Below, one piece after another: positions 1 through 55,430 of a stretch of 55,430 nucleotides of DNA. Numbering within the stretch: the first letter of the stretch is position 1; the number at the start of each line of letters is the position of its first letter. Source of the DNA: a virus (lineage: Duplodnaviria; Caudoviricetes); the IMG/VR virus record IMGVR_UViG_3300038520_000575, positions 1-55,430 of that record; one strand, written 5' to 3'. The translations under genes were made by a program, and so were the position numbers. The notes beneath the pieces are model-generated. The model did not search any database and was not told the DNA's origin. It saw only the letters and a list, made by a program, of their open reading frames with translations.

Positions 1-1
1 T

Positions 2-78
2 TGGTCTTGTGTCATGAGTAGGTTGTATGACTTGGTGTCTTCTTCTATTTTGTTTGGTCTTGGCATGATTGTCCTCGT
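2..78. repeat. 77-nt terminal direct repeat, copy 1 (probable assembly overlap; circular contig)
   Basis: 2-78 is identical to 55354-55430. The repeat lies within the RHH gene and its RBS, and 77 is a common assembler k-mer length. Confidence 0.9.
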
Positions 79-105
79 GGGGGTTTGCCCTGCAGGGTAT
101 ACGCG

Positions 106-134
106 ATTATAGATACAGAAAAAGTATTCGTCAA
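106..134 (-). promoter_or_regulatory. sigma70 promoter for the RHH regulator / early cluster (reads across the circular junction)
   Basis: Minus strand TTGACG-N17-TATAAT, followed by a GAGG RBS and the ATG of the RHH gene. Confidence 0.8.
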
Positions 135-147
135 GCGAAAAGATTTC

Positions 148-176
148 TTGACAGGTTCTTGTGTAACCTGTACGTC
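148..176 (+). promoter_or_regulatory. Putative sigma70 promoter for the replication operon, overlapped by an inverted-repeat operator
   Basis: TTGACA-N17-TACGTC, with a perfect inverted repeat ACAGGTT-N7-AACCTGT at 151-171. The primase ATG at 184 has no SD and may be leaderless. Confidence 0.6.
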
Positions 177-183
177 TTATACC

Positions 184-969
184 ATGACTAATTGGATTCA
201 TAATTACGTGATAGATTTGCCACTGCAGCCAAACGGTAATATGCGGTTGGACTGTCCTGTGTGTTCAAGGAAGAACACGTTTAGTGTTACAGAGAAGAAC
301 GGACAACGACTATACAACTGTTTCCATGTTGACTGTAGAACGCGTGGTCGAACAGACTTGAGGCTAACAAAGGATAATGCTCACGAATCATTCTTACCCC
401 GCAGGGTAAAGGCGGTAGACCAGAGCCTTGTCTTTGAAGAGCCTGATACGTTCGTCCCAATATCTCGTAGTGAGGAAGCCATTAGTTATATCAAGAGTGT
501 CCATGCTCTGAACTCCTTTCGTGAAGGTCGGGTAGACCTGCGGTTCGACTTCAAACGTAATCGTGTGGTCTACCTGATTTTCGACGGACATAGGATTGTA
601 GATGCAGTGGGCAGAAGTTTAACAAATGAGAAACCGAAGTGGTGGAGATATGGAAAGTCAGGTTATCCTTTCGTTTGCGGTGATGGACATGTCGGAATTA
701 TTGTTGAAGATTGCGCTAGTGCTTGCAGTGTTTCTAACAATTTTACGGGTATAGCATTACTTGGTACTAGTCTTCTAGACTCATACATACCAATCTTACG
801 CAAATATAAAAGGCTTTACGTAGCACTTGATAAGGATGCTACAAAGAAGGCACTAGAAATTGTAATTAAATTACAGGATGTCGTAACGACAAAGATGATG
901 ATTTTAAATCAGGACTTAAAGGACATGAGAGATGAAACAAGAGAAAGAATACTCGCAGGTTACGATTGA
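184..969 (+). CDS. DNA primase (Zn-binding + TOPRIM)
   Basis: CPVC...CFHVDC zinc finger, IIVED and ALDKDA TOPRIM motifs, upstream of the helicase. ATG 184 is preferred to the TTG at 85. Confidence 0.85.
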   Translation: MTNWIHNYVIDLPLQPNGNMRLDCPVCSRKNTFSVTEKNGQRLYNCFHVDCRTRGRTDLRLTKDNAHESFLPRRVKAVDQSLVFEEPDTFVPISRSEEAISYIKSVHALNSFREGRVDLRFDFKRNRVVYLIFDGHRIVDAVGRSLTNEKPKWWRYGKSGYPFVCGDGHVGIIVEDCASACSVSNNFTGIALLGTSLLDSYIPILRKYKRLYVALDKDATKKALEIVIKLQDVVTTKMMILNQDLKDMRDETRERILAGYD

Positions 970-2170
970 GAAACAGGTATTAGGATACCTTCTTAATCAC
1001 GAGTTCTATCAGAAGGTCAAGAACATAGTCACTAAGGACATGTTTACTGGTAGAGATATAACAATATTTGACGCAATAGCTTACGCACATAAGAAGTACG
1101 GACAGGACATGCATCCTCGTCAGATATCAGCAGTGATATATGACCGCAATCCTGCCATGCCAACAAGTGCAATAACAGAAATATACGAGGTGATAGACAG
1201 TCTGCCTATTGGTATGTCAAACGACATGCAGTTAGAGATGGATGTGGTCAAAAACTTCTGGGTTCGAGACAAGGCTAGGCAGATAGGCGAGAAAGCAATA
1301 GCTATCTTTACTGGTGAGTCAGAACACTTTGGCGAACTCAAGACGCTTATCGACATGGTTGAAGATGGTAGGATGTCAGACAAGACTACCTATACAGAGG
1401 TAACGACAGACTTCGCAGACTTGATAAAGGAGTCGGTATCTGACCCTGACTTTCCCTTCGAGTGGGACTTGATGAGTGATAAGCTAGCAGGCATGGACAG
1501 GGGTAACCTAGGCATTATCTTTGCTAGACCAGAGGTAGGCAAGACTACGTTCTGTGCTTTCCTTGCATCTAGCTACATCAGACAACGTAAGCGTGTTGTC
1601 TACTGGGCTAACGAAGAGCCTGCACATAAGATAAAGCTACGCATCATACAGTCGTTCTTTGCCAAGACTAATCAGCAGATGAGTGAGGAGATGTACACTC
1701 TGCATCCTGTTTACAAGGAGCAGATAGAACCGTTCCTTGTAATCATGGACTCTGTGGGTACATCGATGGAAGAGCTTGATAACTACGCTCAACTAAATGA
1801 ACCTGACGTGATGTTCTGTGACCAGTTGGACAAGTTCAGAATAGGTGGAGAGTTCAACAGGGGTGACGAGCGTCTCAAGGAAACGTATGTTACTGCGCGT
1901 GAGATAGCCAAGCGTAACAAATTACTGCTCTGGTCTGTGTCACAGGCTAGTTATGATGCCCATGACCGTCAATTTGTTGACTATGCTATGCTTGATGGTT
2001 CGCGAACGGGCAAGGCAGGTGAAGCAGATGTCATCATTGGTATTGGCAAGACGGGTGGCTCTGATGAGGAGAACACTGCTAGACATATCTGTATATCAAA
2101 GAACAAGATAAATGGATGGCACGGCATGTTCACAAGTCATATTGATATCAACGCAGGAGTATACTACTGA
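932..2170 (+). CDS. DnaB-like (SF4) replicative helicase
   Basis: Walker A ARPEVGKTT, MFCDQL Walker B, and SQA, EADVIIGI and KNK SF4 motifs. Confidence 0.92.
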   Translation: MKQEKEYSQVTIEKQVLGYLLNHEFYQKVKNIVTKDMFTGRDITIFDAIAYAHKKYGQDMHPRQISAVIYDRNPAMPTSAITEIYEVIDSLPIGMSNDMQLEMDVVKNFWVRDKARQIGEKAIAIFTGESEHFGELKTLIDMVEDGRMSDKTTYTEVTTDFADLIKESVSDPDFPFEWDLMSDKLAGMDRGNLGIIFARPEVGKTTFCAFLASSYIRQRKRVVYWANEEPAHKIKLRIIQSFFAKTNQQMSEEMYTLHPVYKEQIEPFLVIMDSVGTSMEELDNYAQLNEPDVMFCDQLDKFRIGGEFNRGDERLKETYVTAREIAKRNKLLLWSVSQASYDAHDRQFVDYAMLDGSRTGKAGEADVIIGIGKTGGSDEENTARHICISKNKINGWHGMFTSHIDINAGVYY

Positions 2171-2325
2171 TGCTTATGAAGATATTAACTTTCTGGATGA
2201 ACAAGGATGAGATGCAAGACCCTAGCATGGACAACGTACTGCGCTTTGCGATTATGTTTGTGTTTGCGTGTGGGGCATACGTAGTTATTATAGAGCTTTT
2301 GAAGAAGGGAGTTTGCTCATGTTGA
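2170..2325 (+). CDS. Small membrane protein (51 aa; not in ORF track)
   Basis: MLMKILTFW...FAIMFVFACGAYVVIIELLKKGVCSC. TGATG coupling to the helicase stop, one hydrophobic segment. Confidence 0.6.
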   Translation: MLMKILTFWMNKDEMQDPSMDNVLRFAIMFVFACGAYVVIIELLKKGVCSC

Positions 2326-2600
2326 AACTATACAGAATTATTATGGACAGTCAGAAGAACCCACTTAGTAACATACCTGATGTGAATACAAGGCATATGA
2401 TAATGCAAGTCTTGGCTTGGATGTGGTGTATTATATTCAGTATGTATGTAGGTTCTATGCTTGTCTTTGGAATCAGTGCTATCATACACGCTCTGTTGCT
2501 TGCAGGTATCTTTGTTACTGTGGGTACGTTCGAGACTGCTAGACGCAGACCACAATACTTTGGTGGATTAGGCAGGGGACACGGGGGGGAGCATGACTAA
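2319..2600 (+). CDS. Hypothetical membrane protein (2 TM)
   Basis: ATG 2319 after GGGAG; two hydrophobic helices; overlaps the start of the exonuclease gene. Confidence 0.7.
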   Translation: MLKLYRIIMDSQKNPLSNIPDVNTRHMIMQVLAWMWCIIFSMYVGSMLVFGISAIIHALLLAGIFVTVGTFETARRRPQYFGGLGRGHGGEHD

Positions 2601-3174
2601 GGTTCTTACTTTCGACGTGGAAACCACCCATAAGGAGAAACCCAACGGTTCTAGTACCCCTCTACCGTATTTTGGCAACATGCTTGTGGCGGTAGGTTAC
2701 AAGTGGCTACATGAGGAAGACGTTATTTACGACTGTTACTATCACAGTACCGAACCACCGACCCCTGATGCGTTCGGCAGGTTTCAGTCTGCGTTAGACC
2801 ATGCTGACATTGTGGTAGGACACAACATCAAGTTCGACCTATCATGGATACGTGAATCTAATTTTAAGTACGAGGGTAAAGTATATGATACGATGGTTTC
2901 GGAATATATTCTATCGAAAGCAAGACGTTGGTCTTTGTCGCTTGCTTCTGTTGCAGAGAAGTATGGTGGAGTGCAGAAGGAAGTCGACCTTATTTCCCCG
3001 TACTTCAAGGAAGGCAAAACTTTTTACGACATACCGTGGGACACGATAGTAGAATACGGTATTGCTGATGTATTGGCTACAGAACAGGTAGCCTTAGAAC
3101 AACTCAAAGCCTTTGGCTCATCGTTTGAGGAGATATTTAATGAACCTGTTACCCACACTTCGCTTGTCATTTGA
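2593..3174 (+). CDS. 3'-5' exonuclease domain of PolA, encoded as a stand-alone gene
   Basis: ExoI FDVET, ExoII GHNIKFD, YDTM and ExoIII YGIADV motifs. Confidence 0.88.
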   Translation: MTKVLTFDVETTHKEKPNGSSTPLPYFGNMLVAVGYKWLHEEDVIYDCYYHSTEPPTPDAFGRFQSALDHADIVVGHNIKFDLSWIRESNFKYEGKVYDTMVSEYILSKARRWSLSLASVAEKYGGVQKEVDLISPYFKEGKTFYDIPWDTIVEYGIADVLATEQVALEQLKAFGSSFEEIFNEPVTHTSLVI

Positions 3175-4678
3175 GATGACGGATGTTCTGGCTCACATAG
3201 AGCAGAACGGTATCAAGATAAACACAGACACACTTATGCAGATTAAGGAAGAGTATGAGCAGGAGATGTTCGTCCTTGAACGTAGGCTCAACGAACTTGC
3301 ACGGAACGCTATGGGAGACACACCCATCAATCTAGATAGTCCTGACGACAGGTCTATGCTCCTCTACTCGTGTAGGGTGAAGGACAAGAAACAATGGGCA
3401 GTTCTGTTTAACCTTGGTCACGAGATACGGGGTGCAACTAAAAAGCCCAAGCTACGTAAGCGCATGACACGCACAGAGTTTAAGCACCATGTGATACGAC
3501 ACACAGATGTAGTATACAAGACTGAAGGCTCACAGTGTCCTGCCTGTAGAGGTACAGGACGGTACAAGGCAGTGCGTAAGGACGGAACGTTAGGCAAGGC
3601 AGTCAGGATATGTAAACTGTGTGAGGGTAAGGGTGTTAGATATAAGAATCTCAACGAGGTTGCAGGTTTCAAAGTGTTACCACGAGACGTGTTCGATACT
3701 GCGTCTGGTGGATTCAAGACTGACAAGACCACACTAGAGGACTTATCCTTGACTCTGCGTGGTGAAGCGCAGGAGTTTGCACAGAGCTACATACGGTACT
3801 CTGCCCTGCGAACCTATCTGCGTTCATTTGTAGAGGGTATGTTCAACAATGTGGACGACAAGGGGTTTATCCACACAGAGTATATGCAGTGCATCACTGC
3901 TACTGGCAGACTGTCTAGCCGTAACCCTAACTTCCAGAATATGCCACGGGGTTCGACGTTCGCTATCCGCAAAGCGATAGAGAGTAGGTTCGAGGGCGGG
4001 TCTATTTTAGAGGGTGATTACGCGCAGTTGGAGTTCAGAGTAGCAGGATATCTAGCTAATGATGACAACATAAAACTGGATGTAGAGGCAGGCACGGACG
4101 TACATAGTTATACTGCAAGTATCATTGGCTGCACCCGTCAAGAGGCAAAAGCCCATACTTTCAAACCCTTATACGGTGGAGTTAGCGGAACGGATAGCCA
4201 ACAGAGATACTACAGAGCATTCAAGGAAAAGTATAAGGGTGTTACTGAGTGGCACAAACAACTACAGAGGGACGCAGTTACAAGGAAGGAAGTTACACTA
4301 CCGTCAGGTAGAGTGTATGCATTTCCTGATAGTAAGTGGACAGACTGGGGTACTGCTACCAATCGCACCGCTATCTGTAATTATCCTGTACAGGGGTTTG
4401 CTACTGCTGACCTGCTACCAATAGCCCTAGTCAAACTTTATCACGATATGAAAAAACGAGACATGAAGTCAGTCATCTGCAACACAGTTCACGACTCTAT
4501 AGTTATTGACGTGTATCCCTGTGAAGAAGAGGAATGCATTGATGTTATGGCTGAAGCTATGTTGTCCCTACCACAGGAGACGTTACGTCGTTTTGGTAGG
4601 CAATATGATATGCCAATAGGCATTGAACTGAAGATGGGTAGTAACTGGCTTGACTTGCAACCCGTCTTGGAAGTATAA
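3140..4678 (+). CDS. polA: Family A DNA polymerase domain with DnaJ-like Zn-finger insert
   Basis: TGRLSS, motif A DYAQLEFR, motif B RQEAKAHTFKPLYG, motif C VHDS; CPACRGTG and CKLCEGKG inserts; GAGGAG SD before ATG 3140. Confidence 0.93.
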   Translation: MNLLPTLRLSFEMTDVLAHIEQNGIKINTDTLMQIKEEYEQEMFVLERRLNELARNAMGDTPINLDSPDDRSMLLYSCRVKDKKQWAVLFNLGHEIRGATKKPKLRKRMTRTEFKHHVIRHTDVVYKTEGSQCPACRGTGRYKAVRKDGTLGKAVRICKLCEGKGVRYKNLNEVAGFKVLPRDVFDTASGGFKTDKTTLEDLSLTLRGEAQEFAQSYIRYSALRTYLRSFVEGMFNNVDDKGFIHTEYMQCITATGRLSSRNPNFQNMPRGSTFAIRKAIESRFEGGSILEGDYAQLEFRVAGYLANDDNIKLDVEAGTDVHSYTASIIGCTRQEAKAHTFKPLYGGVSGTDSQQRYYRAFKEKYKGVTEWHKQLQRDAVTRKEVTLPSGRVYAFPDSKWTDWGTATNRTAICNYPVQGFATADLLPIALVKLYHDMKKRDMKSVICNTVHDSIVIDVYPCEEEECIDVMAEAMLSLPQETLRRFGRQYDMPIGIELKMGSNWLDLQPVLEV

Positions 4679-4679
4679 T
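4650..4679 (+). promoter_or_regulatory. Putative sigma70 promoter upstream of the SSB-like gene
   Basis: TTGACT-N18-TATAAT, then an AAGGAG SD before ATG 4712. Confidence 0.6.
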
Positions 4680-4711
4680 AATTTTACCGTAACAACCCAA
4701 GGAGAATAGAA

Positions 4712-5545
4712 ATGGGTACACAAATAGAAACCATAAATGAATTTGATGTGAATGTGGGGGACGATAAGGCTAGCCTGATTGCCATGTTAGGGCAGGATGG
4801 GCTAGCCGAATCGAAGAGTGACGCTCTTGCATCTCTCAGGATAAACTATGATGCTGATACTGAGGACGGACACACACTCAAACGTGGCTCGTGGAAAGTA
4901 TATAACGGCTCAGAGATGGTTTACTCTGATTCAGCCTTTATAGTACCAATGATGCGAACGTATGAGTATTCGGTGTTCGATACAGAGGAACAGACTTTTT
5001 CCTGTAAGTCGGTGCAACGCAAGAAGATGTCGGATGCGTTTCCTGACAAGAGTGGAACGATGAAGTGTGGTCGAATATCACGGACGGAAGAAGAAGCCTT
5101 GCAAGAGGATGACCCAAAGTTATTGTTGAGTAAGTCAGTGACGTGTAATGTCATTCTTTATGGTAAGGTAGACATGCCTGATGGCAAGACTGCATCTGGT
5201 GAAAAGTGTTCCGTAAAAGATTTGCCGTTTATTGCTTACTTCAAACGTTCAGGATTTAGACCAATCAACGACTTTATAAATAATAAGCTAGGAAACAAGA
5301 TACCGTTACCTACAGCTTATATAGAGTTGAAGACTAAACGGATGTCGAATGGTGGTGTGACTTATTGGATACCACAACCTGAACTGGTAAAAGAGATACC
5401 GTTTACTGTAGAGTCGAAAGAACTGCTACAAAGTTTCCATGATGGAGTTTCTGCATCAAACCAGAAAATCCTAGAGGAGCATAGGGATGCTCTCAAGATG
5501 GTAGCTTCAGATGAGGACGTAGATTTAGCTGAACGCTTTGGCTAA
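4712..5545 (+). CDS. Putative ssDNA-binding/annealing protein
   Basis: Located between polymerase and exonuclease, beta-rich, acidic C-terminus ending DEDVDLAERFG, strong expression signals. Confidence 0.5.
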   Translation: MGTQIETINEFDVNVGDDKASLIAMLGQDGLAESKSDALASLRINYDADTEDGHTLKRGSWKVYNGSEMVYSDSAFIVPMMRTYEYSVFDTEEQTFSCKSVQRKKMSDAFPDKSGTMKCGRISRTEEEALQEDDPKLLLSKSVTCNVILYGKVDMPDGKTASGEKCSVKDLPFIAYFKRSGFRPINDFINNKLGNKIPLPTAYIELKTKRMSNGGVTYWIPQPELVKEIPFTVESKELLQSFHDGVSASNQKILEEHRDALKMVASDEDVDLAERFG

Positions 5546-6432
5546 TGCTTGCCCTGTTTGAAGTACAGGACTTTTTAAAACGCGCAGGACGAGGGGAGAT
5601 AGACTCTTCTCGTCTTGAACATTTAATAGAACAGTTTGGGGAAGACTGTAAAGAGTCACTAAGAAAACAATTATCGCGAGATGAAGGCTACCGAATACGT
5701 ATGTCAGGTCTTGGTCGCCCGTTGTGTCAACAGAAACTTGAGCAACAGGGTAACAAGCAGGACATAGGGTACAACGACATCATGCGTTTCCTGATAGGCG
5801 ACCTAGTTGAAGCGGTTGCCGTTTTTGTTTTGAAGTCAGCCGAAGTCAAAGTTGTGGATACTCAACGAGCTTGTGAACTCGACATAGACGGAACGACAGT
5901 TAAGGGTACTCTCGACCTAATTATGAATGATGGTAAGGACAAGGTCTGGGACATCAAGTCCACAAGTCCTTGGTCATACGACAACAAGTTTGCCACGCGT
6001 GGTGGCTACGATGTCATAAAAGAGGACGACCCCTTCGGATATATTATGCAAGGTTTCTTGTACGCAGAAGCGCAGGGTATTCCGTTTGGTGGTTGGATAG
6101 CTATAAATAAATCTTCAGGAGAGTGGGCATTCGTCGAAGCACCCGACGACCAAGAGGAAGAAAGAAAAGAGTACATTGCTGACGCTAAGAGACGCGTACG
6201 GAGCTTGTTAGAAGATAAAGGGTTCAAGATACCCTTCACACCAGAAGACGAGACGTACACCGTCTCAAAACAGAAAGTAAAGACGGGCAACAAGATAATG
6301 CCTAAGACGTGTACCTTCTGTTCATTTAAGAGTATATGTTGGAAGAAAGCAGAGTATCTGCCTAAAGCAACTTCCAAAGCTAAATTTCCACCAATGGTAT
6401 GGTACACAAAAGTTGAAACAAGGAAAGTATAA
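5545..6432 (+). CDS. Cas4-like PD-(D/E)xK exonuclease
   Basis: GTLD...WDIKST and YIMQGFLY motifs; Cys in PLCQ plus CTFCSFKSIC, the 4Fe-4S pattern. Confidence 0.8.
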   Translation: MLALFEVQDFLKRAGRGEIDSSRLEHLIEQFGEDCKESLRKQLSRDEGYRIRMSGLGRPLCQQKLEQQGNKQDIGYNDIMRFLIGDLVEAVAVFVLKSAEVKVVDTQRACELDIDGTTVKGTLDLIMNDGKDKVWDIKSTSPWSYDNKFATRGGYDVIKEDDPFGYIMQGFLYAEAQGIPFGGWIAINKSSGEWAFVEAPDDQEEERKEYIADAKRRVRSLLEDKGFKIPFTPEDETYTVSKQKVKTGNKIMPKTCTFCSFKSICWKKAEYLPKATSKAKFPPMVWYTKVETRKV

Positions 6433-6824
6433 TGCCTGTATTCTACACAGAGACGTACCCTCTCAAGGCTATGCACCTCAACCCTCAATTGATGTGTGTC
6501 TTTGTAGAGAGTCACGAGGCTAGGGGTGGCGACCCTGCTACCGTACAGGTTCGAGAATCACAGAGGTCACTGCCACTGACACTCAAGAATAATTTTTCTT
6601 CTACAGGGTATCTTGTGTCTGATACAGAGGCTAGAGATATTATTAAGATAGAAAATGAAGCACAATGTATTATGTATCACCTTAGAATGGGAGTAACTAT
6701 ATGCCTTCCGACGTTGCGGTTAAACGACGAGCTAAACTATTTAGAAAAACATACCCCAAAAGTAGAACAATATCTCTTAAAAAGGCTGAACATAATGAAA
6801 CAGGGATATCCGTTGCAAGAATAA
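6432..6824 (+). CDS. Hypothetical protein
   Basis: TAATG-coupled ORF within the operon. Confidence 0.7.
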   Translation: MPVFYTETYPLKAMHLNPQLMCVFVESHEARGGDPATVQVRESQRSLPLTLKNNFSSTGYLVSDTEARDIIKIENEAQCIMYHLRMGVTICLPTLRLNDELNYLEKHTPKVEQYLLKRLNIMKQGYPLQE

Positions 6825-7189
6825 TGAGAAATACAAAATACAGGTCTATGTTTGAGATAGGTGTAGCGAAATACTTATCACAAAGAAAAATTAAATTTGA
6901 GTATGAAAAAAAGAAACTTTCCTACATACCAAAGCCACGAGTGTACACACCCGACTTCTATCTTGTAAATCAAGATATATACGTAGAAACAAAGGGGCGT
7001 TTTGATAAGGGTGATAGAGTAAAGATGTTGCTTGTGAAACAACAACACCCTGACTTAGATATCCGTATAGTTTTCTTAAATGCCAAAAATAAAATTTACA
7101 AGGGCAGTAGTACGACGTATGGCATGTGGGCTACAAAGAATGGGTTCGAGTGGGCAGAGGGTGCTATACCAGAGGAGTGGTTCAAATGA
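6824..7189 (+). CDS. Endonuclease I (T7 gp3-like Holliday junction resolvase)
   Basis: YRSMFE, YTPDF, VETKGRF, DIRIVF and TTYGMWA motifs; coupled ATG at 6824. Confidence 0.9.
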   Translation: MRNTKYRSMFEIGVAKYLSQRKIKFEYEKKKLSYIPKPRVYTPDFYLVNQDIYVETKGRFDKGDRVKMLLVKQQHPDLDIRIVFLNAKNKIYKGSSTTYGMWATKNGFEWAEGAIPEEWFK

Positions 7190-7539
7190 CAGATGACATA
7201 GATAGACAATTAGAGGTTGCAAGTTTGCTTAGTGGACGTTACTATCTTATTCTCAACAATAATGATTCGGATAGTTTTTCTATGTCTGCATACGACACAA
7301 ATATAAGAGATAAGAACAATGAGATACCTGCGGGTATGATTATACTTTCAGGACTTATAGAACTTATGGAGAATAACTTCGAGACTATATGGGACGCAGG
7401 GGTAACTAGAACTAAGTTCTTGGCTGCAGTCGAAAACATACAGGTAGAGTTAGACGATGATGAAGTCGATGAAGCCGTAGATAAAGTGCTATCTAAAACT
7501 GGTAATATAATTAAAGTAGACTTTGGTAAGGAACAATGA
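7186..7539 (+). CDS. Hypothetical acidic protein
   Basis: ATGA overlap, GAGGAG SD; ends NIIKVDFGKEQ. Confidence 0.7.
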   Translation: MTDDIDRQLEVASLLSGRYYLILNNNDSDSFSMSAYDTNIRDKNNEIPAGMIILSGLIELMENNFETIWDAGVTRTKFLAAVENIQVELDDDEVDEAVDKVLSKTGNIIKVDFGKEQ

Positions 7540-7841
7540 ATAGACAATTACAATATGAAAAACACGAGGATTATATGAAGAGAAGACAGCTAAACCTTGA
7601 GCTACAAGCAAACGCACAGTCTGACGTTATTAAGAATCCTAAACACTATGAACAGTATGAGTTCGAGCCTGTATCATTCATAATGAAGAACGAGTTGTCC
7701 TTCTGGATGGGCAATGTCATAAAGTATATCATGCGTGCAGGAACAAAAGAAAACACGGATGAGATACAAGATTTGAAGAAAGCAATAAGATATATAGAAA
7801 TGCGTATTAATCAACTGGAAGGAAGAGAACCCAATGAATAA
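7536..7841 (+). CDS. DUF3310 / T7 gp1.7-like nucleotide kinase family protein
   Basis: NPKHY...GNVIKYIMRAG.K...QDLKKAIRY signature. Confidence 0.82.
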   Translation: MNRQLQYEKHEDYMKRRQLNLELQANAQSDVIKNPKHYEQYEFEPVSFIMKNELSFWMGNVIKYIMRAGTKENTDEIQDLKKAIRYIEMRINQLEGREPNE

Positions 7842-9762
7842 CATGTTACCCACAACGTATCAGCAGTTTATACATAAGTCCCGCTATGCTCGTTGGCTAG
7901 AGTCTAGTCAGCGTAGAGAGAACTGGAGCGAAACAGTAGAACGTTACGTCGAGTTTATGGATGGACACACAAGCACAAAACACAACTTCACGTTGCCTCA
8001 GAAGGACAGGAACGATATACTAGAAGGTATTCTTAATTTAGATGTCATGCCTTCTATGAGGGCTATGATGACGGCAGGGACAGCGTTAGCTCGTGATAAC
8101 ATTTGTGGATATAATTGTTCTTATATTCCTGTTGATAGTCCTCGTGCTTTTGATGAGTGTTGCTATATACTTATGTGTGGAACAGGAGTAGGCTTCAGCG
8201 TAGAGCGCGAGAACGTAGATAAACTACCAGTGATAAGCGACACATTCAGTAATTCGTACACTGTGATACAGGTAGCAGATAGTAAACCCGGATGGGCAAA
8301 AGCCTTGAAGGAACTCATTGCGTTACTCTATGCAGGAGAAGTTCCTGTGTGGGATACGTCTGAGGTTAGAGAAGCAGGCTCTCGCCTGAAGATTATGGGC
8401 GGTAGAGCATCAGGACCTCAGCCACTAGAAGACCTGTTCAGGTTCTGTGTAGAGGTGTTCAGCAAGGCTAGAGGCAGAAAGTTGTACCCTATCGAATGTC
8501 ACGACATCATGTGTAAGATAGGTGAGGTTGTCGTTGTCGGTGGTGTACGCAGGTCAGCCTTGATTAGTTTGTCGAACTTGAATGATGACCAGATGGCTCA
8601 TGCTAAGAGTGGTCAGTGGTGGGACAACGAACCACAACGCGCTCTAGCTAACAACAGTGTGGCATACAAGGGCAAGCCAGAGATAGGGACATTCATGCGT
8701 GAGTGGTTAGCCCTATATGATAGTAAGTCTGGTGAGCGTGGTATCTTCAATCGTGATGCAGCCGACAAACAAGTTGCGAAGAATGGCAGACGTGAGACAG
8801 GACACATGTGGGGTACTAACCCATGCTCAGAGATTATTCTGCGTCCTTATCAGTTCTGTAACCTTAGTGAGGTGGTCGTACGTGAGAATGATGACCTACA
8901 GAGCTTGAAGCGTAAGGTTCGTCTGGCAACAATATTAGGCACACTACAGTCAACACTAACTGATTTTAAATACTTGAGGAAGATATGGAAGGACAACACA
9001 GAAGAAGAACGATTGTTGGGAGTATCCTTAACCGGTATTATGGACCACTCCGTCTTATCAAAGAACGTAGACAGCGCAAAGTGGCTACAGGAGATGAAAG
9101 AAGAAGCAGTCCGTACAAACAAAGAGTATGCCCAGATGCTTGGAATCCCACAGAGCGTTGCCATTACTTGTGTAAAGCCGTCGGGTACTGTGTCTCAACT
9201 AGTGGACGCGGCTAGTGGTATCCACGCTAGACATAACGATTACTATATACGCACAGTGCGTGGGGATAACAAAGACCCGCTCACTCAGTTCTTAATGAAG
9301 CAGGGTGTTCCTGCCGAACCTGATGTGATGAAACCTAATTCTGTGACTGTGTTCAGCTTTGCTATGAAGTCACCACGCGGAGCAGTAACTCGTACTCAGC
9401 TCACAGCAATAGAACAGTTAGAGCTATGGAAGACGTACGCTCTACACTGGTGCGAACACAAGCCTAGTGTGACTATTACAGTGAAGGAACACGAGTGGAT
9501 GGAAGTAGGTGCGTGGGTGTATGAAAACTTCGATGTTGCATCAGGTGTGTCGTTCCTGCCACACTCTGACCATACATATCAGCAAGCTCCCTATCAGGAT
9601 ATAAACTCTGAGGAGTACGAGAAGTGGCAAGTAGCCCATAAAGATATCAAGATTGATTGGGAGAAACTTACTGACTTTGAGAAAGAGGATAACACCTCAG
9701 GTTCTCGTGAGTTAGCCTGTACTGCAGGAGTATGTGAAGTCGTGGACTTGAACGCAGGATGA
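7834..9762 (+). CDS. nrdJ: Class II (B12-dependent) ribonucleotide reductase, RTPR type
   Basis: YNCSY, GGVRRSA, TNPCSEI, CNLSE and CVKPSGT motifs, C-terminal CTAGVC; no beta-subunit gene nearby. Confidence 0.92.
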   Translation: MNNMLPTTYQQFIHKSRYARWLESSQRRENWSETVERYVEFMDGHTSTKHNFTLPQKDRNDILEGILNLDVMPSMRAMMTAGTALARDNICGYNCSYIPVDSPRAFDECCYILMCGTGVGFSVERENVDKLPVISDTFSNSYTVIQVADSKPGWAKALKELIALLYAGEVPVWDTSEVREAGSRLKIMGGRASGPQPLEDLFRFCVEVFSKARGRKLYPIECHDIMCKIGEVVVVGGVRRSALISLSNLNDDQMAHAKSGQWWDNEPQRALANNSVAYKGKPEIGTFMREWLALYDSKSGERGIFNRDAADKQVAKNGRRETGHMWGTNPCSEIILRPYQFCNLSEVVVRENDDLQSLKRKVRLATILGTLQSTLTDFKYLRKIWKDNTEEERLLGVSLTGIMDHSVLSKNVDSAKWLQEMKEEAVRTNKEYAQMLGIPQSVAITCVKPSGTVSQLVDAASGIHARHNDYYIRTVRGDNKDPLTQFLMKQGVPAEPDVMKPNSVTVFSFAMKSPRGAVTRTQLTAIEQLELWKTYALHWCEHKPSVTITVKEHEWMEVGAWVYENFDVASGVSFLPHSDHTYQQAPYQDINSEEYEKWQVAHKDIKIDWEKLTDFEKEDNTSGSRELACTAGVCEVVDLNAG

Positions 9763-9881
9763 TTATAGATTATACTCCAAACTGGTGGGAAGTAGGTATG
9801 ATTACAGCTATTAGTATCAATACTGTAATCAACCTCATAGTTTTCTTCAAACATAGATTTAGAGGTAAAGATGGAAAGTGA
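9759..9881 (+). CDS. Small membrane peptide (40 aa; not in ORF track)
   Basis: MIIDYTPNWWEVGMITAISINTVINLIVFFKHRFRGKDGK; ATGA overlap with the RNR stop; fills the gap. Confidence 0.55.
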   Translation: MIIDYTPNWWEVGMITAISINTVINLIVFFKHRFRGKDGK

Positions 9882-10110
9882 AGATAAGATATCAGTAGAC
9901 GGAAAAGAGTATCTCGTTGATTCTTTGACAGACCAACAGAAATATTTTCTTCTTCATGCTAGACTATTGGAAAAGAAAGTAAATGATGCTAGCATAGAAT
10001 TAGCACAATTACGGATGGCTAAGAGTGCATTTGCAGATAAACTCGTGGCAGAGTTGAGGGAGAAGGACAATGAGTCTACAACCGACAGTAAGCAACAGGA
10101 AGAAGTTTGA
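9871..10110 (+). CDS. Hypothetical coiled-coil protein
   Basis: GAGG SD; ISVDGKEY N-terminus followed by a helical segment. Confidence 0.7.
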   Translation: MESEDKISVDGKEYLVDSLTDQQKYFLLHARLLEKKVNDASIELAQLRMAKSAFADKLVAELREKDNESTTDSKQQEEV

Positions 10111-10489
10111 TATAGACTTGTGTTACGGCAAGGTTCGAGAGAAGCGTGTCGCTAACATGTTGCAGGACAAGAAGATAGAAGTGAAGTCAGAGCGTGACAT
10201 GTGGGCGCGTACTGGTAACATAGCTATTGAATATGAGTCCTATGGTAAACCCTCTGGTATATCAGCCACGGAATCAGATTACTGGTTTCATAACCTTTGT
10301 ATAGGTGATGATACGTTCGCAACGCTAGTGTTCGATGTCCCGTCACTAAAACGTATCATAGATAACCTAGACGAAAAACGCACCGTGTCGGGTGGGGACA
10401 ACGGTGCGTCTAAAATGTATCTTGTCAGTCTGCAGAAGTTGTTCTCTTCAGACGTTATAAAGGCTTACAAGAATGCCGAAAAAACCTAA
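10070..10489 (+). CDS. Hypothetical protein, possible restriction-endonuclease-like fold
   Basis: IEVKSE...TGNIAIE...PSGISATESDYW pattern. Confidence 0.6.
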   Translation: MSLQPTVSNRKKFDIDLCYGKVREKRVANMLQDKKIEVKSERDMWARTGNIAIEYESYGKPSGISATESDYWFHNLCIGDDTFATLVFDVPSLKRIIDNLDEKRTVSGGDNGASKMYLVSLQKLFSSDVIKAYKNAEKT

Positions 10490-10694
10490 AGCAGAACTGT
10501 TTACTTTTACCTGTAAACTAAATACAGATGGAAACGTAGAGCTAGAGTATAGTGCGGTTAATCCCGACGATTTTGCTAGGACAATGGAAAACAAGTTCCC
10601 TCAGTATGAAGGAACGTTTAAAGTGTCATCATTGATACGGTTTCTGAAGGAAACTGCAGATGATATTTTTAGCAAATCAGGAAGATATATATAA
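10473..10694 (+). CDS. Hypothetical protein
   Basis: ORF within the operon, coupled to the next gene. Confidence 0.6.
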   Translation: MPKKPKAELFTFTCKLNTDGNVELEYSAVNPDDFARTMENKFPQYEGTFKVSSLIRFLKETADDIFSKSGRYI

Positions 10695-10906
10695 TGTTTA
10701 CAACATTTATTATGGCATGTGCCATGCTCCAAGCCTCAGACGTAAAGTGTACTGAGTGGCGGGACGCTTTCGGACCTTATTCAGAATACTCCCAGTGTGT
10801 AGATAGAGCTTACGAAATGATGGAAAGCATAGATATGTACCTAGCAGTCCCATCAGGCATACCACATACGTACGGATTTAAGTGTGTGCAAACAGGAAGT
10901 ATCTAG
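10694..10906 (+). CDS. Small Cys-containing protein with signal-like N-terminus
   Basis: Hydrophobic N-terminus, four Cys; last gene of the + module. Confidence 0.6.
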   Translation: MFTTFIMACAMLQASDVKCTEWRDAFGPYSEYSQCVDRAYEMMESIDMYLAVPSGIPHTYGFKCVQTGSI

Positions 10907-11256
10907 GACTTCTTCTTCATGCTACCACCGTAGCGCATCTTCTTCATCATGCCACCGCCCATCATATTCTGCATACCCATGCCCCTCTGTGTGCGTGGTT
11001 GCATAGGTGCTGACATACCACCCATTGCCATTGGCTTACGTACAGACGAACCATAAGCGTAAGTCTTCATCATCTTACCACCCATGCCCATCTTCTTCAT
11101 TTCGCCACCGTGACCCATTTTTGGTTTCATCATACCGCCACCTGCCATTTTCTTAGCTCCTTTTTTGTTTCTTAGCATAGCAAAATCTTCTTTACCAATT
11201 TTGCCATCCTTGTTTGCATCTAATTTAGTTTGATTACCTTTTAGATTACCCTTCAT
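10903..11256 (-). CDS. Met/Gly/Lys-rich small protein with EF-hand-like loop and repeated MxxGG motifs
   Basis: DANKDGKIGKEDF; MAGGG, MGHGG, MGMGG, MAMGG, MMGGG, MRYGG. Confidence 0.7.
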   Translation of the reverse strand: MKGNLKGNQTKLDANKDGKIGKEDFAMLRNKKGAKKMAGGGMMKPKMGHGGEMKKMGMGGKMMKTYAYGSSVRKPMAMGGMSAPMQPRTQRGMGMQNMMGGGMMKKMRYGGSMKKKS

Positions 11257-14200
11257 CTTCTTCTTCTTCCTCTTCTAAATATAATTTAAAATAATCTTTT
11301 ACTACTTCTTCTTGTCCATATCTAGACACGTTATCTACAAGAAATCCTTTTATTAATGTATCGAACGTGTTTAAGTCAGCATCCGTAACAAGTTTAGGAT
11401 ACTTAAGTAATTTAACAATAATTCCTGCAGCATCTTCACTTTGTAATGCTAGCAACAAAGAGTCCTGATTCATTTTATTTAGGATTCTAATAGTTGCTTC
11501 TGTTCCTACATATAGAGGACTAACCATACCTCTGGCTATGTTGTAAGCTCTACTCAAAGCTTCATTAGCACTGATTCCTTTTGAAGAAGCAAACACTTGC
11601 CCTGCTAAATTGTTTATCTCTCGTTCTGCTAAATAGTCTACTATTTGTGTAAACTGTTCTATATGTTTCTGAGGTAAAACCTTTTCTAAATTTATCAGAA
11701 CATCCTCATTATAAAGTTCTTGTCTTAAAGCATTTATATTAGCAAATGTCGAAACTCTTATACTTTCTCCGTTCAACCCTTTTACAGGTTTCACTTGATA
11801 TTCTTCTAAAAACTCATCTACTTCTTTTACTATCTCTTCTGCACTAGCAGGACTATATGAAGTTCCTTCAGTAAGTGAACCTACAGGAGCTTGTATTTTT
11901 CTAGTTCTACTGGTTGATGAGAACTGTCCTTTCTGTAGCAGACTCTGGTATGTCATAGAAATAACAGCATTATCAAACATAGTCTGTATTTCATTTAGAG
12001 GGGTGTCTTTATTCTCAGGGATGCTTTTCATAACGTTTATGAATTTAGAACGTAATTCATCTATATCATATGTCCCTGAGATATACTTATCATAAAAATC
12101 CATAGGACTGTTGGTATTAGCAAGAATATTTAATTCTGCATTTACGGCTTCCTGTTTCTTATTCATTGTCTTCAGGTCAGCTTCTTTAGCACTAATTAAA
12201 TCTTCCAACTCTCTTACGAGTTTTACCCCCTCGTCATATAACTCGCCACCCCTTACGATTTCTTCAGCAATGTCATTCTCTTCAAGTATTAGTTCTTCAG
12301 GGTCAAACACACGGTACGGAACTTTAGCTCCTATGCGACGTTCAGGAGTCCCTACATCTACATCGTCGATAACAGTTATTACAAATCTTTCCTGTAAATC
12401 TTGTAGTTCATCTGTTACGGATTGTACAAAATTCAAACTTCTAGGGTCGCCAATTCTGTTACCTACTGTAGGTCTTTTCTTTAAAAACTCCGATGCCCAC
12501 GCATCGTAGACAGTAGCTTCTATTGCTTCCTTCATAAGAGTGACTGCTAATTGTCCTTTGGGTTCTCTTAAATCTATTTGTATCTCACCATTAACAGTTG
12601 GATGACCAAACAGGGTGCTTAATTCACCAAGTTTTGTAGTTATTAAATTTAGTTCTGTTTCTCTTCCTGCGCCCCCGCCCATTATTTTAGTGATTGATTT
12701 TCCTATTTCTGAGACAACTTCATAGGGAGCATCCTTAGGATTGCTGTACAGATGAGCATATGCACCCTCATCGTAACTCTTCTTAACACCCTCATCTGAG
12801 TTTAAAATCCGTGCTAACGGACTGCCCTGACGCATGGGGTCGTTTAGCTGTCCGTAATAATCTCTAGTATCTTCTAAAAATTCGTAACCCTCAGGGTCAC
12901 TATCTTCCATAACTTTATTTATTACTTTTTCAAATTCAAAATATTCTCTTGCCACTGCACGATTTGATGTTTTTCTACCGTAATCCCTAAAAGCTTTTCT
13001 AAACTCTTCAGCTTCTTCTATATTTGCATTCCTAAATATATTATAACCGCTCTTATGTAATAGAAGACCAAAAGATGTAGGGTCTGTATCATATAACTCA
13101 GTTAGCTCTTCTACATCGATACCCTGAGTTCCTAACTGTTGAAGCATGGCATCAAATTCTCCGGGTTCTAACTTATTTATCCCTCTCTGAACCATTCTTT
13201 CAAACATTTTTCTTGATTTTCTACCGAGGTATCCACTAAAGAAAGTAGATTTAGAACCAAAGAAAGCACCTATGTCCTTATCAGTTTCTTCAGCTAATTC
13301 TAACATGTAATCCACTGTTCCTGACAAATCTATTAAGGGTCTTTGGTCGCTAGTATCCGCTACGAATTTTCTAAACCCATCATACGCGGCATCCATTTCT
13401 TCTACTAAAGCGTTGTTTCTGTGGAAAACAACAGCCTCTAAAGCACTTGCAGTATATTTACTGTGTAAAGCTTTATTATTACGTACTGTCTTTATAAATT
13501 GAAATCTACGTAAAAGTGCCTTCTCAATTTCCTGAGTTGCTTGTCTTTGTATCGCAATATCTACAGCTACTTTTTCAAAATCAAATACAGTCTGAGATTC
13601 TGCTCCTGTGCGTTTTGACAAATATTGTTTTGCAGATGTATAGTTTTCAAAAAATGAATCATCAAGTTTAACAGTAGGGTCTTCTACCACACTACGCATC
13701 ATTCCTGTTAAGTTTTCTCTTAGTTTGTTATATTCTACATCAAGCATGTTTTGTGCTTCAATCATGCCTTTTCTAGTATTCTGTAATAACTCTCTAGATG
13801 CGGCTAAACTTCTAGGATTACCAAACTTCATTGCGTGTTCTTCAAATTTTTTAAAAAGAGCCTCTGTTCTACCTAACTTACGTTGGGCTTGCCTATGAGA
13901 TTCTATCATAGACTGTATGCCCCCCTTCTTATGTAATTTTAAGTCAGCGTTTCTTGTTGCGCTTTGATATGCCGCCATAGCCTGTGGCAGTCCTATTGTT
14001 TCGGCAAATGATTCAGAGAGCATTGCTCTTGCTGCTTCTCTCTCAGCACCTCTTTTAAACATACTCAAAAGTTGTTCTTGAATTATATCCTGTTCATTTA
14101 ACCTGTTTAACAATATGTCCCTGTCTTCAGGTTTCATCTTATCAATTTGCCTAAAAGCCATTGCAACTTTACGTTTCTCAGCATACGGCATCCTTTGTCC

Positions 14201-15997
14201 CATGCGAGGCATATAATATAATCTTTCATAATCAGAAACAGTAGTATCGGCTTGAGTCAGTTTAGCCATTAAAGGACTAAGCAGGTTTTCTCTTGCACCT
14301 CTAAATCCCGGAACAAAGGTGTCTGATAATTTAGCCGCTCCCGACGCAGTGCCTCTCCTAGCAACACCCACTAAACCAAATAGAGGATTAGTAATTGCAG
14401 TCCTTCCTCCAGTTACTTCAAGACCTATTCCACCAAGCACACCGAATATTTCTGCAGTGTCTGCGTCCATTCCAAACATCCCATCAAGCATGTTTCTTGC
14501 TGCAACTCCTGTAGTTGCTATGGTAATCTCTCCAGCTATCACGTCTCTAAAGTAAGGACTTATTACATTAGCAGTATAGCTTCTGCGAACACTTCTTCTA
14601 AGATTTATAATTTTACTTTCTAAACGTTGGTAGTCTAAACTTTCTCTTCCACTTGTCTTAGCAAGTTCGTCAAGTTGAAGAACTAAGCGGTCTGCCTCTT
14701 CAGTAGCCGCTTTTCTTTGAGTCTGCAAACCTAAATTAAAATCTCCTAACTTTAAAAGCTCAGTGCGAAATCTGTCTTTCTTCCTATCTCTCATCAACTC
14801 TTTTCTTATCATTTCTACTGGTTGATTGATAGATATATTTTTTGCTTTAGCCTGTCTCAGTAATCTTTTGACTTCTTCTATAGACCTTTTATTTCTACTT
14901 TTAGCAAATGCTCCGCCAAATGCTAGCCCTTCAGCAACTAACACAGCAACTTGCGGTACTAAACCAAGTTGATTCATAGCTTCACTAATAGCAGTGTATG
15001 CTACGTCTGCAGATATAAGTTCTCTGTCTACTTTACTTCCGTCTATTCCTATTTGTGATATTAAATCTTCATATATTGCTTTATTTATAGTAGGGTCTTT
15101 TGAAAAAACATTATTTTCAAAATCAGATTTTGCCCTATCCTTTATTCTATTTTGTAGGGTAATTACTGCAGTAGAATCAATTCCTGCAAATTTAAATATA
15201 TTTGCAACGGATTCCATTGTAGCTTCCTGTGTAGCTTGTCTTTCTGGTTGTAATTCTGTCCAAGCATCACTAAAAGGTATTCCTAATTTTCTTGACCTTG
15301 CAATCGCGTTAGTTAAACCCACTCCAGCATTTGCCACGTACCCCGGAAGATTTAACAATCCTCTAGCAGATTCAGTCATACGAGTTGCGAGTACATCTCC
15401 CATTCTACCTGTGCTAAACTCATCCACAAAAAATTGAGCTACGTAAGTATCTATGTCTTTTCTACCTGTGCTTATTTTTGGTGCTATGGCATCATACAGA
15501 GCTTTTCTACCCTCTGCATATATTCGTGCATTGTCTTGAAAATCAGCATTAACGTGGTCTACAGATATATCACCCTTTACATTCGTAAATGCAATCTCAG
15601 GCGCATCAGGAATGCGACCAGCTTCCTGTCTTTTTATAAACGCATTGTGAGTAGCTATTCTAGCCACAAGCTTACTTTTAGCTCCACCAACGTTATTCTT
15701 AATTCTATCCAGTTGCTGTTGTCTAATATTAGGAACACCCGGGTGTAATTTTGAGTCTTGCCCTCTAGCACTCTTAAAAGAAATTGTATTACCCGCCTGT
15801 AGTTCTTCTAACACTTTCTCTAGTGTTAAGTCTGGTGTGGGTTGTATAGATTGTGTAACTTCTTCTGTTATGTCCTTTTCTGGTACAGATATAAAAGGAG
15901 CTTGTGTGCTTAACTGAACCTCACGACTAGTTAAGTTCGCTTTAGGTTGTGGTTCTGTTATAACAGGATTTTGTATTTCTTCAGCCATGTCTGTCAA
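11246..15997 (-). CDS. Large internal virion / ejection protein
   Basis: 1583 aa, helical, with Gly/Ala hydrophobic segments; last large gene of the podovirus structural module. Confidence 0.65.
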   Translation of the reverse strand: MTDMAEEIQNPVITEPQPKANLTSREVQLSTQAPFISVPEKDITEEVTQSIQPTPDLTLEKVLEELQAGNTISFKSARGQDSKLHPGVPNIRQQQLDRIKNNVGGAKSKLVARIATHNAFIKRQEAGRIPDAPEIAFTNVKGDISVDHVNADFQDNARIYAEGRKALYDAIAPKISTGRKDIDTYVAQFFVDEFSTGRMGDVLATRMTESARGLLNLPGYVANAGVGLTNAIARSRKLGIPFSDAWTELQPERQATQEATMESVANIFKFAGIDSTAVITLQNRIKDRAKSDFENNVFSKDPTINKAIYEDLISQIGIDGSKVDRELISADVAYTAISEAMNQLGLVPQVAVLVAEGLAFGGAFAKSRNKRSIEEVKRLLRQAKAKNISINQPVEMIRKELMRDRKKDRFRTELLKLGDFNLGLQTQRKAATEEADRLVLQLDELAKTSGRESLDYQRLESKIINLRRSVRRSYTANVISPYFRDVIAGEITIATTGVAARNMLDGMFGMDADTAEIFGVLGGIGLEVTGGRTAITNPLFGLVGVARRGTASGAAKLSDTFVPGFRGARENLLSPLMAKLTQADTTVSDYERLYYMPRMGQRMPYAEKRKVAMAFRQIDKMKPEDRDILLNRLNEQDIIQEQLLSMFKRGAEREAARAMLSESFAETIGLPQAMAAYQSATRNADLKLHKKGGIQSMIESHRQAQRKLGRTEALFKKFEEHAMKFGNPRSLAASRELLQNTRKGMIEAQNMLDVEYNKLRENLTGMMRSVVEDPTVKLDDSFFENYTSAKQYLSKRTGAESQTVFDFEKVAVDIAIQRQATQEIEKALLRRFQFIKTVRNNKALHSKYTASALEAVVFHRNNALVEEMDAAYDGFRKFVADTSDQRPLIDLSGTVDYMLELAEETDKDIGAFFGSKSTFFSGYLGRKSRKMFERMVQRGINKLEPGEFDAMLQQLGTQGIDVEELTELYDTDPTSFGLLLHKSGYNIFRNANIEEAEEFRKAFRDYGRKTSNRAVAREYFEFEKVINKVMEDSDPEGYEFLEDTRDYYGQLNDPMRQGSPLARILNSDEGVKKSYDEGAYAHLYSNPKDAPYEVVSEIGKSITKIMGGGAGRETELNLITTKLGELSTLFGHPTVNGEIQIDLREPKGQLAVTLMKEAIEATVYDAWASEFLKKRPTVGNRIGDPRSLNFVQSVTDELQDLQERFVITVIDDVDVGTPERRIGAKVPYRVFDPEELILEENDIAEEIVRGGELYDEGVKLVRELEDLISAKEADLKTMNKKQEAVNAELNILANTNSPMDFYDKYISGTYDIDELRSKFINVMKSIPENKDTPLNEIQTMFDNAVISMTYQSLLQKGQFSSTSRTRKIQAPVGSLTEGTSYSPASAEEIVKEVDEFLEEYQVKPVKGLNGESIRVSTFANINALRQELYNEDVLINLEKVLPQKHIEQFTQIVDYLAEREINNLAGQVFASSKGISANEALSRAYNIARGMVSPLYVGTEATIRILNKMNQDSLLLALQSEDAAGIIVKLLKYPKLVTDADLNTFDTLIKGFLVDNVSRYGQEEVVKDYFKLYLEEEEEEDEG

Positions 15998-16010
15998 TCA
16001 CTCTCATCTA

Positions 16011-18044
16011 CTAGCTGTCATCATCAGGGTCGACAAATGAAAAACTAGGATTAACCATAGTGTTACCGGGATTATTTGGGTCAGGATAGTTAAATATATT
16101 ATCTATTTCATCTGATGTCATTTGTTTATTATCAAGATAATAATTGCCATCCTTATTGTTGAAATAGACTGGTCTACTAACACCATCCGTACCCCTGAAA
16201 CTTCCTACAAGTTCTCCAAAATTTGCTGTTGTTTGTGCCGTTGCTTGTTGCGTTGCTCGATTTTGTCTTCTTAAAACTCTTCGTCTATTAATAATTTTCT
16301 TCCGTAAATCTATAGCATCTAAAAACCTTAAATCCTCAGAAGTTATACTTGACTTAGTCATAAGGTTTCGGATGTCAGTAAATTCTTTATCACGGTTTTC
16401 AAATTCTTCTATAATCATATTTATCTTATCAACAGCGGCATCTGTGGATACAAATATTCCTTCACCACCTAATCTTCTTAACTGTATTGCAAAGTCTTGG
16501 TCAGATAATCTTCCTGAGGGGTCAACAGCACGAGCCATCTTTGCGGCTAGGGTTAAACGTAAAGCATCTATTTCATTAAGAGTTTGCAGTCTTCTTTTTC
16601 CAAGAATTTCTTCTGCTTTTTCATATAGAGTATTTGTAGTAGTACCATCCTCAACGACTAAATTTTCTTGAAATAAATCAAACGTACCGTTTGTATTGTC
16701 TCCTGTAAATACACTACCTAGCTGAGTTATTTGTGACGCAAATCCTGCAAAAAGTTTCATGCCGAATGCAGTTAATCCTTCTGCGCCTGCTATGGCTGTC
16801 TTATCACGCAGGCTGTATAGCATCGTCAGGGCTTCTTGGTTTGCTTGGTCTTGTTCAAAAAACTCTGCAGGTTTATGACCTCTGGTTTCAGCCACTTCTC
16901 TACCTGTCATACTTTTAGCAATCGTAGGTAAGCTATCCTTATATATAGCAAATTCGCTAGGGGGTATTAGGGTAAATAAAGCTCTTTGTATAGCTCCTAT
17001 ATCTTCATCGCTGTAGTCAAGTCTCTCTGTTCCTTTTCCTATTGAGTTTATAACTCTCATAATTGCATTAAGTTTTTGAGGTCCGATAGCCCCTTCTAAG
17101 TTTATAAACTCTTCTGCTTGAACATTCGCTAACTTACTACCATCTATCAAAGCATTTAACTTATCAGGGTCACTTAACAATGTCATGTCGGTTTTATTTG
17201 CATCCTTACCGTATGTTAGATTATCAACATTAACAAAGACATCCCTTGGCCCCATACCGTATATATTTCCTAGAGCAGTTATAGCCTCAACAGAAGAACC
17301 TTGTTTTGTAAATTCACTAATAGGAGCATGAAAACCTCTAACTCCTCCTTCATCCCCTTCTATCCTTTCCATAGGTATGAAAAATCTCATTTCATCAGCA
17401 TTTTCTGACGCATCAGCCACATACTCTGGAGCTACATTATATTTAGATTTTGGAATGATACCTAATGTTTTAGCAAAATCTCCAAACTCTATAAAATTTT
17501 CTGTATAATCGTGATATGAGTCGCCAACAAACAATCCGTTCTTATCGTAACTATTATGTTTATAAAATAATAAATTATAATTTTTGTAAGCGTTGTTCAC
17601 CTCATCAGTCAATGCACCCTTAAATGATGGATTAGATTCTATCTCTGACAGCACTGCACCTCTATTGTCTCTTAAATATCTGTTAAACTGCATCATAGTG
17701 TTAGTGCCTTTTCCAAAGTCACTAAAATCAAAAGTAAATGGTAGCTTGTACTCACCAGCAATAATTGTTACATCTTCGTCTTCTTCATCCTCTATTTTAT
17801 TACTAAATGAATATATATCAGATTGCGGTAATCCTGAGACACTTAGCTCATTTAATTGGGATAATGCGGATGCGTTTTCGCCCGTTAAAAATCCTTTTGT
17901 GTGTAAATCGGCTATAAGCGTTCCACTTAACTTTTTATTCTCAGCATCTCTTTCTCTTTGAGCTACTCTAGCATCGTTCTTTTCACGAGCTATTGTCATA
18001 GATTCTTGAAACATGCCCGTCATAAATGGTACAACATTAAACAT
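16011..18044 (-). CDS. Putative internal virion protein
   Basis: 677 aa; DPSGRLSDQD motif of the type seen in podovirus ejection proteins; gene position. Confidence 0.55.
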   Translation of the reverse strand: MFNVVPFMTGMFQESMTIAREKNDARVAQRERDAENKKLSGTLIADLHTKGFLTGENASALSQLNELSVSGLPQSDIYSFSNKIEDEEDEDVTIIAGEYKLPFTFDFSDFGKGTNTMMQFNRYLRDNRGAVLSEIESNPSFKGALTDEVNNAYKNYNLLFYKHNSYDKNGLFVGDSYHDYTENFIEFGDFAKTLGIIPKSKYNVAPEYVADASENADEMRFFIPMERIEGDEGGVRGFHAPISEFTKQGSSVEAITALGNIYGMGPRDVFVNVDNLTYGKDANKTDMTLLSDPDKLNALIDGSKLANVQAEEFINLEGAIGPQKLNAIMRVINSIGKGTERLDYSDEDIGAIQRALFTLIPPSEFAIYKDSLPTIAKSMTGREVAETRGHKPAEFFEQDQANQEALTMLYSLRDKTAIAGAEGLTAFGMKLFAGFASQITQLGSVFTGDNTNGTFDLFQENLVVEDGTTTNTLYEKAEEILGKRRLQTLNEIDALRLTLAAKMARAVDPSGRLSDQDFAIQLRRLGGEGIFVSTDAAVDKINMIIEEFENRDKEFTDIRNLMTKSSITSEDLRFLDAIDLRKKIINRRRVLRRQNRATQQATAQTTANFGELVGSFRGTDGVSRPVYFNNKDGNYYLDNKQMTSDEIDNIFNYPDPNNPGNTMVNPSFSFVDPDDDS

Positions 18045-18567
18045 CAGTGTTCTCTTTTCTAGACATATTTATAAAATTATCTTCAGAAGGTTTTACTCTA
18101 TTGCCCTCTCTAATAGCTGTATTCACTCCCTCTCGTAGCATGGTAAACATACGAGGGTTGTTCTGCTTCATCATTTTTAAGAAGGTTGCATCGTCCATAC
18201 GTCCCTCGTCCAAAACGTTATCGTTTTCAAACATACGATAGGGAACATTATTTTGTTCTGCCATGTCTGCTATCATTATAGCTATCGGGCCTTTAACAAG
18301 CAAGCCCACATCAGGTGTAAACTTACCGTCTCTAAATCCTTGAAATAGTATACCCTCGACTAACGTCTCTATGGAAACTCCAACCATAAGAAGTTTAAAC
18401 ATCTCTTCTTGAGGTTCTGGTTTCATCAATCCATCTAACAGCGTGTCGAATACTCTGTCAGGGTTTACAGACTGTGGTGGTTTACCCCAAGGCCACTTGC
18501 TGTTATCATCTGTGAGCGAGTGTCCGGGGGGAGCGGCACTAAACACATCAAAGTTTTGTTCTGCCAC
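18037..18567 (-). CDS. Conserved hypothetical virion-associated protein
   Basis: APPGHSLT...WPWGKPPQ motif; position among ejection genes. Confidence 0.55.
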   Translation of the reverse strand: MAEQNFDVFSAAPPGHSLTDDNSKWPWGKPPQSVNPDRVFDTLLDGLMKPEPQEEMFKLLMVGVSIETLVEGILFQGFRDGKFTPDVGLLVKGPIAIMIADMAEQNNVPYRMFENDNVLDEGRMDDATFLKMMKQNNPRMFTMLREGVNTAIREGNRVKPSEDNFINMSRKENTDV

Positions 18568-18576
18568 AATGCTCTC

Positions 18577-19092
18577 CTATGTTATGGTTGTTTTTGTTGT
18601 TTTGGTTCTTAGGTTGGTACTTCCCGTAGATGATACTCTTCCTCTGCGTGAGGTACTCCCGACACGTAAAACAAATGGAGCTACCATCCTAGCAAAGTTA
18701 GAGTCAAAATTTTGACCATTAAACCTTCTTAGTGTAGCTTCTTTAAATGCTGGATTACTAGGGGTAAATCCTCTACTCCTAGACATCCCTGAAGGGGTAG
18801 GCGTAAAGCTACTAGGTTGAGATACTGCGGCATATGTTTCTGCAAAAGTAGGACTTCTACTACCCTGTCTGTTTTCCTGCTCTGCTACTGTCATATCACG
18901 GTAGGCATCAAAACCTTTCCTAGCAAGAGGTTTTATAAAATCTAAAAATCCCCCACTTCGTTCGCCAGTATAATACGCCCCCGTGTCTTCTATTTCTCTA
19001 TCTGACATCGTGGTTCGCTTGCCTAAGAACAAGTCTGCCGCGTTTTCAAGCGTTGCATCTAACGCCTTTTTTAATAAAAAATCTATCATCAA
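18577..19092 (-). CDS. Hypothetical (putative internal virion) protein
   Basis: Coupled ORF with a basic Ser/Thr-rich C-terminus. Confidence 0.55.
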   Translation of the reverse strand: MMIDFLLKKALDATLENAADLFLGKRTTMSDREIEDTGAYYTGERSGGFLDFIKPLARKGFDAYRDMTVAEQENRQGSRSPTFAETYAAVSQPSSFTPTPSGMSRSRGFTPSNPAFKEATLRRFNGQNFDSNFARMVAPFVLRVGSTSRRGRVSSTGSTNLRTKTTKTTIT

Positions 19093-20444
19093 TCATCCCC
19101 AAACAAAAGTTTATCAAAAAATCTAGTAAACCACTGCCCCGCTTGTTTTGACATGTCGTCTTTCTGTTGTTTAGTGTACATTTGTTGTGAGTTTGCAAAG
19201 TTAAGGGCTATCACTCCAAGGTCATGTTCTCTATTTAATTGATTCTCGTTTTTCTGAAAGTTCCAAGAAGCGTTATCTCTGTAATTCTGCCACAAATAAC
19301 TTAATGCTGTTTGTGTTGCATTGTAAAAATTTTGAACATCTATTCTATTATTCTCATTCTGATTAGCAGTGTTAATAGTATTTACTTCACGTCTCCATAC
19401 CGCGTTACTCTGTTCTATTGCGAAGCTAGCGGTAGCATTAAATTTATCCCGCGCATCTTGAAGCGTAGTGTTGTACTGTGCCATAGAGTTTTGTTCAGAT
19501 ACATTAAACTGCTCCATAGAAGCTACTCTGTTAGCTGTTGCAGTTTCAATCTGAGAGCCTAACTCAGCAAAAAATTCTTCTACTTGTAATTCATTCTTAG
19601 CATTAAATTGTAATCTAGCATTTTCTTGTTTTGAATCTTGTAATAGTCCACCCAACAATCCTTGATATGTTAACGAATTACTCTTCTGTTGATTATCTAA
19701 GTTTTTCATGTCAATAGACAAGAAGGCTTGTGCGTTTGTTACAGCCGCTTGAAGTCGTGCGTTTAAATTAGTTCTGTCCATAGCCGCGTATGTTGCGGCA
19801 TTCTGTAAGGCTGTTTGTTGTCTGTTGTTTAAATTTTGTAATTGTATGGCAGAGTATTTATTAGCATCTGCGGCCGCTATCTGTACACCAGATTCCATAA
19901 GGGCTTGCGTAATTGCAGAAGATGCCATGCTAGATGCTCCTAAACCTCTAGCCTGCATTATTGCGTTTATCTTACGAACTTGTGGAGATGCCCACGGGGG
20001 CATAGGTTTACCTTCTTCTAAGGATGCCATTATCTGACCAAGTTGATATTGCACAGTGCCTCTCTGGTCTAGCTCCTCTGTAGCCGCAGTAGCTATAGAG
20101 CCTGCGGATACCTGCCCTTGAGGAGCAGTCATATAATCTCCTGTAGGTGTAAACTGTGCCGCAGTAGCAGGACCTAATGCTTGAACATCATCCGCTACAG
20201 TATCAATAGCTCCTATTTGTCCTACACTAGGGTCAGGTTTTTCAGGAATACTTACAGATAGATTATCCATAGAGGCGAGCTTGGTGTCTACCGTGGGAGC
20301 TTCCACAGATACCGTTCCTGCTGTAGTGCCTAGCAATTCAGTGTCTTTTATTTCTTGGTCAACAGTCGTTGAGACAGGTAATCCAGCCCCAGCTATATCC
20401 CCTACTTGACTTGTTAATTTATCATCTGTATCAATTCTTGCCAT
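19089..20444 (-). CDS. Putative internal virion / pilot protein
   Basis: Gln/Asn/Ala-rich coiled coil; ARGLGASSMA motif. Confidence 0.6.
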   Translation of the reverse strand: MARIDTDDKLTSQVGDIAGAGLPVSTTVDQEIKDTELLGTTAGTVSVEAPTVDTKLASMDNLSVSIPEKPDPSVGQIGAIDTVADDVQALGPATAAQFTPTGDYMTAPQGQVSAGSIATAATEELDQRGTVQYQLGQIMASLEEGKPMPPWASPQVRKINAIMQARGLGASSMASSAITQALMESGVQIAAADANKYSAIQLQNLNNRQQTALQNAATYAAMDRTNLNARLQAAVTNAQAFLSIDMKNLDNQQKSNSLTYQGLLGGLLQDSKQENARLQFNAKNELQVEEFFAELGSQIETATANRVASMEQFNVSEQNSMAQYNTTLQDARDKFNATASFAIEQSNAVWRREVNTINTANQNENNRIDVQNFYNATQTALSYLWQNYRDNASWNFQKNENQLNREHDLGVIALNFANSQQMYTKQQKDDMSKQAGQWFTRFFDKLLFGDD

Positions 20445-20446
20445 AT

Positions 20447-20677
20447 CTAATCCCTACTCAAGGCTCTGTCTAGCTTGTCCTCTACTCTATGCAGAGCTTC
20501 CATAAGTCTGTCCATGTTCTCTCGCACTTCTACGCGTGTTGCGTACTCCTCGCGGGTCTTGTTTAATAATATCTGTATTCGTTTTACCTCAGTGAACATC
20601 TGACGAAATGCCCAGAATGCTGGTGCTACAATCATTGTAAGAATGATATTCCAGAAAAGCATTGCGTCTATTTCCAT
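20447..20677 (-). CDS. Small membrane-anchored coiled-coil protein
   Basis: N-terminal TM segment, then a coiled coil ending LHRVEDKLD. Confidence 0.65.
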   Translation of the reverse strand: MEIDAMLFWNIILTMIVAPAFWAFRQMFTEVKRIQILLNKTREEYATRVEVRENMDRLMEALHRVEDKLDRALSRD

Positions 20678-20685
20678 AGTTTATC

Positions 20686-22689
20686 CTAACTTGGGTTGAG
20701 TGAACGTCCAATTTCGTAAAGGCTTGTACCATCACTTAGGAATACAAGTATATCCCTAGCATTAGCTGTAGCAGTCAAAGTAGGGGCAGAACCCCCAGAA
20801 AACTTATATGCGGCATTCCACTGTAGAGTGTAAGTGCTACTCGAACCCTGTTTTATAGTAAGAACGCAAACCAAACCTGCTACATGGTTAGTAGGGGCGT
20901 TAAAAGTTCTGTTACCACCTAAAGTTACTGTTGCTACTTGTTGAGTTTGTAAGTTCCAATCTATAGAACTCCCATCAGTAAGAGTCTGTTCGTCAAAGTT
21001 TTGAGATGCTGTATACTCTTGTGCTAGATTTAATGCGGCTAGTGATGTGCTTGATGTAATATTTGGTAAAGTTAAAGTTACATCTGTTGTGGCTGCAGGG
21101 CCTATTAAAGTTAGTTTATTTGTTCCGTTATCACTATCCTCAAAAAATTCTACAAACCCTGCACTAGTTGAACCATTCTTAAGTTGTACCCCAGCATTTA
21201 CAATCGGGGTAGTTAAAGTTTTGTTTTCTAACGTTTGTGTTCCTGTAAGAGTTGTGACAGAACTATCAATAGCTAGCGTTTGTGTGTGGTCGCCACTTGT
21301 TGTGTCCGTCGTGCCTGATAATCCTGTTCCTGCTGTAATATTTACCCTAGTAATATCTCCTGAAATGATATCACTTGTTAAAGCTATCGTTCCTGTACTG
21401 GACGGCAGTGTTAGCGTAATATCCCCAGATAAATCTGCAGCTCCTATAAGTCTAGCCTTGTTTGTTCCTGAGTTGTCTGCATCCTCGAAGAAATCTACAA
21501 AGCCTGCAGAACTAGTTCCGTTATTGACAGATATGCCCTGATTAGATGTTACGGTGGTAAATGTTCCAGCCGCAGGAGTTGCCCCACCTATTACTGTGTT
21601 GTCCACTGTTCCTGAATCAATGTCAACTTTAGTTATATCTACCTCACCATTGCCATTAGGAGTTAGAGCTATGTTTCCATTAGTATCTGTGCTAGTGATT
21701 GCGTTACCGTTGATGTTGATGTTGTCTACATCTAGGTCGCCTGTGATGTCCGTTGCACCTGTGATTGCAAGAGTGGTTGTGTTAACAGTAACTGTGGTAG
21801 ACGCATCAATATCTACTGTTGGAGCAACAATCTCTATTTCTGTATCAGCATCGATGTCTAGTTGTCCGTCTGTGCTTGAAGCGATAGATAGTGCAGAGTC
21901 TCTAAACTGCAAGGCTATATTAGTATTTAGACGAAGTGCTGTATCTGGAACGTGTGTTAGGCTAACATCACTGTCTGCACCAAAAGATAACACCGTGTTA
22001 TCAGAAGGAAGACTTGCATTAATAGACTGCAAGCTAAGAGCAGTAGTAAGAGATTCTGCATTGCCTGTTTGAAAGATTAACTTTACAGCATCATTACCCG
22101 TGTCATCTAGGCTATCTACAACAATTGCGTCAATCTTTGCTAAATCTACACCAGATTGTTGCGTGTCTAAACTTTCCCATATAATCGAACCCACTACCTC
22201 GTTAGAAGTCATATCTGTAGATAAGTTTGTTAGAGTGACTATTGGAGAATCATTCTTGCGAACATTCAGGGCAGTTACAAAAGCTGTATTAAATGCGTAG
22301 GTAGCTGAACCTAAGTTGTGTGTGGCTGTTGCTGTAGGCTCTAAGTGTGAACCTACTCCATCTGTACCCCCGTTAGATGTTGCAACTGTAAGTTTATCTA
22401 TATAAGCAACACCATCTAAGTACAAGTCCTTAAACTCTGCAGAGGATGTGCCTAAATCTAATTGTCCATCTGCGTTCGGCACAAGAGCTGCAGTGGTCTG
22501 TTCTAACTGCGCTGACGGGCCTAATTTACTTACAGGACCTCCATTGTTAGCACCATCATGTGTATGACCTGCTGAAGAGTTAAAGGCACTTGCTATAGCC
22601 TCAAACTCACCGTCTAACGGAGCGGCACTTATAACGTTACCATCCGCTATGTTATTAGCTGTATCGTTTCGTGTGTAACCTGTTCCCAT
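20686..22689 (-). CDS. Tail fibre protein
   Basis: N-terminal GYTR...IADG...LDGEF anchor, Thr/Gly-rich beta repeats, duplicated NGxxSAGFVxFFEDxD module. Confidence 0.75.
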   Translation of the reverse strand: MGTGYTRNDTANNIADGNVISAAPLDGEFEAIASAFNSSAGHTHDGANNGGPVSKLGPSAQLEQTTAALVPNADGQLDLGTSSAEFKDLYLDGVAYIDKLTVATSNGGTDGVGSHLEPTATATHNLGSATYAFNTAFVTALNVRKNDSPIVTLTNLSTDMTSNEVVGSIIWESLDTQQSGVDLAKIDAIVVDSLDDTGNDAVKLIFQTGNAESLTTALSLQSINASLPSDNTVLSFGADSDVSLTHVPDTALRLNTNIALQFRDSALSIASSTDGQLDIDADTEIEIVAPTVDIDASTTVTVNTTTLAITGATDITGDLDVDNININGNAITSTDTNGNIALTPNGNGEVDITKVDIDSGTVDNTVIGGATPAAGTFTTVTSNQGISVNNGTSSAGFVDFFEDADNSGTNKARLIGAADLSGDITLTLPSSTGTIALTSDIISGDITRVNITAGTGLSGTTDTTSGDHTQTLAIDSSVTTLTGTQTLENKTLTTPIVNAGVQLKNGSTSAGFVEFFEDSDNGTNKLTLIGPAATTDVTLTLPNITSSTSLAALNLAQEYTASQNFDEQTLTDGSSIDWNLQTQQVATVTLGGNRTFNAPTNHVAGLVCVLTIKQGSSSTYTLQWNAAYKFSGGSAPTLTATANARDILVFLSDGTSLYEIGRSLNPS

Positions 22690-22692
22690 TTT

Positions 22693-24570
22693 TTACCTTC
22701 TTCCGTACTGTCCATATTCTATAACTGCCGCGTCCATCGCAAAGGGTGGAGTTGTGCCACTTGATTCAAACTGTAACGATACAGTGAAACCTGAACCTAG
22801 TGTTTGTGTATCAAATATAGATTTTAAACTTTCTCCGCTAAAAGTTGATGTTGCGTCCTCTAGATTAACTGTCAAAAATACTATAGATGCGTCCTTATAC
22901 ATAACATTACTAGGGGGATTTGTACTATTATCTGTAGTATTATCTACCACGTCTGCCGCTAGTGCAGGAGAAAATGACAGTGTGGTTGCGTTGTTTGATA
23001 TTGATGGAGTAGAAGACAGTGTGTATGTCTTTTTAAAATTTGCTGACGAAGAATCTCCCACAAGAATTTGAAAAGTATCTCCTGATACAATGTCGCTAGT
23101 TGATAGGTTATCTACAGCCATGCTGGTAACTCCTGCAGAGTACCCCCCGTTATTATTTATTTCTGCTCCGTGTGCTAATACAGAACTGGAGTTTCCGAAT
23201 ACAAATACACCCCCTGAAGCAGATGCGTTACTTAATGTTATTGTTTCAGGTTCTATAACTCCCTCTGCGCTTAAATCATACTTCAAGTTAAAGTCTAGAG
23301 TAACACTGCCCTGCGGGTCGGTGTATATACTTGCTCTATATATTGTCTTTCTAATTCTAGGGTCAGATATAGGGAAGAATGGAGTAGAAAAACTGGCTGT
23401 TATATCTGTTCCATCAAAGCTGTTTCCACTCTCCATTTTGTATATGTAACCATCATCGTTGGCAAATAATATAACTTCTGTTTTACCTACATATACAGAG
23501 TCAGAAACATATGCTCTTATACCCGTTGTCTCTGCCCAGTTTATACCTATACCTTGTGCAGTCTGTAATTGAGTTCCTATAATCCCCTTAGACAGTGCGG
23601 TTGTAGTGCTAGAGTTAAACCCAAACAATCTATATTGAGATTTTTCTCTAATAACGACAGAAGAAAAAGAGGTGTTTGAACTTGTAAGAGAAACCATCTC
23701 CTTCTGTATTGGTTTAGATATAGCCCCTAAATCAAAATCTTGATTCTTTTCTGTGCCTGCTAAAGTTCTTAATCCGTCAGGTCCTAAGAAAATAATATCA
23801 CCTGATATTTCTTGTACAGTTTCTCCTGCCAAACAACCTATGTCACTTGCTATAGGTTGCATTTTAAACTCGCCTTGGCTACTTCCTACTAACCTGTTTA
23901 TGGAAGATTCTGAAAATATAATGAGTTGTTCACGAAAAGGAATTATAGCAGTTACTGTATCCCCTACGTTAATTATACCGCCACCAGATGCTGATGTAAA
24001 GTCAGTGTCTGAAAAAGGCGCAGAAAATATGAGGTTAGTACCTTTTGCTAAGAATATGTGGTCTTTAAATTGAGCAACATGAGACGCTCCCTGTATGTCA
24101 GAAGGAGACGACAGTTGACTCAAATCACTAGCAGTAACCCCGTTAAGTATTAAAGGATACCCTATACCGTCCACGATGTATAGCTTATCAGAGCCTGTAA
24201 AATTATATCTAACAAACCTAACCCGTGATGAGTTTAGACCTAAAGTTAGACTTGTGGATAGGTCTACAAAAGAACCTGTTATACCCCCTGCAAAAAGTTT
24301 TGGTGCGTTAGACCCCCCTGACTGGTCACGAGCTACAATAGCTCTGTCTCTATAAAATACTACCCCCAGTATATTGCCTATGCCTGTTACAGTATTAGAA
24401 TTAAACTTCTCGAACCCTTCTATACGACGATATCCACCATCTGTTGAAGGTTCAAAGTTTATGAGAGTTCTTGCAGAACCGGGGGCAGTTATTCCGTGCT
24501 GTAAAGGACTAAGGTTACTTATTAGTCCCCCAGTAAATTCAAGTGGATAAGTCTGCCAACGGTCAGGCAT
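22693..24570 (-). CDS. Tail tubular protein B / nozzle (beta-propeller)
   Basis: FTGGL...NFEP..GGYRRI N-terminus, DIGC...QE..GDIIFL motif; follows the adaptor gene. Confidence 0.75.
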   Translation of the reverse strand: MPDRWQTYPLEFTGGLISNLSPLQHGITAPGSARTLINFEPSTDGGYRRIEGFEKFNSNTVTGIGNILGVVFYRDRAIVARDQSGGSNAPKLFAGGITGSFVDLSTSLTLGLNSSRVRFVRYNFTGSDKLYIVDGIGYPLILNGVTASDLSQLSSPSDIQGASHVAQFKDHIFLAKGTNLIFSAPFSDTDFTSASGGGIINVGDTVTAIIPFREQLIIFSESSINRLVGSSQGEFKMQPIASDIGCLAGETVQEISGDIIFLGPDGLRTLAGTEKNQDFDLGAISKPIQKEMVSLTSSNTSFSSVVIREKSQYRLFGFNSSTTTALSKGIIGTQLQTAQGIGINWAETTGIRAYVSDSVYVGKTEVILFANDDGYIYKMESGNSFDGTDITASFSTPFFPISDPRIRKTIYRASIYTDPQGSVTLDFNLKYDLSAEGVIEPETITLSNASASGGVFVFGNSSSVLAHGAEINNNGGYSAGVTSMAVDNLSTSDIVSGDTFQILVGDSSSANFKKTYTLSSTPSISNNATTLSFSPALAADVVDNTTDNSTNPPSNVMYKDASIVFLTVNLEDATSTFSGESLKSIFDTQTLGSGFTVSLQFESSGTTPPFAMDAAVIEYGQYGRR

Positions 24571-25250
24571 TATATAGCCCTCATATATAGATGTTCGTTT
24601 ACAAGAAGTTTACGCATGTTTTTCATGCCTTCTTCAAATTTGCTCTTTGATAGTGCTGTCATTTCTATGTTGTCTCTGAAAAGATAACAGTAGTACATAG
24701 CCCCATCAATTATAACATATTTATATGCTTCAGGAATTGTAGGCACATCATCGAATAGTGCTAAATCTACAGGGTGCATGAAGTATTCGTACTCTAGAGT
24801 GTACGCTTTATCAGGGAACGGCACTAGTCCGTACTCCTCACTCTGACTACGAAAAACATATTCTGGCACACCCCCTTGAGCTGTATCCGTTTCGTCTTCT
24901 TGGTCTACGTGCGTACTGATATATTCATCATAAGATATTTTACGCAGTGCGCGTGCTTCTCCTAAATCTAAACTTGTATCTCTTTTTATTCTAAAAGTAT
25001 CAAAGTCTATATATTTTGCTTCTGCAGGGAATACATATCTGGTTTCTCCAGCAACTAATATTTCCTCTTTTTTATTATGATTGAACGGAAAATAGGAATA
25101 ATATTGATTTATATCTCGCACTGCACCGTTTACGGAGTCTTTTATCGTAGAATAGAATGCTTTTGCAGTGGCAAAATTACTTGAAGTAAGTTCTGTCTCG
25201 TTCAACCTACGAGCAACTGTGTTGACTAAATCTAAAAAATTGTAAGCCAT
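24570..25250 (-). CDS. Tail tubular protein A / head-tail adaptor
   Basis: FLDLVNTVARRLNE N-terminus and P.PDKAY...DVPTIPE motif. Confidence 0.75.
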   Translation of the reverse strand: MAYNFLDLVNTVARRLNETELTSSNFATAKAFYSTIKDSVNGAVRDINQYYSYFPFNHNKKEEILVAGETRYVFPAEAKYIDFDTFRIKRDTSLDLGEARALRKISYDEYISTHVDQEDETDTAQGGVPEYVFRSQSEEYGLVPFPDKAYTLEYEYFMHPVDLALFDDVPTIPEAYKYVIIDGAMYYCYLFRDNIEMTALSKSKFEEGMKNMRKLLVNEHLYMRAI

Positions 25251-25591
25251 CAGCTACGCTCCCTAACTCTTAAATGTATTACTCGTTTTGTGACTATTGC
25301 CGCACTAGTCTTTGCCGATGTGCTAGTTGTTATTTGACAGACAAGTTTTGTATCTGTGTTAGCCGTGCCACCATTTAAAACTATAGTGGCAGTTGTATCT
25401 GTTTTTACTTGATTATTTACAGTAAATCCATTGAAAGTATCAGAGTTAGATAGCGCAGAAGATTCTGTGCCATTACTTTGTATAAACTTCCATACTACTG
25501 ACGCGATTGTAAGACTTCCTAGAAATCTAGACCAATCTACTGTATAATCTAACAACTCGTCAGGGTCTTTATCAGGCCATCGTAACGCCAT
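25250..25591 (-). CDS. Putative tail-fibre adaptor protein
   Basis: WPDKDPDELLDYTVDW motif typical of small phage tail beta-sandwich proteins. Confidence 0.55.
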   Translation of the reverse strand: MALRWPDKDPDELLDYTVDWSRFLGSLTIASVVWKFIQSNGTESSALSNSDTFNGFTVNNQVKTDTTATIVLNGGTANTDTKLVCQITTSTSAKTSAAIVTKRVIHLRVRERS

Positions 25592-25592
25592 A

Positions 25593-26402
25593 TCATGCCA
25601 CCTTTGCTACTCTTGATAGTTCTTGAGGAACATGTACCATCCTCACTGTCTCTATAGGTATATGCACCACTCTAACTTTTTCTTGATGTGCATATACTAT
25701 TCTACTTAAATCCTCAGGGACGTGAACCACCCTTGTCTTCTCTTGAGGAACAGATACTTCTCTGGCTCTTTCGTAAAGAGTTGCATTAAATCTAAATATT
25801 CTAAACCCATCACCCGATACACTAGATGTTCCTACAGATGAGCCTGTGCTAACAGCGTTTAGTATAGCTATGCTAGATGTAGAAGATTCACCTACGGAAG
25901 AACCTGTCGATACTGCGATACGTACCCCTGTTCCTGCTACAGAAGAAGTGCCTGTGGAAGAGGCTACCCCGTCTAACTCAGCTTCTGCTACTCCTGCTAC
26001 AGAGGAAGCACCCGTAGAAGAACCTGTTATCACATGTGGTATTCCTGCTACTCCTGAAACAGAAGAAGTTCCTGTAGAAGAACCCGTTGTTACTGCATTA
26101 AATATTCCTGTTCCTGATGCTGATGAAGTGCCTACGGAAGAGCCTACCGCGTTTAACTCAAATCCTGCTACTCCAGAAGCAGAAGAAGTTCCTGTAGAAG
26201 AACCCGTTGTTACTGCATTAAATATTCCTGTTCCTGATGCTGATGAAGTACCTGTAGAAGAACCTGTTGATACTGCATTCAGTATGGCAACCGCTGTTGC
26301 AAAAGAAGTGCCTGTAGAAGAAGCCGCTGTTGTTTGTACAGTGCCAGCATCTGCCAGTGCGCCAAAGGGGGCTTCAGAAAATGCAGAACTTGAAAAAGTC
26401 AT
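25593..26402 (-). CDS. Ser/Thr/Gly 20-aa repeat structural protein (whisker/fibre-like)
   Basis: About 9 repeats of GSSTGTSSxSG; FSEAPF N-terminus; C-terminal RxVxVPxE repeats. Confidence 0.7.
   Translation of the reverse strand: MTFSSSAFSEAPFGALADAGTVQTTAASSTGTSFATAVAILNAVSTGSSTGTSSASGTGIFNAVTTGSSTGTSSASGVAGFELNAVGSSVGTSSASGTGIFNAVTTGSSTGTSSVSGVAGIPHVITGSSTGASSVAGVAEAELDGVASSTGTSSVAGTGVRIAVSTGSSVGESSTSSIAILNAVSTGSSVGTSSVSGDGFRIFRFNATLYERAREVSVPQEKTRVVHVPEDLSRIVYAHQEKVRVVHIPIETVRMVHVPQELSRVAKVA
25815..26335. repeat. 60-bp period tandem repeat, including an exact 70-bp duplication
   Basis: 26060-26129 is identical to 26180-26249; the 60-nt periodicity is visible in successive sequence lines. 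Confidence 0.85.
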
Positions 26403-26405
26403 TTA

Positions 26406-26849
26406 TTACTCCAAAGGCTCAGGCCAATCGTTTATTGTAGCTTCAAACAAAGCAATAAAAGCATCTAAATCAGAGGCGTTATTTATTGCAGTTTCAATTT
26501 TATCACAGGAAGTTCTTACACTAGCTCTGTAAGTCGTCACTGTAGAAGGTACTTCAGTTCCTATTTCAGCTTTACGAATAACGTACCAATCATAAGGTTT
26601 TAAAAGAGAGTTAGCTGTTTCTTTTGTTGCTGTTATCCACTTCTTTTTTAGGTCATCTAATGGTTTAGCTTTTCCTGCAGTATAGTAAAATCTAGAATCG
26701 AACGCGGGAGAATCAGGTATCCATTTTAAACCTACCGCATTCTTTTCTGCGTCTGTAGTCATGTTCAACCAATTCGCTGGATATTGATTTCCAGAATTAT
26801 CTGTCCACGCTCTTCCGTAATTAATCGTCTTTGAATCTAATTTCCACAT
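26406..26849 (-). CDS. Tail fibre assembly chaperone-like protein
   Basis: QYPANWL...LLKPYDWYVIRKAE...YRASVR...WP pattern; directly follows a fibre gene. Confidence 0.65.
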   Translation of the reverse strand: MWKLDSKTINYGRAWTDNSGNQYPANWLNMTTDAEKNAVGLKWIPDSPAFDSRFYYTAGKAKPLDDLKKKWITATKETANSLLKPYDWYVIRKAEIGTEVPSTVTTYRASVRTSCDKIETAINNASDLDAFIALFEATINDWPEPLE

Positions 26850-26860
26850 ATAATTATCCT

Positions 26861-29800
26861 TTATCTTGCATTTGCAAACTTGAAGGGGGTTTCAGCTATA
26901 GCCCAGTATACAAAAAAAACATTGCTATTATTAACAGCCCCTGTGGTATTTATCGCTCTAAATCCATTGCTTAAAAACTCTATTCTATCTGTTGTCGATT
27001 CTGCAGAGTTTGCATTTGGACTTAGGGAATTGTTATCAGAATTATAACCCAATCGTTTGTTATCACATAAAATCCAACTGGAATTACTACCGCTTCTAGC
27101 TTTTATCAAAACCCATGCAGGACGAAATCCTGTGTATACAAACGTTCCGTTAGGATTATCGGTATCATCTCGCCCGTTGCCTTCATATTCTCCAAACTTA
27201 GTGTACCCATCAAGACCTGCAGTACAGAAAGCAAGCATACCATCATTACTTCCGTTAGTTGCACTTGAAGTTCCTACCGTAAAAACATCCGCAGTTGGCT
27301 CTGTGTCGTTGAGTCTGATATCAGGACTCCCTCCCGGAGATTCCTGTTCATTTAATTTTAGACCTGCTGTTGCTCCCATTGATTTGTGATAGTACCACCA
27401 ATCAGAACCTCCAGTTAGATTTACAAAAAGCATCATATCAGGTTTTACACCAAGTCCATGTCCTACTGTGGTCACTGAGCCTGTGCCTGTGAACTTCGTA
27501 ATACTGATTTTAGACGTGTCATTTGCTGTCACCACAGACTGTGTTGCTCCCTTAAAATTAGAAGAACCGAATGTGGACTCAGTGTTTACTTGTCCCCCCA
27601 TACCAGAATGATTAGTACAATAGTAGTGTAGTGTAGGAGCAGGAGATGCAACAGTTATTCTAGTGTAAGCACCCGCTTGTCCGGGCGTACCCGAAGTGGT
27701 TACTCCTGTTGTATATTCACTTCCCCCGCCATGTGTGCCGTCTGAGGTAGTAGAAAATCTTAAAGGATGAGTAGCATTACTGCTATGAGATTGGTCAAAA
27801 GTGTATGTTCCCCCTTCCTGTAGGGTTATAGCTACACCCCCCGAACCAAAATCGTCAAACTCATACTTGTTTCCACTATCAGAAATAACCTCTACTGTAT
27901 ATGTTTGTGATTGAGCAGTATCATTTACCTTCCAGTTCCAAGATACATACTTTTCATTTGTAGTATTATAGGCTGCAGATGTTCCTAAAATAAAACCATT
28001 ATTTATAAAAGAAGTTAAACCATTAGAGTTAACATTCTCTGCAGGAACAGTAGAGTTGCTTGTTACCATCTCTCTGGTTGCCCCTCTAAGATTGTCTACC
28101 ATATAATGGTCATCAGACTGGTCTCTATTTTTAATCCATGTCCAGCCGGGTTGGAAGCCTACCGTATCAACTGTCTTTGCACCGCTAGATGCATAACTTA
28201 AATCATATATTGAACCTATTAACGGGACTCCCTGATTAGTAGAGTTGTTAGGTACATTTACTCCATCTATGGTAATGTCAAACCCTGCACTATTGTCAAA
28301 CAGAAAATAGTCATTGTAGTTACTACTACCGTCTCCATCGTTACGTATAACTGTTACAGGACTTGTACCACTCGAAGGTTTTATGTAGATACTTCCCGAC
28401 GTATATTGGGCATTAAAATTAGTTTGGTTTGTTATGGTAAAAACACCAGCACCTGTTGTTTCTACTTCTAAACGCTGTTCTGGATGAACAGAATTAGACT
28501 GAACACTCCACGTTGTCTCCGAGTGGGAAATAAATTCAGTTTTAAAAACATATCTTTCAATCGGAGTTTGATTTATTGTACCTGTCGTCCAAGTTCCAGA
28601 TAAGACACTACTATTGCTAGTAGAAGTGTTTTTTGTAGCTATACGAATATGGTCGCCTGCCTCATACGAATATTTAGCACCTATGGTTGCAGGGTAAACA
28701 GTAGTGCCATTATGTTGTGCGTAGAAAAGCAAAGCACGACCACTGCCGTCAATATAATCCCCTGTAGTACCGTCCCTTCTTGTTGTTGTGGTAGTAAGAG
28801 TAGTTATAGTTTGTTTCTGTGTTAATCCTGATATACCACCAAAATTAGAGGACGAAGCCACTGCGTAAACTGGAGAAGCATTCACATCTCCGCCCCCTGT
28901 GTACAACGTTGTTGTAAAATAATCCTCTGCTAAATCATTACCGTCACTAGGAAAGGTAGGTGTTGGAAGATTTCTAGAACACAACGCATAGTAGTTTGTT
29001 GGTACACTATATTTGAACGTGCCAAATCCACTGGCATCTGTGTTGCTTCCTGTACTAGTAAGGTTTACAAATGTATCGTCCTGCCCAAAGTTAACAGTAA
29101 ACTGTGAGCCTGCAGTGCTTGACTTGTTTAGTACGAAGGGTAAGTAATCCTTTGTTGCTATATCGGCTCGTGTATGTGTAAACTGGCTAGCTCCGTTCTT
29201 AAAAAACTGAATACTTCCTGACACACCATCTACAGCAACACCTATAATATCCCCTGCTGTATATGCCGCCCCTGCACTGCTTGTAGTAGAATTGTATTCA
29301 ACTTTATCACCATTATATTCATAGTAAATAGAGTTTGGATTTGCATCACTGTATATTCCTCCTCCCCCTTTTTCACTAGGGACAATACCTATAGCAGTTC
29401 CATCTCCTTGTGCATTTACGTACACTTCAAAGTAAAACTTACGACCTTTTAATGACATTGTGGCTGTAGCCATTCTAGTAGCATTACCGCTAGTTGCGAA
29501 CAATGCTCCTTCTCGTAACGTTATCGCACCCTTTGCGTTGAAATTTAAAGTTGCAAAGTTGTTAGTAGGACTATCAGGAACAACATCGTGAGCATTTAAG
29601 CTTGAAGCAGTAAAGTTATTGCTTCCACTCGCATCATTACCTATGTTAGAATTATCAGCAAAATTTAAATAAAACCCATTTGTTCCGTGTGTACCAGAAT
29701 ACGCTATTGGTATCCACACCCCTGATTTAGTTTCTCCAAAACTAGTGGGTGTTAATTGAGAACCATCTACAAAGTGTACTTCTGCCATATACCCGTCAAA

Positions 29801-30340
29801 ATCAGAAGCATCATCATAGCCTTGTACACCTAAAGTATGTTCTACGTTAACCTTGTTGAATAAAGTATCTGTATTTTGAGTTGGATATTGAGACTGACTT
29901 AACGTCAACAATTGTCCATTAACGTACAATTTTACTGTGTTTGCGGGTGTTGACTGTGTGGTATCAACTGCTACTAATACATGATACCACGCTGACGTAT
30001 CGTGAAACTTTGCATCTGATATTTGAACTACAGAAGTACCCGACCCCTGCCCCATATTGACACCACTCTCCCTAAAATAAACTCGTAGAGTTCCGTCAGT
30101 TTCAAAATAAATCATTGACCTAGTAGCAGAGGATGATGTGGCACTCCATATAAATTGTTGTGTGCCAAAAGTTGCTCTTTTTACCCAAGCACTAAACGTC
30201 CATGTTCTTCTGTTAGAGGACGAGCCAGAGGGAGTTCTGTGCAAATGAGAACTAGAATCATCATCAAATCTTAAAGATTTTGATATGTTGTAAGAATAAA
30301 ATTGGGTATCCCCACCTGCACCAATGCTAAATATACTCAT
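26861..30340 (-). CDS. Multidomain tail/receptor-binding protein (LamG + SPRY + C-terminal phage domain, two insertions)
   Basis: SLRF...WTFSAWVKR, WYHVLVAVD and DGYMAEVHF (LamG); FYFEV...GDIIGVAVD (SPRY); GFQPGWTWIK and GFRPAWVLIK. Confidence 0.75.
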   Translation of the reverse strand: MSIFSIGAGGDTQFYSYNISKSLRFDDDSSSHLHRTPSGSSSNRRTWTFSAWVKRATFGTQQFIWSATSSSATRSMIYFETDGTLRVYFRESGVNMGQGSGTSVVQISDAKFHDTSAWYHVLVAVDTTQSTPANTVKLYVNGQLLTLSQSQYPTQNTDTLFNKVNVEHTLGVQGYDDASDFDGYMAEVHFVDGSQLTPTSFGETKSGVWIPIAYSGTHGTNGFYLNFADNSNIGNDASGSNNFTASSLNAHDVVPDSPTNNFATLNFNAKGAITLREGALFATSGNATRMATATMSLKGRKFYFEVYVNAQGDGTAIGIVPSEKGGGGIYSDANPNSIYYEYNGDKVEYNSTTSSAGAAYTAGDIIGVAVDGVSGSIQFFKNGASQFTHTRADIATKDYLPFVLNKSSTAGSQFTVNFGQDDTFVNLTSTGSNTDASGFGTFKYSVPTNYYALCSRNLPTPTFPSDGNDLAEDYFTTTLYTGGGDVNASPVYAVASSSNFGGISGLTQKQTITTLTTTTTRRDGTTGDYIDGSGRALLFYAQHNGTTVYPATIGAKYSYEAGDHIRIATKNTSTSNSSVLSGTWTTGTINQTPIERYVFKTEFISHSETTWSVQSNSVHPEQRLEVETTGAGVFTITNQTNFNAQYTSGSIYIKPSSGTSPVTVIRNDGDGSSNYNDYFLFDNSAGFDITIDGVNVPNNSTNQGVPLIGSIYDLSYASSGAKTVDTVGFQPGWTWIKNRDQSDDHYMVDNLRGATREMVTSNSTVPAENVNSNGLTSFINNGFILGTSAAYNTTNEKYVSWNWKVNDTAQSQTYTVEVISDSGNKYEFDDFGSGGVAITLQEGGTYTFDQSHSSNATHPLRFSTTSDGTHGGGSEYTTGVTTSGTPGQAGAYTRITVASPAPTLHYYCTNHSGMGGQVNTESTFGSSNFKGATQSVVTANDTSKISITKFTGTGSVTTVGHGLGVKPDMMLFVNLTGGSDWWYYHKSMGATAGLKLNEQESPGGSPDIRLNDTEPTADVFTVGTSSATNGSNDGMLAFCTAGLDGYTKFGEYEGNGRDDTDNPNGTFVYTGFRPAWVLIKARSGSNSSWILCDNKRLGYNSDNNSLSPNANSAESTTDRIEFLSNGFRAINTTGAVNNSNVFFVYWAIAETPFKFANAR

Positions 30341-31941
30341 TAACTTGTTAAATTTCCTAAAAATGATTTTAAATTTGTTTGTCCTGAAGACCCTAATGAA
30401 TTTTGATTTAATTTAAATGAATAGTTAGGGTCATTTATCCGAACTACCAAATCACATATTCCCCCATCATATCCTCTAGCACTATTATGTTGTCCTAACT
30501 TTATAGGAAAATCTTTTGGTGTCCAGTTAGTAGGTATTGAGCTAGAACCAGTAGGAGTTACAAAAGTCACACTATTTCTGTTATATCCAGTAAGAACGCC
30601 CCCACAAGTTCCGTTAGCCCTGTCGACCCCCATATATACATAGTACCAGTTGTTAGCAGATACATTACTGTTTTGGTTTATTATTTGAGTCCTATGACTA
30701 TTATCATCGTCTACATAGACAAACGCGTCAAACTGTCTGTCATCAGTTCCACTAAATTCTAATGCAAATCCATTTGTATCTGATGGGGGAGAATCCAAAC
30801 AATTAGGGTCACCCCAATTAAAAATACGAGGAAAACCACTGCCTGTATTAGAGTTGCTTCCAATATAGAAATAAAATTCTACAGAAAGAGTATTAAAATA
30901 AGCACCTGTTAAATAATCATGCCAAGTGCCTGCTCCAATGTTAGGCTCGACTATACACGCATTTTCTACATCAAGGGTACGTAGATAGTTAAATAATTTA
31001 GGGGATGAGTCGGGTAAGGTTGACATACTCCTATAATTCGGTATGGTGCTTGCGCTTCCCCCATTGCCAACACCTGAGGTAGAGGCAACTTGTCCTTGAA
31101 ATGTATTATCAGAAATTGTAAACTTTGTAGAATTTGGTGGACTTAAAAATGTGCGTTGTGTTATAGAGTTATAATTTCCTTCTGCCTCATCGAACGAAGC
31201 ATACAGCACAATATCTTTACAGTTTGTATTCACTAATTCGTTGTATACACCATTATCATTTATATATACTGCCGCACGGGATAATTGCCTAGAAGTAGTG
31301 GTAGTCTGATTTTCGCTTGTTTGTTCAAATGTAAATCCGTCTGAGCCAGTAAGGGATGCCATATCCGATACTGGAGACGCACTTCTAACATCTCGAAATG
31401 CTCCTACTATTACAGGATGATTTCCAACACTTGACAAGTCAACAGTTTGAGCGGGCGGGTTGGTGTTACCCTCAAATGTATTTACAGAACCAACTGTTGT
31501 GCTAGTAATTGTAGAACTAGGTCTAATTAAGTATGTTATGTTTGCTTCATGCTCTGCATTCATTGTATTTTGTGTACTGTTTTCAGTGCCATCTAACACT
31601 TTAAAACTAACCACTGTTTTAAATTCGTTACCTGCGTCTATGTCCGTAACAGCAACCTGTGTAAAACCAGAAGGAACAACAGTGGTTGGCATAGCAGTTG
31701 AAGAGTTGTTAAAAGCTGAATTAAATATAATAGCAATATCTCCACTCTGTCTACCACTTGGGAGTGATGCATAGTGTTTTTGAACTGTAGTAATATCAGC
31801 AATACTTAAAGAGCCTGCCCCCTCTGCCTTAATAAAAAAACTACCTAAAGAAGCTTGGTTTCCCTCGTCAACAGCATCTACTGTAAAACTTGTTGAACCA
31901 CCCCCTAATATAGATGCAGACGATGTTATACCTAGTGTCAT
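30340..31941 (-). CDS. Tail-associated protein with C-terminal ConA/LamG-like domain
   Basis: ATG 31941 next to the upstream stop; SVEFYFY, NNWYYVY and GGICDL motifs; AT-rich. Confidence 0.6.
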   Translation of the reverse strand: MTLGITSSASILGGGSTSFTVDAVDEGNQASLGSFFIKAEGAGSLSIADITTVQKHYASLPSGRQSGDIAIIFNSAFNNSSTAMPTTVVPSGFTQVAVTDIDAGNEFKTVVSFKVLDGTENSTQNTMNAEHEANITYLIRPSSTITSTTVGSVNTFEGNTNPPAQTVDLSSVGNHPVIVGAFRDVRSASPVSDMASLTGSDGFTFEQTSENQTTTTSRQLSRAAVYINDNGVYNELVNTNCKDIVLYASFDEAEGNYNSITQRTFLSPPNSTKFTISDNTFQGQVASTSGVGNGGSASTIPNYRSMSTLPDSSPKLFNYLRTLDVENACIVEPNIGAGTWHDYLTGAYFNTLSVEFYFYIGSNSNTGSGFPRIFNWGDPNCLDSPPSDTNGFALEFSGTDDRQFDAFVYVDDDNSHRTQIINQNSNVSANNWYYVYMGVDRANGTCGGVLTGYNRNSVTFVTPTGSSSIPTNWTPKDFPIKLGQHNSARGYDGGICDLVVRINDPNYSFKLNQNSLGSSGQTNLKSFLGNLTS

Positions 31942-34900
31942 CACGACGTTGCTAAATCCCCCACAAGTATCCATGTATTCGTAGCAAGTTTTATACAGGT
32001 AGCTCCTGAATATTGCTCTCTAAACTTTAGAGAAGGAGTAGAGTTAACAGTTACTCCAGACCCCCCAGCTACTGTCACTTGCCCTGTTCCTAACTGAGCA
32101 AAATCAATTCTAGTTCCTACACCGTAAGCAACACTGCTGTTAGGTGGGATAGTTAGTGTAATTGGATTACTGTTAGTAAGTGTTACTAACTTACCCGCAT
32201 CAGATAAGACTGTAGTGTAGGATGTACCTGTCTGTGCATTTATAGTTTGTGCGGATGAAACACCAATACCTAAATCGGATGGTGTAATCTTTTTCATTGT
32301 TCCGCCATCGTCTACAAGAACGAAATCTGCATCACTACTAGATGTGGTGGTGGTTGGAGTGTCTGAATTACCTGTGGTGAGAACAGTGCCAGAAGCATCT
32401 GGTAATGATATAACTCTAGTGTCGTTAGGGTCAATTACGTTGAGAGTCGTCTCATAGGCATCAGCAGTAGAACCCTCAAATATAATGCCTCCAGTAAAAT
32501 ATCCTGCGCCTGTCGTTTGTGTTCCATAGCTCGTAGTACGAAATCGCTCCACATTATCTTGATATAGGATAACATCGCCATCTTCTATAAATCTTGCACT
32601 TGCTTCACCTGTTGTAGATTCGATTTTAACTTGATTGGTTTTTAGAACTAATATTCCATCTCCAGTATCTTCAATGTATGACGAACTACCATTGTGATAT
32701 ATTTCTAAATCTTGAGATGCGCCTAAACGTATCTTTTCACTATCCCCCAAATCAACGCCATCACTAGTAAGCACTCCTGTTATTGTTGCGCCCGTACTAG
32801 TTGTTACAAACTTTTGCGAACCACCATGATATAGGGCGGCTGACCCTGTGGAGTTATTAGCAATAAACCTTGCTACTAAGCCACCATCTTCATTCTCTAT
32901 GTCAAAATTTTTACCATCTACAGTTGAACGAAAGGCAAGACTAGCACTTGCTCCTGTGCTTCTTTGTAAAAAAGCCCACGGTCTTTCTGTGCCTAACCTT
33001 AAAACTTCCGTTCCATCCCCAGTTACATTGGCAGTAAGCCCCCCTGTGACTGTCGCACCAGTATTAGTAGTTTCAAATCTTTTAGTAGTATTATAATATA
33101 AATCTACAGAATTAGTTGGATAAAAAGTTGCAGAAGTCGTTCCACTAACACTACGAATCCTAGCGAAACTTGATAGTAGTCTTAATTCTCCAGTTCCATC
33201 CTCTTGAACATAACTATTAGTCCCATCATGATATATTTCTAAATCTTGGCTATCACCTAATCTTATCTTTTCATCATCACCTAAGTCTACACCATCAGCT
33301 ACTAACGTGCCTGTAATATCTAAACCTGTATTGGTCAATGACATCCGTTGTGGAACAGTCGTTCCAGATGGTGTTCCTGTTCTAAATTTAATTTCACCAG
33401 CGGGCATTAATTCAATGCCAGATGCAGTGCTGTTACTATTGATACCCATACTAGTAAAACCACCACTTTGATTTCTATAACCATTAGAAAACAATGAAAC
33501 AGCAAAAGAACCGTTTGAACCTAAATATCCGTAAGGTGTAAAGAACGCAGAGTTATCACCACTTCCCCACCAATCAGAAAAGTTAGTATAGGTGTTACCC
33601 TGCATTTGAATGTTATCAGAAACGGTAAGGTCGCCATTTATATTAGTATTACCAGAGGTATCTATTTCTAATGCCGCACCTGTGGCTAACCCTGCGCTTG
33701 TGGCTATTTTGAATTTATCACCATCGGAGTTATCAATGCCGACAGAATATTCTCTAGTGCCAGACAATATAAAATCTATAGCGGCATCACCAGTTCCGTC
33801 CTGTTCTACTTCAATTAAACCACCAAGAGATGCGTCATCTGCAAACGCTTTAAGCACCCCTGTGACTGTCGCACCAGTGCTGGTGGTTTCAAACTTTTTG
33901 CTATTATCGTGATATAATTCAACAGAACCGTTTACATTTGCAACAAGCATATTTTCTTGGTCATTGTCAGCAGTAAGTTTGATTGCACCAAAAGTGTTTT
34001 GACCTATATTTGTATCACCAGTTGTTCCGTAAATCCTAGAGTTTGTGCCATCATGAAATATGCGTAGGTCGTTCCCCGCACCTACAGATATATCTTCACT
34101 ATCTCCAACACTTATACCATCGGCTATCAAAGTTCCTGTGACTGTAGCACCAGTGTTGGTGGTTTCTATTTTTTTACTTCCGTTAAAGAAGAGTTCTACT
34201 GTATCGTCAACAACACAATTTATATAATCTTCCGTTCCATCTGCTTTTGAAAATTTCAAATTTGTAGCAGTAACAATAAGAGAACCAGTGCCAACATCTT
34301 TTATCCTTGAATTAGACCCATCGTGAAATATTTCTAAATCTAGGCTATCACCTAATCTTATCTTTTCATCATCACCTAAGTCTAGACCATCAGCAATAAG
34401 CACTCCTGTGATTGTTGCACCAGTAGATGATGTTTCTAACTTTTTGTTGTTATTGTGGTAAAGTTCTACTGCGCCATCAGATAGTCCTCTAATGTATCTT
34501 TCTCCAAGCGTAGTTTGTAGTGTAAGATTACTGGCTGAAATAAAAAGATTGCCAGAGCCAGACTCTGCTATATTTGTATGTCCAGTAGCAGAAATATGAT
34601 TGATGGTTAAATCACCACCAGTGCCGATTTTTAGTGATACATCATCGTTAAATGTCAAATTACCACTTGTTTTAGTAGCTCCTGTATCACTTCGTAAAAA
34701 TGATGCCGCTTCAATTCCATCTACTGTGTCGGCATCTACATTAGTTAGATTGCGTCCGTCTAATGTGATTATACGACCATTCTCGTCCAGAAACACTGCC
34801 TTGTCTGCTGGTTGTGTCACAAAAATGTCTCGTGTTCCAGACCCCCAGTCTACAGCACTATCAGAATTACTAGACTGCAGTATAGTTGTTCGAGCGAGTG

Positions 34901-35096
34901 TCGTGCCACTTGCTGTGTACGTCCCTATACCTATCTCAAAGTCTGAGCCATCCGTGCAACAATAGTAAGTGGTGTTTGCGTTACCAATAACAGAAAAACC
35001 TTCAAAGCCAGTAACTGCACCCTGAAGTGCATAAGCACTGCTTGTACCAGTGGTTGTCGTTGTTTCTTTTACACGGTCTTTTACAACAAGTGCCAC
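31941..35096 (-). CDS. Long tail fibre with repeated modules
   Basis: DRVKETTTTTGT N-terminus; repeated DEKIRLGDSxDLEIxHDG...KxETTxTGATxTG units; C-terminal adhesin-like domain. Confidence 0.78.
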   Translation of the reverse strand: MALVVKDRVKETTTTTGTSSAYALQGAVTGFEGFSVIGNANTTYYCCTDGSDFEIGIGTYTASGTTLARTTILQSSNSDSAVDWGSGTRDIFVTQPADKAVFLDENGRIITLDGRNLTNVDADTVDGIEAASFLRSDTGATKTSGNLTFNDDVSLKIGTGGDLTINHISATGHTNIAESGSGNLFISASNLTLQTTLGERYIRGLSDGAVELYHNNNKKLETSSTGATITGVLIADGLDLGDDEKIRLGDSLDLEIFHDGSNSRIKDVGTGSLIVTATNLKFSKADGTEDYINCVVDDTVELFFNGSKKIETTNTGATVTGTLIADGISVGDSEDISVGAGNDLRIFHDGTNSRIYGTTGDTNIGQNTFGAIKLTADNDQENMLVANVNGSVELYHDNSKKFETTSTGATVTGVLKAFADDASLGGLIEVEQDGTGDAAIDFILSGTREYSVGIDNSDGDKFKIATSAGLATGAALEIDTSGNTNINGDLTVSDNIQMQGNTYTNFSDWWGSGDNSAFFTPYGYLGSNGSFAVSLFSNGYRNQSGGFTSMGINSNSTASGIELMPAGEIKFRTGTPSGTTVPQRMSLTNTGLDITGTLVADGVDLGDDEKIRLGDSQDLEIYHDGTNSYVQEDGTGELRLLSSFARIRSVSGTTSATFYPTNSVDLYYNTTKRFETTNTGATVTGGLTANVTGDGTEVLRLGTERPWAFLQRSTGASASLAFRSTVDGKNFDIENEDGGLVARFIANNSTGSAALYHGGSQKFVTTSTGATITGVLTSDGVDLGDSEKIRLGASQDLEIYHNGSSSYIEDTGDGILVLKTNQVKIESTTGEASARFIEDGDVILYQDNVERFRTTSYGTQTTGAGYFTGGIIFEGSTADAYETTLNVIDPNDTRVISLPDASGTVLTTGNSDTPTTTTSSSDADFVLVDDGGTMKKITPSDLGIGVSSAQTINAQTGTSYTTVLSDAGKLVTLTNSNPITLTIPPNSSVAYGVGTRIDFAQLGTGQVTVAGGSGVTVNSTPSLKFREQYSGATCIKLATNTWILVGDLATS
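33233..34394. repeat. 67-bp direct repeat pair inside the tail fibre gene (33233-33299 / 34328-34394)
   Basis: Two mismatches over 67 nt by manual alignment. Confidence 0.8.
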
Positions 35097-35101
35097 AATA
35101 C

Positions 35102-35512
35102 CTAACCTTCTGTAATTGTTATCCCAGTATTAGCACTAAACTTTAAAGAATCATTAGCCTCTATGTTTTTACCAGACCCCGGCAAAGCACCATAATACAA
35201 CATATTACCAGCACCGTGACCAGAGTTATCCCATATACCAAAGTGTGTTACTGTTCCAAACCCACCATTGCTATTTGCAGTGAACGTAATATCAGCATTA
35301 TTTGTGGCTGTACCGTTTGTAGCATGACCAGCGTTAAAATTTATAGCCTGTCTAGAATAGTTGTTAGCGTTTGCTACCTCTGCTCCCGTGCCTGTTTCTG
35401 TGGGGTCAGCGGTATGCAGAGCAAGATACTTCTGTGTTACAAAAGTAGACTCTGTAGTTCCTAGAAAATGGTCTAACACTTGTTTCTCTAAATAATTAGA
35501 TTTTGACGACAT
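35102..35512 (-). CDS. Conserved phage structural protein
   Basis: SNYLE..LDH...YLALHTADP...YSRQ...GTVTHFGIWD motif. Confidence 0.65.
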   Translation of the reverse strand: MSSKSNYLEKQVLDHFLGTTESTFVTQKYLALHTADPTETGTGAEVANANNYSRQAINFNAGHATNGTATNNADITFTANSNGGFGTVTHFGIWDNSGHGAGNMLYYGALPGSGKNIEANDSLKFSANTGITITEG

Positions 35513-35522
35513 ATCTCACTCC

Positions 35523-35762
35523 TCATCTATATCGTTTTGTTTTAGCACGTATTTTTTTAGGTTGTTTGACGTGTTGTTTACCAGCTTTAGTTCCTTTTCT
35601 TTTAGCACGCGTGGTAGCCGCGTACTCTTGTGGCGACAACGCCTTGATAGCTGCTGTCGGTAGATACCGTTCTCCAGTTTTACTGGACGGTTTCCCACTC
35701 TTCGTTCTCCATTTCTGTTTTGTCCAGTTCTTTAAAGAACGTTGGCTCTTTTTTAAGGCCAT
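35523..35762 (-). CDS. Small basic protein (DUF5872-like)
   Basis: SLKNWTKQKWRTKSGK...GERYLP motif. Confidence 0.7.
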   Translation of the reverse strand: MALKKSQRSLKNWTKQKWRTKSGKPSSKTGERYLPTAAIKALSPQEYAATTRAKRKGTKAGKQHVKQPKKIRAKTKRYR

Positions 35763-35961
35763 TTTCTTTCTCCACCATTTTCATTACATACAGCAAAGTT
35801 TGTTCACGGGACTCATCTCTGTGCAGTTTATCCAGAGCATCGTCTATTTCATCCCACGACCAAGGTTTATTCTTTACTAGTAATTTTATTCTATCTAAAG
35901 ACCTTTCAACAGCAGTCTTGTATCGGGTATGTAAAGTATCTAGGATAAACGGGCCGTTCAT
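35680..35961 (-). CDS. Hypothetical protein with its own promoter
   Basis: AGGAG SD and an upstream sigma70 promoter; overlaps the next gene by 83 nt. Confidence 0.55.
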   Translation of the reverse strand: MNGPFILDTLHTRYKTAVERSLDRIKLLVKNKPWSWDEIDDALDKLHRDESREQTLLYVMKMVEKENGLKKEPTFFKELDKTEMENEEWETVQ

Positions 35962-35981
35962 AAAAAACTCCTAAATACTCT

Positions 35982-36010
35982 ATTATATAAATCAGACAAA
36001 GATTTAGCAA
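35982..36010 (-). promoter_or_regulatory. sigma70 promoter internal to the late region
   Basis: Minus strand TTGCTA-N17-TATAAT. Confidence 0.7.
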
Positions 36011-36015
36011 GTAGT

Positions 36016-36477
36016 TTATAAAGTCATAATTATAAAGACGACTAATCCGATAAAGACGACACATGCTGCAAAAACTGCGCCACCTATTTCTACGTTATGT
36101 ACAAGTTCTCTATGTCTACGTATCTTTTCTAAACGTGCCTGTCGTTCTGCTTCTTTTGCTTGCTGTATTCTCTTAGCTCGTTCCGCTATTATTCCTTCCC
36201 AGACACCGGGGCCAAAGCGCAGATTTATTAACTGCTTCATCTCCTGCATATGCTCTTGTGCAAGTCTAGCATTGATGGTTTCTTCTGCAATAGTATTTAC
36301 AGCAAAGGGGTCTTTCTGCGCTTTGCTTCGCTTCTTTTGTATCTGTTGTTCGCCCTCGAACAACCCATCTATATACTTTGCAATATCCCCTATATCATTG
36401 CAGGTGTTGATAGCCTTTTTTATTCCGTCCACACTCGCTTTGACAAGTGAGATACCTGCCATAGTTTCTGCTAGCAT
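36016..36477 (-). CDS. Hypothetical coiled-coil protein with C-terminal TM segment
   Basis: AAGGA SD; hydrophobic C-terminus. Confidence 0.7.
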   Translation of the reverse strand: MLAETMAGISLVKASVDGIKKAINTCNDIGDIAKYIDGLFEGEQQIQKKRSKAQKDPFAVNTIAEETINARLAQEHMQEMKQLINLRFGPGVWEGIIAERAKRIQQAKEAERQARLEKIRRHRELVHNVEIGGAVFAACVVFIGLVVFIIMTL

Positions 36478-36501
36478 TTAAGTTCCTTTCAAACTTTAGA
36501 G

Positions 36502-36852
36502 CTATTTGTAACCCCCGCCTGCTTTTTTATACTCACTAGCAAGCAACTGTGCTTTTCTTGCTGACCACTGCCCAGCCTTACCGCCTTTAGTCCCTGCCTT
36601 TATTCTGTTAAACAGCCTTTTTCTCATGCTGGGCTTAGTGTAGTTGCCAGCTTCATTAACTCTACTCTTGCTCTTCGTTTTAGGCTTCGACGATTTGCTA
36701 GCTTTTCTAACTTTGCCACCCTTCGCTTTTTCTTCAACATCCTTGATTTTACCCTTGTTTGCGGTTGCATAGAAGACTTGTTCACCTTTTTTAGCTCCGT
36801 AGGTTTTCTTCATAGAAGACATGATTTCTTTTCCTTTTTTGTTAAGTGGCAT
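36502..36852 (-). CDS. Small basic protein (two basic modules joined at KAKGGKV)
   Basis: MPLNKKGKEIM...VFYA module plus NYTKP...GQWSARKAQL...GGGY module. Confidence 0.7.
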   Translation of the reverse strand: MPLNKKGKEIMSSMKKTYGAKKGEQVFYATANKGKIKDVEEKAKGGKVRKASKSSKPKTKSKSRVNEAGNYTKPSMRKRLFNRIKAGTKGGKAGQWSARKAQLLASEYKKAGGGYK

Positions 36853-36861
36853 ACTCCTCTC

Positions 36862-37215
36862 CTATTTATTAGGGTCGTAGAACTCTTCTACAGCTAGAAG
36901 AGCTATAACTTGACTTGCACTAGACCCCACCCCAGATAGTGCATCCCCCGCATTCATAAAGAATGGTTTTCCATCGTCAAATACGTATACAATGTTTGTA
37001 GCTACTGCTATATTAAATGCGTCCAGTATCTGCTGTGCAGAACCACCAGACACAGTGACTGATAGGTCAAATGTCCTATCGCTAGTATCTTTGTTAGAGA
37101 ATGCAAGAAGTTTTATAACAGCCGAATGATTTGCGGGGCATGTATATATAGCTGTTGTAGATGTACCTAGTGGAACTGTCTTGCTTACAAACTTGACGAC
37201 ATTTAAATCAGGCAT
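36862..37215 (-). CDS. Hypothetical structural beta-sandwich protein
   Basis: IYTCPAN...N.D...GDAL pattern. Confidence 0.55.
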   Translation of the reverse strand: MPDLNVVKFVSKTVPLGTSTTAIYTCPANHSAVIKLLAFSNKDTSDRTFDLSVTVSGGSAQQILDAFNIAVATNIVYVFDDGKPFFMNAGDALSGVGSSASQVIALLAVEEFYDPNK

Positions 37216-37660
37216 CGTTTTCTAATTGCCTCATCCTGTCTACCAAACGTCGTGCGCGGTTAGGTACTTGCGTATACCAACGCGAGTCGACCATCTCATC
37301 AGCCGCATCAGACCAGCTTCGAGCATCAACTCCTGCCTTCATACCCTTGAACTTAGATAGGCGTGGATAACCAAGATTGAACATCATGTTTGCTATGATT
37401 AACTGTGCTTCTTCTGGCAAGTCATCAAAATCTTTATAGAGCCTGTGACAATCTTCTATTGTTACGGTAATATCTAAATTAAATGCAGATTGCACACGGC
37501 TCTGTTCTATGACAGTTCCTACGTCCTTGCCGTATTCTGGGTCGTTCTTAGTAATTAGATGCCCTATTCCGAACGTGGGTAATCCCAGATGGTCAAGGTA
37601 TATTTCATACTTACAGCCCTCGTCTTCAGCCAGTTCTTCTCTCAGCTTATCTAAATTCAT
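37208..37660 (-). CDS. Endolysin, T4-type lysozyme (GH24)
   Basis: DEG...YLDHLGLPTFGIGH catalytic E/D/T, MMFNLG, and DSRWYTQVPNRA. Confidence 0.92.
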   Translation of the reverse strand: MNLDKLREELAEDEGCKYEIYLDHLGLPTFGIGHLITKNDPEYGKDVGTVIEQSRVQSAFNLDITVTIEDCHRLYKDFDDLPEEAQLIIANMMFNLGYPRLSKFKGMKAGVDARSWSDAADEMVDSRWYTQVPNRARRLVDRMRQLENDA

Positions 37661-37857
37661 TTCTTAGTCTCCGACCCTAACCACACTGCAAACGCCCCTG
37701 TCATTGCACCTGATACTACGCTTATCATCGCACTCTGCTGTGTACTCAAGTCTTCTAAGGACATCCCCCACTCTATAACTCTTATATACATCACTGTCAT
37801 AACAAGCATCATTAATCGTGGTACTATCTTGTATTTTAATATTGTTTCTGCCGCCAT
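37657..37857 (-). CDS. Small 2-TM protein (holin/antiholin-like)
   Basis: Two hydrophobic segments; lies between holin and lysozyme. Confidence 0.6.
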   Translation of the reverse strand: MAAETILKYKIVPRLMMLVMTVMYIRVIEWGMSLEDLSTQQSAMISVVSGAMTGAFAVWLGSETKK

Positions 37858-38246
37858 TATTTTCTCCCAAACAACTTTGTAGCAGAACGCACACCGAAAC
37901 TAGCGGCAACAATAACGCCAAGACTATACTGATACCATTGAGGCATTGATTCCAACTGAGCAAAACCATTTGATACTACCTCTTCCATTCCGGGGATGAA
38001 CGCCAGTATAAGCGGTATACTAAATAAAATTACCAACCACTCGTCCTTCCACGATGATTGGCTACCCTTCGCCATCTCCAAATCCCAATCAATTTCACCC
38101 GTAGCCTTCTTCTGCATGACCACAGCTTCAGCCTGTGCTTTGGCTACCTTAGTCGCTGATTGAGCTTTCTTCTCTTCTACCTTACCCTTTAGCCAAGTCC
38201 CTGCTAAATCCGCAACAGGCCCTACTATCATGTTTAACATTTCCAC
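37857..38246 (-). CDS. Holin (3TM/GTA holin-like)
   Basis: SSWKDEW...PQWYQ...ASFGVR motif, TM segments, lysis cassette. Confidence 0.7.
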   Translation of the reverse strand: MEMLNMIVGPVADLAGTWLKGKVEEKKAQSATKVAKAQAEAVVMQKKATGEIDWDLEMAKGSQSSWKDEWLVILFSIPLILAFIPGMEEVVSNGFAQLESMPQWYQYSLGVIVAASFGVRSATKLFGRK

Positions 38247-38518
38247 CTCTTACGAGCTTGACGTAGACGGCTGTTCGGGTCTTTAGCCGCCTTTGGAAAC
38301 TTCTTCATCTGTCCTGCAGACCTAGCACAGAAAGACTTACGACGCTTCGCATCCTTGCTTCCTGCTTTGACTTTACCTGTGACAGCAGTCTTGAGCTTAC
38401 TTCCGGGGTTCTTCCTACGATAAGCCCTGACACCCGCCTCAGTCATGCCTGCTCCCGCCTTTGTTGGTCGGAAGTTTTTCTTGTTTCGTTTTGGCATGTT
38501 GTCGCGTTTACGTGCCAT
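38234..38518 (-). CDS. Small basic phage protein
   Basis: NPGSKLK...RRKSFCARS...DPNSR...W.C motif common in marine phages. Confidence 0.7.
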   Translation of the reverse strand: MARKRDNMPKRNKKNFRPTKAGAGMTEAGVRAYRRKNPGSKLKTAVTGKVKAGSKDAKRRKSFCARSAGQMKKFPKAAKDPNSRLRQARKRWKC

Positions 38519-38670
38519 TACTTTTTCCTTGCTGTCTGTGCCGCACGTTTAAAATTAGCTGTTGTAGGTGCGCCCTTACTACCTGCCTTACGCATTTTCT
38601 CTCCACTGCCTGCTTTGATACGTCTGCGTTTAGCCGCGATGTTCGCGTATAGACCTTTACGTTGACCCAT
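38518..38670 (-). CDS. Small basic protein, 50 aa (not in ORF track)
   Basis: MGQRKGLYANIAAKRRRIKAGSGEKMRKAGSKGAPTTANFKRAAQTARKK; AAGGA SD; TAATG coupling. Confidence 0.75.
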   Translation of the reverse strand: MGQRKGLYANIAAKRRRIKAGSGEKMRKAGSKGAPTTANFKRAAQTARKK

Positions 38671-38690
38671 GATTATATCCTTATAGTAAG

Positions 38691-38714
38691 AGGGGGCAAG
38701 TTGCCCTGCCCCCT
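38691..38714 (-). terminator. Hairpin after the capsid genes (terminator/attenuator)
   Basis: AGGGGGCAGG-GCAA-CTTGCCCCCT stem with a GNRA loop; weak U-tract. Confidence 0.65.
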
Positions 38715-38722
38715 AAAGTTTA

Positions 38723-39142
38723 TTATGCAGAAAACGAAGTTGCAGTTCCTGCAGTACCCAGCTCCGCGATGACAGCATACACACGAACTTTACCATCAAA
38801 AGTTGCACTATTAGCAATTAAGTCAATAGTATCAGCAACTCTATAAAGTTTGCCTGCGCTTGTTGTGCCTGTCACTAGTGCAGTGTGACCTTGAACAGCA
38901 CTAGCAAAAATGTCATCATCAGAATCATCACCTAAGTCAAGAGTAGGTGAGCCTGAACCTGCTAGGGTTAATACTTCCACACCTGCCATAAGAACAAGTG
39001 TGTTAGCCTTCATCTTAAACACTTCTGCTGAGTCAGAAGTGGTTAAATTTGAGCTTGAAAAGTCAAGAACTACCTCAAGTATCTGAGGCTTGATGCCAAG
39101 AGGGACACCAGCAACAGCAGTAGAAATTTTATAATCAGCCAT
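38723..39142 (-). CDS. Putative minor capsid / decoration protein
   Basis: Immediately after the capsid gene and before the terminator; beta-rich. Confidence 0.6.
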   Translation of the reverse strand: MADYKISTAVAGVPLGIKPQILEVVLDFSSSNLTTSDSAEVFKMKANTLVLMAGVEVLTLAGSGSPTLDLGDDSDDDIFASAVQGHTALVTGTTSAGKLYRVADTIDLIANSATFDGKVRVYAVIAELGTAGTATSFSA

Positions 39143-39157
39143 TTATAAGTCTCCCTA

Positions 39158-40096
39158 TTAGTCAGTCTTAACAACACCAACAGCTAGTGCTTCAGGGCGT
39201 AGGACTTTACGTCCGAACACATGAAGACCGCGTATGATGTCGCTAAAAGTTTCAGTTGAACGCACCACTTCGGTCTTAGCGATGTGAGATGCGGTTGAGG
39301 TTGAGGACATATGTCCACCAAGAACTACGAAGTCGTTAGTAGTATCTTGAGCAGTTATAGTCACAACATCAGTGCCAGAGTTATTAAGTACAGTAGACTT
39401 ATAACAGTTGAACCCAGCAATGTTGCCCTGCATTACAAGACCATTGCGGAGTGGTGAAGTTGCATCGCCAGTTACCTGAACTTCAGCAAACTTCGCACCA
39501 GCTTTGAACATGTTCTCATAGAACACTGGTGGTGCTACAAACCAACGATTTTCCTCTGGTACAGAGTTATCGTCCATTAGACGAGCCATAGACAACAATA
39601 AATTGACTGCGTTATCTTCGTTGTTTGACCCTACGATAGCTACAGGCGAACCCGCAGTACCAATAGTTGTACTAGTAATACCAGCACCATCAGCCATAGC
39701 TTGAAGAATATTCGCATCGTACTTACGCTTCAAGGAGAAAGCACCTGATGAGGTTGCTAACGCTTCAAAGTTTACGTGCGAGTGACGCTCTTCAATGTCG
39801 TCAATCTTGAACGCAAAAGCATTCGCTTGGTCGACAACCATAGTTGTTTGGTCGTCAGCCAAATCTTGTGGGTTAATCACTGCACCACGCGAATAGCTTG
39901 CCACAGTAATTGTTGGTTCTTTAATAATGCGAACCGTATCGCCAAAGTTTTCAATTTCGCCAGCGTAGTCGGTATTAGTAATATCTTCTGCAACCGAAGC
40001 ACGACGGAAGAACTTGAGAACTTTCTGGCTAAAAATTTCAGGAGTAAAGTTGCCTCTCGGCAAGTTATTATGTCCTGATGCGCTTTGAAAAGCCAT
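39158..40096 (-). CDS. Major capsid protein
   Basis: FTPEIFS...TNTDYAGEI..GDTVRI, and DIIRGLHVFGRKVLRPEAL C-terminus; follows the scaffold gene. Confidence 0.9.
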   Translation of the reverse strand: MAFQSASGHNNLPRGNFTPEIFSQKVLKFFRRASVAEDITNTDYAGEIENFGDTVRIIKEPTITVASYSRGAVINPQDLADDQTTMVVDQANAFAFKIDDIEERHSHVNFEALATSSGAFSLKRKYDANILQAMADGAGITSTTIGTAGSPVAIVGSNNEDNAVNLLLSMARLMDDNSVPEENRWFVAPPVFYENMFKAGAKFAEVQVTGDATSPLRNGLVMQGNIAGFNCYKSTVLNNSGTDVVTITAQDTTNDFVVLGGHMSSTSTASHIAKTEVVRSTETFSDIIRGLHVFGRKVLRPEALAVGVVKTD

Positions 40097-40119
40097 AGTT
40101 CATACCTTCCTTTTTGAGG

Positions 40120-41028
40120 TTATGAGTTGAAGTTTATTCGCCCTTCAAGCCTTGCGGAGTCTATTTCAGCCTCTAGCTTCTCATACTCCCAAGGTTTCAT
40201 CTTGCGAATTTCCGAAGCACTGAAGACGCGTTTCCCTGCATCAGGGTTCGTTTGTACTTCTCTAGCAGGAGTTTTTGTTACGGCATCTGCCGCACTTTCC
40301 TGCCGCTTCTTTTTAGTTTTAACAAGACCAGTGTCAGCCTTGTAAAGGTCTACTACACGAGCCGCCCACTTTGCGTCAGTATTGTTCTTATAAATACCTT
40401 CTGCGATAGTTGTAGGTTGCTCTTCGAGCCATCCTAGAAACTCCTTGTTGGATTTAAGCTCGTCAAAGTCAGGGTGTAGTCTTAGCAGTTCCTCGTAGGC
40501 TTTCTGCTTTTCCAACTCCTTTTCCCGTTCTTTGATAGTGCCTATCTCCTCACGAAGTTTGGACACCTGTGATTCCGTCTGCATAGACGCAACCGTTTGC
40601 ACTACGTCAAACACGTCGGGGTAACGTTCCTTAAACTCATTAAGTTCTTCTTGAGTTCTTGGCGGGGTTACTCCCCTTGGCATCTCGACAGCACGTTCCT
40701 GCATCGCTTTACGAAGAGACGCAAGCTCTTCTTTATGCTCCGACAGTTTCGTGTCATAATGCTTTTTAAGGTCGTCATACCGTTTTTTATAGTCGTGTTC
40801 AGGCTCTGTAGGCTCTGACTTAGTGACAAAGCTATTTGCATCCTGAGTAGCTGCAGTTGTTGCAGGGTCAGGTTGAGTATCTTCTGCGGAAGCTTCAACA
40901 TTTTCTGTATCTTCTTCATCGTCTTTGTATACCTCTTCTTTGTACTTTCCACGATATAAGTTTGGGTTGTTTACAACTCCGAAAGAGTCGTTGGATTTGT
41001 TGGCTCTGTAGCCTTTTGCTTTTGCCAT
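40120..41028 (-). CDS. Capsid scaffolding protein
   Basis: Acidic N-part, YKKRYDDLK coiled coil, HPDF, C-terminal EIDSARLEGRI; upstream of the capsid gene. Confidence 0.8.
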   Translation of the reverse strand: MAKAKGYRANKSNDSFGVVNNPNLYRGKYKEEVYKDDEEDTENVEASAEDTQPDPATTAATQDANSFVTKSEPTEPEHDYKKRYDDLKKHYDTKLSEHKEELASLRKAMQERAVEMPRGVTPPRTQEELNEFKERYPDVFDVVQTVASMQTESQVSKLREEIGTIKEREKELEKQKAYEELLRLHPDFDELKSNKEFLGWLEEQPTTIAEGIYKNNTDAKWAARVVDLYKADTGLVKTKKKRQESAADAVTKTPAREVQTNPDAGKRVFSASEIRKMKPWEYEKLEAEIDSARLEGRINFNS

Positions 41029-41045
41029 TTTATTTACCTCATCAT

Positions 41046-41110
41046 GCGGGGCTACTTGGCTTGTAGGTAGCCGCTTCGGTTATGTCAGGGCCGTATTACG
41101 GGTAGCTGAC
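41046..41110 (-). promoter_or_regulatory. Twin-hairpin cis-regulatory RNA upstream of the scaffold gene
   Basis: GUCAG-CUAC-CCGU-AAU-ACGG-CC-CUGAC and GCGG-CUAC-CUAC-AAGCCAA-GUAG-CC-CCGC: different stems, same internal loop. Confidence 0.7.
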
Positions 41111-41114
41111 TAAT

Positions 41115-43400
41115 TCATCGTGTTAGAAACGATTCATTTCCCTGCAGAGTTGCATCTGCAACAGCAGTAGGAGTAAGTATCCCTGCCGCCATTTCTAAAA
41201 TAGCAATGGGGGGTGTCGCCTTGGTAGCTATTTTAGTCATGGCTCTTCCTGCTAACTTAAATGCAGTTTTAGGGTCATTTTTAAATGTTTCTATAAAATT
41301 TATTTTAGATTTGTCATCGGAGAATACCTGTTCCTGAAGAAAAATTGCTATGTCGTTTATAGAACGTCCTTTACCACTTTTAATTTCTTCTTTTAAACTG
41401 TCGGCAAAATCCATATTTTTTTTCAATTCAGATTTTGGCATTCTTGCAAAATAGTCCGTGTTTTGTTTAGCGTGTGTTCTCCACGCTTCCTTAACACCCT
41501 CAAACAACTCATCTATAGTTACTTTTCTGCTTTTGATTACCCTATTACCCTTTTCTATAAATGGAGTGTTAGCGTAACTTCTTGCTCTGTTTATGTCAGG
41601 AGTATGAAACTTTCCCACATCCTCTTTTCCGTAACCATAATCAACTGTGAAACTTACCTCATCAGGGTCTAAAGGTTCTCCTCTGTAAACATTTATAAGT
41701 TTACCTTTTGCCGCCCCCTGAACCTGTTGACCATTCTCTTCTATCTTGCGCTCAGTATCCTTAACACCACGATTGTTTATCTTCTCTAGTCTGTCCTTGC
41801 CTATTATGTTTACAAGATATGGGGCTACAACAACTTCCCCGCGAGACACTGCAACGTCAATCATCGAACTTGCCTTAGGATTGTCAGCAGTTATACCTCG
41901 ACGAACAGCTTCCTCTTGAGCTTGGCGCAACATATTTATAATATCTGTTTCTCCTGCAAATGTAACCGCAGAAGCATTAATAACAAACGCACCCTCTGGT
42001 AACTTTCCTTCCTTGTCATCTGCTACCTCTTGAGCATCCGTAGCCTGACTAGGTGGCACACCATCTACAAAACCAGAAGCTGAGTCTGCCATTCTTACCC
42101 CGCCACCGGGGGCTAATCGTTGTACAAAACCGCCTGTGTTAAACGCTATATCGTCTGTGATATCATCGTCCTCTGCACTTATACCTCGTTCATAATCTAC
42201 TGCACGTTGGGCAAACTTTTCTGCTTCTCTCTTGTCTAAACCCGCGTCCCTTGCTCTTTGTCTTGTTTGTGACATTGTGGCTATCTGCCGTTTAGCGATA
42301 TTCTGTTTTTCCTTCTCTGTTAAATCCCTCTGTTGAACATCAACAGTGGTTCTTACAGGAGTTACTAAATCTCGTATCATATCTCCGAAGTTGCCCCTGC
42401 CACTCCTTGCTATCGACAGAACCTCTAGTATCTTTGTATCGGACAATCCTGTGGTCGCTGACAACTTAGCTATATGAGACATCATACCAACTTTGGAATA
42501 CCCAAATCTAGGACTGTAGAATGTTCCGTTTGCCTTATAAAACCCATCAAGAGGATTGTCTGATATTCTGATTCCACCACTACCATCTATTGTTTGATTT
42601 ATAGGTTGACCTCTCAGAAAAAATCCATCCTGCCCGTCTTTACTCCTATCAAATCTAAACGTTTCAGGAAGAAATCCTTTTTGAACTGCCTCTAAATTTT
42701 TTAATTGTTTGAAGGAGATACCCTGTCTATTACCTGTGTAAAAATTTTCTCCCGGACCTCGCACTATATTTAAGTTATTAAAGGTCATAACAAATCCTGC
42801 GTCTGCATCTCCTCTAGACATCGCGGCTCGTACGGCATCTATCTTATCAGCCTGCACTTTTCTTGCCTCGTTAGCGAGAAGATTAGTTCCCTCTCCTCCT
42901 GTAAGTGCAGATACGCCAATCCCTAATAACGGGTTCATAGCTGAAGCTATAGTTTTGATAGCATAAGGAGCCGCCCCCTCTAAAGTTTGCACTATTCCGT
43001 TGTCTGTAGCATTTCTAAATAAATCTTTAAAATCGTCAAATAGTTCAGTTCTGTCCTCTACTATGGTAGGGCGTTTGAGATTATCAAAACTATTCATAGC
43101 CTCTTCCCCAAAAGTAAAGTTAACTATGTTTTCAGGACGAAAAGCACTGGCTAGAATAGAAGTGTCATCATCACCACCACCCCCACCACCTTGTTCTTCA
43201 TACGATATAGGAACTCCTGCTATCTCAGGAGTGTCTACATCTATACCTGTCTGTTCTTCTAGACTAGCAGAACCACCTATGTGTTGGCTAAAATAATCAA
43301 CAAATGAATTTTTGTACTGGTCTGCTGTTATAGGTGTAGTCCCTGTGTACCTAAACGAGGTAGGCGGTGATATTTCCCCTATGTTGATTCTATTTACCAT
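41115..43400 (-). CDS. Multidomain head-module protein (xxGG-associated domain, ART-like C-terminal domain)
   Basis: Between portal and scaffold; FNTGG/LAPGG, ADD..LPEGAFVI and AVSRGEVVV motifs; VYRG...GKFHTPD..RARSYA. Confidence 0.55.
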   Translation of the reverse strand: MVNRINIGEISPPTSFRYTGTTPITADQYKNSFVDYFSQHIGGSASLEEQTGIDVDTPEIAGVPISYEEQGGGGGGDDDTSILASAFRPENIVNFTFGEEAMNSFDNLKRPTIVEDRTELFDDFKDLFRNATDNGIVQTLEGAAPYAIKTIASAMNPLLGIGVSALTGGEGTNLLANEARKVQADKIDAVRAAMSRGDADAGFVMTFNNLNIVRGPGENFYTGNRQGISFKQLKNLEAVQKGFLPETFRFDRSKDGQDGFFLRGQPINQTIDGSGGIRISDNPLDGFYKANGTFYSPRFGYSKVGMMSHIAKLSATTGLSDTKILEVLSIARSGRGNFGDMIRDLVTPVRTTVDVQQRDLTEKEKQNIAKRQIATMSQTRQRARDAGLDKREAEKFAQRAVDYERGISAEDDDITDDIAFNTGGFVQRLAPGGGVRMADSASGFVDGVPPSQATDAQEVADDKEGKLPEGAFVINASAVTFAGETDIINMLRQAQEEAVRRGITADNPKASSMIDVAVSRGEVVVAPYLVNIIGKDRLEKINNRGVKDTERKIEENGQQVQGAAKGKLINVYRGEPLDPDEVSFTVDYGYGKEDVGKFHTPDINRARSYANTPFIEKGNRVIKSRKVTIDELFEGVKEAWRTHAKQNTDYFARMPKSELKKNMDFADSLKEEIKSGKGRSINDIAIFLQEQVFSDDKSKINFIETFKNDPKTAFKLAGRAMTKIATKATPPIAILEMAAGILTPTAVADATLQGNESFLTR

Positions 43401-43654
43401 TACTCATAAACGAACGTGTCGTTTTCCCTTTCAATTTGACTACGAACTACAGCCTCGTGACTACTCTTGAGCTTCAGGAGCATTTCCAGTAAAGCCAGCT
43501 TCCCCTGCGCTCGGAGCAGTTCCGACTCCGATTGTGCCGTTACCACGCCCTGAATCGTCAGTTCGCGGAGGTCCATCAGGTACTCCCTCAGGGCTTCCCA
43601 CTCCTTGCCCTGCACCAGCGGGGCTATCTTCTGCGCTTGCTTCTTGTTGAGCAT
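43400..43654 (-). CDS. Conserved small protein downstream of portal
   Basis: W..LREYL...ELLRAQGK...LL.LK pattern; TAATG-coupled to the next gene; overlaps the portal 3' end. Confidence 0.65.
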   Translation of the reverse strand: MLNKKQAQKIAPLVQGKEWEALREYLMDLRELTIQGVVTAQSESELLRAQGKLALLEMLLKLKSSHEAVVRSQIERENDTFVYE

Positions 43655-45572
43655 TTGCCATCATTCCTTGTAACATCTTAGCATACAGTTGTGCTTCGTT
43701 AGCATCATTAACTAAACTATCAGGGTCTATATCCTGAGAGATAGCAAGTTCTCGCATTAAATTAGGTATTTTGATAAAGGGCGCAAGCATCGGGTTGGCG
43801 ACAGTCTGCAGGAGGGTTGTAAGCCTCTGACTCCGCACTTCCTTCTGCATTACAGCAGCAACACCCCTCGGTTTTATCTCCAAGTCCCCCACAATATCCG
43901 GGGCATCGTCGTTGAATTGCATGTTCCATTGAAAATAAGCCTCTCCTAGCGGTTTTAGTAACATATCATCTATATTTTTTATCACAGTCTTCATCGATAA
44001 TCCCGCAGAACCCATCAACATTGATAGCCCTGCCGCAGTGCGTCCTGTGCCTGTAACGCCTGTCTGTCCATGTACGATGGACGGTATACCTGTTTCCTCA
44101 TCTGCCAGTTGTCTACTAATCTGATACATCTGCAAGTTCTCGCCTGCAGTGTTCGGAAACTTCAAACCGTTGATAGCCGTACCAGTAACACCTGACTGTC
44201 TTCGGAAAATTTTTCCGGGGAAGATGTCCATGTTCTGACCGGGGACAAGGCTTGCTTCGTCTACGTCGAACACCAAGTTACCCGCAAGAGCTAGATTATC
44301 GATAGCCATACGAACGTGACCGTTCATCAGCTTCTGTGCGTCTTCCATGTTCTCTGCAACACCAACGCCCCATAACTGATACGGATTTACCTCGTATGGA
44401 AACACATGATATGGAATACGTGCAGGAGTAAATGGATTCAGGACACAACGCAAAATCATATTACCACAAACCCAGATGTTAACCTGTAGCTCGTCGAACT
44501 CTGACATTGTATCTGCTTCTTTGAACCCTGCTTCCTTGGCTAGATAGTAGTCCAAGACTCCCCAGTATTCTAAAACCTCATACCTATTCTCAGAAGCGTA
44601 CGCCTCTGTTTCGTCCTCACGGATAGCATCCTCATAATACTTATCCTCGTAGTTAGGACCTTTAGCTAGTGTTTCTTCAATCGCTTCTGCCCTGAAGTAA
44701 GGTCGCTTTATCAGCGCACGTAGCTGTTGTCTGTTAAACCTGTGACGTTCTATGACGTATTCACAGTCATCGATGCTTGTAGCAGATGGGTCAGGATGAA
44801 AGTCCCACGCAGATACCATCTCTATACGTGGTACAGTCTTCTCATACGGCATGTACTGCCGTTGTCCATCTTCTCCACGTCCCCACTTGTGGACGCGCTT
44901 GTAAAAGTTAAGTGGCCCTTTGATGACACCAGTGCCAAGAAGAGCCGATTCAAATATAGTTTTACGAAAAACGTTTACTGCGTTAGTATCAAGAAGCTGG
45001 TCGTGGATAGTCTTCTCCATCGCCAACGCTGTCTTCTGTGCTGGACTAAGCTGTGGTTCGCCCATCTTTGCAGGGCCTTCAGCTAGTGGTAAACCAGCAT
45101 ACTCTTCCTTCAATCCACCTAGAAAATCTGCTTGCAATGCTCCGGGCTGAAGTTGTCGCCCATCTCCGACAAAACCAAAAGGGTCTTGAGGAGCTGTTTG
45201 GTCTAGGGGAGTTTCCATGTGAGCAAACTCTGCTATACCCTCAGGCACAGGAGTTGCTTGCACCACCAGTGGGAACTTCTTGTTTGCAAACAGGATGTCT
45301 GTTATTTGTCCGTACGCGGCAAGAACTTTAGTCTTGGTTATCCTGACAAACACCTTTGATTTTTCCGACTCTCTATATTGTGTGGTAGAGTCGTAGATAC
45401 CACGGAAGTTTTTGTATGACTGCAACCATCGTTGCTCATACGCGTACCGTCCTGTTTCAGCCTCTTTGTATTTAGCCTGAACATACCCCGCAAGTCCGGG
45501 AAACTGCTCTTCAGGATTTATAAGAGAGACAGTGGTATCGTCTTCAGGTTGAAGGAAGTTATCTTCTGACAT
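43461..45572 (-). CDS. Portal protein
   Basis: 703 aa; ITKTKVLAA, LLGTGVIKGP, WDFHPDP, WGVGVAE and TAAGLSML motifs; packaging module. Confidence 0.88.
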   Translation of the reverse strand: MSEDNFLQPEDDTTVSLINPEEQFPGLAGYVQAKYKEAETGRYAYEQRWLQSYKNFRGIYDSTTQYRESEKSKVFVRITKTKVLAAYGQITDILFANKKFPLVVQATPVPEGIAEFAHMETPLDQTAPQDPFGFVGDGRQLQPGALQADFLGGLKEEYAGLPLAEGPAKMGEPQLSPAQKTALAMEKTIHDQLLDTNAVNVFRKTIFESALLGTGVIKGPLNFYKRVHKWGRGEDGQRQYMPYEKTVPRIEMVSAWDFHPDPSATSIDDCEYVIERHRFNRQQLRALIKRPYFRAEAIEETLAKGPNYEDKYYEDAIREDETEAYASENRYEVLEYWGVLDYYLAKEAGFKEADTMSEFDELQVNIWVCGNMILRCVLNPFTPARIPYHVFPYEVNPYQLWGVGVAENMEDAQKLMNGHVRMAIDNLALAGNLVFDVDEASLVPGQNMDIFPGKIFRRQSGVTGTAINGLKFPNTAGENLQMYQISRQLADEETGIPSIVHGQTGVTGTGRTAAGLSMLMGSAGLSMKTVIKNIDDMLLKPLGEAYFQWNMQFNDDAPDIVGDLEIKPRGVAAVMQKEVRSQRLTTLLQTVANPMLAPFIKIPNLMRELAISQDIDPDSLVNDANEAQLYAKMLQGMMANAQQEASAEDSPAGAGQGVGSPEGVPDGPPRTDDSGRGNGTIGVGTAPSAGEAGFTGNAPEAQE

Positions 45573-45790
45573 TAGTAATCGCGTTCTTCAGCCATGTTCA
45601 TAACGGATGGGTCTACGGTAGTCTTGGTTTGTTGCTTCGGCATGTCCTCAGTAAGAACACCAGTCTGTGCGCGAGTATCAAACTCTAAACCCTGACGGGT
45701 TAGTTGAGTTTCACCCATGTTCGCATCAACTGAAGTCTTGTCTGCACCCATGATGTAAGAAGCACCGTAGTTATAATTATTTCCCGGCAT
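45572..45790 (-). CDS. Small hypothetical protein (72 aa)
   Basis: AAGGAG SD before ATG 45790; TAATG-coupled to the portal gene. Confidence 0.7.
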   Translation of the reverse strand: MPGNNYNYGASYIMGADKTSVDANMGETQLTRQGLEFDTRAQTGVLTEDMPKQQTKTTVDPSVMNMAEERDY

Positions 45791-45800
45791 GTTATTCTCC

Positions 45801-47564
45801 TTAGTTAGATAGGAAGCCTTGATTCTGATTAACAGAGTTGGCTTCGGGTTCTCTGTCAATATTTACGAAGCCAGCGTCTTCTTGAGCTATTTGTCTCATG
45901 CTTGCTTCTTGTAAATTCTCTGGTACTGTGGCATCAGCTACTGTCTTAGACCCCATAACTGTCATAGGAACAGCTGCTCCACCCACAGTTCCTAACAAAG
46001 CTTTTCCTGCAGCTCCTGTGATAACTTCTCCTGCAAAAGCGGCAGGTTCTTGAAGAGCCGTACGCACACCCTCGAATGTTAAAGCTCCTAAGATACCCCC
46101 ACCTATTATCTTGCCTGTTTTCTTAAAATTCTTGTATAATTCTGAAAAGGTATCTAAATCTAAACCTTTACTTTTCAAGTTTTCAAGCTTCTCAGGGTCG
46201 GGGTCTAATAATTCACTAGTAGGATTTAAGTTTGCTTGAAATTTTGCTTTTTCGTCGGCTCGTATTTCTTGAGTTTTTAATTCTCTTTGGACTTTAGCAC
46301 GGATTGCCGCTTCATCTAATTCGCCTAACTGCCCCTCAAGTGTTAGTCGTTCTGTTTGTAATTGAGCTGTACGCAGTTTTGATTCTTCAATTCGTTCTTC
46401 TCTTCTTGCCTTAACTAATTCTACATCTTCTTTATCTAACTCACCCTGAACCTGTGTACCTACAATCTCAGCACCCTTGGGGATAACCGCTAACTTTGGC
46501 GCACCTTCGACTGTTAAGCCTTTTGCTTCTACATTCAACATCGCTGGTAGCTCATTTAAAGTAGAAAGACCTAAAACTTCACCATACATATTCTGCAATG
46601 CACGGAGAGCTTGCTTGGCAGTAGTTCCTTCACCTGTAATAATTTGAGATGTGTAGTGTTTACGGGTGATGGCCTTCATGCCATCTACAGTCTCATCAAA
46701 AGATTTGTGACCCATAATAATACTGGATTCAGATTTGTACCCTAATTCAAACGCAATGATAGAGGGGACAATCTTACGAATATCCTTAGCACCCTCAAGT
46801 TCTCTGCCCATTGCTTTTTCAAAGGGTTTAAAGCGAGAAGCAATACCGTCCTTTGCCTTTACAGCAGTGGTCATCTTTTTTACAAAAGTTTGTTCTGCTT
46901 TTTTAGGGTCTACAACATCCTTACCTAAAAAGATGTACTCACGACCCTCGGCTCTGGCAACATCAGCCGCATCGCGGAGAATTTCTAGAGCCACCTCAGG
47001 AAGGTCAAGTTCGTTACGAATCTTGTTTACGCGACGGTACTCTTCCTTAAAAGCTCCTATTTCAAAATCAATATCATCAAGCTTAATACCAGCGACTTCT
47101 CCCGGACGAAGCGGGACTAAAGCGTTAAATGCTACTGCTGAACGAACTTGGGGGTTTTCAATGACTGCTATACCATCTGTCAGAGCTTTAAGTGACTGTT
47201 TAGCTGCTGGAACAGCTTTGAACGCCTTTGACCTACGTGCTTGGTCGGCTTGTGATAATGGTTTATCATCCACTTCTATTGCTCTAGCTTGACCCCCAGC
47301 ACCAAACACCTTTGCAAAAGGAGAAGGTTCTCCCCGTGCTGCGAAGGCACGTTCTAAAGTATTTTGGGTACTTAGTAATTCTACAAAAGTAGTCTCTTTT
47401 CCCACCTCATTAAGTTTTATCAGAAAATCTTCATCAGCAAGGCTTGACCACTTGTCGTCCATACTACGACCTGCAGCTTCGATGTAGCTTCTCATCTTAT
47501 CTCCAGCTTTACCTCTTATATCAAGAGCTTCGCCAATCGTAATATCTTTAGTTATTTCTGCCAT
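45801..47564 (-). CDS. Tyrosine recombinase-family protein with long C-terminal extension
   Basis: PLRPGEVAGIKLDDIDF (box I), KIRN, YIF, KDIRK, IMGH and RKHY catalytic motifs. Confidence 0.75.
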   Translation of the reverse strand: MAEITKDITIGEALDIRGKAGDKMRSYIEAAGRSMDDKWSSLADEDFLIKLNEVGKETTFVELLSTQNTLERAFAARGEPSPFAKVFGAGGQARAIEVDDKPLSQADQARRSKAFKAVPAAKQSLKALTDGIAVIENPQVRSAVAFNALVPLRPGEVAGIKLDDIDFEIGAFKEEYRRVNKIRNELDLPEVALEILRDAADVARAEGREYIFLGKDVVDPKKAEQTFVKKMTTAVKAKDGIASRFKPFEKAMGRELEGAKDIRKIVPSIIAFELGYKSESSIIMGHKSFDETVDGMKAITRKHYTSQIITGEGTTAKQALRALQNMYGEVLGLSTLNELPAMLNVEAKGLTVEGAPKLAVIPKGAEIVGTQVQGELDKEDVELVKARREERIEESKLRTAQLQTERLTLEGQLGELDEAAIRAKVQRELKTQEIRADEKAKFQANLNPTSELLDPDPEKLENLKSKGLDLDTFSELYKNFKKTGKIIGGGILGALTFEGVRTALQEPAAFAGEVITGAAGKALLGTVGGAAVPMTVMGSKTVADATVPENLQEASMRQIAQEDAGFVNIDREPEANSVNQNQGFLSN

Positions 47565-49268
47565 CTAGTATCCAAATGTAGCATCAAAGGGTTGGAATGC
47601 TTGGTCTTTTATGCCTTGCAAAGTTTTGTGTATCGATGTATAACCGTTCGTACGAGTCATAACCATATATCGTAGAGCATCGTATGCGTGGTCTTCAGCT
47701 TTTGTATCAACGTCTTCACTATTGGTTTTGGACAGCGGAATGCCTGACATCTGTGCGACGGTGTGTTTACAGGTGGAGAAGATGCGTAAACGTGGTTCTT
47801 TGGTATAAGGGTCGTCCGCTAGTCTTCTGTGTAATTCCATTTTTCCTTGCAGTCTGTTTCTGTCTGATGGTGTCCATCTAACACCAGCACGCATCATAGT
47901 TTCTGCAATCGAAGGCCCGAAGCCTGTCTTGTTCCAGCAGGAAGAGTCTAGTACATTATAGTGGGGTAGAGGGTCTAATTCCTCCATCTCTAGTATTTTA
48001 TCGGCTAGCTGTTCTGCTGTCAAGTGTTTGGCGTACAACTCCCTGTAAACCCAAATATTATTATCCCAATCAATAGCACCCCACAGAACACAAGAAGGGG
48101 ACGCATAACCGTAGTCTGCTGCTCGTATGCGAGGCCAGTTAGTGGGTAAATCAAAATGTTCGACAACATGCCTGCTCCTTGAGAACTCTGGGAATGCCGC
48201 ACCCTCTGCAACATCCCAGTCACCTTCTAATAAGCGACGACGCTCAACGTCGGGTAGAGAACGGAGCATCGCCTCATATTGCCCGTCAGCCATTAGGTAC
48301 GGATTGTCCGTGAGACGGGCAGGTACGAATTTACGATAGAACAGAGGCTTACCTTCCTTCTCGTGACCCTTAGGCCATAGGAAGGGTTTACCTGTTTCTA
48401 AATCTGAAGCTGGGAACGGTTTGTTGTGTTCCGCTATATCTATGTACATCTTCTTGACCCACCAGCCACCAACTCCCCCCGGGTTTGCTGTGCAACGCAT
48501 ACAGAGGTTTCTCTGTAGCTCTTGGTCTGTACTACGAAGACGTGACCTGAGATAATCCCACACGTAGCTTGTTGGGTACTGGGTTATCTCGTCTATGCCT
48601 ATCCAGTTGAAAGCCTGTCCTTGGAAACGTGTTACGTCCTTATCTCTGTCGAGATAGGTGAACCACATGGTTGCACCTGACGGGAAGACCCACGTTGACT
48701 TCGACTCTCGAAAGGTCGCTCCGGGGAACGCCTTGGGATATAGTTGTTTCGCTTTATCTATAAGTTCTGTTAGTTCATCCAGTGTACGACGAAGTAGTAA
48801 GCCCCTATGGTTAGGATTGTGGCAATACCTGAGAGGGTCAGCCAGTAGAGCGAAGCTCTTGCCGCCCCCTGCCGCTCCACCGTAAAGAACGTCCTGCTCT
48901 GGCGCAGATAAGAACTCTTCCTGAGGGCCTTCGTTCGGCTTGAATATAACGGGTGCATCATCGATTATCTCTTTCACAGTAGAGGGTAGGTTAGATACGT
49001 CGTCCATATCTATAACACGCGTACTCTTCTGGTTCAAGGCTGATTCTACTTTCTTCGCACTCTTCTTCAGGACGCGTGCGTAGTCAGCCTTCTGCTGTGA
49101 TTTCTTCTGTAACTTCTCTTTTGCACGCTCTGCCTTGCGAACGCGTGCCTGTAGAGCGCGTCTTGCCCGTTCCTTACGAGATAGATTGTACACCGCCTTA
49201 GGAGCGTTGGGGTCTTTTTTGGGTCTACCCCGTGGCTTCTTAGGCATTTCGTCTGGCCATTCAGCCAT
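47565..49268 (-). CDS. terL: Terminase large subunit
   Basis: YGGAAGGGKS Walker A, IGIDE Walker B, TANPGG, ADYG and EDHAYDALRY nuclease motifs. Confidence 0.95.
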   Translation of the reverse strand: MAEWPDEMPKKPRGRPKKDPNAPKAVYNLSRKERARRALQARVRKAERAKEKLQKKSQQKADYARVLKKSAKKVESALNQKSTRVIDMDDVSNLPSTVKEIIDDAPVIFKPNEGPQEEFLSAPEQDVLYGGAAGGGKSFALLADPLRYCHNPNHRGLLLRRTLDELTELIDKAKQLYPKAFPGATFRESKSTWVFPSGATMWFTYLDRDKDVTRFQGQAFNWIGIDEITQYPTSYVWDYLRSRLRSTDQELQRNLCMRCTANPGGVGGWWVKKMYIDIAEHNKPFPASDLETGKPFLWPKGHEKEGKPLFYRKFVPARLTDNPYLMADGQYEAMLRSLPDVERRRLLEGDWDVAEGAAFPEFSRSRHVVEHFDLPTNWPRIRAADYGYASPSCVLWGAIDWDNNIWVYRELYAKHLTAEQLADKILEMEELDPLPHYNVLDSSCWNKTGFGPSIAETMMRAGVRWTPSDRNRLQGKMELHRRLADDPYTKEPRLRIFSTCKHTVAQMSGIPLSKTNSEDVDTKAEDHAYDALRYMVMTRTNGYTSIHKTLQGIKDQAFQPFDATFGY

Positions 49269-49659
49269 CTATTACCACTTCTTTCTTTGGTGGTAGTAAG
49301 ACTACCCCGTGAATTGCCTGAACGTTGTGGTTCATTGTCTCTTGTTTACCAAGACCAACCCTATTTAGTATCGATTCTGCAGCACGTAGACGTAAATCGT
49401 CCCCTCGCTCGACCACTGGGGTGTCTACAAGCTCTACCATCCTGTTTGCAGCACGCAAACTATGTCCTGCTAGCAAAGATTTGGTTCGTTCGACTATTTC
49501 TTCTGCTAATTTATCGCGTAACCACGATACTGAGCCTACAGAATAGCCTGCAACCTCTGCAGCTTTGTTGAAATTGCCGTTATTCTCGAACAAAGCAGTC
49601 AGGAATGTCTCCTGTTTCTCAGATAACTGCTTTTTAGGAGCTTGTTGTACTAAATTCAT
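49261..49659 (-). CDS. terS: Terminase small subunit
   Basis: LSEKQETF...AAEVAGYS HTH; directly upstream of terL. Confidence 0.75.
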   Translation of the reverse strand: MNLVQQAPKKQLSEKQETFLTALFENNGNFNKAAEVAGYSVGSVSWLRDKLAEEIVERTKSLLAGHSLRAANRMVELVDTPVVERGDDLRLRAAESILNRVGLGKQETMNHNVQAIHGVVLLPPKKEVVIDG

Positions 49660-49769
49660 GGGTTATTCCTAGTTATTTGATGCTGGGAAGCGTACCGAAG
49701 ACCTAAATGGAAAGGAAATTATCGCTATGTGTGGGGTCGTTCGCTGTTTTGCAAGCCCCAGCACTCTTT

Positions 49770-49798
49770 ATTATGGGGTTGGTACAGATTATTGTCAA
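49770..49798 (-). promoter_or_regulatory. sigma70-like promoter of the late operon
   Basis: Minus strand TTGACA-N17-CATAAT upstream of terS. Confidence 0.7.
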
Positions 49799-49827
49799 TA
49801 AAAAATTTGACACCCTGCATTTTTTAG

Positions 49828-49856
49828 TTGACAGGATGTAAATCTGACCCTATCAT
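49828..49856 (+). promoter_or_regulatory. sigma70-like promoter with no downstream + strand gene
   Basis: TTGACA-N17-TATCAT. Confidence 0.65.
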
Positions 49857-49900
49857 GGCAGTACACCTGCCGGGGGAAACCCCATAGGGTATACTCCCTA
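49857..49900 (+). ncRNA. Candidate structured ncRNA 5' end (three tandem hairpins)
   Basis: GGCAG-TACAC-CTGCC, GGGG-GAAA-CCCC and TAGGG-TATACT-CCCTA directly after the promoter. Confidence 0.35.
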
Positions 49901-50272
49901 CACGTTCGTCGGGAATACCATACAGGAAACTCCAAAATATAAAAAAATATGTCGACATTGCTACGCAAATGCACCCGCCCCCCGGTGTCCCATGCGTGCG
50001 CCCACAAGGTAAATTTATTTGTTTTACCTCATTGATGTGGCACTATCCTGACTATTGACCGCACCCCCAACATAAAGCCCAACTGCAACCCTCGAAGGTA
50101 TACGCACCCGCCCGCGCCCGTGTGCGCGTTTTGTCATTTGTCATTAAGCTGTATCGATAACCCGCAAGGGAAGAGATAGAGAAGAAAAAGCGTAGCAATA
50201 ACCCGAACACTACACCCGCCAATAAACCAACAAGAACAAGCCTTTGATTATTATTCTGGCATTTAGGCAAAC

Positions 50273-50309
50273 AAAAACCCCCAGACCATATGGAGGAAGT
50301 CTGGAGGCT
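50273..50309 (-). terminator. Rho-independent terminator of the early cluster
   Basis: GCCTCCAGAC-(TTCCTCCATATG)-GTCTGGGGGT followed by TTTTGTTT. Confidence 0.75.
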
Positions 50310-50350
50310 TTCGCGGGAGGAAACCCAAGTCAACATAGGAGAATTTTAGT

Positions 50351-50593
50351 TTATACTTTTTCCCCGTTGATATCAACCTTAAAATAAGGAATATCCGCAA
50401 GCGTTTTTATCTGCTTATTATAAGTATATTCCTCAATGCCAAAAGTCTTGAGCATTTCTTGCAAGGTATTCATCTGGGAATTAATATGCTTTACAGTTTT
50501 AGCAACAAGCACCAACTGCTCATGTGGGATAACTGCAAAGTTCTCAGACTCTTTTTCATTAGTGATATTATAAGTAATATTATTTTTATGCAT
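50351..50593 (-). CDS. Hypothetical protein
   Basis: GAGAGG SD; overlaps the upstream stop. Confidence 0.65.
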   Translation of the reverse strand: MHKNNITYNITNEKESENFAVIPHEQLVLVAKTVKHINSQMNTLQEMLKTFGIEEYTYNKQIKTLADIPYFKVDINGEKV

Positions 50594-51107
50594 TTTCTTT
50601 CCTCTCGTTGAGTTTGTAAATTGTGCGGTAACTTCTGCCCGCCTGATTGATATCCTTTGTTATAATATCATAATTTAAATTACGCAAGACTTTTATAGAT
50701 TCGCTAACAGTCCCGCGCTTACGTCCAATACTTCCCGCTATAGTCGGAATCGCTACAAAGTGACCGCGAGATATTTCACGCAATACAGCCTTATCAGTTG
50801 GATTGAGTTTATCGCGATACTTTCCGACTGTCTTAACTTCAACGGGTTTTCTATTTAGTTTGTCCTTGTCTTCATCTGGTATGGAATCCCCGAACACGTT
50901 CGCAAGGAATTTTTTTGTTGTCTCGTGTTCGTGTTGGTCGTTCTTCATTACCTGTTCAAGACGTCCAGACATTACGTTGACAGCACCCCAGAGAGTTCGG
51001 CAAGCGTCCTTAACTTCAATAAGTGATTGCCCGTACAATTTATAATCGCGAATTGATGGGATATCTTCTTCAGTAGGGATTAAATTATTAGGATATTTTT
51101 TATTCAT
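50586..51107 (-). CDS. Protein with C-terminal (winged) HTH domain
   Basis: LNPTDKAVLREI...IPTIAGSIGRKRGTVSESIKVLR...YKL. Confidence 0.7.
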   Translation of the reverse strand: MNKKYPNNLIPTEEDIPSIRDYKLYGQSLIEVKDACRTLWGAVNVMSGRLEQVMKNDQHEHETTKKFLANVFGDSIPDEDKDKLNRKPVEVKTVGKYRDKLNPTDKAVLREISRGHFVAIPTIAGSIGRKRGTVSESIKVLRNLNYDIITKDINQAGRSYRTIYKLNERKENA

Positions 51108-51123
51108 CGTTTAAGTTCCTTTT

Positions 51124-51204
51124 CTAGTTAATGAATATTGCATAAATAATAAGACAAAGTAGAACAACAGTCATTGTTCTATAAATAATATATAAACCTT
51201 CCAA
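51124..51204 (-). CDS. 26-aa membrane peptide (not in ORF track)
   Basis: TTG start after GAGGTG; MEGLYIIYRTMTVVLLCLIIYAIFIN; fills the intergenic gap. Confidence 0.5.
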   Translation of the reverse strand: MEGLYIIYRTMTVVLLCLIIYAIFIN

Positions 51205-52191
51205 TTAAGCCACCTCGCATAAGGTTTGCCAGTCTGGTGACGTTATCACGTCCCGCACTTCATCTTGACGTTTACGTCTGATGTCGTGTTGTTTCTGGTT
51301 TTCCTTACCTCTCGCCTCTATTGTATGTGTTGACCAGTGAGTGAGCGCATTATATCCCGCCCAGACAGTTTCACCCAGTTCCTTTGATTCCTCAAAAAAC
51401 TGCTCCAGTAAATACTCCAGTAATTTTTCATTTACTGGTCTGGATTCTGGTCTAACATAATCTGCGCTTTTCTTCTCAGGTTTTTTACAGAGCGTATTAC
51501 GTAGAATATGAGCAAAGCTCTCAACATCAAGAAGTGTTCGCGCCCAGTTATTCATCAAGTCGCGTTGAGCGTCGAACATCTCCAGACTAAGCACACTCTT
51601 TCCAATCATCGCGGGAACGTCTAAGCCTCTAGTATGTTTCCGTTTCTGGTGATATGCCTTCTGCCCGCCAAATACAAGCGAGTTTCGGCATAAGTCACGA
51701 TAAGCACCAGAGAATATTTGAAAAGCCCAAGACATATCTATGCTATTATAAATGTCAATTCTTGGAACAACAGCATCGTCAATAGAACGCGAATTGATGT
51801 CATGTTTTAGGTCGGTAAAGTACACAGTACGGTGCGCTTTTTTACCGTCCTCGAAAAGCCTGTCGACTACCTCGACGCGCCTGTCGTCGAAGTTACTATC
51901 CTCGATTTGTTTAGCTTGTTCGTCGAACGCACTCTGATGTGATACCAGATTATAAGTTCTGGCAATCGGTCGCATATTTAGAACGCGTCCAATAGCTACA
52001 TTAAACACCGCAGAGTAATCTGTTAAACTTTCCATCGTGTCAAATGTTGGCTCATTTGCAAAGACTGGTATTCTTTCAAATTGGGCATATGCCTTATAGA
52101 GTGACATGTCGCGTAAATCATTATGTTTGTATGACATACCACCACGAATAACATTAAACCCGTTACTGCTGTTTTCTACTATATCTAACAT
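51205..52191 (-). CDS. DUF932-like protein
   Basis: YNLVSH, YNSIDMS, GAYRDLCRNS, RKHT and TVWAGYNALTHWSTH motifs. Confidence 0.75.
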   Translation of the reverse strand: MLDIVENSSNGFNVIRGGMSYKHNDLRDMSLYKAYAQFERIPVFANEPTFDTMESLTDYSAVFNVAIGRVLNMRPIARTYNLVSHQSAFDEQAKQIEDSNFDDRRVEVVDRLFEDGKKAHRTVYFTDLKHDINSRSIDDAVVPRIDIYNSIDMSWAFQIFSGAYRDLCRNSLVFGGQKAYHQKRKHTRGLDVPAMIGKSVLSLEMFDAQRDLMNNWARTLLDVESFAHILRNTLCKKPEKKSADYVRPESRPVNEKLLEYLLEQFFEESKELGETVWAGYNALTHWSTHTIEARGKENQKQHDIRRKRQDEVRDVITSPDWQTLCEVA

Positions 52192-52214
52192 TTTGTATCC
52201 TTTCCTATGTTAGT

Positions 52215-52838
52215 TTAAATGTCGTGAAGTCTTTTCCACGTTAGCCAAGTTATAGCTTGCATCTCGTAAGCTCTCAAGCTCTTTTTTCGGTATGTGGTAA
52301 TCGCGCCCGCGTTCCTATACGCGTCCTGAATCTCTACATACTTTGTTTTGTTGATGTAATTACTTGGACTGGTGAGCGGGAAACGTCGTCCTTCATAGAT
52401 GCCCAGAGCGTGACCATCGACGCAACACGTATCATATCCCAGAATACACTGAAAAAACGATTTTATTTTTTGCCCGTTGAGTATCTTTTCTATTTCAGAG
52501 TCAAGGACGTGTGTTGTCCCGTCATCATCAACAAAAGTTGCGTTGAGTATTTGCCATGCCTTCTCTTTCATCGCGTTATAAGTAGACACTGGAAAACTGG
52601 TTATCTCGTCACCGTCTATAAAAGCCTCACACATTACGTGTGCATTCTCAATGTTACGTTCCCATTTGTTATTAGGTGACAGTGCCGACACAACACCCAC
52701 CACGACATTGACAGGTAAGCCGAACAAGTTCGCGATGCGTTCGCAATCCGAATAAGCGTTCGCGTACCATGTCACACCGTACCGACGTTCTGCGGGTGTT
52801 GATAGATTATATATTTTTAAGATGTTTTTTCCTGACAT
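52215..52838 (-). CDS. Conserved phage protein with possible HhH-GPD-like fold
   Basis: WY...SALSPNNKWERN, GQKIKSF, CVDGHA and MQAITW motifs. Confidence 0.55.
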   Translation of the reverse strand: MSGKNILKIYNLSTPAERRYGVTWYANAYSDCERIANLFGLPVNVVVGVVSALSPNNKWERNIENAHVMCEAFIDGDEITSFPVSTYNAMKEKAWQILNATFVDDDGTTHVLDSEIEKILNGQKIKSFFQCILGYDTCCVDGHALGIYEGRRFPLTSPSNYINKTKYVEIQDAYRNAGAITTYRKKSLRAYEMQAITWLTWKRLHDI

Positions 52839-52876
52839 ACTTAATGTCTCCTTTCGCTAGCTAGTAAAAGATAGCG

Positions 52877-54004
52877 TTAGGTTTTTGTCAAGTTCTTTAT
52901 TATGTGCGCGATAACGTCAACAGTGAAACCGTTACCCAACATTTTATAGCGTTGAGTATTAGAAACGTGATTGGTGTAATTATCAGGAACAGTCTGCAAG
53001 CGTTCGCACTCTAGCGGTGTAAGCTTGCGCCAACGTAACGCGTCTAGGCTTACTGCAACGTTGTCTTTCTGGACTGTCGTTAGTGCGTTTGTCTTCTCGT
53101 CAAGTCTTACTTCGAGTCGTTGTTTTGTCAGTCCCTTTGTCTCTTGTTTGTGGTCTTGTCTCACACCGTCAATAACGTAGCGTCCTCGCCATGCACCACA
53201 GAGTATCTTGGGTTCACGGTTGCCACCTTGCATTGTTGTTAGCGTGGGCGATTTGCCATCGATGTGGTAAACACGTTTGAGTATGTCATGTCCGTTTAAG
53301 TCTGCGTCGCCAACGTGACACAAACCGTCATCACTAAATACAAGTTGCCGTCTGTGTTTCTGGAAGTACGACTTGAGGTTGCCACCCTTCCAATAGTTCG
53401 CGTCGAGACAGTGTGCTTTGTCTCTATCTACAAATCCATCCTCTATGATATCGCGAAGAACTAACCCCTTGTCGTCAGGTTTTGTCACGTCTGGTATGTT
53501 CGTCCAGTACAGACGTTTGCGACACTGAGGCGACACAAGAGAGCTATTTATTTCTATTGGCTTTACTCCAAGTGCGTCAGATATTATGTCCTGATACTGT
53601 TGTTTCATCTTGACATTCTCAAGTAGAAAATAAGTAGGCTTTAGCTCTTTGAGTAATCTCACATATTCCCAAAACAACTTACTGCGTGGGTCGTCAAAGT
53701 TTAGTTGCTTACCCGCAAAGCTAAACCCTTGGCATGGTGAACCCCCAACAAGTAAATCAATCTTCTCGTGATTTTCCCAATTCTTTGGCATACCATAATT
53801 ATCAACCTTAACACGCAACAAACCATTATGTATTTCAATCTCTTGAACATCACCTAAATGTACAATTTCAGGATAATTTGCTTTTGCTACCTTGATAGGG
53901 TATGGGTCTATCTCACTTGCGTAGTATTTTGTCACAGGAATACCCGCTCTATCAAGAGCGATACGAAAACAACCCATACCATCAAACAGACTAAGAACTC
54001 GCAT
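52877..54004 (-). CDS. dcm: DNA (cytosine-5) methyltransferase
   Basis: LSLFDGMG, GGSPCQGFS, LENV, QCRKRLYW, LTPLECERLQ and YKMLGNG motifs. Confidence 0.93.
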   Translation of the reverse strand: MRVLSLFDGMGCFRIALDRAGIPVTKYYASEIDPYPIKVAKANYPEIVHLGDVQEIEIHNGLLRVKVDNYGMPKNWENHEKIDLLVGGSPCQGFSFAGKQLNFDDPRSKLFWEYVRLLKELKPTYFLLENVKMKQQYQDIISDALGVKPIEINSSLVSPQCRKRLYWTNIPDVTKPDDKGLVLRDIIEDGFVDRDKAHCLDANYWKGGNLKSYFQKHRRQLVFSDDGLCHVGDADLNGHDILKRVYHIDGKSPTLTTMQGGNREPKILCGAWRGRYVIDGVRQDHKQETKGLTKQRLEVRLDEKTNALTTVQKDNVAVSLDALRWRKLTPLECERLQTVPDNYTNHVSNTQRYKMLGNGFTVDVIAHIIKNLTKT

Positions 54005-54278
54005 TACCATCTCCTTCTTCCATTAAGAGTACATTACTTTTATATTCTGATATGAACATAAAACCACCACCATTGCCTTCTTCATCCTTAGACACTTCTA
54101 CACGCAAGGTTGGGTGTCCCGCTTTGTGTAGCACGAAACTAGCAAACCCATCCTCACCTACACCGTCAGTGTCTTTCATACCGTCGAACGTAGATATAGT
54201 ATATCCCTCAAGTTGTCCATAGTATTCTCGAAACCACTTCTCTCGCTTTTCCATGATGTCTTCTATATGATTAGTCAT
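53991..54278 (-). CDS. Hypothetical protein
   Basis: AGGAG SD; SKDEEGNGGGF motif. Confidence 0.7.
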   Translation of the reverse strand: MTNHIEDIMEKREKWFREYYGQLEGYTISTFDGMKDTDGVGEDGFASFVLHKAGHPTLRVEVSKDEEGNGGGFMFISEYKSNVLLMEEGDGNASS

Positions 54279-54282
54279 AATC

Positions 54283-54591
54283 TTATTCTCCTTTCCTTGG
54301 GTCGAAAGTGAGTGTAATTTTACCGTACATGTCTGCGTTGTATTTATAGATAAACGGAGACTTATGTATCCACTTGAACAACTTATCTATCTTGCTAGTA
54401 TCGTAATATGTTCTAGGTGTAGGACTATAACCAGACTGTTCTCCATCTATGCTATGCCACCTATCCTTTGCTACAAGAATAGCTATCTCATCCTGTATCT
54501 CCTCAGACACTCTAGGGAATGCGTCCCCTACTTCTTCTAATGCGTCCTCGTACAAACGCTCTTTCAACTCATCGTTTATTAGATGACTCAT
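54283..54591 (-). CDS. Hypothetical protein
   Basis: ATGA-coupled ORF. Confidence 0.65.
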   Translation of the reverse strand: MSHLINDELKERLYEDALEEVGDAFPRVSEEIQDEIAILVAKDRWHSIDGEQSGYSPTPRTYYDTSKIDKLFKWIHKSPFIYKYNADMYGKITLTFDPRKGE

Positions 54592-54869
54592 GGTAGCACT
54601 CTCCTGTTATTGAACTCCTCATCATTGGTAAGAGTATCGTCAGTAACCCTATCCCAACACTCTACAACATCACTAGTCTCTATCCAGACTTTAGCACCAC
54701 ATGATAGTGGCTTATCTGGGCTATAGACTACTTCAGTCAAACCATCTACTACTACTCTATCGCAGTAGATATTCTGCTTACCCGCCTTGACTGTAATAAC
54801 AGGGTCGCGTTCATCATTCTTCTTGTTCGAGCGAATGACGTGTTGATTAACATGTATTCTTTTAATCAT
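54588..54869 (-). CDS. Conserved phage hypothetical protein
   Basis: IHVNQHVIRSN...YSPDKPLSCGAKVWIET; AAGGAG SD. Confidence 0.75.
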   Translation of the reverse strand: MIKRIHVNQHVIRSNKKNDERDPVITVKAGKQNIYCDRVVVDGLTEVVYSPDKPLSCGAKVWIETSDVVECWDRVTDDTLTNDEEFNNRRVLP

Positions 54870-54892
54870 GTCGTTCTCCTTTCATACAATAA

Positions 54893-54921
54893 CATATACA
54901 GATAACAAGTATGCCTGTCAA
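54893..54921 (-). promoter_or_regulatory. sigma70-like promoter with ACAG-N13-CTGT operator
   Basis: Minus strand TTGACA-N17-TATATG immediately after a terminator. Confidence 0.6.
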
Positions 54922-54923
54922 AC

Positions 54924-54955
54924 AAAAAAGGGGCTATCCGAAGATAACCCCCTTT
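54924..54955 (-). terminator. Rho-independent terminator
   Basis: GGGGTTATC-TTCG-GATAGCCCC-TTTTTT, with a C(UUCG)G tetraloop. Confidence 0.85.
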
Positions 54956-54975
54956 AAGGAAAGGAAACAACCATA

Positions 54976-55233
54976 TCAAGATACGCGAGAAACCTCATAT
55001 GGTATTCCTAACAATACTACCTTATCATGGTTGGTGTCAAGCCAGTTTTTTGCCTTGCGTCTAGAATTTGTCACATGGATTGTAATCCACGCTCGAAGGT
55101 CGACTGCCGTTCCGTCCTTGACACGTTCCTTGTTTGTCAGTCCCGCCCTGACTGTTGATATCTTTGCCACGACTTCCCATTGCTTGTCGTAGGCTCTTTG
55201 TCTCACTTCGGTCTTAGTTTCACGTTTTGTCAT
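54976..55233 (-). CDS. Hypothetical protein
   Basis: ATGA-coupled to the RHH gene, GAGG SD. Confidence 0.65.
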   Translation of the reverse strand: MTKRETKTEVRQRAYDKQWEVVAKISTVRAGLTNKERVKDGTAVDLRAWITIHVTNSRRKAKNWLDTNHDKVVLLGIPYEVSRVS

Positions 55234-55418
55234 TTGTCTTCCTCATACACATCTATGTAAGCGTCGATTGACTCCCGTATAAGGTCAGCAACACTTACCT
55301 GTTCTATGCTAGTCTTCTGAAATTCAGCAGCCATGTGGGATAGTTTGTCCCACTGGTCTTGTGTCATGAGTAGGTTGTATGACTTGGTGTCTTCTTCTAT
55401 TTTGTTTGGTCTTGGCAT
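55230..55418 (-). CDS. Ribbon-helix-helix (Arc/CopG-like) regulator
   Basis: KSYNLLM strand, DQWDKL helix and SVADLIRESI helix; divergent from the primase gene. Confidence 0.7.
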   Translation of the reverse strand: MPRPNKIEEDTKSYNLLMTQDQWDKLSHMAAEFQKTSIEQVSVADLIRESIDAYIDVYEEDK

Positions 55419-55430
55419 GATTGTCCTCGT
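55354..55430. repeat. 77-nt terminal direct repeat, copy 2
   Basis: Identical to 2-78. Confidence 0.9.

What the first reader, a model, noticed from the sequence alone, without database searches (positions are those of the whole stretch)
45801..47564. Tyrosine recombinase inside the packaging operon with a virion-protein-like tail
Seen: catalytic motifs R (LRPGE), K, KxxR instead of HxxR, MGH and HY, followed by about 240 extra residues (coiled coil, Gly/Ala hydrophobic helices, VADAT, ...GFLSN). The gene abuts terL, sits just upstream of portal in the late operon and has no repressor or excisionase next to it. Known: phage integrases are normally early genes beside attP, and KxxR occurs in telomere resolvases. 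Inference: the enzyme may be packaged and co-ejected to act on incoming DNA (circularisation, integration or end resolution), or may resolve concatemers during packaging.
Basis: partly seen in the sequence, partly recalled or inferred. Interest (0 to 1): 0.85.

Follow-up and report, generated by a model that had tools for sequence, protein, structure and literature searches.

The report
Tailed tyrosine recombinase in phage head operon
An uncultured group of abundant marine phages carries a working-looking DNA recombinase wedged between its DNA-packaging and portal genes, with a floppy tail that suggests, but does not prove, that the enzyme travels inside the virus particle.

Summary
On the minus strand, 45801-47564 encodes a 587-aa protein. 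Its first ~375 residues model as a two-domain tyrosine recombinase: the best solved-structure matches are lambda Int, Xer, Tn1549 Int, IntI and Cre. R153, K181, R263, H286 and Y304 are kept in 116-117 of 117 homologues. No homologue has the His of HxxR (S 74, K 34, A 7), so "KxxR" is not a family trait, and TelA matches are weak. A 68-residue helix and a disordered Gly/Ala tail ending in GFLSN follow.

The window is a complete HMO-2011-type marine podophage. Cultured relatives lack the gene. In 66 of 66 metagenomic loci that reach both flanks the order is terL-rec-orf72-portal. The gene evolves much faster than its neighbours. A second recombinase type with the same tail fills the slot in close relatives.

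The large gene after portal is also hypervariable. It carries cell-wall hydrolase domains in relatives and shares the near-terminal [GS]F[LIVM][ST] motif.

No attP-like tRNA piece, repressor, excisionase, second integrase or prophage copy was found.

Best reading (0.4): a capsid-loaded, co-ejected recombinase. Packaging is inferred, not shown.

The parts
45801..47564 (-). rec: 587-aa divergent tyrosine recombinase with a C-terminal extension (P0001)
   Evidence: ORF. Fold. Residue conservation.
47211..47564 (-). Residues 1-118: N-terminal helical (core-binding-like) domain plus a linker carrying the invariant Q108/R110
   Evidence: Helices 10-76 at pLDDT 87-97. Foldseek alignments of 310-350 columns to two-domain recombinases. 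R110 in 117/117 and Q108 in 116/117.
46440..47210 (-). Residues 119-375: catalytic domain (R153, K181, R263, K264, H286, Y304) plus a conserved post-Tyr helix pair and two strands
46230..46433 (-). Residues 378-445: a single 68-residue helix (coiled-coil-like)
   Evidence: DSSP helix 378-445, pLDDT about 75-93.
45804..46229 (-). Residues 446-587: disordered Gly/Ala-rich tail with ...PMTVMGSKTVADAT... and terminal GFLSN
   Evidence: pLDDT below 50. Tails of homologues listed. Motif statistics.
45572..45790 (-). orf72: conserved 72-aa protein of unknown function that always accompanies the rec slot. Its stop overlaps the portal start (TAATG).
   Evidence: Present in 71 of 80 loci and in every locus that reaches portal. 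No hit in 50,697 phage records.
47565..49268 (-). terL, large terminase subunit
   Evidence: phrog_979 at 1.1e-63 and Terminase_6N. 46-54% identity to HMO-2011-type isolates.
49261..49659 (-). terS, small terminase subunit (weak match)
43461..45572 (-). Portal protein
   Evidence: SU10_portal at 3.3e-28 and phrog_332/1216. Isolate matches.
41115..43400 (-). p761: hypervariable post-portal protein ending ...PTAVADATLQGNESFLTR. Relatives carry C-terminal cell-wall hydrolase or lysozyme-like domains.
49770..49798 (-). Promoter-like site (TTGACA-17-CATAAT, 11/12) upstream of terS. No terminator-like site on this strand before the end of the capsid gene.
   Evidence: This is a consensus match only; the number of promoter-like sites is not above the shuffle expectation.

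Best explanation
rec is a catalytically intact but very divergent tyrosine recombinase. It has a helical DNA-clamp domain and a catalytic domain with R153-K181-R263-H286-Y304, and it lacks the His of HxxR. It is made together with terminase, portal, scaffold and capsid proteins. A long helix and a disordered Gly/Ala tail with a near-terminal [GS]F[LIVM][ST] motif most likely act as a loading or anchoring module. This module would place a few enzyme copies inside the procapsid near the portal, alongside the polymorphic post-portal protein. The enzyme would then leave with the DNA and act at once on DNA in the new cell. The likeliest action is joining two copies of a phage site to circularise the genome; the alternative is inserting the genome into a host site.

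Shown: the fold, the conserved catalytic residues, the operon position, the synteny, the hypervariability, the domain swap with a retained tail, and the shared motif. Inferred: packaging, ejection, the substrate and the reaction.
For: Fold: all Foldseek PDB hits at E<=1e-3 are tyrosine recombinases, led by lambda Int 1z1b at 2.8e-5 and XerA at 9.3e-4. XerH (E 1.0e-3), Tn1549 Int and IntI4 follow at E 1e-3 to 4e-3, and Cre at about 0.04-0.1. In BFVD, every named hit among the top 50 listed is an integrase or a DNA_BRE_C-domain protein, apart from one uncharacterised protein. 18 of 37 diverse homologues match PF00589 at E<=0.01, and P0143 passes the curated cut-off.

Catalysis: R153 117/117, K181 116/117, R263 116/117, H286 117/117, Y304 116/117.

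Operon: terL, rec, orf72 and portal abut or overlap. A promoter-like site lies before terS, and no terminator-like site follows on that strand until after the capsid gene.

Synteny: terL-rec-portal in 66 of 66 loci that reach both flanks, out of 80 loci.

Hypervariability: median identity is 44% for rec, against 79% for terL and 76% for portal. rec is lower in 57/57 and 58/58 loci.

Modularity: in phages with terL 80-87% identical, the slot holds P0176-type proteins. These share only residues 380-587 with rec (31% identity, E 4e-10) behind a different PF00589-like N-terminal part.

Shared signal: rec and p761 are the only 2 of 215 stop-terminated frames of 60 aa or more in the window that end in [GS]F[LIM][ST][RNQ]. 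The relaxed motif occurs in the last 15 residues of 25/58 distinct rec-slot tails and 11/30 post-portal tails, against 14/2608 other frames.

p761 relatives carry PF07486 (27-36 bits against a GA of 27, one of them just at the cut-off) or Pesticin/lysozyme (86.8 bits) at the C-terminus. Established knowledge (recalled, e.g. T7 gp16) treats this as typical of virion-borne ejected proteins.

Passages of PMC5512222 seen state that enzymes encoded next to portal/MuF genes are predicted to be packaged and injected.

Lysogeny markers are absent: no second PF00589 gene in two 100%-complete genomes, no tRNA or tRNA-like piece, no repressor or excisionase, and no copy in bacterial genomes.
Against: There are no virion proteomics, because no cultured phage carries the gene. 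A profile HMM of rec tails does not hit p761 significantly (domain E 11), so the shared tail is a motif-level resemblance only. The motif was noticed post hoc, and the Fisher counts ignore the relatedness of the sequences. Some post-portal proteins and some rec homologues lack the motif. No recombination site was identified, and no notable repeat pair turned up. Fast evolution and cassette exchange are also typical of ordinary integrases. Marine oligotroph genomes rarely hold prophages (passage in PMC6918029), so the absence of prophages is weak evidence. The genome ends are unknown, since the record is a circular assembly with a 77-nt overlap.
Confidence: 0.4

Rival explanations
1. rec is an ordinary lysogeny integrase that has moved into the packaging operon. 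The phages are temperate, rec integrates the circularised genome at a host attB, and the helix and tail serve oligomerisation or regulation rather than packaging.
For: rec is the only PF00589-like gene in two complete genomes. The canonical int upstream of the replication module, described for other HMO-2011-type subgroups (passages of PMC9038755 and PMC6918029), is missing here. Rapid divergence and cassette replacement are classic integrase behaviour. The best fold matches are integrases.
Against: No tRNA or tRNA-like attP was detected. No repressor or excisionase was found. There is no non-coding space next to the gene. No rec or portal relative sits in a host context among one genome for each of 185,579 species: only three short phage-like MAG contigs appeared. 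The gene is co-oriented and packed with late genes. This reading does not explain the conserved tail motif shared with p761.
Confidence: 0.3
2. rec is a late-acting DNA maturation enzyme that is not packaged. It resolves recombination or replication multimers or branched DNA, or relaxes DNA like a type IB topoisomerase, at the terminase-portal motor. The tail tethers it to the packaging machinery.
For: The gene abuts terL and precedes portal. The family has the R-K-R-H-Y set without the first His, which is the type IB topoisomerase signature (recalled). Lytic phages with tyrosine recombinases proposed to resolve multimers are on record (phiCbK gp143, passage of PMC3556154).
Against: Concatemers are the normal packaging substrate and need no resolution (established knowledge). 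No type IB topoisomerase appears among the listed fold matches. The helical N-terminal domain is recombinase-like. Hypervariability is unexpected for a housekeeping partner of the highly conserved terL and portal. Most HMO-2011-type phages package without it.
Confidence: 0.15
3. rec is an injected weapon against host DNA or host defences, not a tool for the phage genome. It would cut or rearrange a specific host or rival-element sequence early in infection.
For: It is hypervariable and exchanged as a cassette, like p761. Passages of PMC5512222 describe diverse enzymes next to portal/MuF genes as injected effectors.
Against: 'Recombinase' and 'integrase' occur 0 times in the main text of that survey. 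No target is known. The full recombinase architecture with a clamp domain suggests strand exchange rather than simple cleavage.
Confidence: 0.1

Closest known systems
Lambda Int / Xer / Tn1549 Int / IntI type tyrosine recombinases (Pfam PF00589)
   Same: Two-domain fold. Box I Arg in LRPGE with the following D-I-D-F, a hairpin Lys, Arg II, the His of (L/M)GH, and the Tyr nucleophile.
   Different: The window protein scores 22 bits, below the 27.1 cut-off. No homologue has the HxxR His. His-to-Tyr spacing is 18 residues rather than about 9 (the latter recalled). There are about 210 extra C-terminal residues. The gene lies inside the packaging/head operon, with no att-like, xis or repressor context.
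P1 Cre-loxP (cyclisation of incoming terminally redundant DNA)
   Same: A phage tyrosine recombinase whose proposed job is to circularise the infecting genome. The gene lies near the packaging functions (P1 layout recalled). Cre is among the fold matches.
   Different: Cre is not known to be packaged (recalled). No lox-like site was found here. Cre has no tail.
MuF / SPP1 gp7-type head proteins with polymorphic enzymatic domains
   Same: Encoded beside the portal gene in the late operon, with variable enzymatic parts joined to a retained module (passages of PMC5512222).
   Different: No MuF domain was detected in rec or p761. The retained module is C-terminal here. Recombinases were not among the cargoes in that paper's main text (0 occurrences).
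Telomere resolvases (TelA/TelK/TelN)
   Same: Tyrosine-recombinase-type catalytic core in a roughly 600-aa protein with extra domains.
   Different: TelA matches are weak (E 0.11-0.33, probability 0.33-0.44, ranks 40-42). K at position 260 occurs in only 34/117 homologues. No long palindrome was seen.
Virion-packaged integrases and topoisomerases of eukaryotic viruses (retroviral IN, mavirus integrase, poxvirus topoisomerase IB)
   Same: The concept of an enzyme that acts on DNA being carried in the particle. The phrase 'integrase is packaged' was found in PMC6428243 (listing only). The other examples are recalled.
   Different: Different enzyme superfamilies (DDE) or a different architecture (topo IB). 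None is a tailed phage.

Membership tests
Tyrosine recombinase superfamily (PF00589-type) | Catalytic-domain fold preceded by a helical core-binding domain | tested here: met
   AF2 model with pLDDT 77.6 overall and above 80 for most of residues 1-440. Top Foldseek PDB hits are all tyrosine recombinases over 310-350 aligned columns. BFVD hits are integrases.
Tyrosine recombinase superfamily (PF00589-type) | Profile match above Pfam's curated cut-off | tested here: not met
   The window protein scores 22 bits against a cut-off of 27.1. Among relatives, 18 of 37 match at E<=0.01, and one of the ten relatives scanned (P0143, 29 bits) passes.
Tyrosine recombinase superfamily (PF00589-type) | Arg I, Arg II, His/Trp III and the Tyr nucleophile conserved | tested here: met
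   R153 117/117, R263 116/117, H286 117/117, Y304 116/117. R153 aligns to the box I Arg region of XerA. The Tyr lies 18 residues after the His, in a low-confidence loop.
Tyrosine recombinase superfamily (PF00589-type) | Catalytic Lys in the beta2-beta3 hairpin | tested here: inconclusive
   K181 is 116/117 conserved and sits at the start of strand 181-183, and it aligns to a Lys in the XerA hairpin.
Tyrosine recombinase superfamily (PF00589-type) | His of the HxxR motif | tested here: not met
   Position 260 is S 74, K 34, A 7, M 1, V 1, and never H.
Tyrosine recombinase superfamily (PF00589-type) | Site-specific cleavage and strand exchange | not testable with these tools
   Needs biochemistry.
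Temperate-phage integrase (functional class) | attP next to the gene, often a tRNA fragment | tested here: inconclusive
   No tRNA, no Rfam match at E<=1, and no non-coding DNA beside the gene. A non-tRNA attP inside coding sequence cannot be excluded.
Temperate-phage integrase (functional class) | Integrated copies in host genomes | tested here: not met
   No rec relative in genome contigs. The portal scan gave 3 short MAG contigs that carry matches to this phage's genes only, and none has rec. The scans are pattern-limited and cover one genome per species.
Temperate-phage integrase (functional class) | Repressor/excisionase module | tested here: not met
   No such family appears in the Pfam or PHROG scans of the flanking and early ORFs.
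Telomere resolvase | Closest fold, and a family-wide K/Y-xx-R variant | tested here: not met
   TelA at E 0.11-0.33 against lambda Int at 2.8e-5. K260 in 34/117.
Type IB topoisomerase | R-K-R-H-Y pentad without the recombinase His (definition recalled) | tested here: met
Type IB topoisomerase | Topo IB fold and domain architecture | tested here: not met
   No topoisomerase IB appears among the listed PDB matches. No Pfam Topoisom_I match.
Capsid-internal / ejected phage proteins | Encoded in the head-assembly operon beside portal | tested here: met
Capsid-internal / ejected phage proteins | Targeting element shared with another virion-borne protein | tested here: inconclusive
   A motif-level match with p761 and its family. 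The profile HMM is not significant.
Capsid-internal / ejected phage proteins | Presence in purified virions | not testable with these tools
   No isolate carries the gene.

The most novel reading that the evidence does not exclude
This would be the first tailed-phage example of a site-specific recombinase carried inside the capsid and injected with the genome, a bacterial-virus counterpart of the packaged integrases of retroviruses and virophages. The incoming DNA would then be circularised or integrated before any phage gene is expressed. A short C-terminal [GS]F[LIVM][ST] peptide on a disordered linker would serve as a general capsid-loading tag, shared with the polymorphic lysin-bearing post-portal protein.
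Probability: 0.3. Interest if true: 0.85.

Novelty: new variant of a known kind. Interest (0 to 1): 0.62.

Why it matters
HMO-2011-type phages are described as a dominant marine viral group (abstract of PMC9038755). Subgroups without the canonical int were read there as obligately lytic (passage). A whole uncultured branch in fact carries an unrecognised recombinase in a place where annotation pipelines do not expect one. If the enzyme is packaged, the phage can process its DNA on arrival, by cyclisation or integration, and this would alter estimates of lysogeny in oligotrophic bacteria. It would also add recombinases to the list of injected phage cargo. The tail motif would give a testable capsid-loading tag. 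The many fast-diverging, naturally swapped recombinase domains would be a source of new site-specific recombinases.

Tried and rejected
A profile of the full-length family against PDB sequences was dominated by coiled-coil noise. A profile of the catalytic region alone gave only XerA at E 0.015 and a Xer-like chain at E 0.22.

hhalign of the family against the single lambda Int sequence was uninformative (probability 0.1).

phmmer of the protein against PDB gave nothing.

The ESM Atlas on the tail (370-587) gave no hit above 0.80 and no structural match above TM 0.27.

Complex prediction with portal, orf72 and the rec tail 440-587 returned 'no answer' (score 0.00). That is no evidence either way.

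The p761 fold was poor (mean pLDDT 51) and had no PDB match at E<=0.001.

Read laying used contigs only. The low summed depth over rec and p761, the loose ends near 47656, and the three RNA-library contigs over 38280-44178 are not usable as evidence by the tool's own rules.

An invertible-segment (shufflon) idea was rejected, because the window has no long, good inverted repeat pair. The intergenic region 49660-50052 holds only short repeats and a divergent promoter-like palindrome. No candidate recombination site was identified.

The mobile-element or recent-insertion idea was rejected because of the fixed position in all loci.

A P0154 scan of viral contigs found nothing.

Literature: searches found no phage recombinase between terL and portal and no packaged phage recombinase. 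Supplements were not available and may list such genes for the metagenomic genomes of PMC9038755.
Full report
WHAT IS THERE. The coordinates are right, but the gene is on the minus strand: 45801-47564 encodes a 587-aa protein, P0001. The window is a complete virus record (CheckV 100%). Its last 77 bases repeat bases 2-78, the signature of a circular assembly of 55,352 bp. TerL and portal are most similar, at 46-54% identity, to the HMO-2011-type marine podophages: Roseobacter CRP phages, pelagiphages HTVC115P/103P/104P/033P, and Puniceispirillum phage HMO-2011. The plus-strand block 85-9762 encodes primase-like, DnaB-like, exonuclease, family A polymerase with a DnaJ-type zinc motif, PD-(D/E)XK nuclease and class II RNR proteins. 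The minus-strand run around the finding is terS (49261-49659), terL (47565-49268), rec, a 72-aa ORF (45572-45790), portal (43461-45572), a 761-aa protein (41115-43400), a scaffold-like 302-aa protein and the major capsid protein. The terL stop touches the rec start. The rec stop is followed by GGAG and the ATG of orf72. The orf72 stop overlaps the portal start as TAATG. A strong promoter-like site lies upstream of terS, and no terminator-like site follows on that strand until after the capsid gene. These are consensus matches only.

IS IT A TYROSINE RECOMBINASE? By sequence the match is weak: PF00589 at 22 bits, below the 27.1 cut-off, and PHROG integrase families at about 1e-4. The family is large, however. 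There are 177 proteins at E<=1e-3 among the 8000 candidates scored, all from metagenomes, and several are called 'integrase' by JGI. There are also 69 cluster representatives among 1.84 billion. Of 37 diverse members, 18 match PF00589 at E<=0.01, the best at 4.4e-10. In members such as P0143 (29 bits) the match spans profile positions 8-159 of 172.

An AlphaFold2 model built on 117 sequences is confident for residues 1-445. Every Foldseek PDB match at E<=1e-3 is a tyrosine recombinase. Lambda Int scores 2.8e-5 over about 335 columns, followed by XerA; XerH (E 1.0e-3), Tn1549 Int and IntI4 come next at E 1e-3 to 4e-3, with Cre weaker. TelA protelomerase appears only at E 0.11-0.33. Matches in the viral structure library are phage integrases.

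In the 117-sequence alignment, R153 (LRPGE) and H286 (MGH) are invariant, and K181, R263 and Y304 are each kept in 116. The box I region aligns to that of XerA. Three departures stand out.
- The His of HxxR is never present. Position 260 is S 74, K 34, A 7, M 1, V 1.
- K264 is invariant.
- The Tyr lies 18 residues after the His, in a low-confidence loop. About 9 is usual (recalled).

THE EXTENSION. After the catalytic domain come a conserved helix pair (315-342) and two short strands. Then follow one 68-residue helix (378-445) and a disordered Gly/Ala-rich tail (446-587). Across the family the tail is poorly alignable, but two elements keep recurring. One is a hydrophobic ...A-A-V-P-M-I-M-x-P-T-E-L... 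element. The other is a near-terminal [GS]-F-[LIVM]-[ST] element, as in GFLSR, GFLSN, SFMTMQP, NFITMNPN and GFINR.

WHERE ELSE IS IT? No cultured phage has it: tblastn against 50,697 phage records gave no match at 1e-5. In HMO-2011 and the CRP phages, terL and portal are adjacent or nearly so, judged from the coordinates. In HTVC115P three small ORFs lie between them, and none is related to rec or orf72.

In IMG/VR, 94 stretches encode relatives, and the best 80 loci were kept. In all 66 loci that reach both flanks the order is terL-rec-portal. The other 14 run off the contig, and none shows a different neighbour. orf72 is found in 71 of 80 loci, including every locus that reaches portal. rec is much less conserved than its neighbours. 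Median identity to the window is 44%, against 79% for terL and 76% for portal, and rec is lower in 57 of 57 and 58 of 58 loci.

In phages whose terL is 80-87% identical, the same slot holds P0176-type proteins. These share only residues 380-587 with rec (31% identity, E 4e-10) behind a different, weakly PF00589-like N-terminal part. In one more distant relative (L091) the slot holds a 339-aa Lys-rich protein followed by orf72. In L092 there is only a 79-aa ORF. The slot is therefore polymorphic, and the tail can be kept while the enzyme is exchanged.

THE NEIGHBOUR THAT SHARES THE TAIL MOTIF. The 761-aa protein after portal (P0185) has no family match and no relative in cultured phages. It is the other hypervariable gene of the operon, at 36% median identity with mostly partial coverage. 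Its N-terminal three quarters are shared with metagenomic proteins. The C-termini of some of these carry a cell-wall hydrolase domain (PF07486, 27-36 bits against a cut-off of 27) or a pesticin/lysozyme-like domain (86.8 bits). From established knowledge (e.g. T7 gp16, recalled), a large podovirus protein with a peptidoglycan hydrolase domain in the structural operon is the hallmark of an internal, ejected virion protein.

The window's p761 ends ...PTAVADATLQGNESFLTR, and rec ends ...KTVADATVPEN...QGFLSN. These two are the only 2 of 215 stop-terminated frames of 60 aa or more in the window that end in [GS]F[LIM][ST][RNQ]. Over 86 loci, counting distinct tails once, the relaxed motif occurs in the last 15 residues of 25 of 58 rec-slot proteins and 11 of 30 post-portal proteins. 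It occurs in 14 of 2608 other frames (Fisher p about 2e-16 for the post-portal set).

Four caveats apply. I noticed the motif before testing it. The sequences are related, so the p-value is inflated. A profile HMM built from 79 rec tails does not hit p761 significantly (domain E 11). Many members of both families lack the motif. The shared element is a short linear motif, not demonstrable homology.

LYSOGENY MARKERS.
- The canonical integrase that some HMO-2011-type subgroups carry upstream of the replication module (passages of PMC9038755 and PMC6918029) is absent here.
- In two 100%-complete genomes the only PF00589-like match is rec itself.
- No tRNA and no Rfam match at E<=1 were found.
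- No repressor, anti-repressor above noise, or excisionase was found.
- Pattern-seeded scans of one genome for each of 185,579 species found no rec relative. For the much better conserved portal they found only three short MAG contigs, which carry matches to this phage's genes only and no rec.
- The PMC9038755 passage states that subgroups IV-X have no identifiable lysogeny genes. The passages I read do not mention a recombinase between terL and portal. I could not see the supplements.

HOW IT MOST LIKELY WORKS. The following are shown. The enzyme has an intact recombinase active site and clamp architecture. It is under purifying selection for catalysis but diverges fast elsewhere. It is expressed from the head/packaging gene block. 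Its exchangeable enzymatic part sits on a retained helix-plus-disordered-tail module. Its terminal motif recurs on the neighbouring lysin-bearing protein.

The following are inferred. The tail loads rec into the procapsid near the portal. rec leaves with the DNA and acts on arrival. The most economical reaction is Cre-like joining of two copies of a phage site in terminally redundant DNA, which would protect the genome from exonucleases. Immediate integration at a host site is the alternative, and it fits the cassette-like evolution. I put this packaged-recombinase reading at 0.4. The rivals are:
- a relocated but otherwise ordinary integrase, 0.3;
- a non-packaged maturation or topoisomerase-like enzyme at the packaging motor, 0.15;
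- an injected anti-host enzyme, 0.1.

COMPARISON AND NOVELTY. By fold and catalytic residues it belongs to the tyrosine recombinase superfamily. It fails Pfam's cut-off and lacks one of the six canonical residues. It is not a telomere resolvase, and by architecture it is not a type IB topoisomerase, although it shares that family's five-residue signature. What is new is the combination of four things: a C-terminal helix and disordered tail, a fixed place between terL and portal in a large uncultured branch of an abundant marine phage group, hypervariability with domain swapping, and a tail motif shared with a putative ejected protein. The survey of injected phage effectors that I consulted has no occurrence of 'recombinase' or 'integrase' in its main text (PMC5512222). 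My phrase searches found packaged integrases only for eukaryotic viruses and a virophage (listing only). I therefore rate it a new variant of a known kind, with a bolder reading still open.

LIMITS. There is no experimental or read-level evidence. VIA-align was never available, so no residue-level superposition was made. The complex prediction gave no answer.

Noticed in passing
window 41115-43400 (-): The 761-aa post-portal protein has no family match. Relatives share its first ~570 residues but carry different C-termini, including a PF07486 cell-wall hydrolase and a pesticin/lysozyme-like domain. It looks like a polymorphic ejected protein. Its AF2 model is mostly low confidence.
   Followed up: partly
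window 45572-45790 (-): A conserved 72-aa protein (mean column identity 69% over 19 sequences) always lies between the rec slot and portal. It is absent from cultured phages, and its function is unknown.
   Followed up: partly
window 2-78 and 55354-55430: A 77-nt exact end overlap shows that the record is a circular assembly of 55,352 bp. IMG/VR classes it as linear.
   Followed up: yes
window 2593-3174 and 3113-4678 (+): The 3'-5' exonuclease domain and the polymerase domain (with the DnaJ-type zinc motif) lie in two overlapping ORFs in different frames. The HMO-2011-type DNAP is described as one protein with the DnaJ piece between the exo and pol domains (passage of PMC9038755). This could be a split gene, a frameshift or a sequencing error.
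   Followed up: no
window 25803-26325 (-), inside ORF 25593-26402: Eight tandem copies of a 60-nt (20-aa) unit lie inside a 269-aa ORF.
   Followed up: no
window 32662-34473, inside ORF 31941-35096: Diverged repeat units recur at spacings of about 267-276 nt, some further apart, inside a 1051-aa protein. This suggests a repeated-domain tail or fibre protein.
   Followed up: no
window 10911-11137, inside ORF 10903-11256 (-): Short 27-nt-spaced repeats lie in a 117-aa ORF at the end of the minus-strand block.
   Followed up: no
window 50586-54010 (-): Upstream of the packaging genes lie a C-5 cytosine methylase (52877-54010), a DUF7178 protein, a DUF932 protein and a weakly replication-initiator-like winged-helix protein.
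   Followed up: no
L091:186-1205: In a more distant relative (portal 63% identical) the terL-orf72 slot holds a 339-aa Lys-rich protein with no recombinase domain. In L092 the slot holds only a 79-aa ORF.
   Followed up: partly
window 38000-55430 in runs X3, X4, X5: Contigs at least 99% like this stretch occur in seawater, estuary and marine metagenomes of three studies other than the possible source (62-191 pieces per run). The phage or very close kin is therefore widespread.
   Followed up: partly
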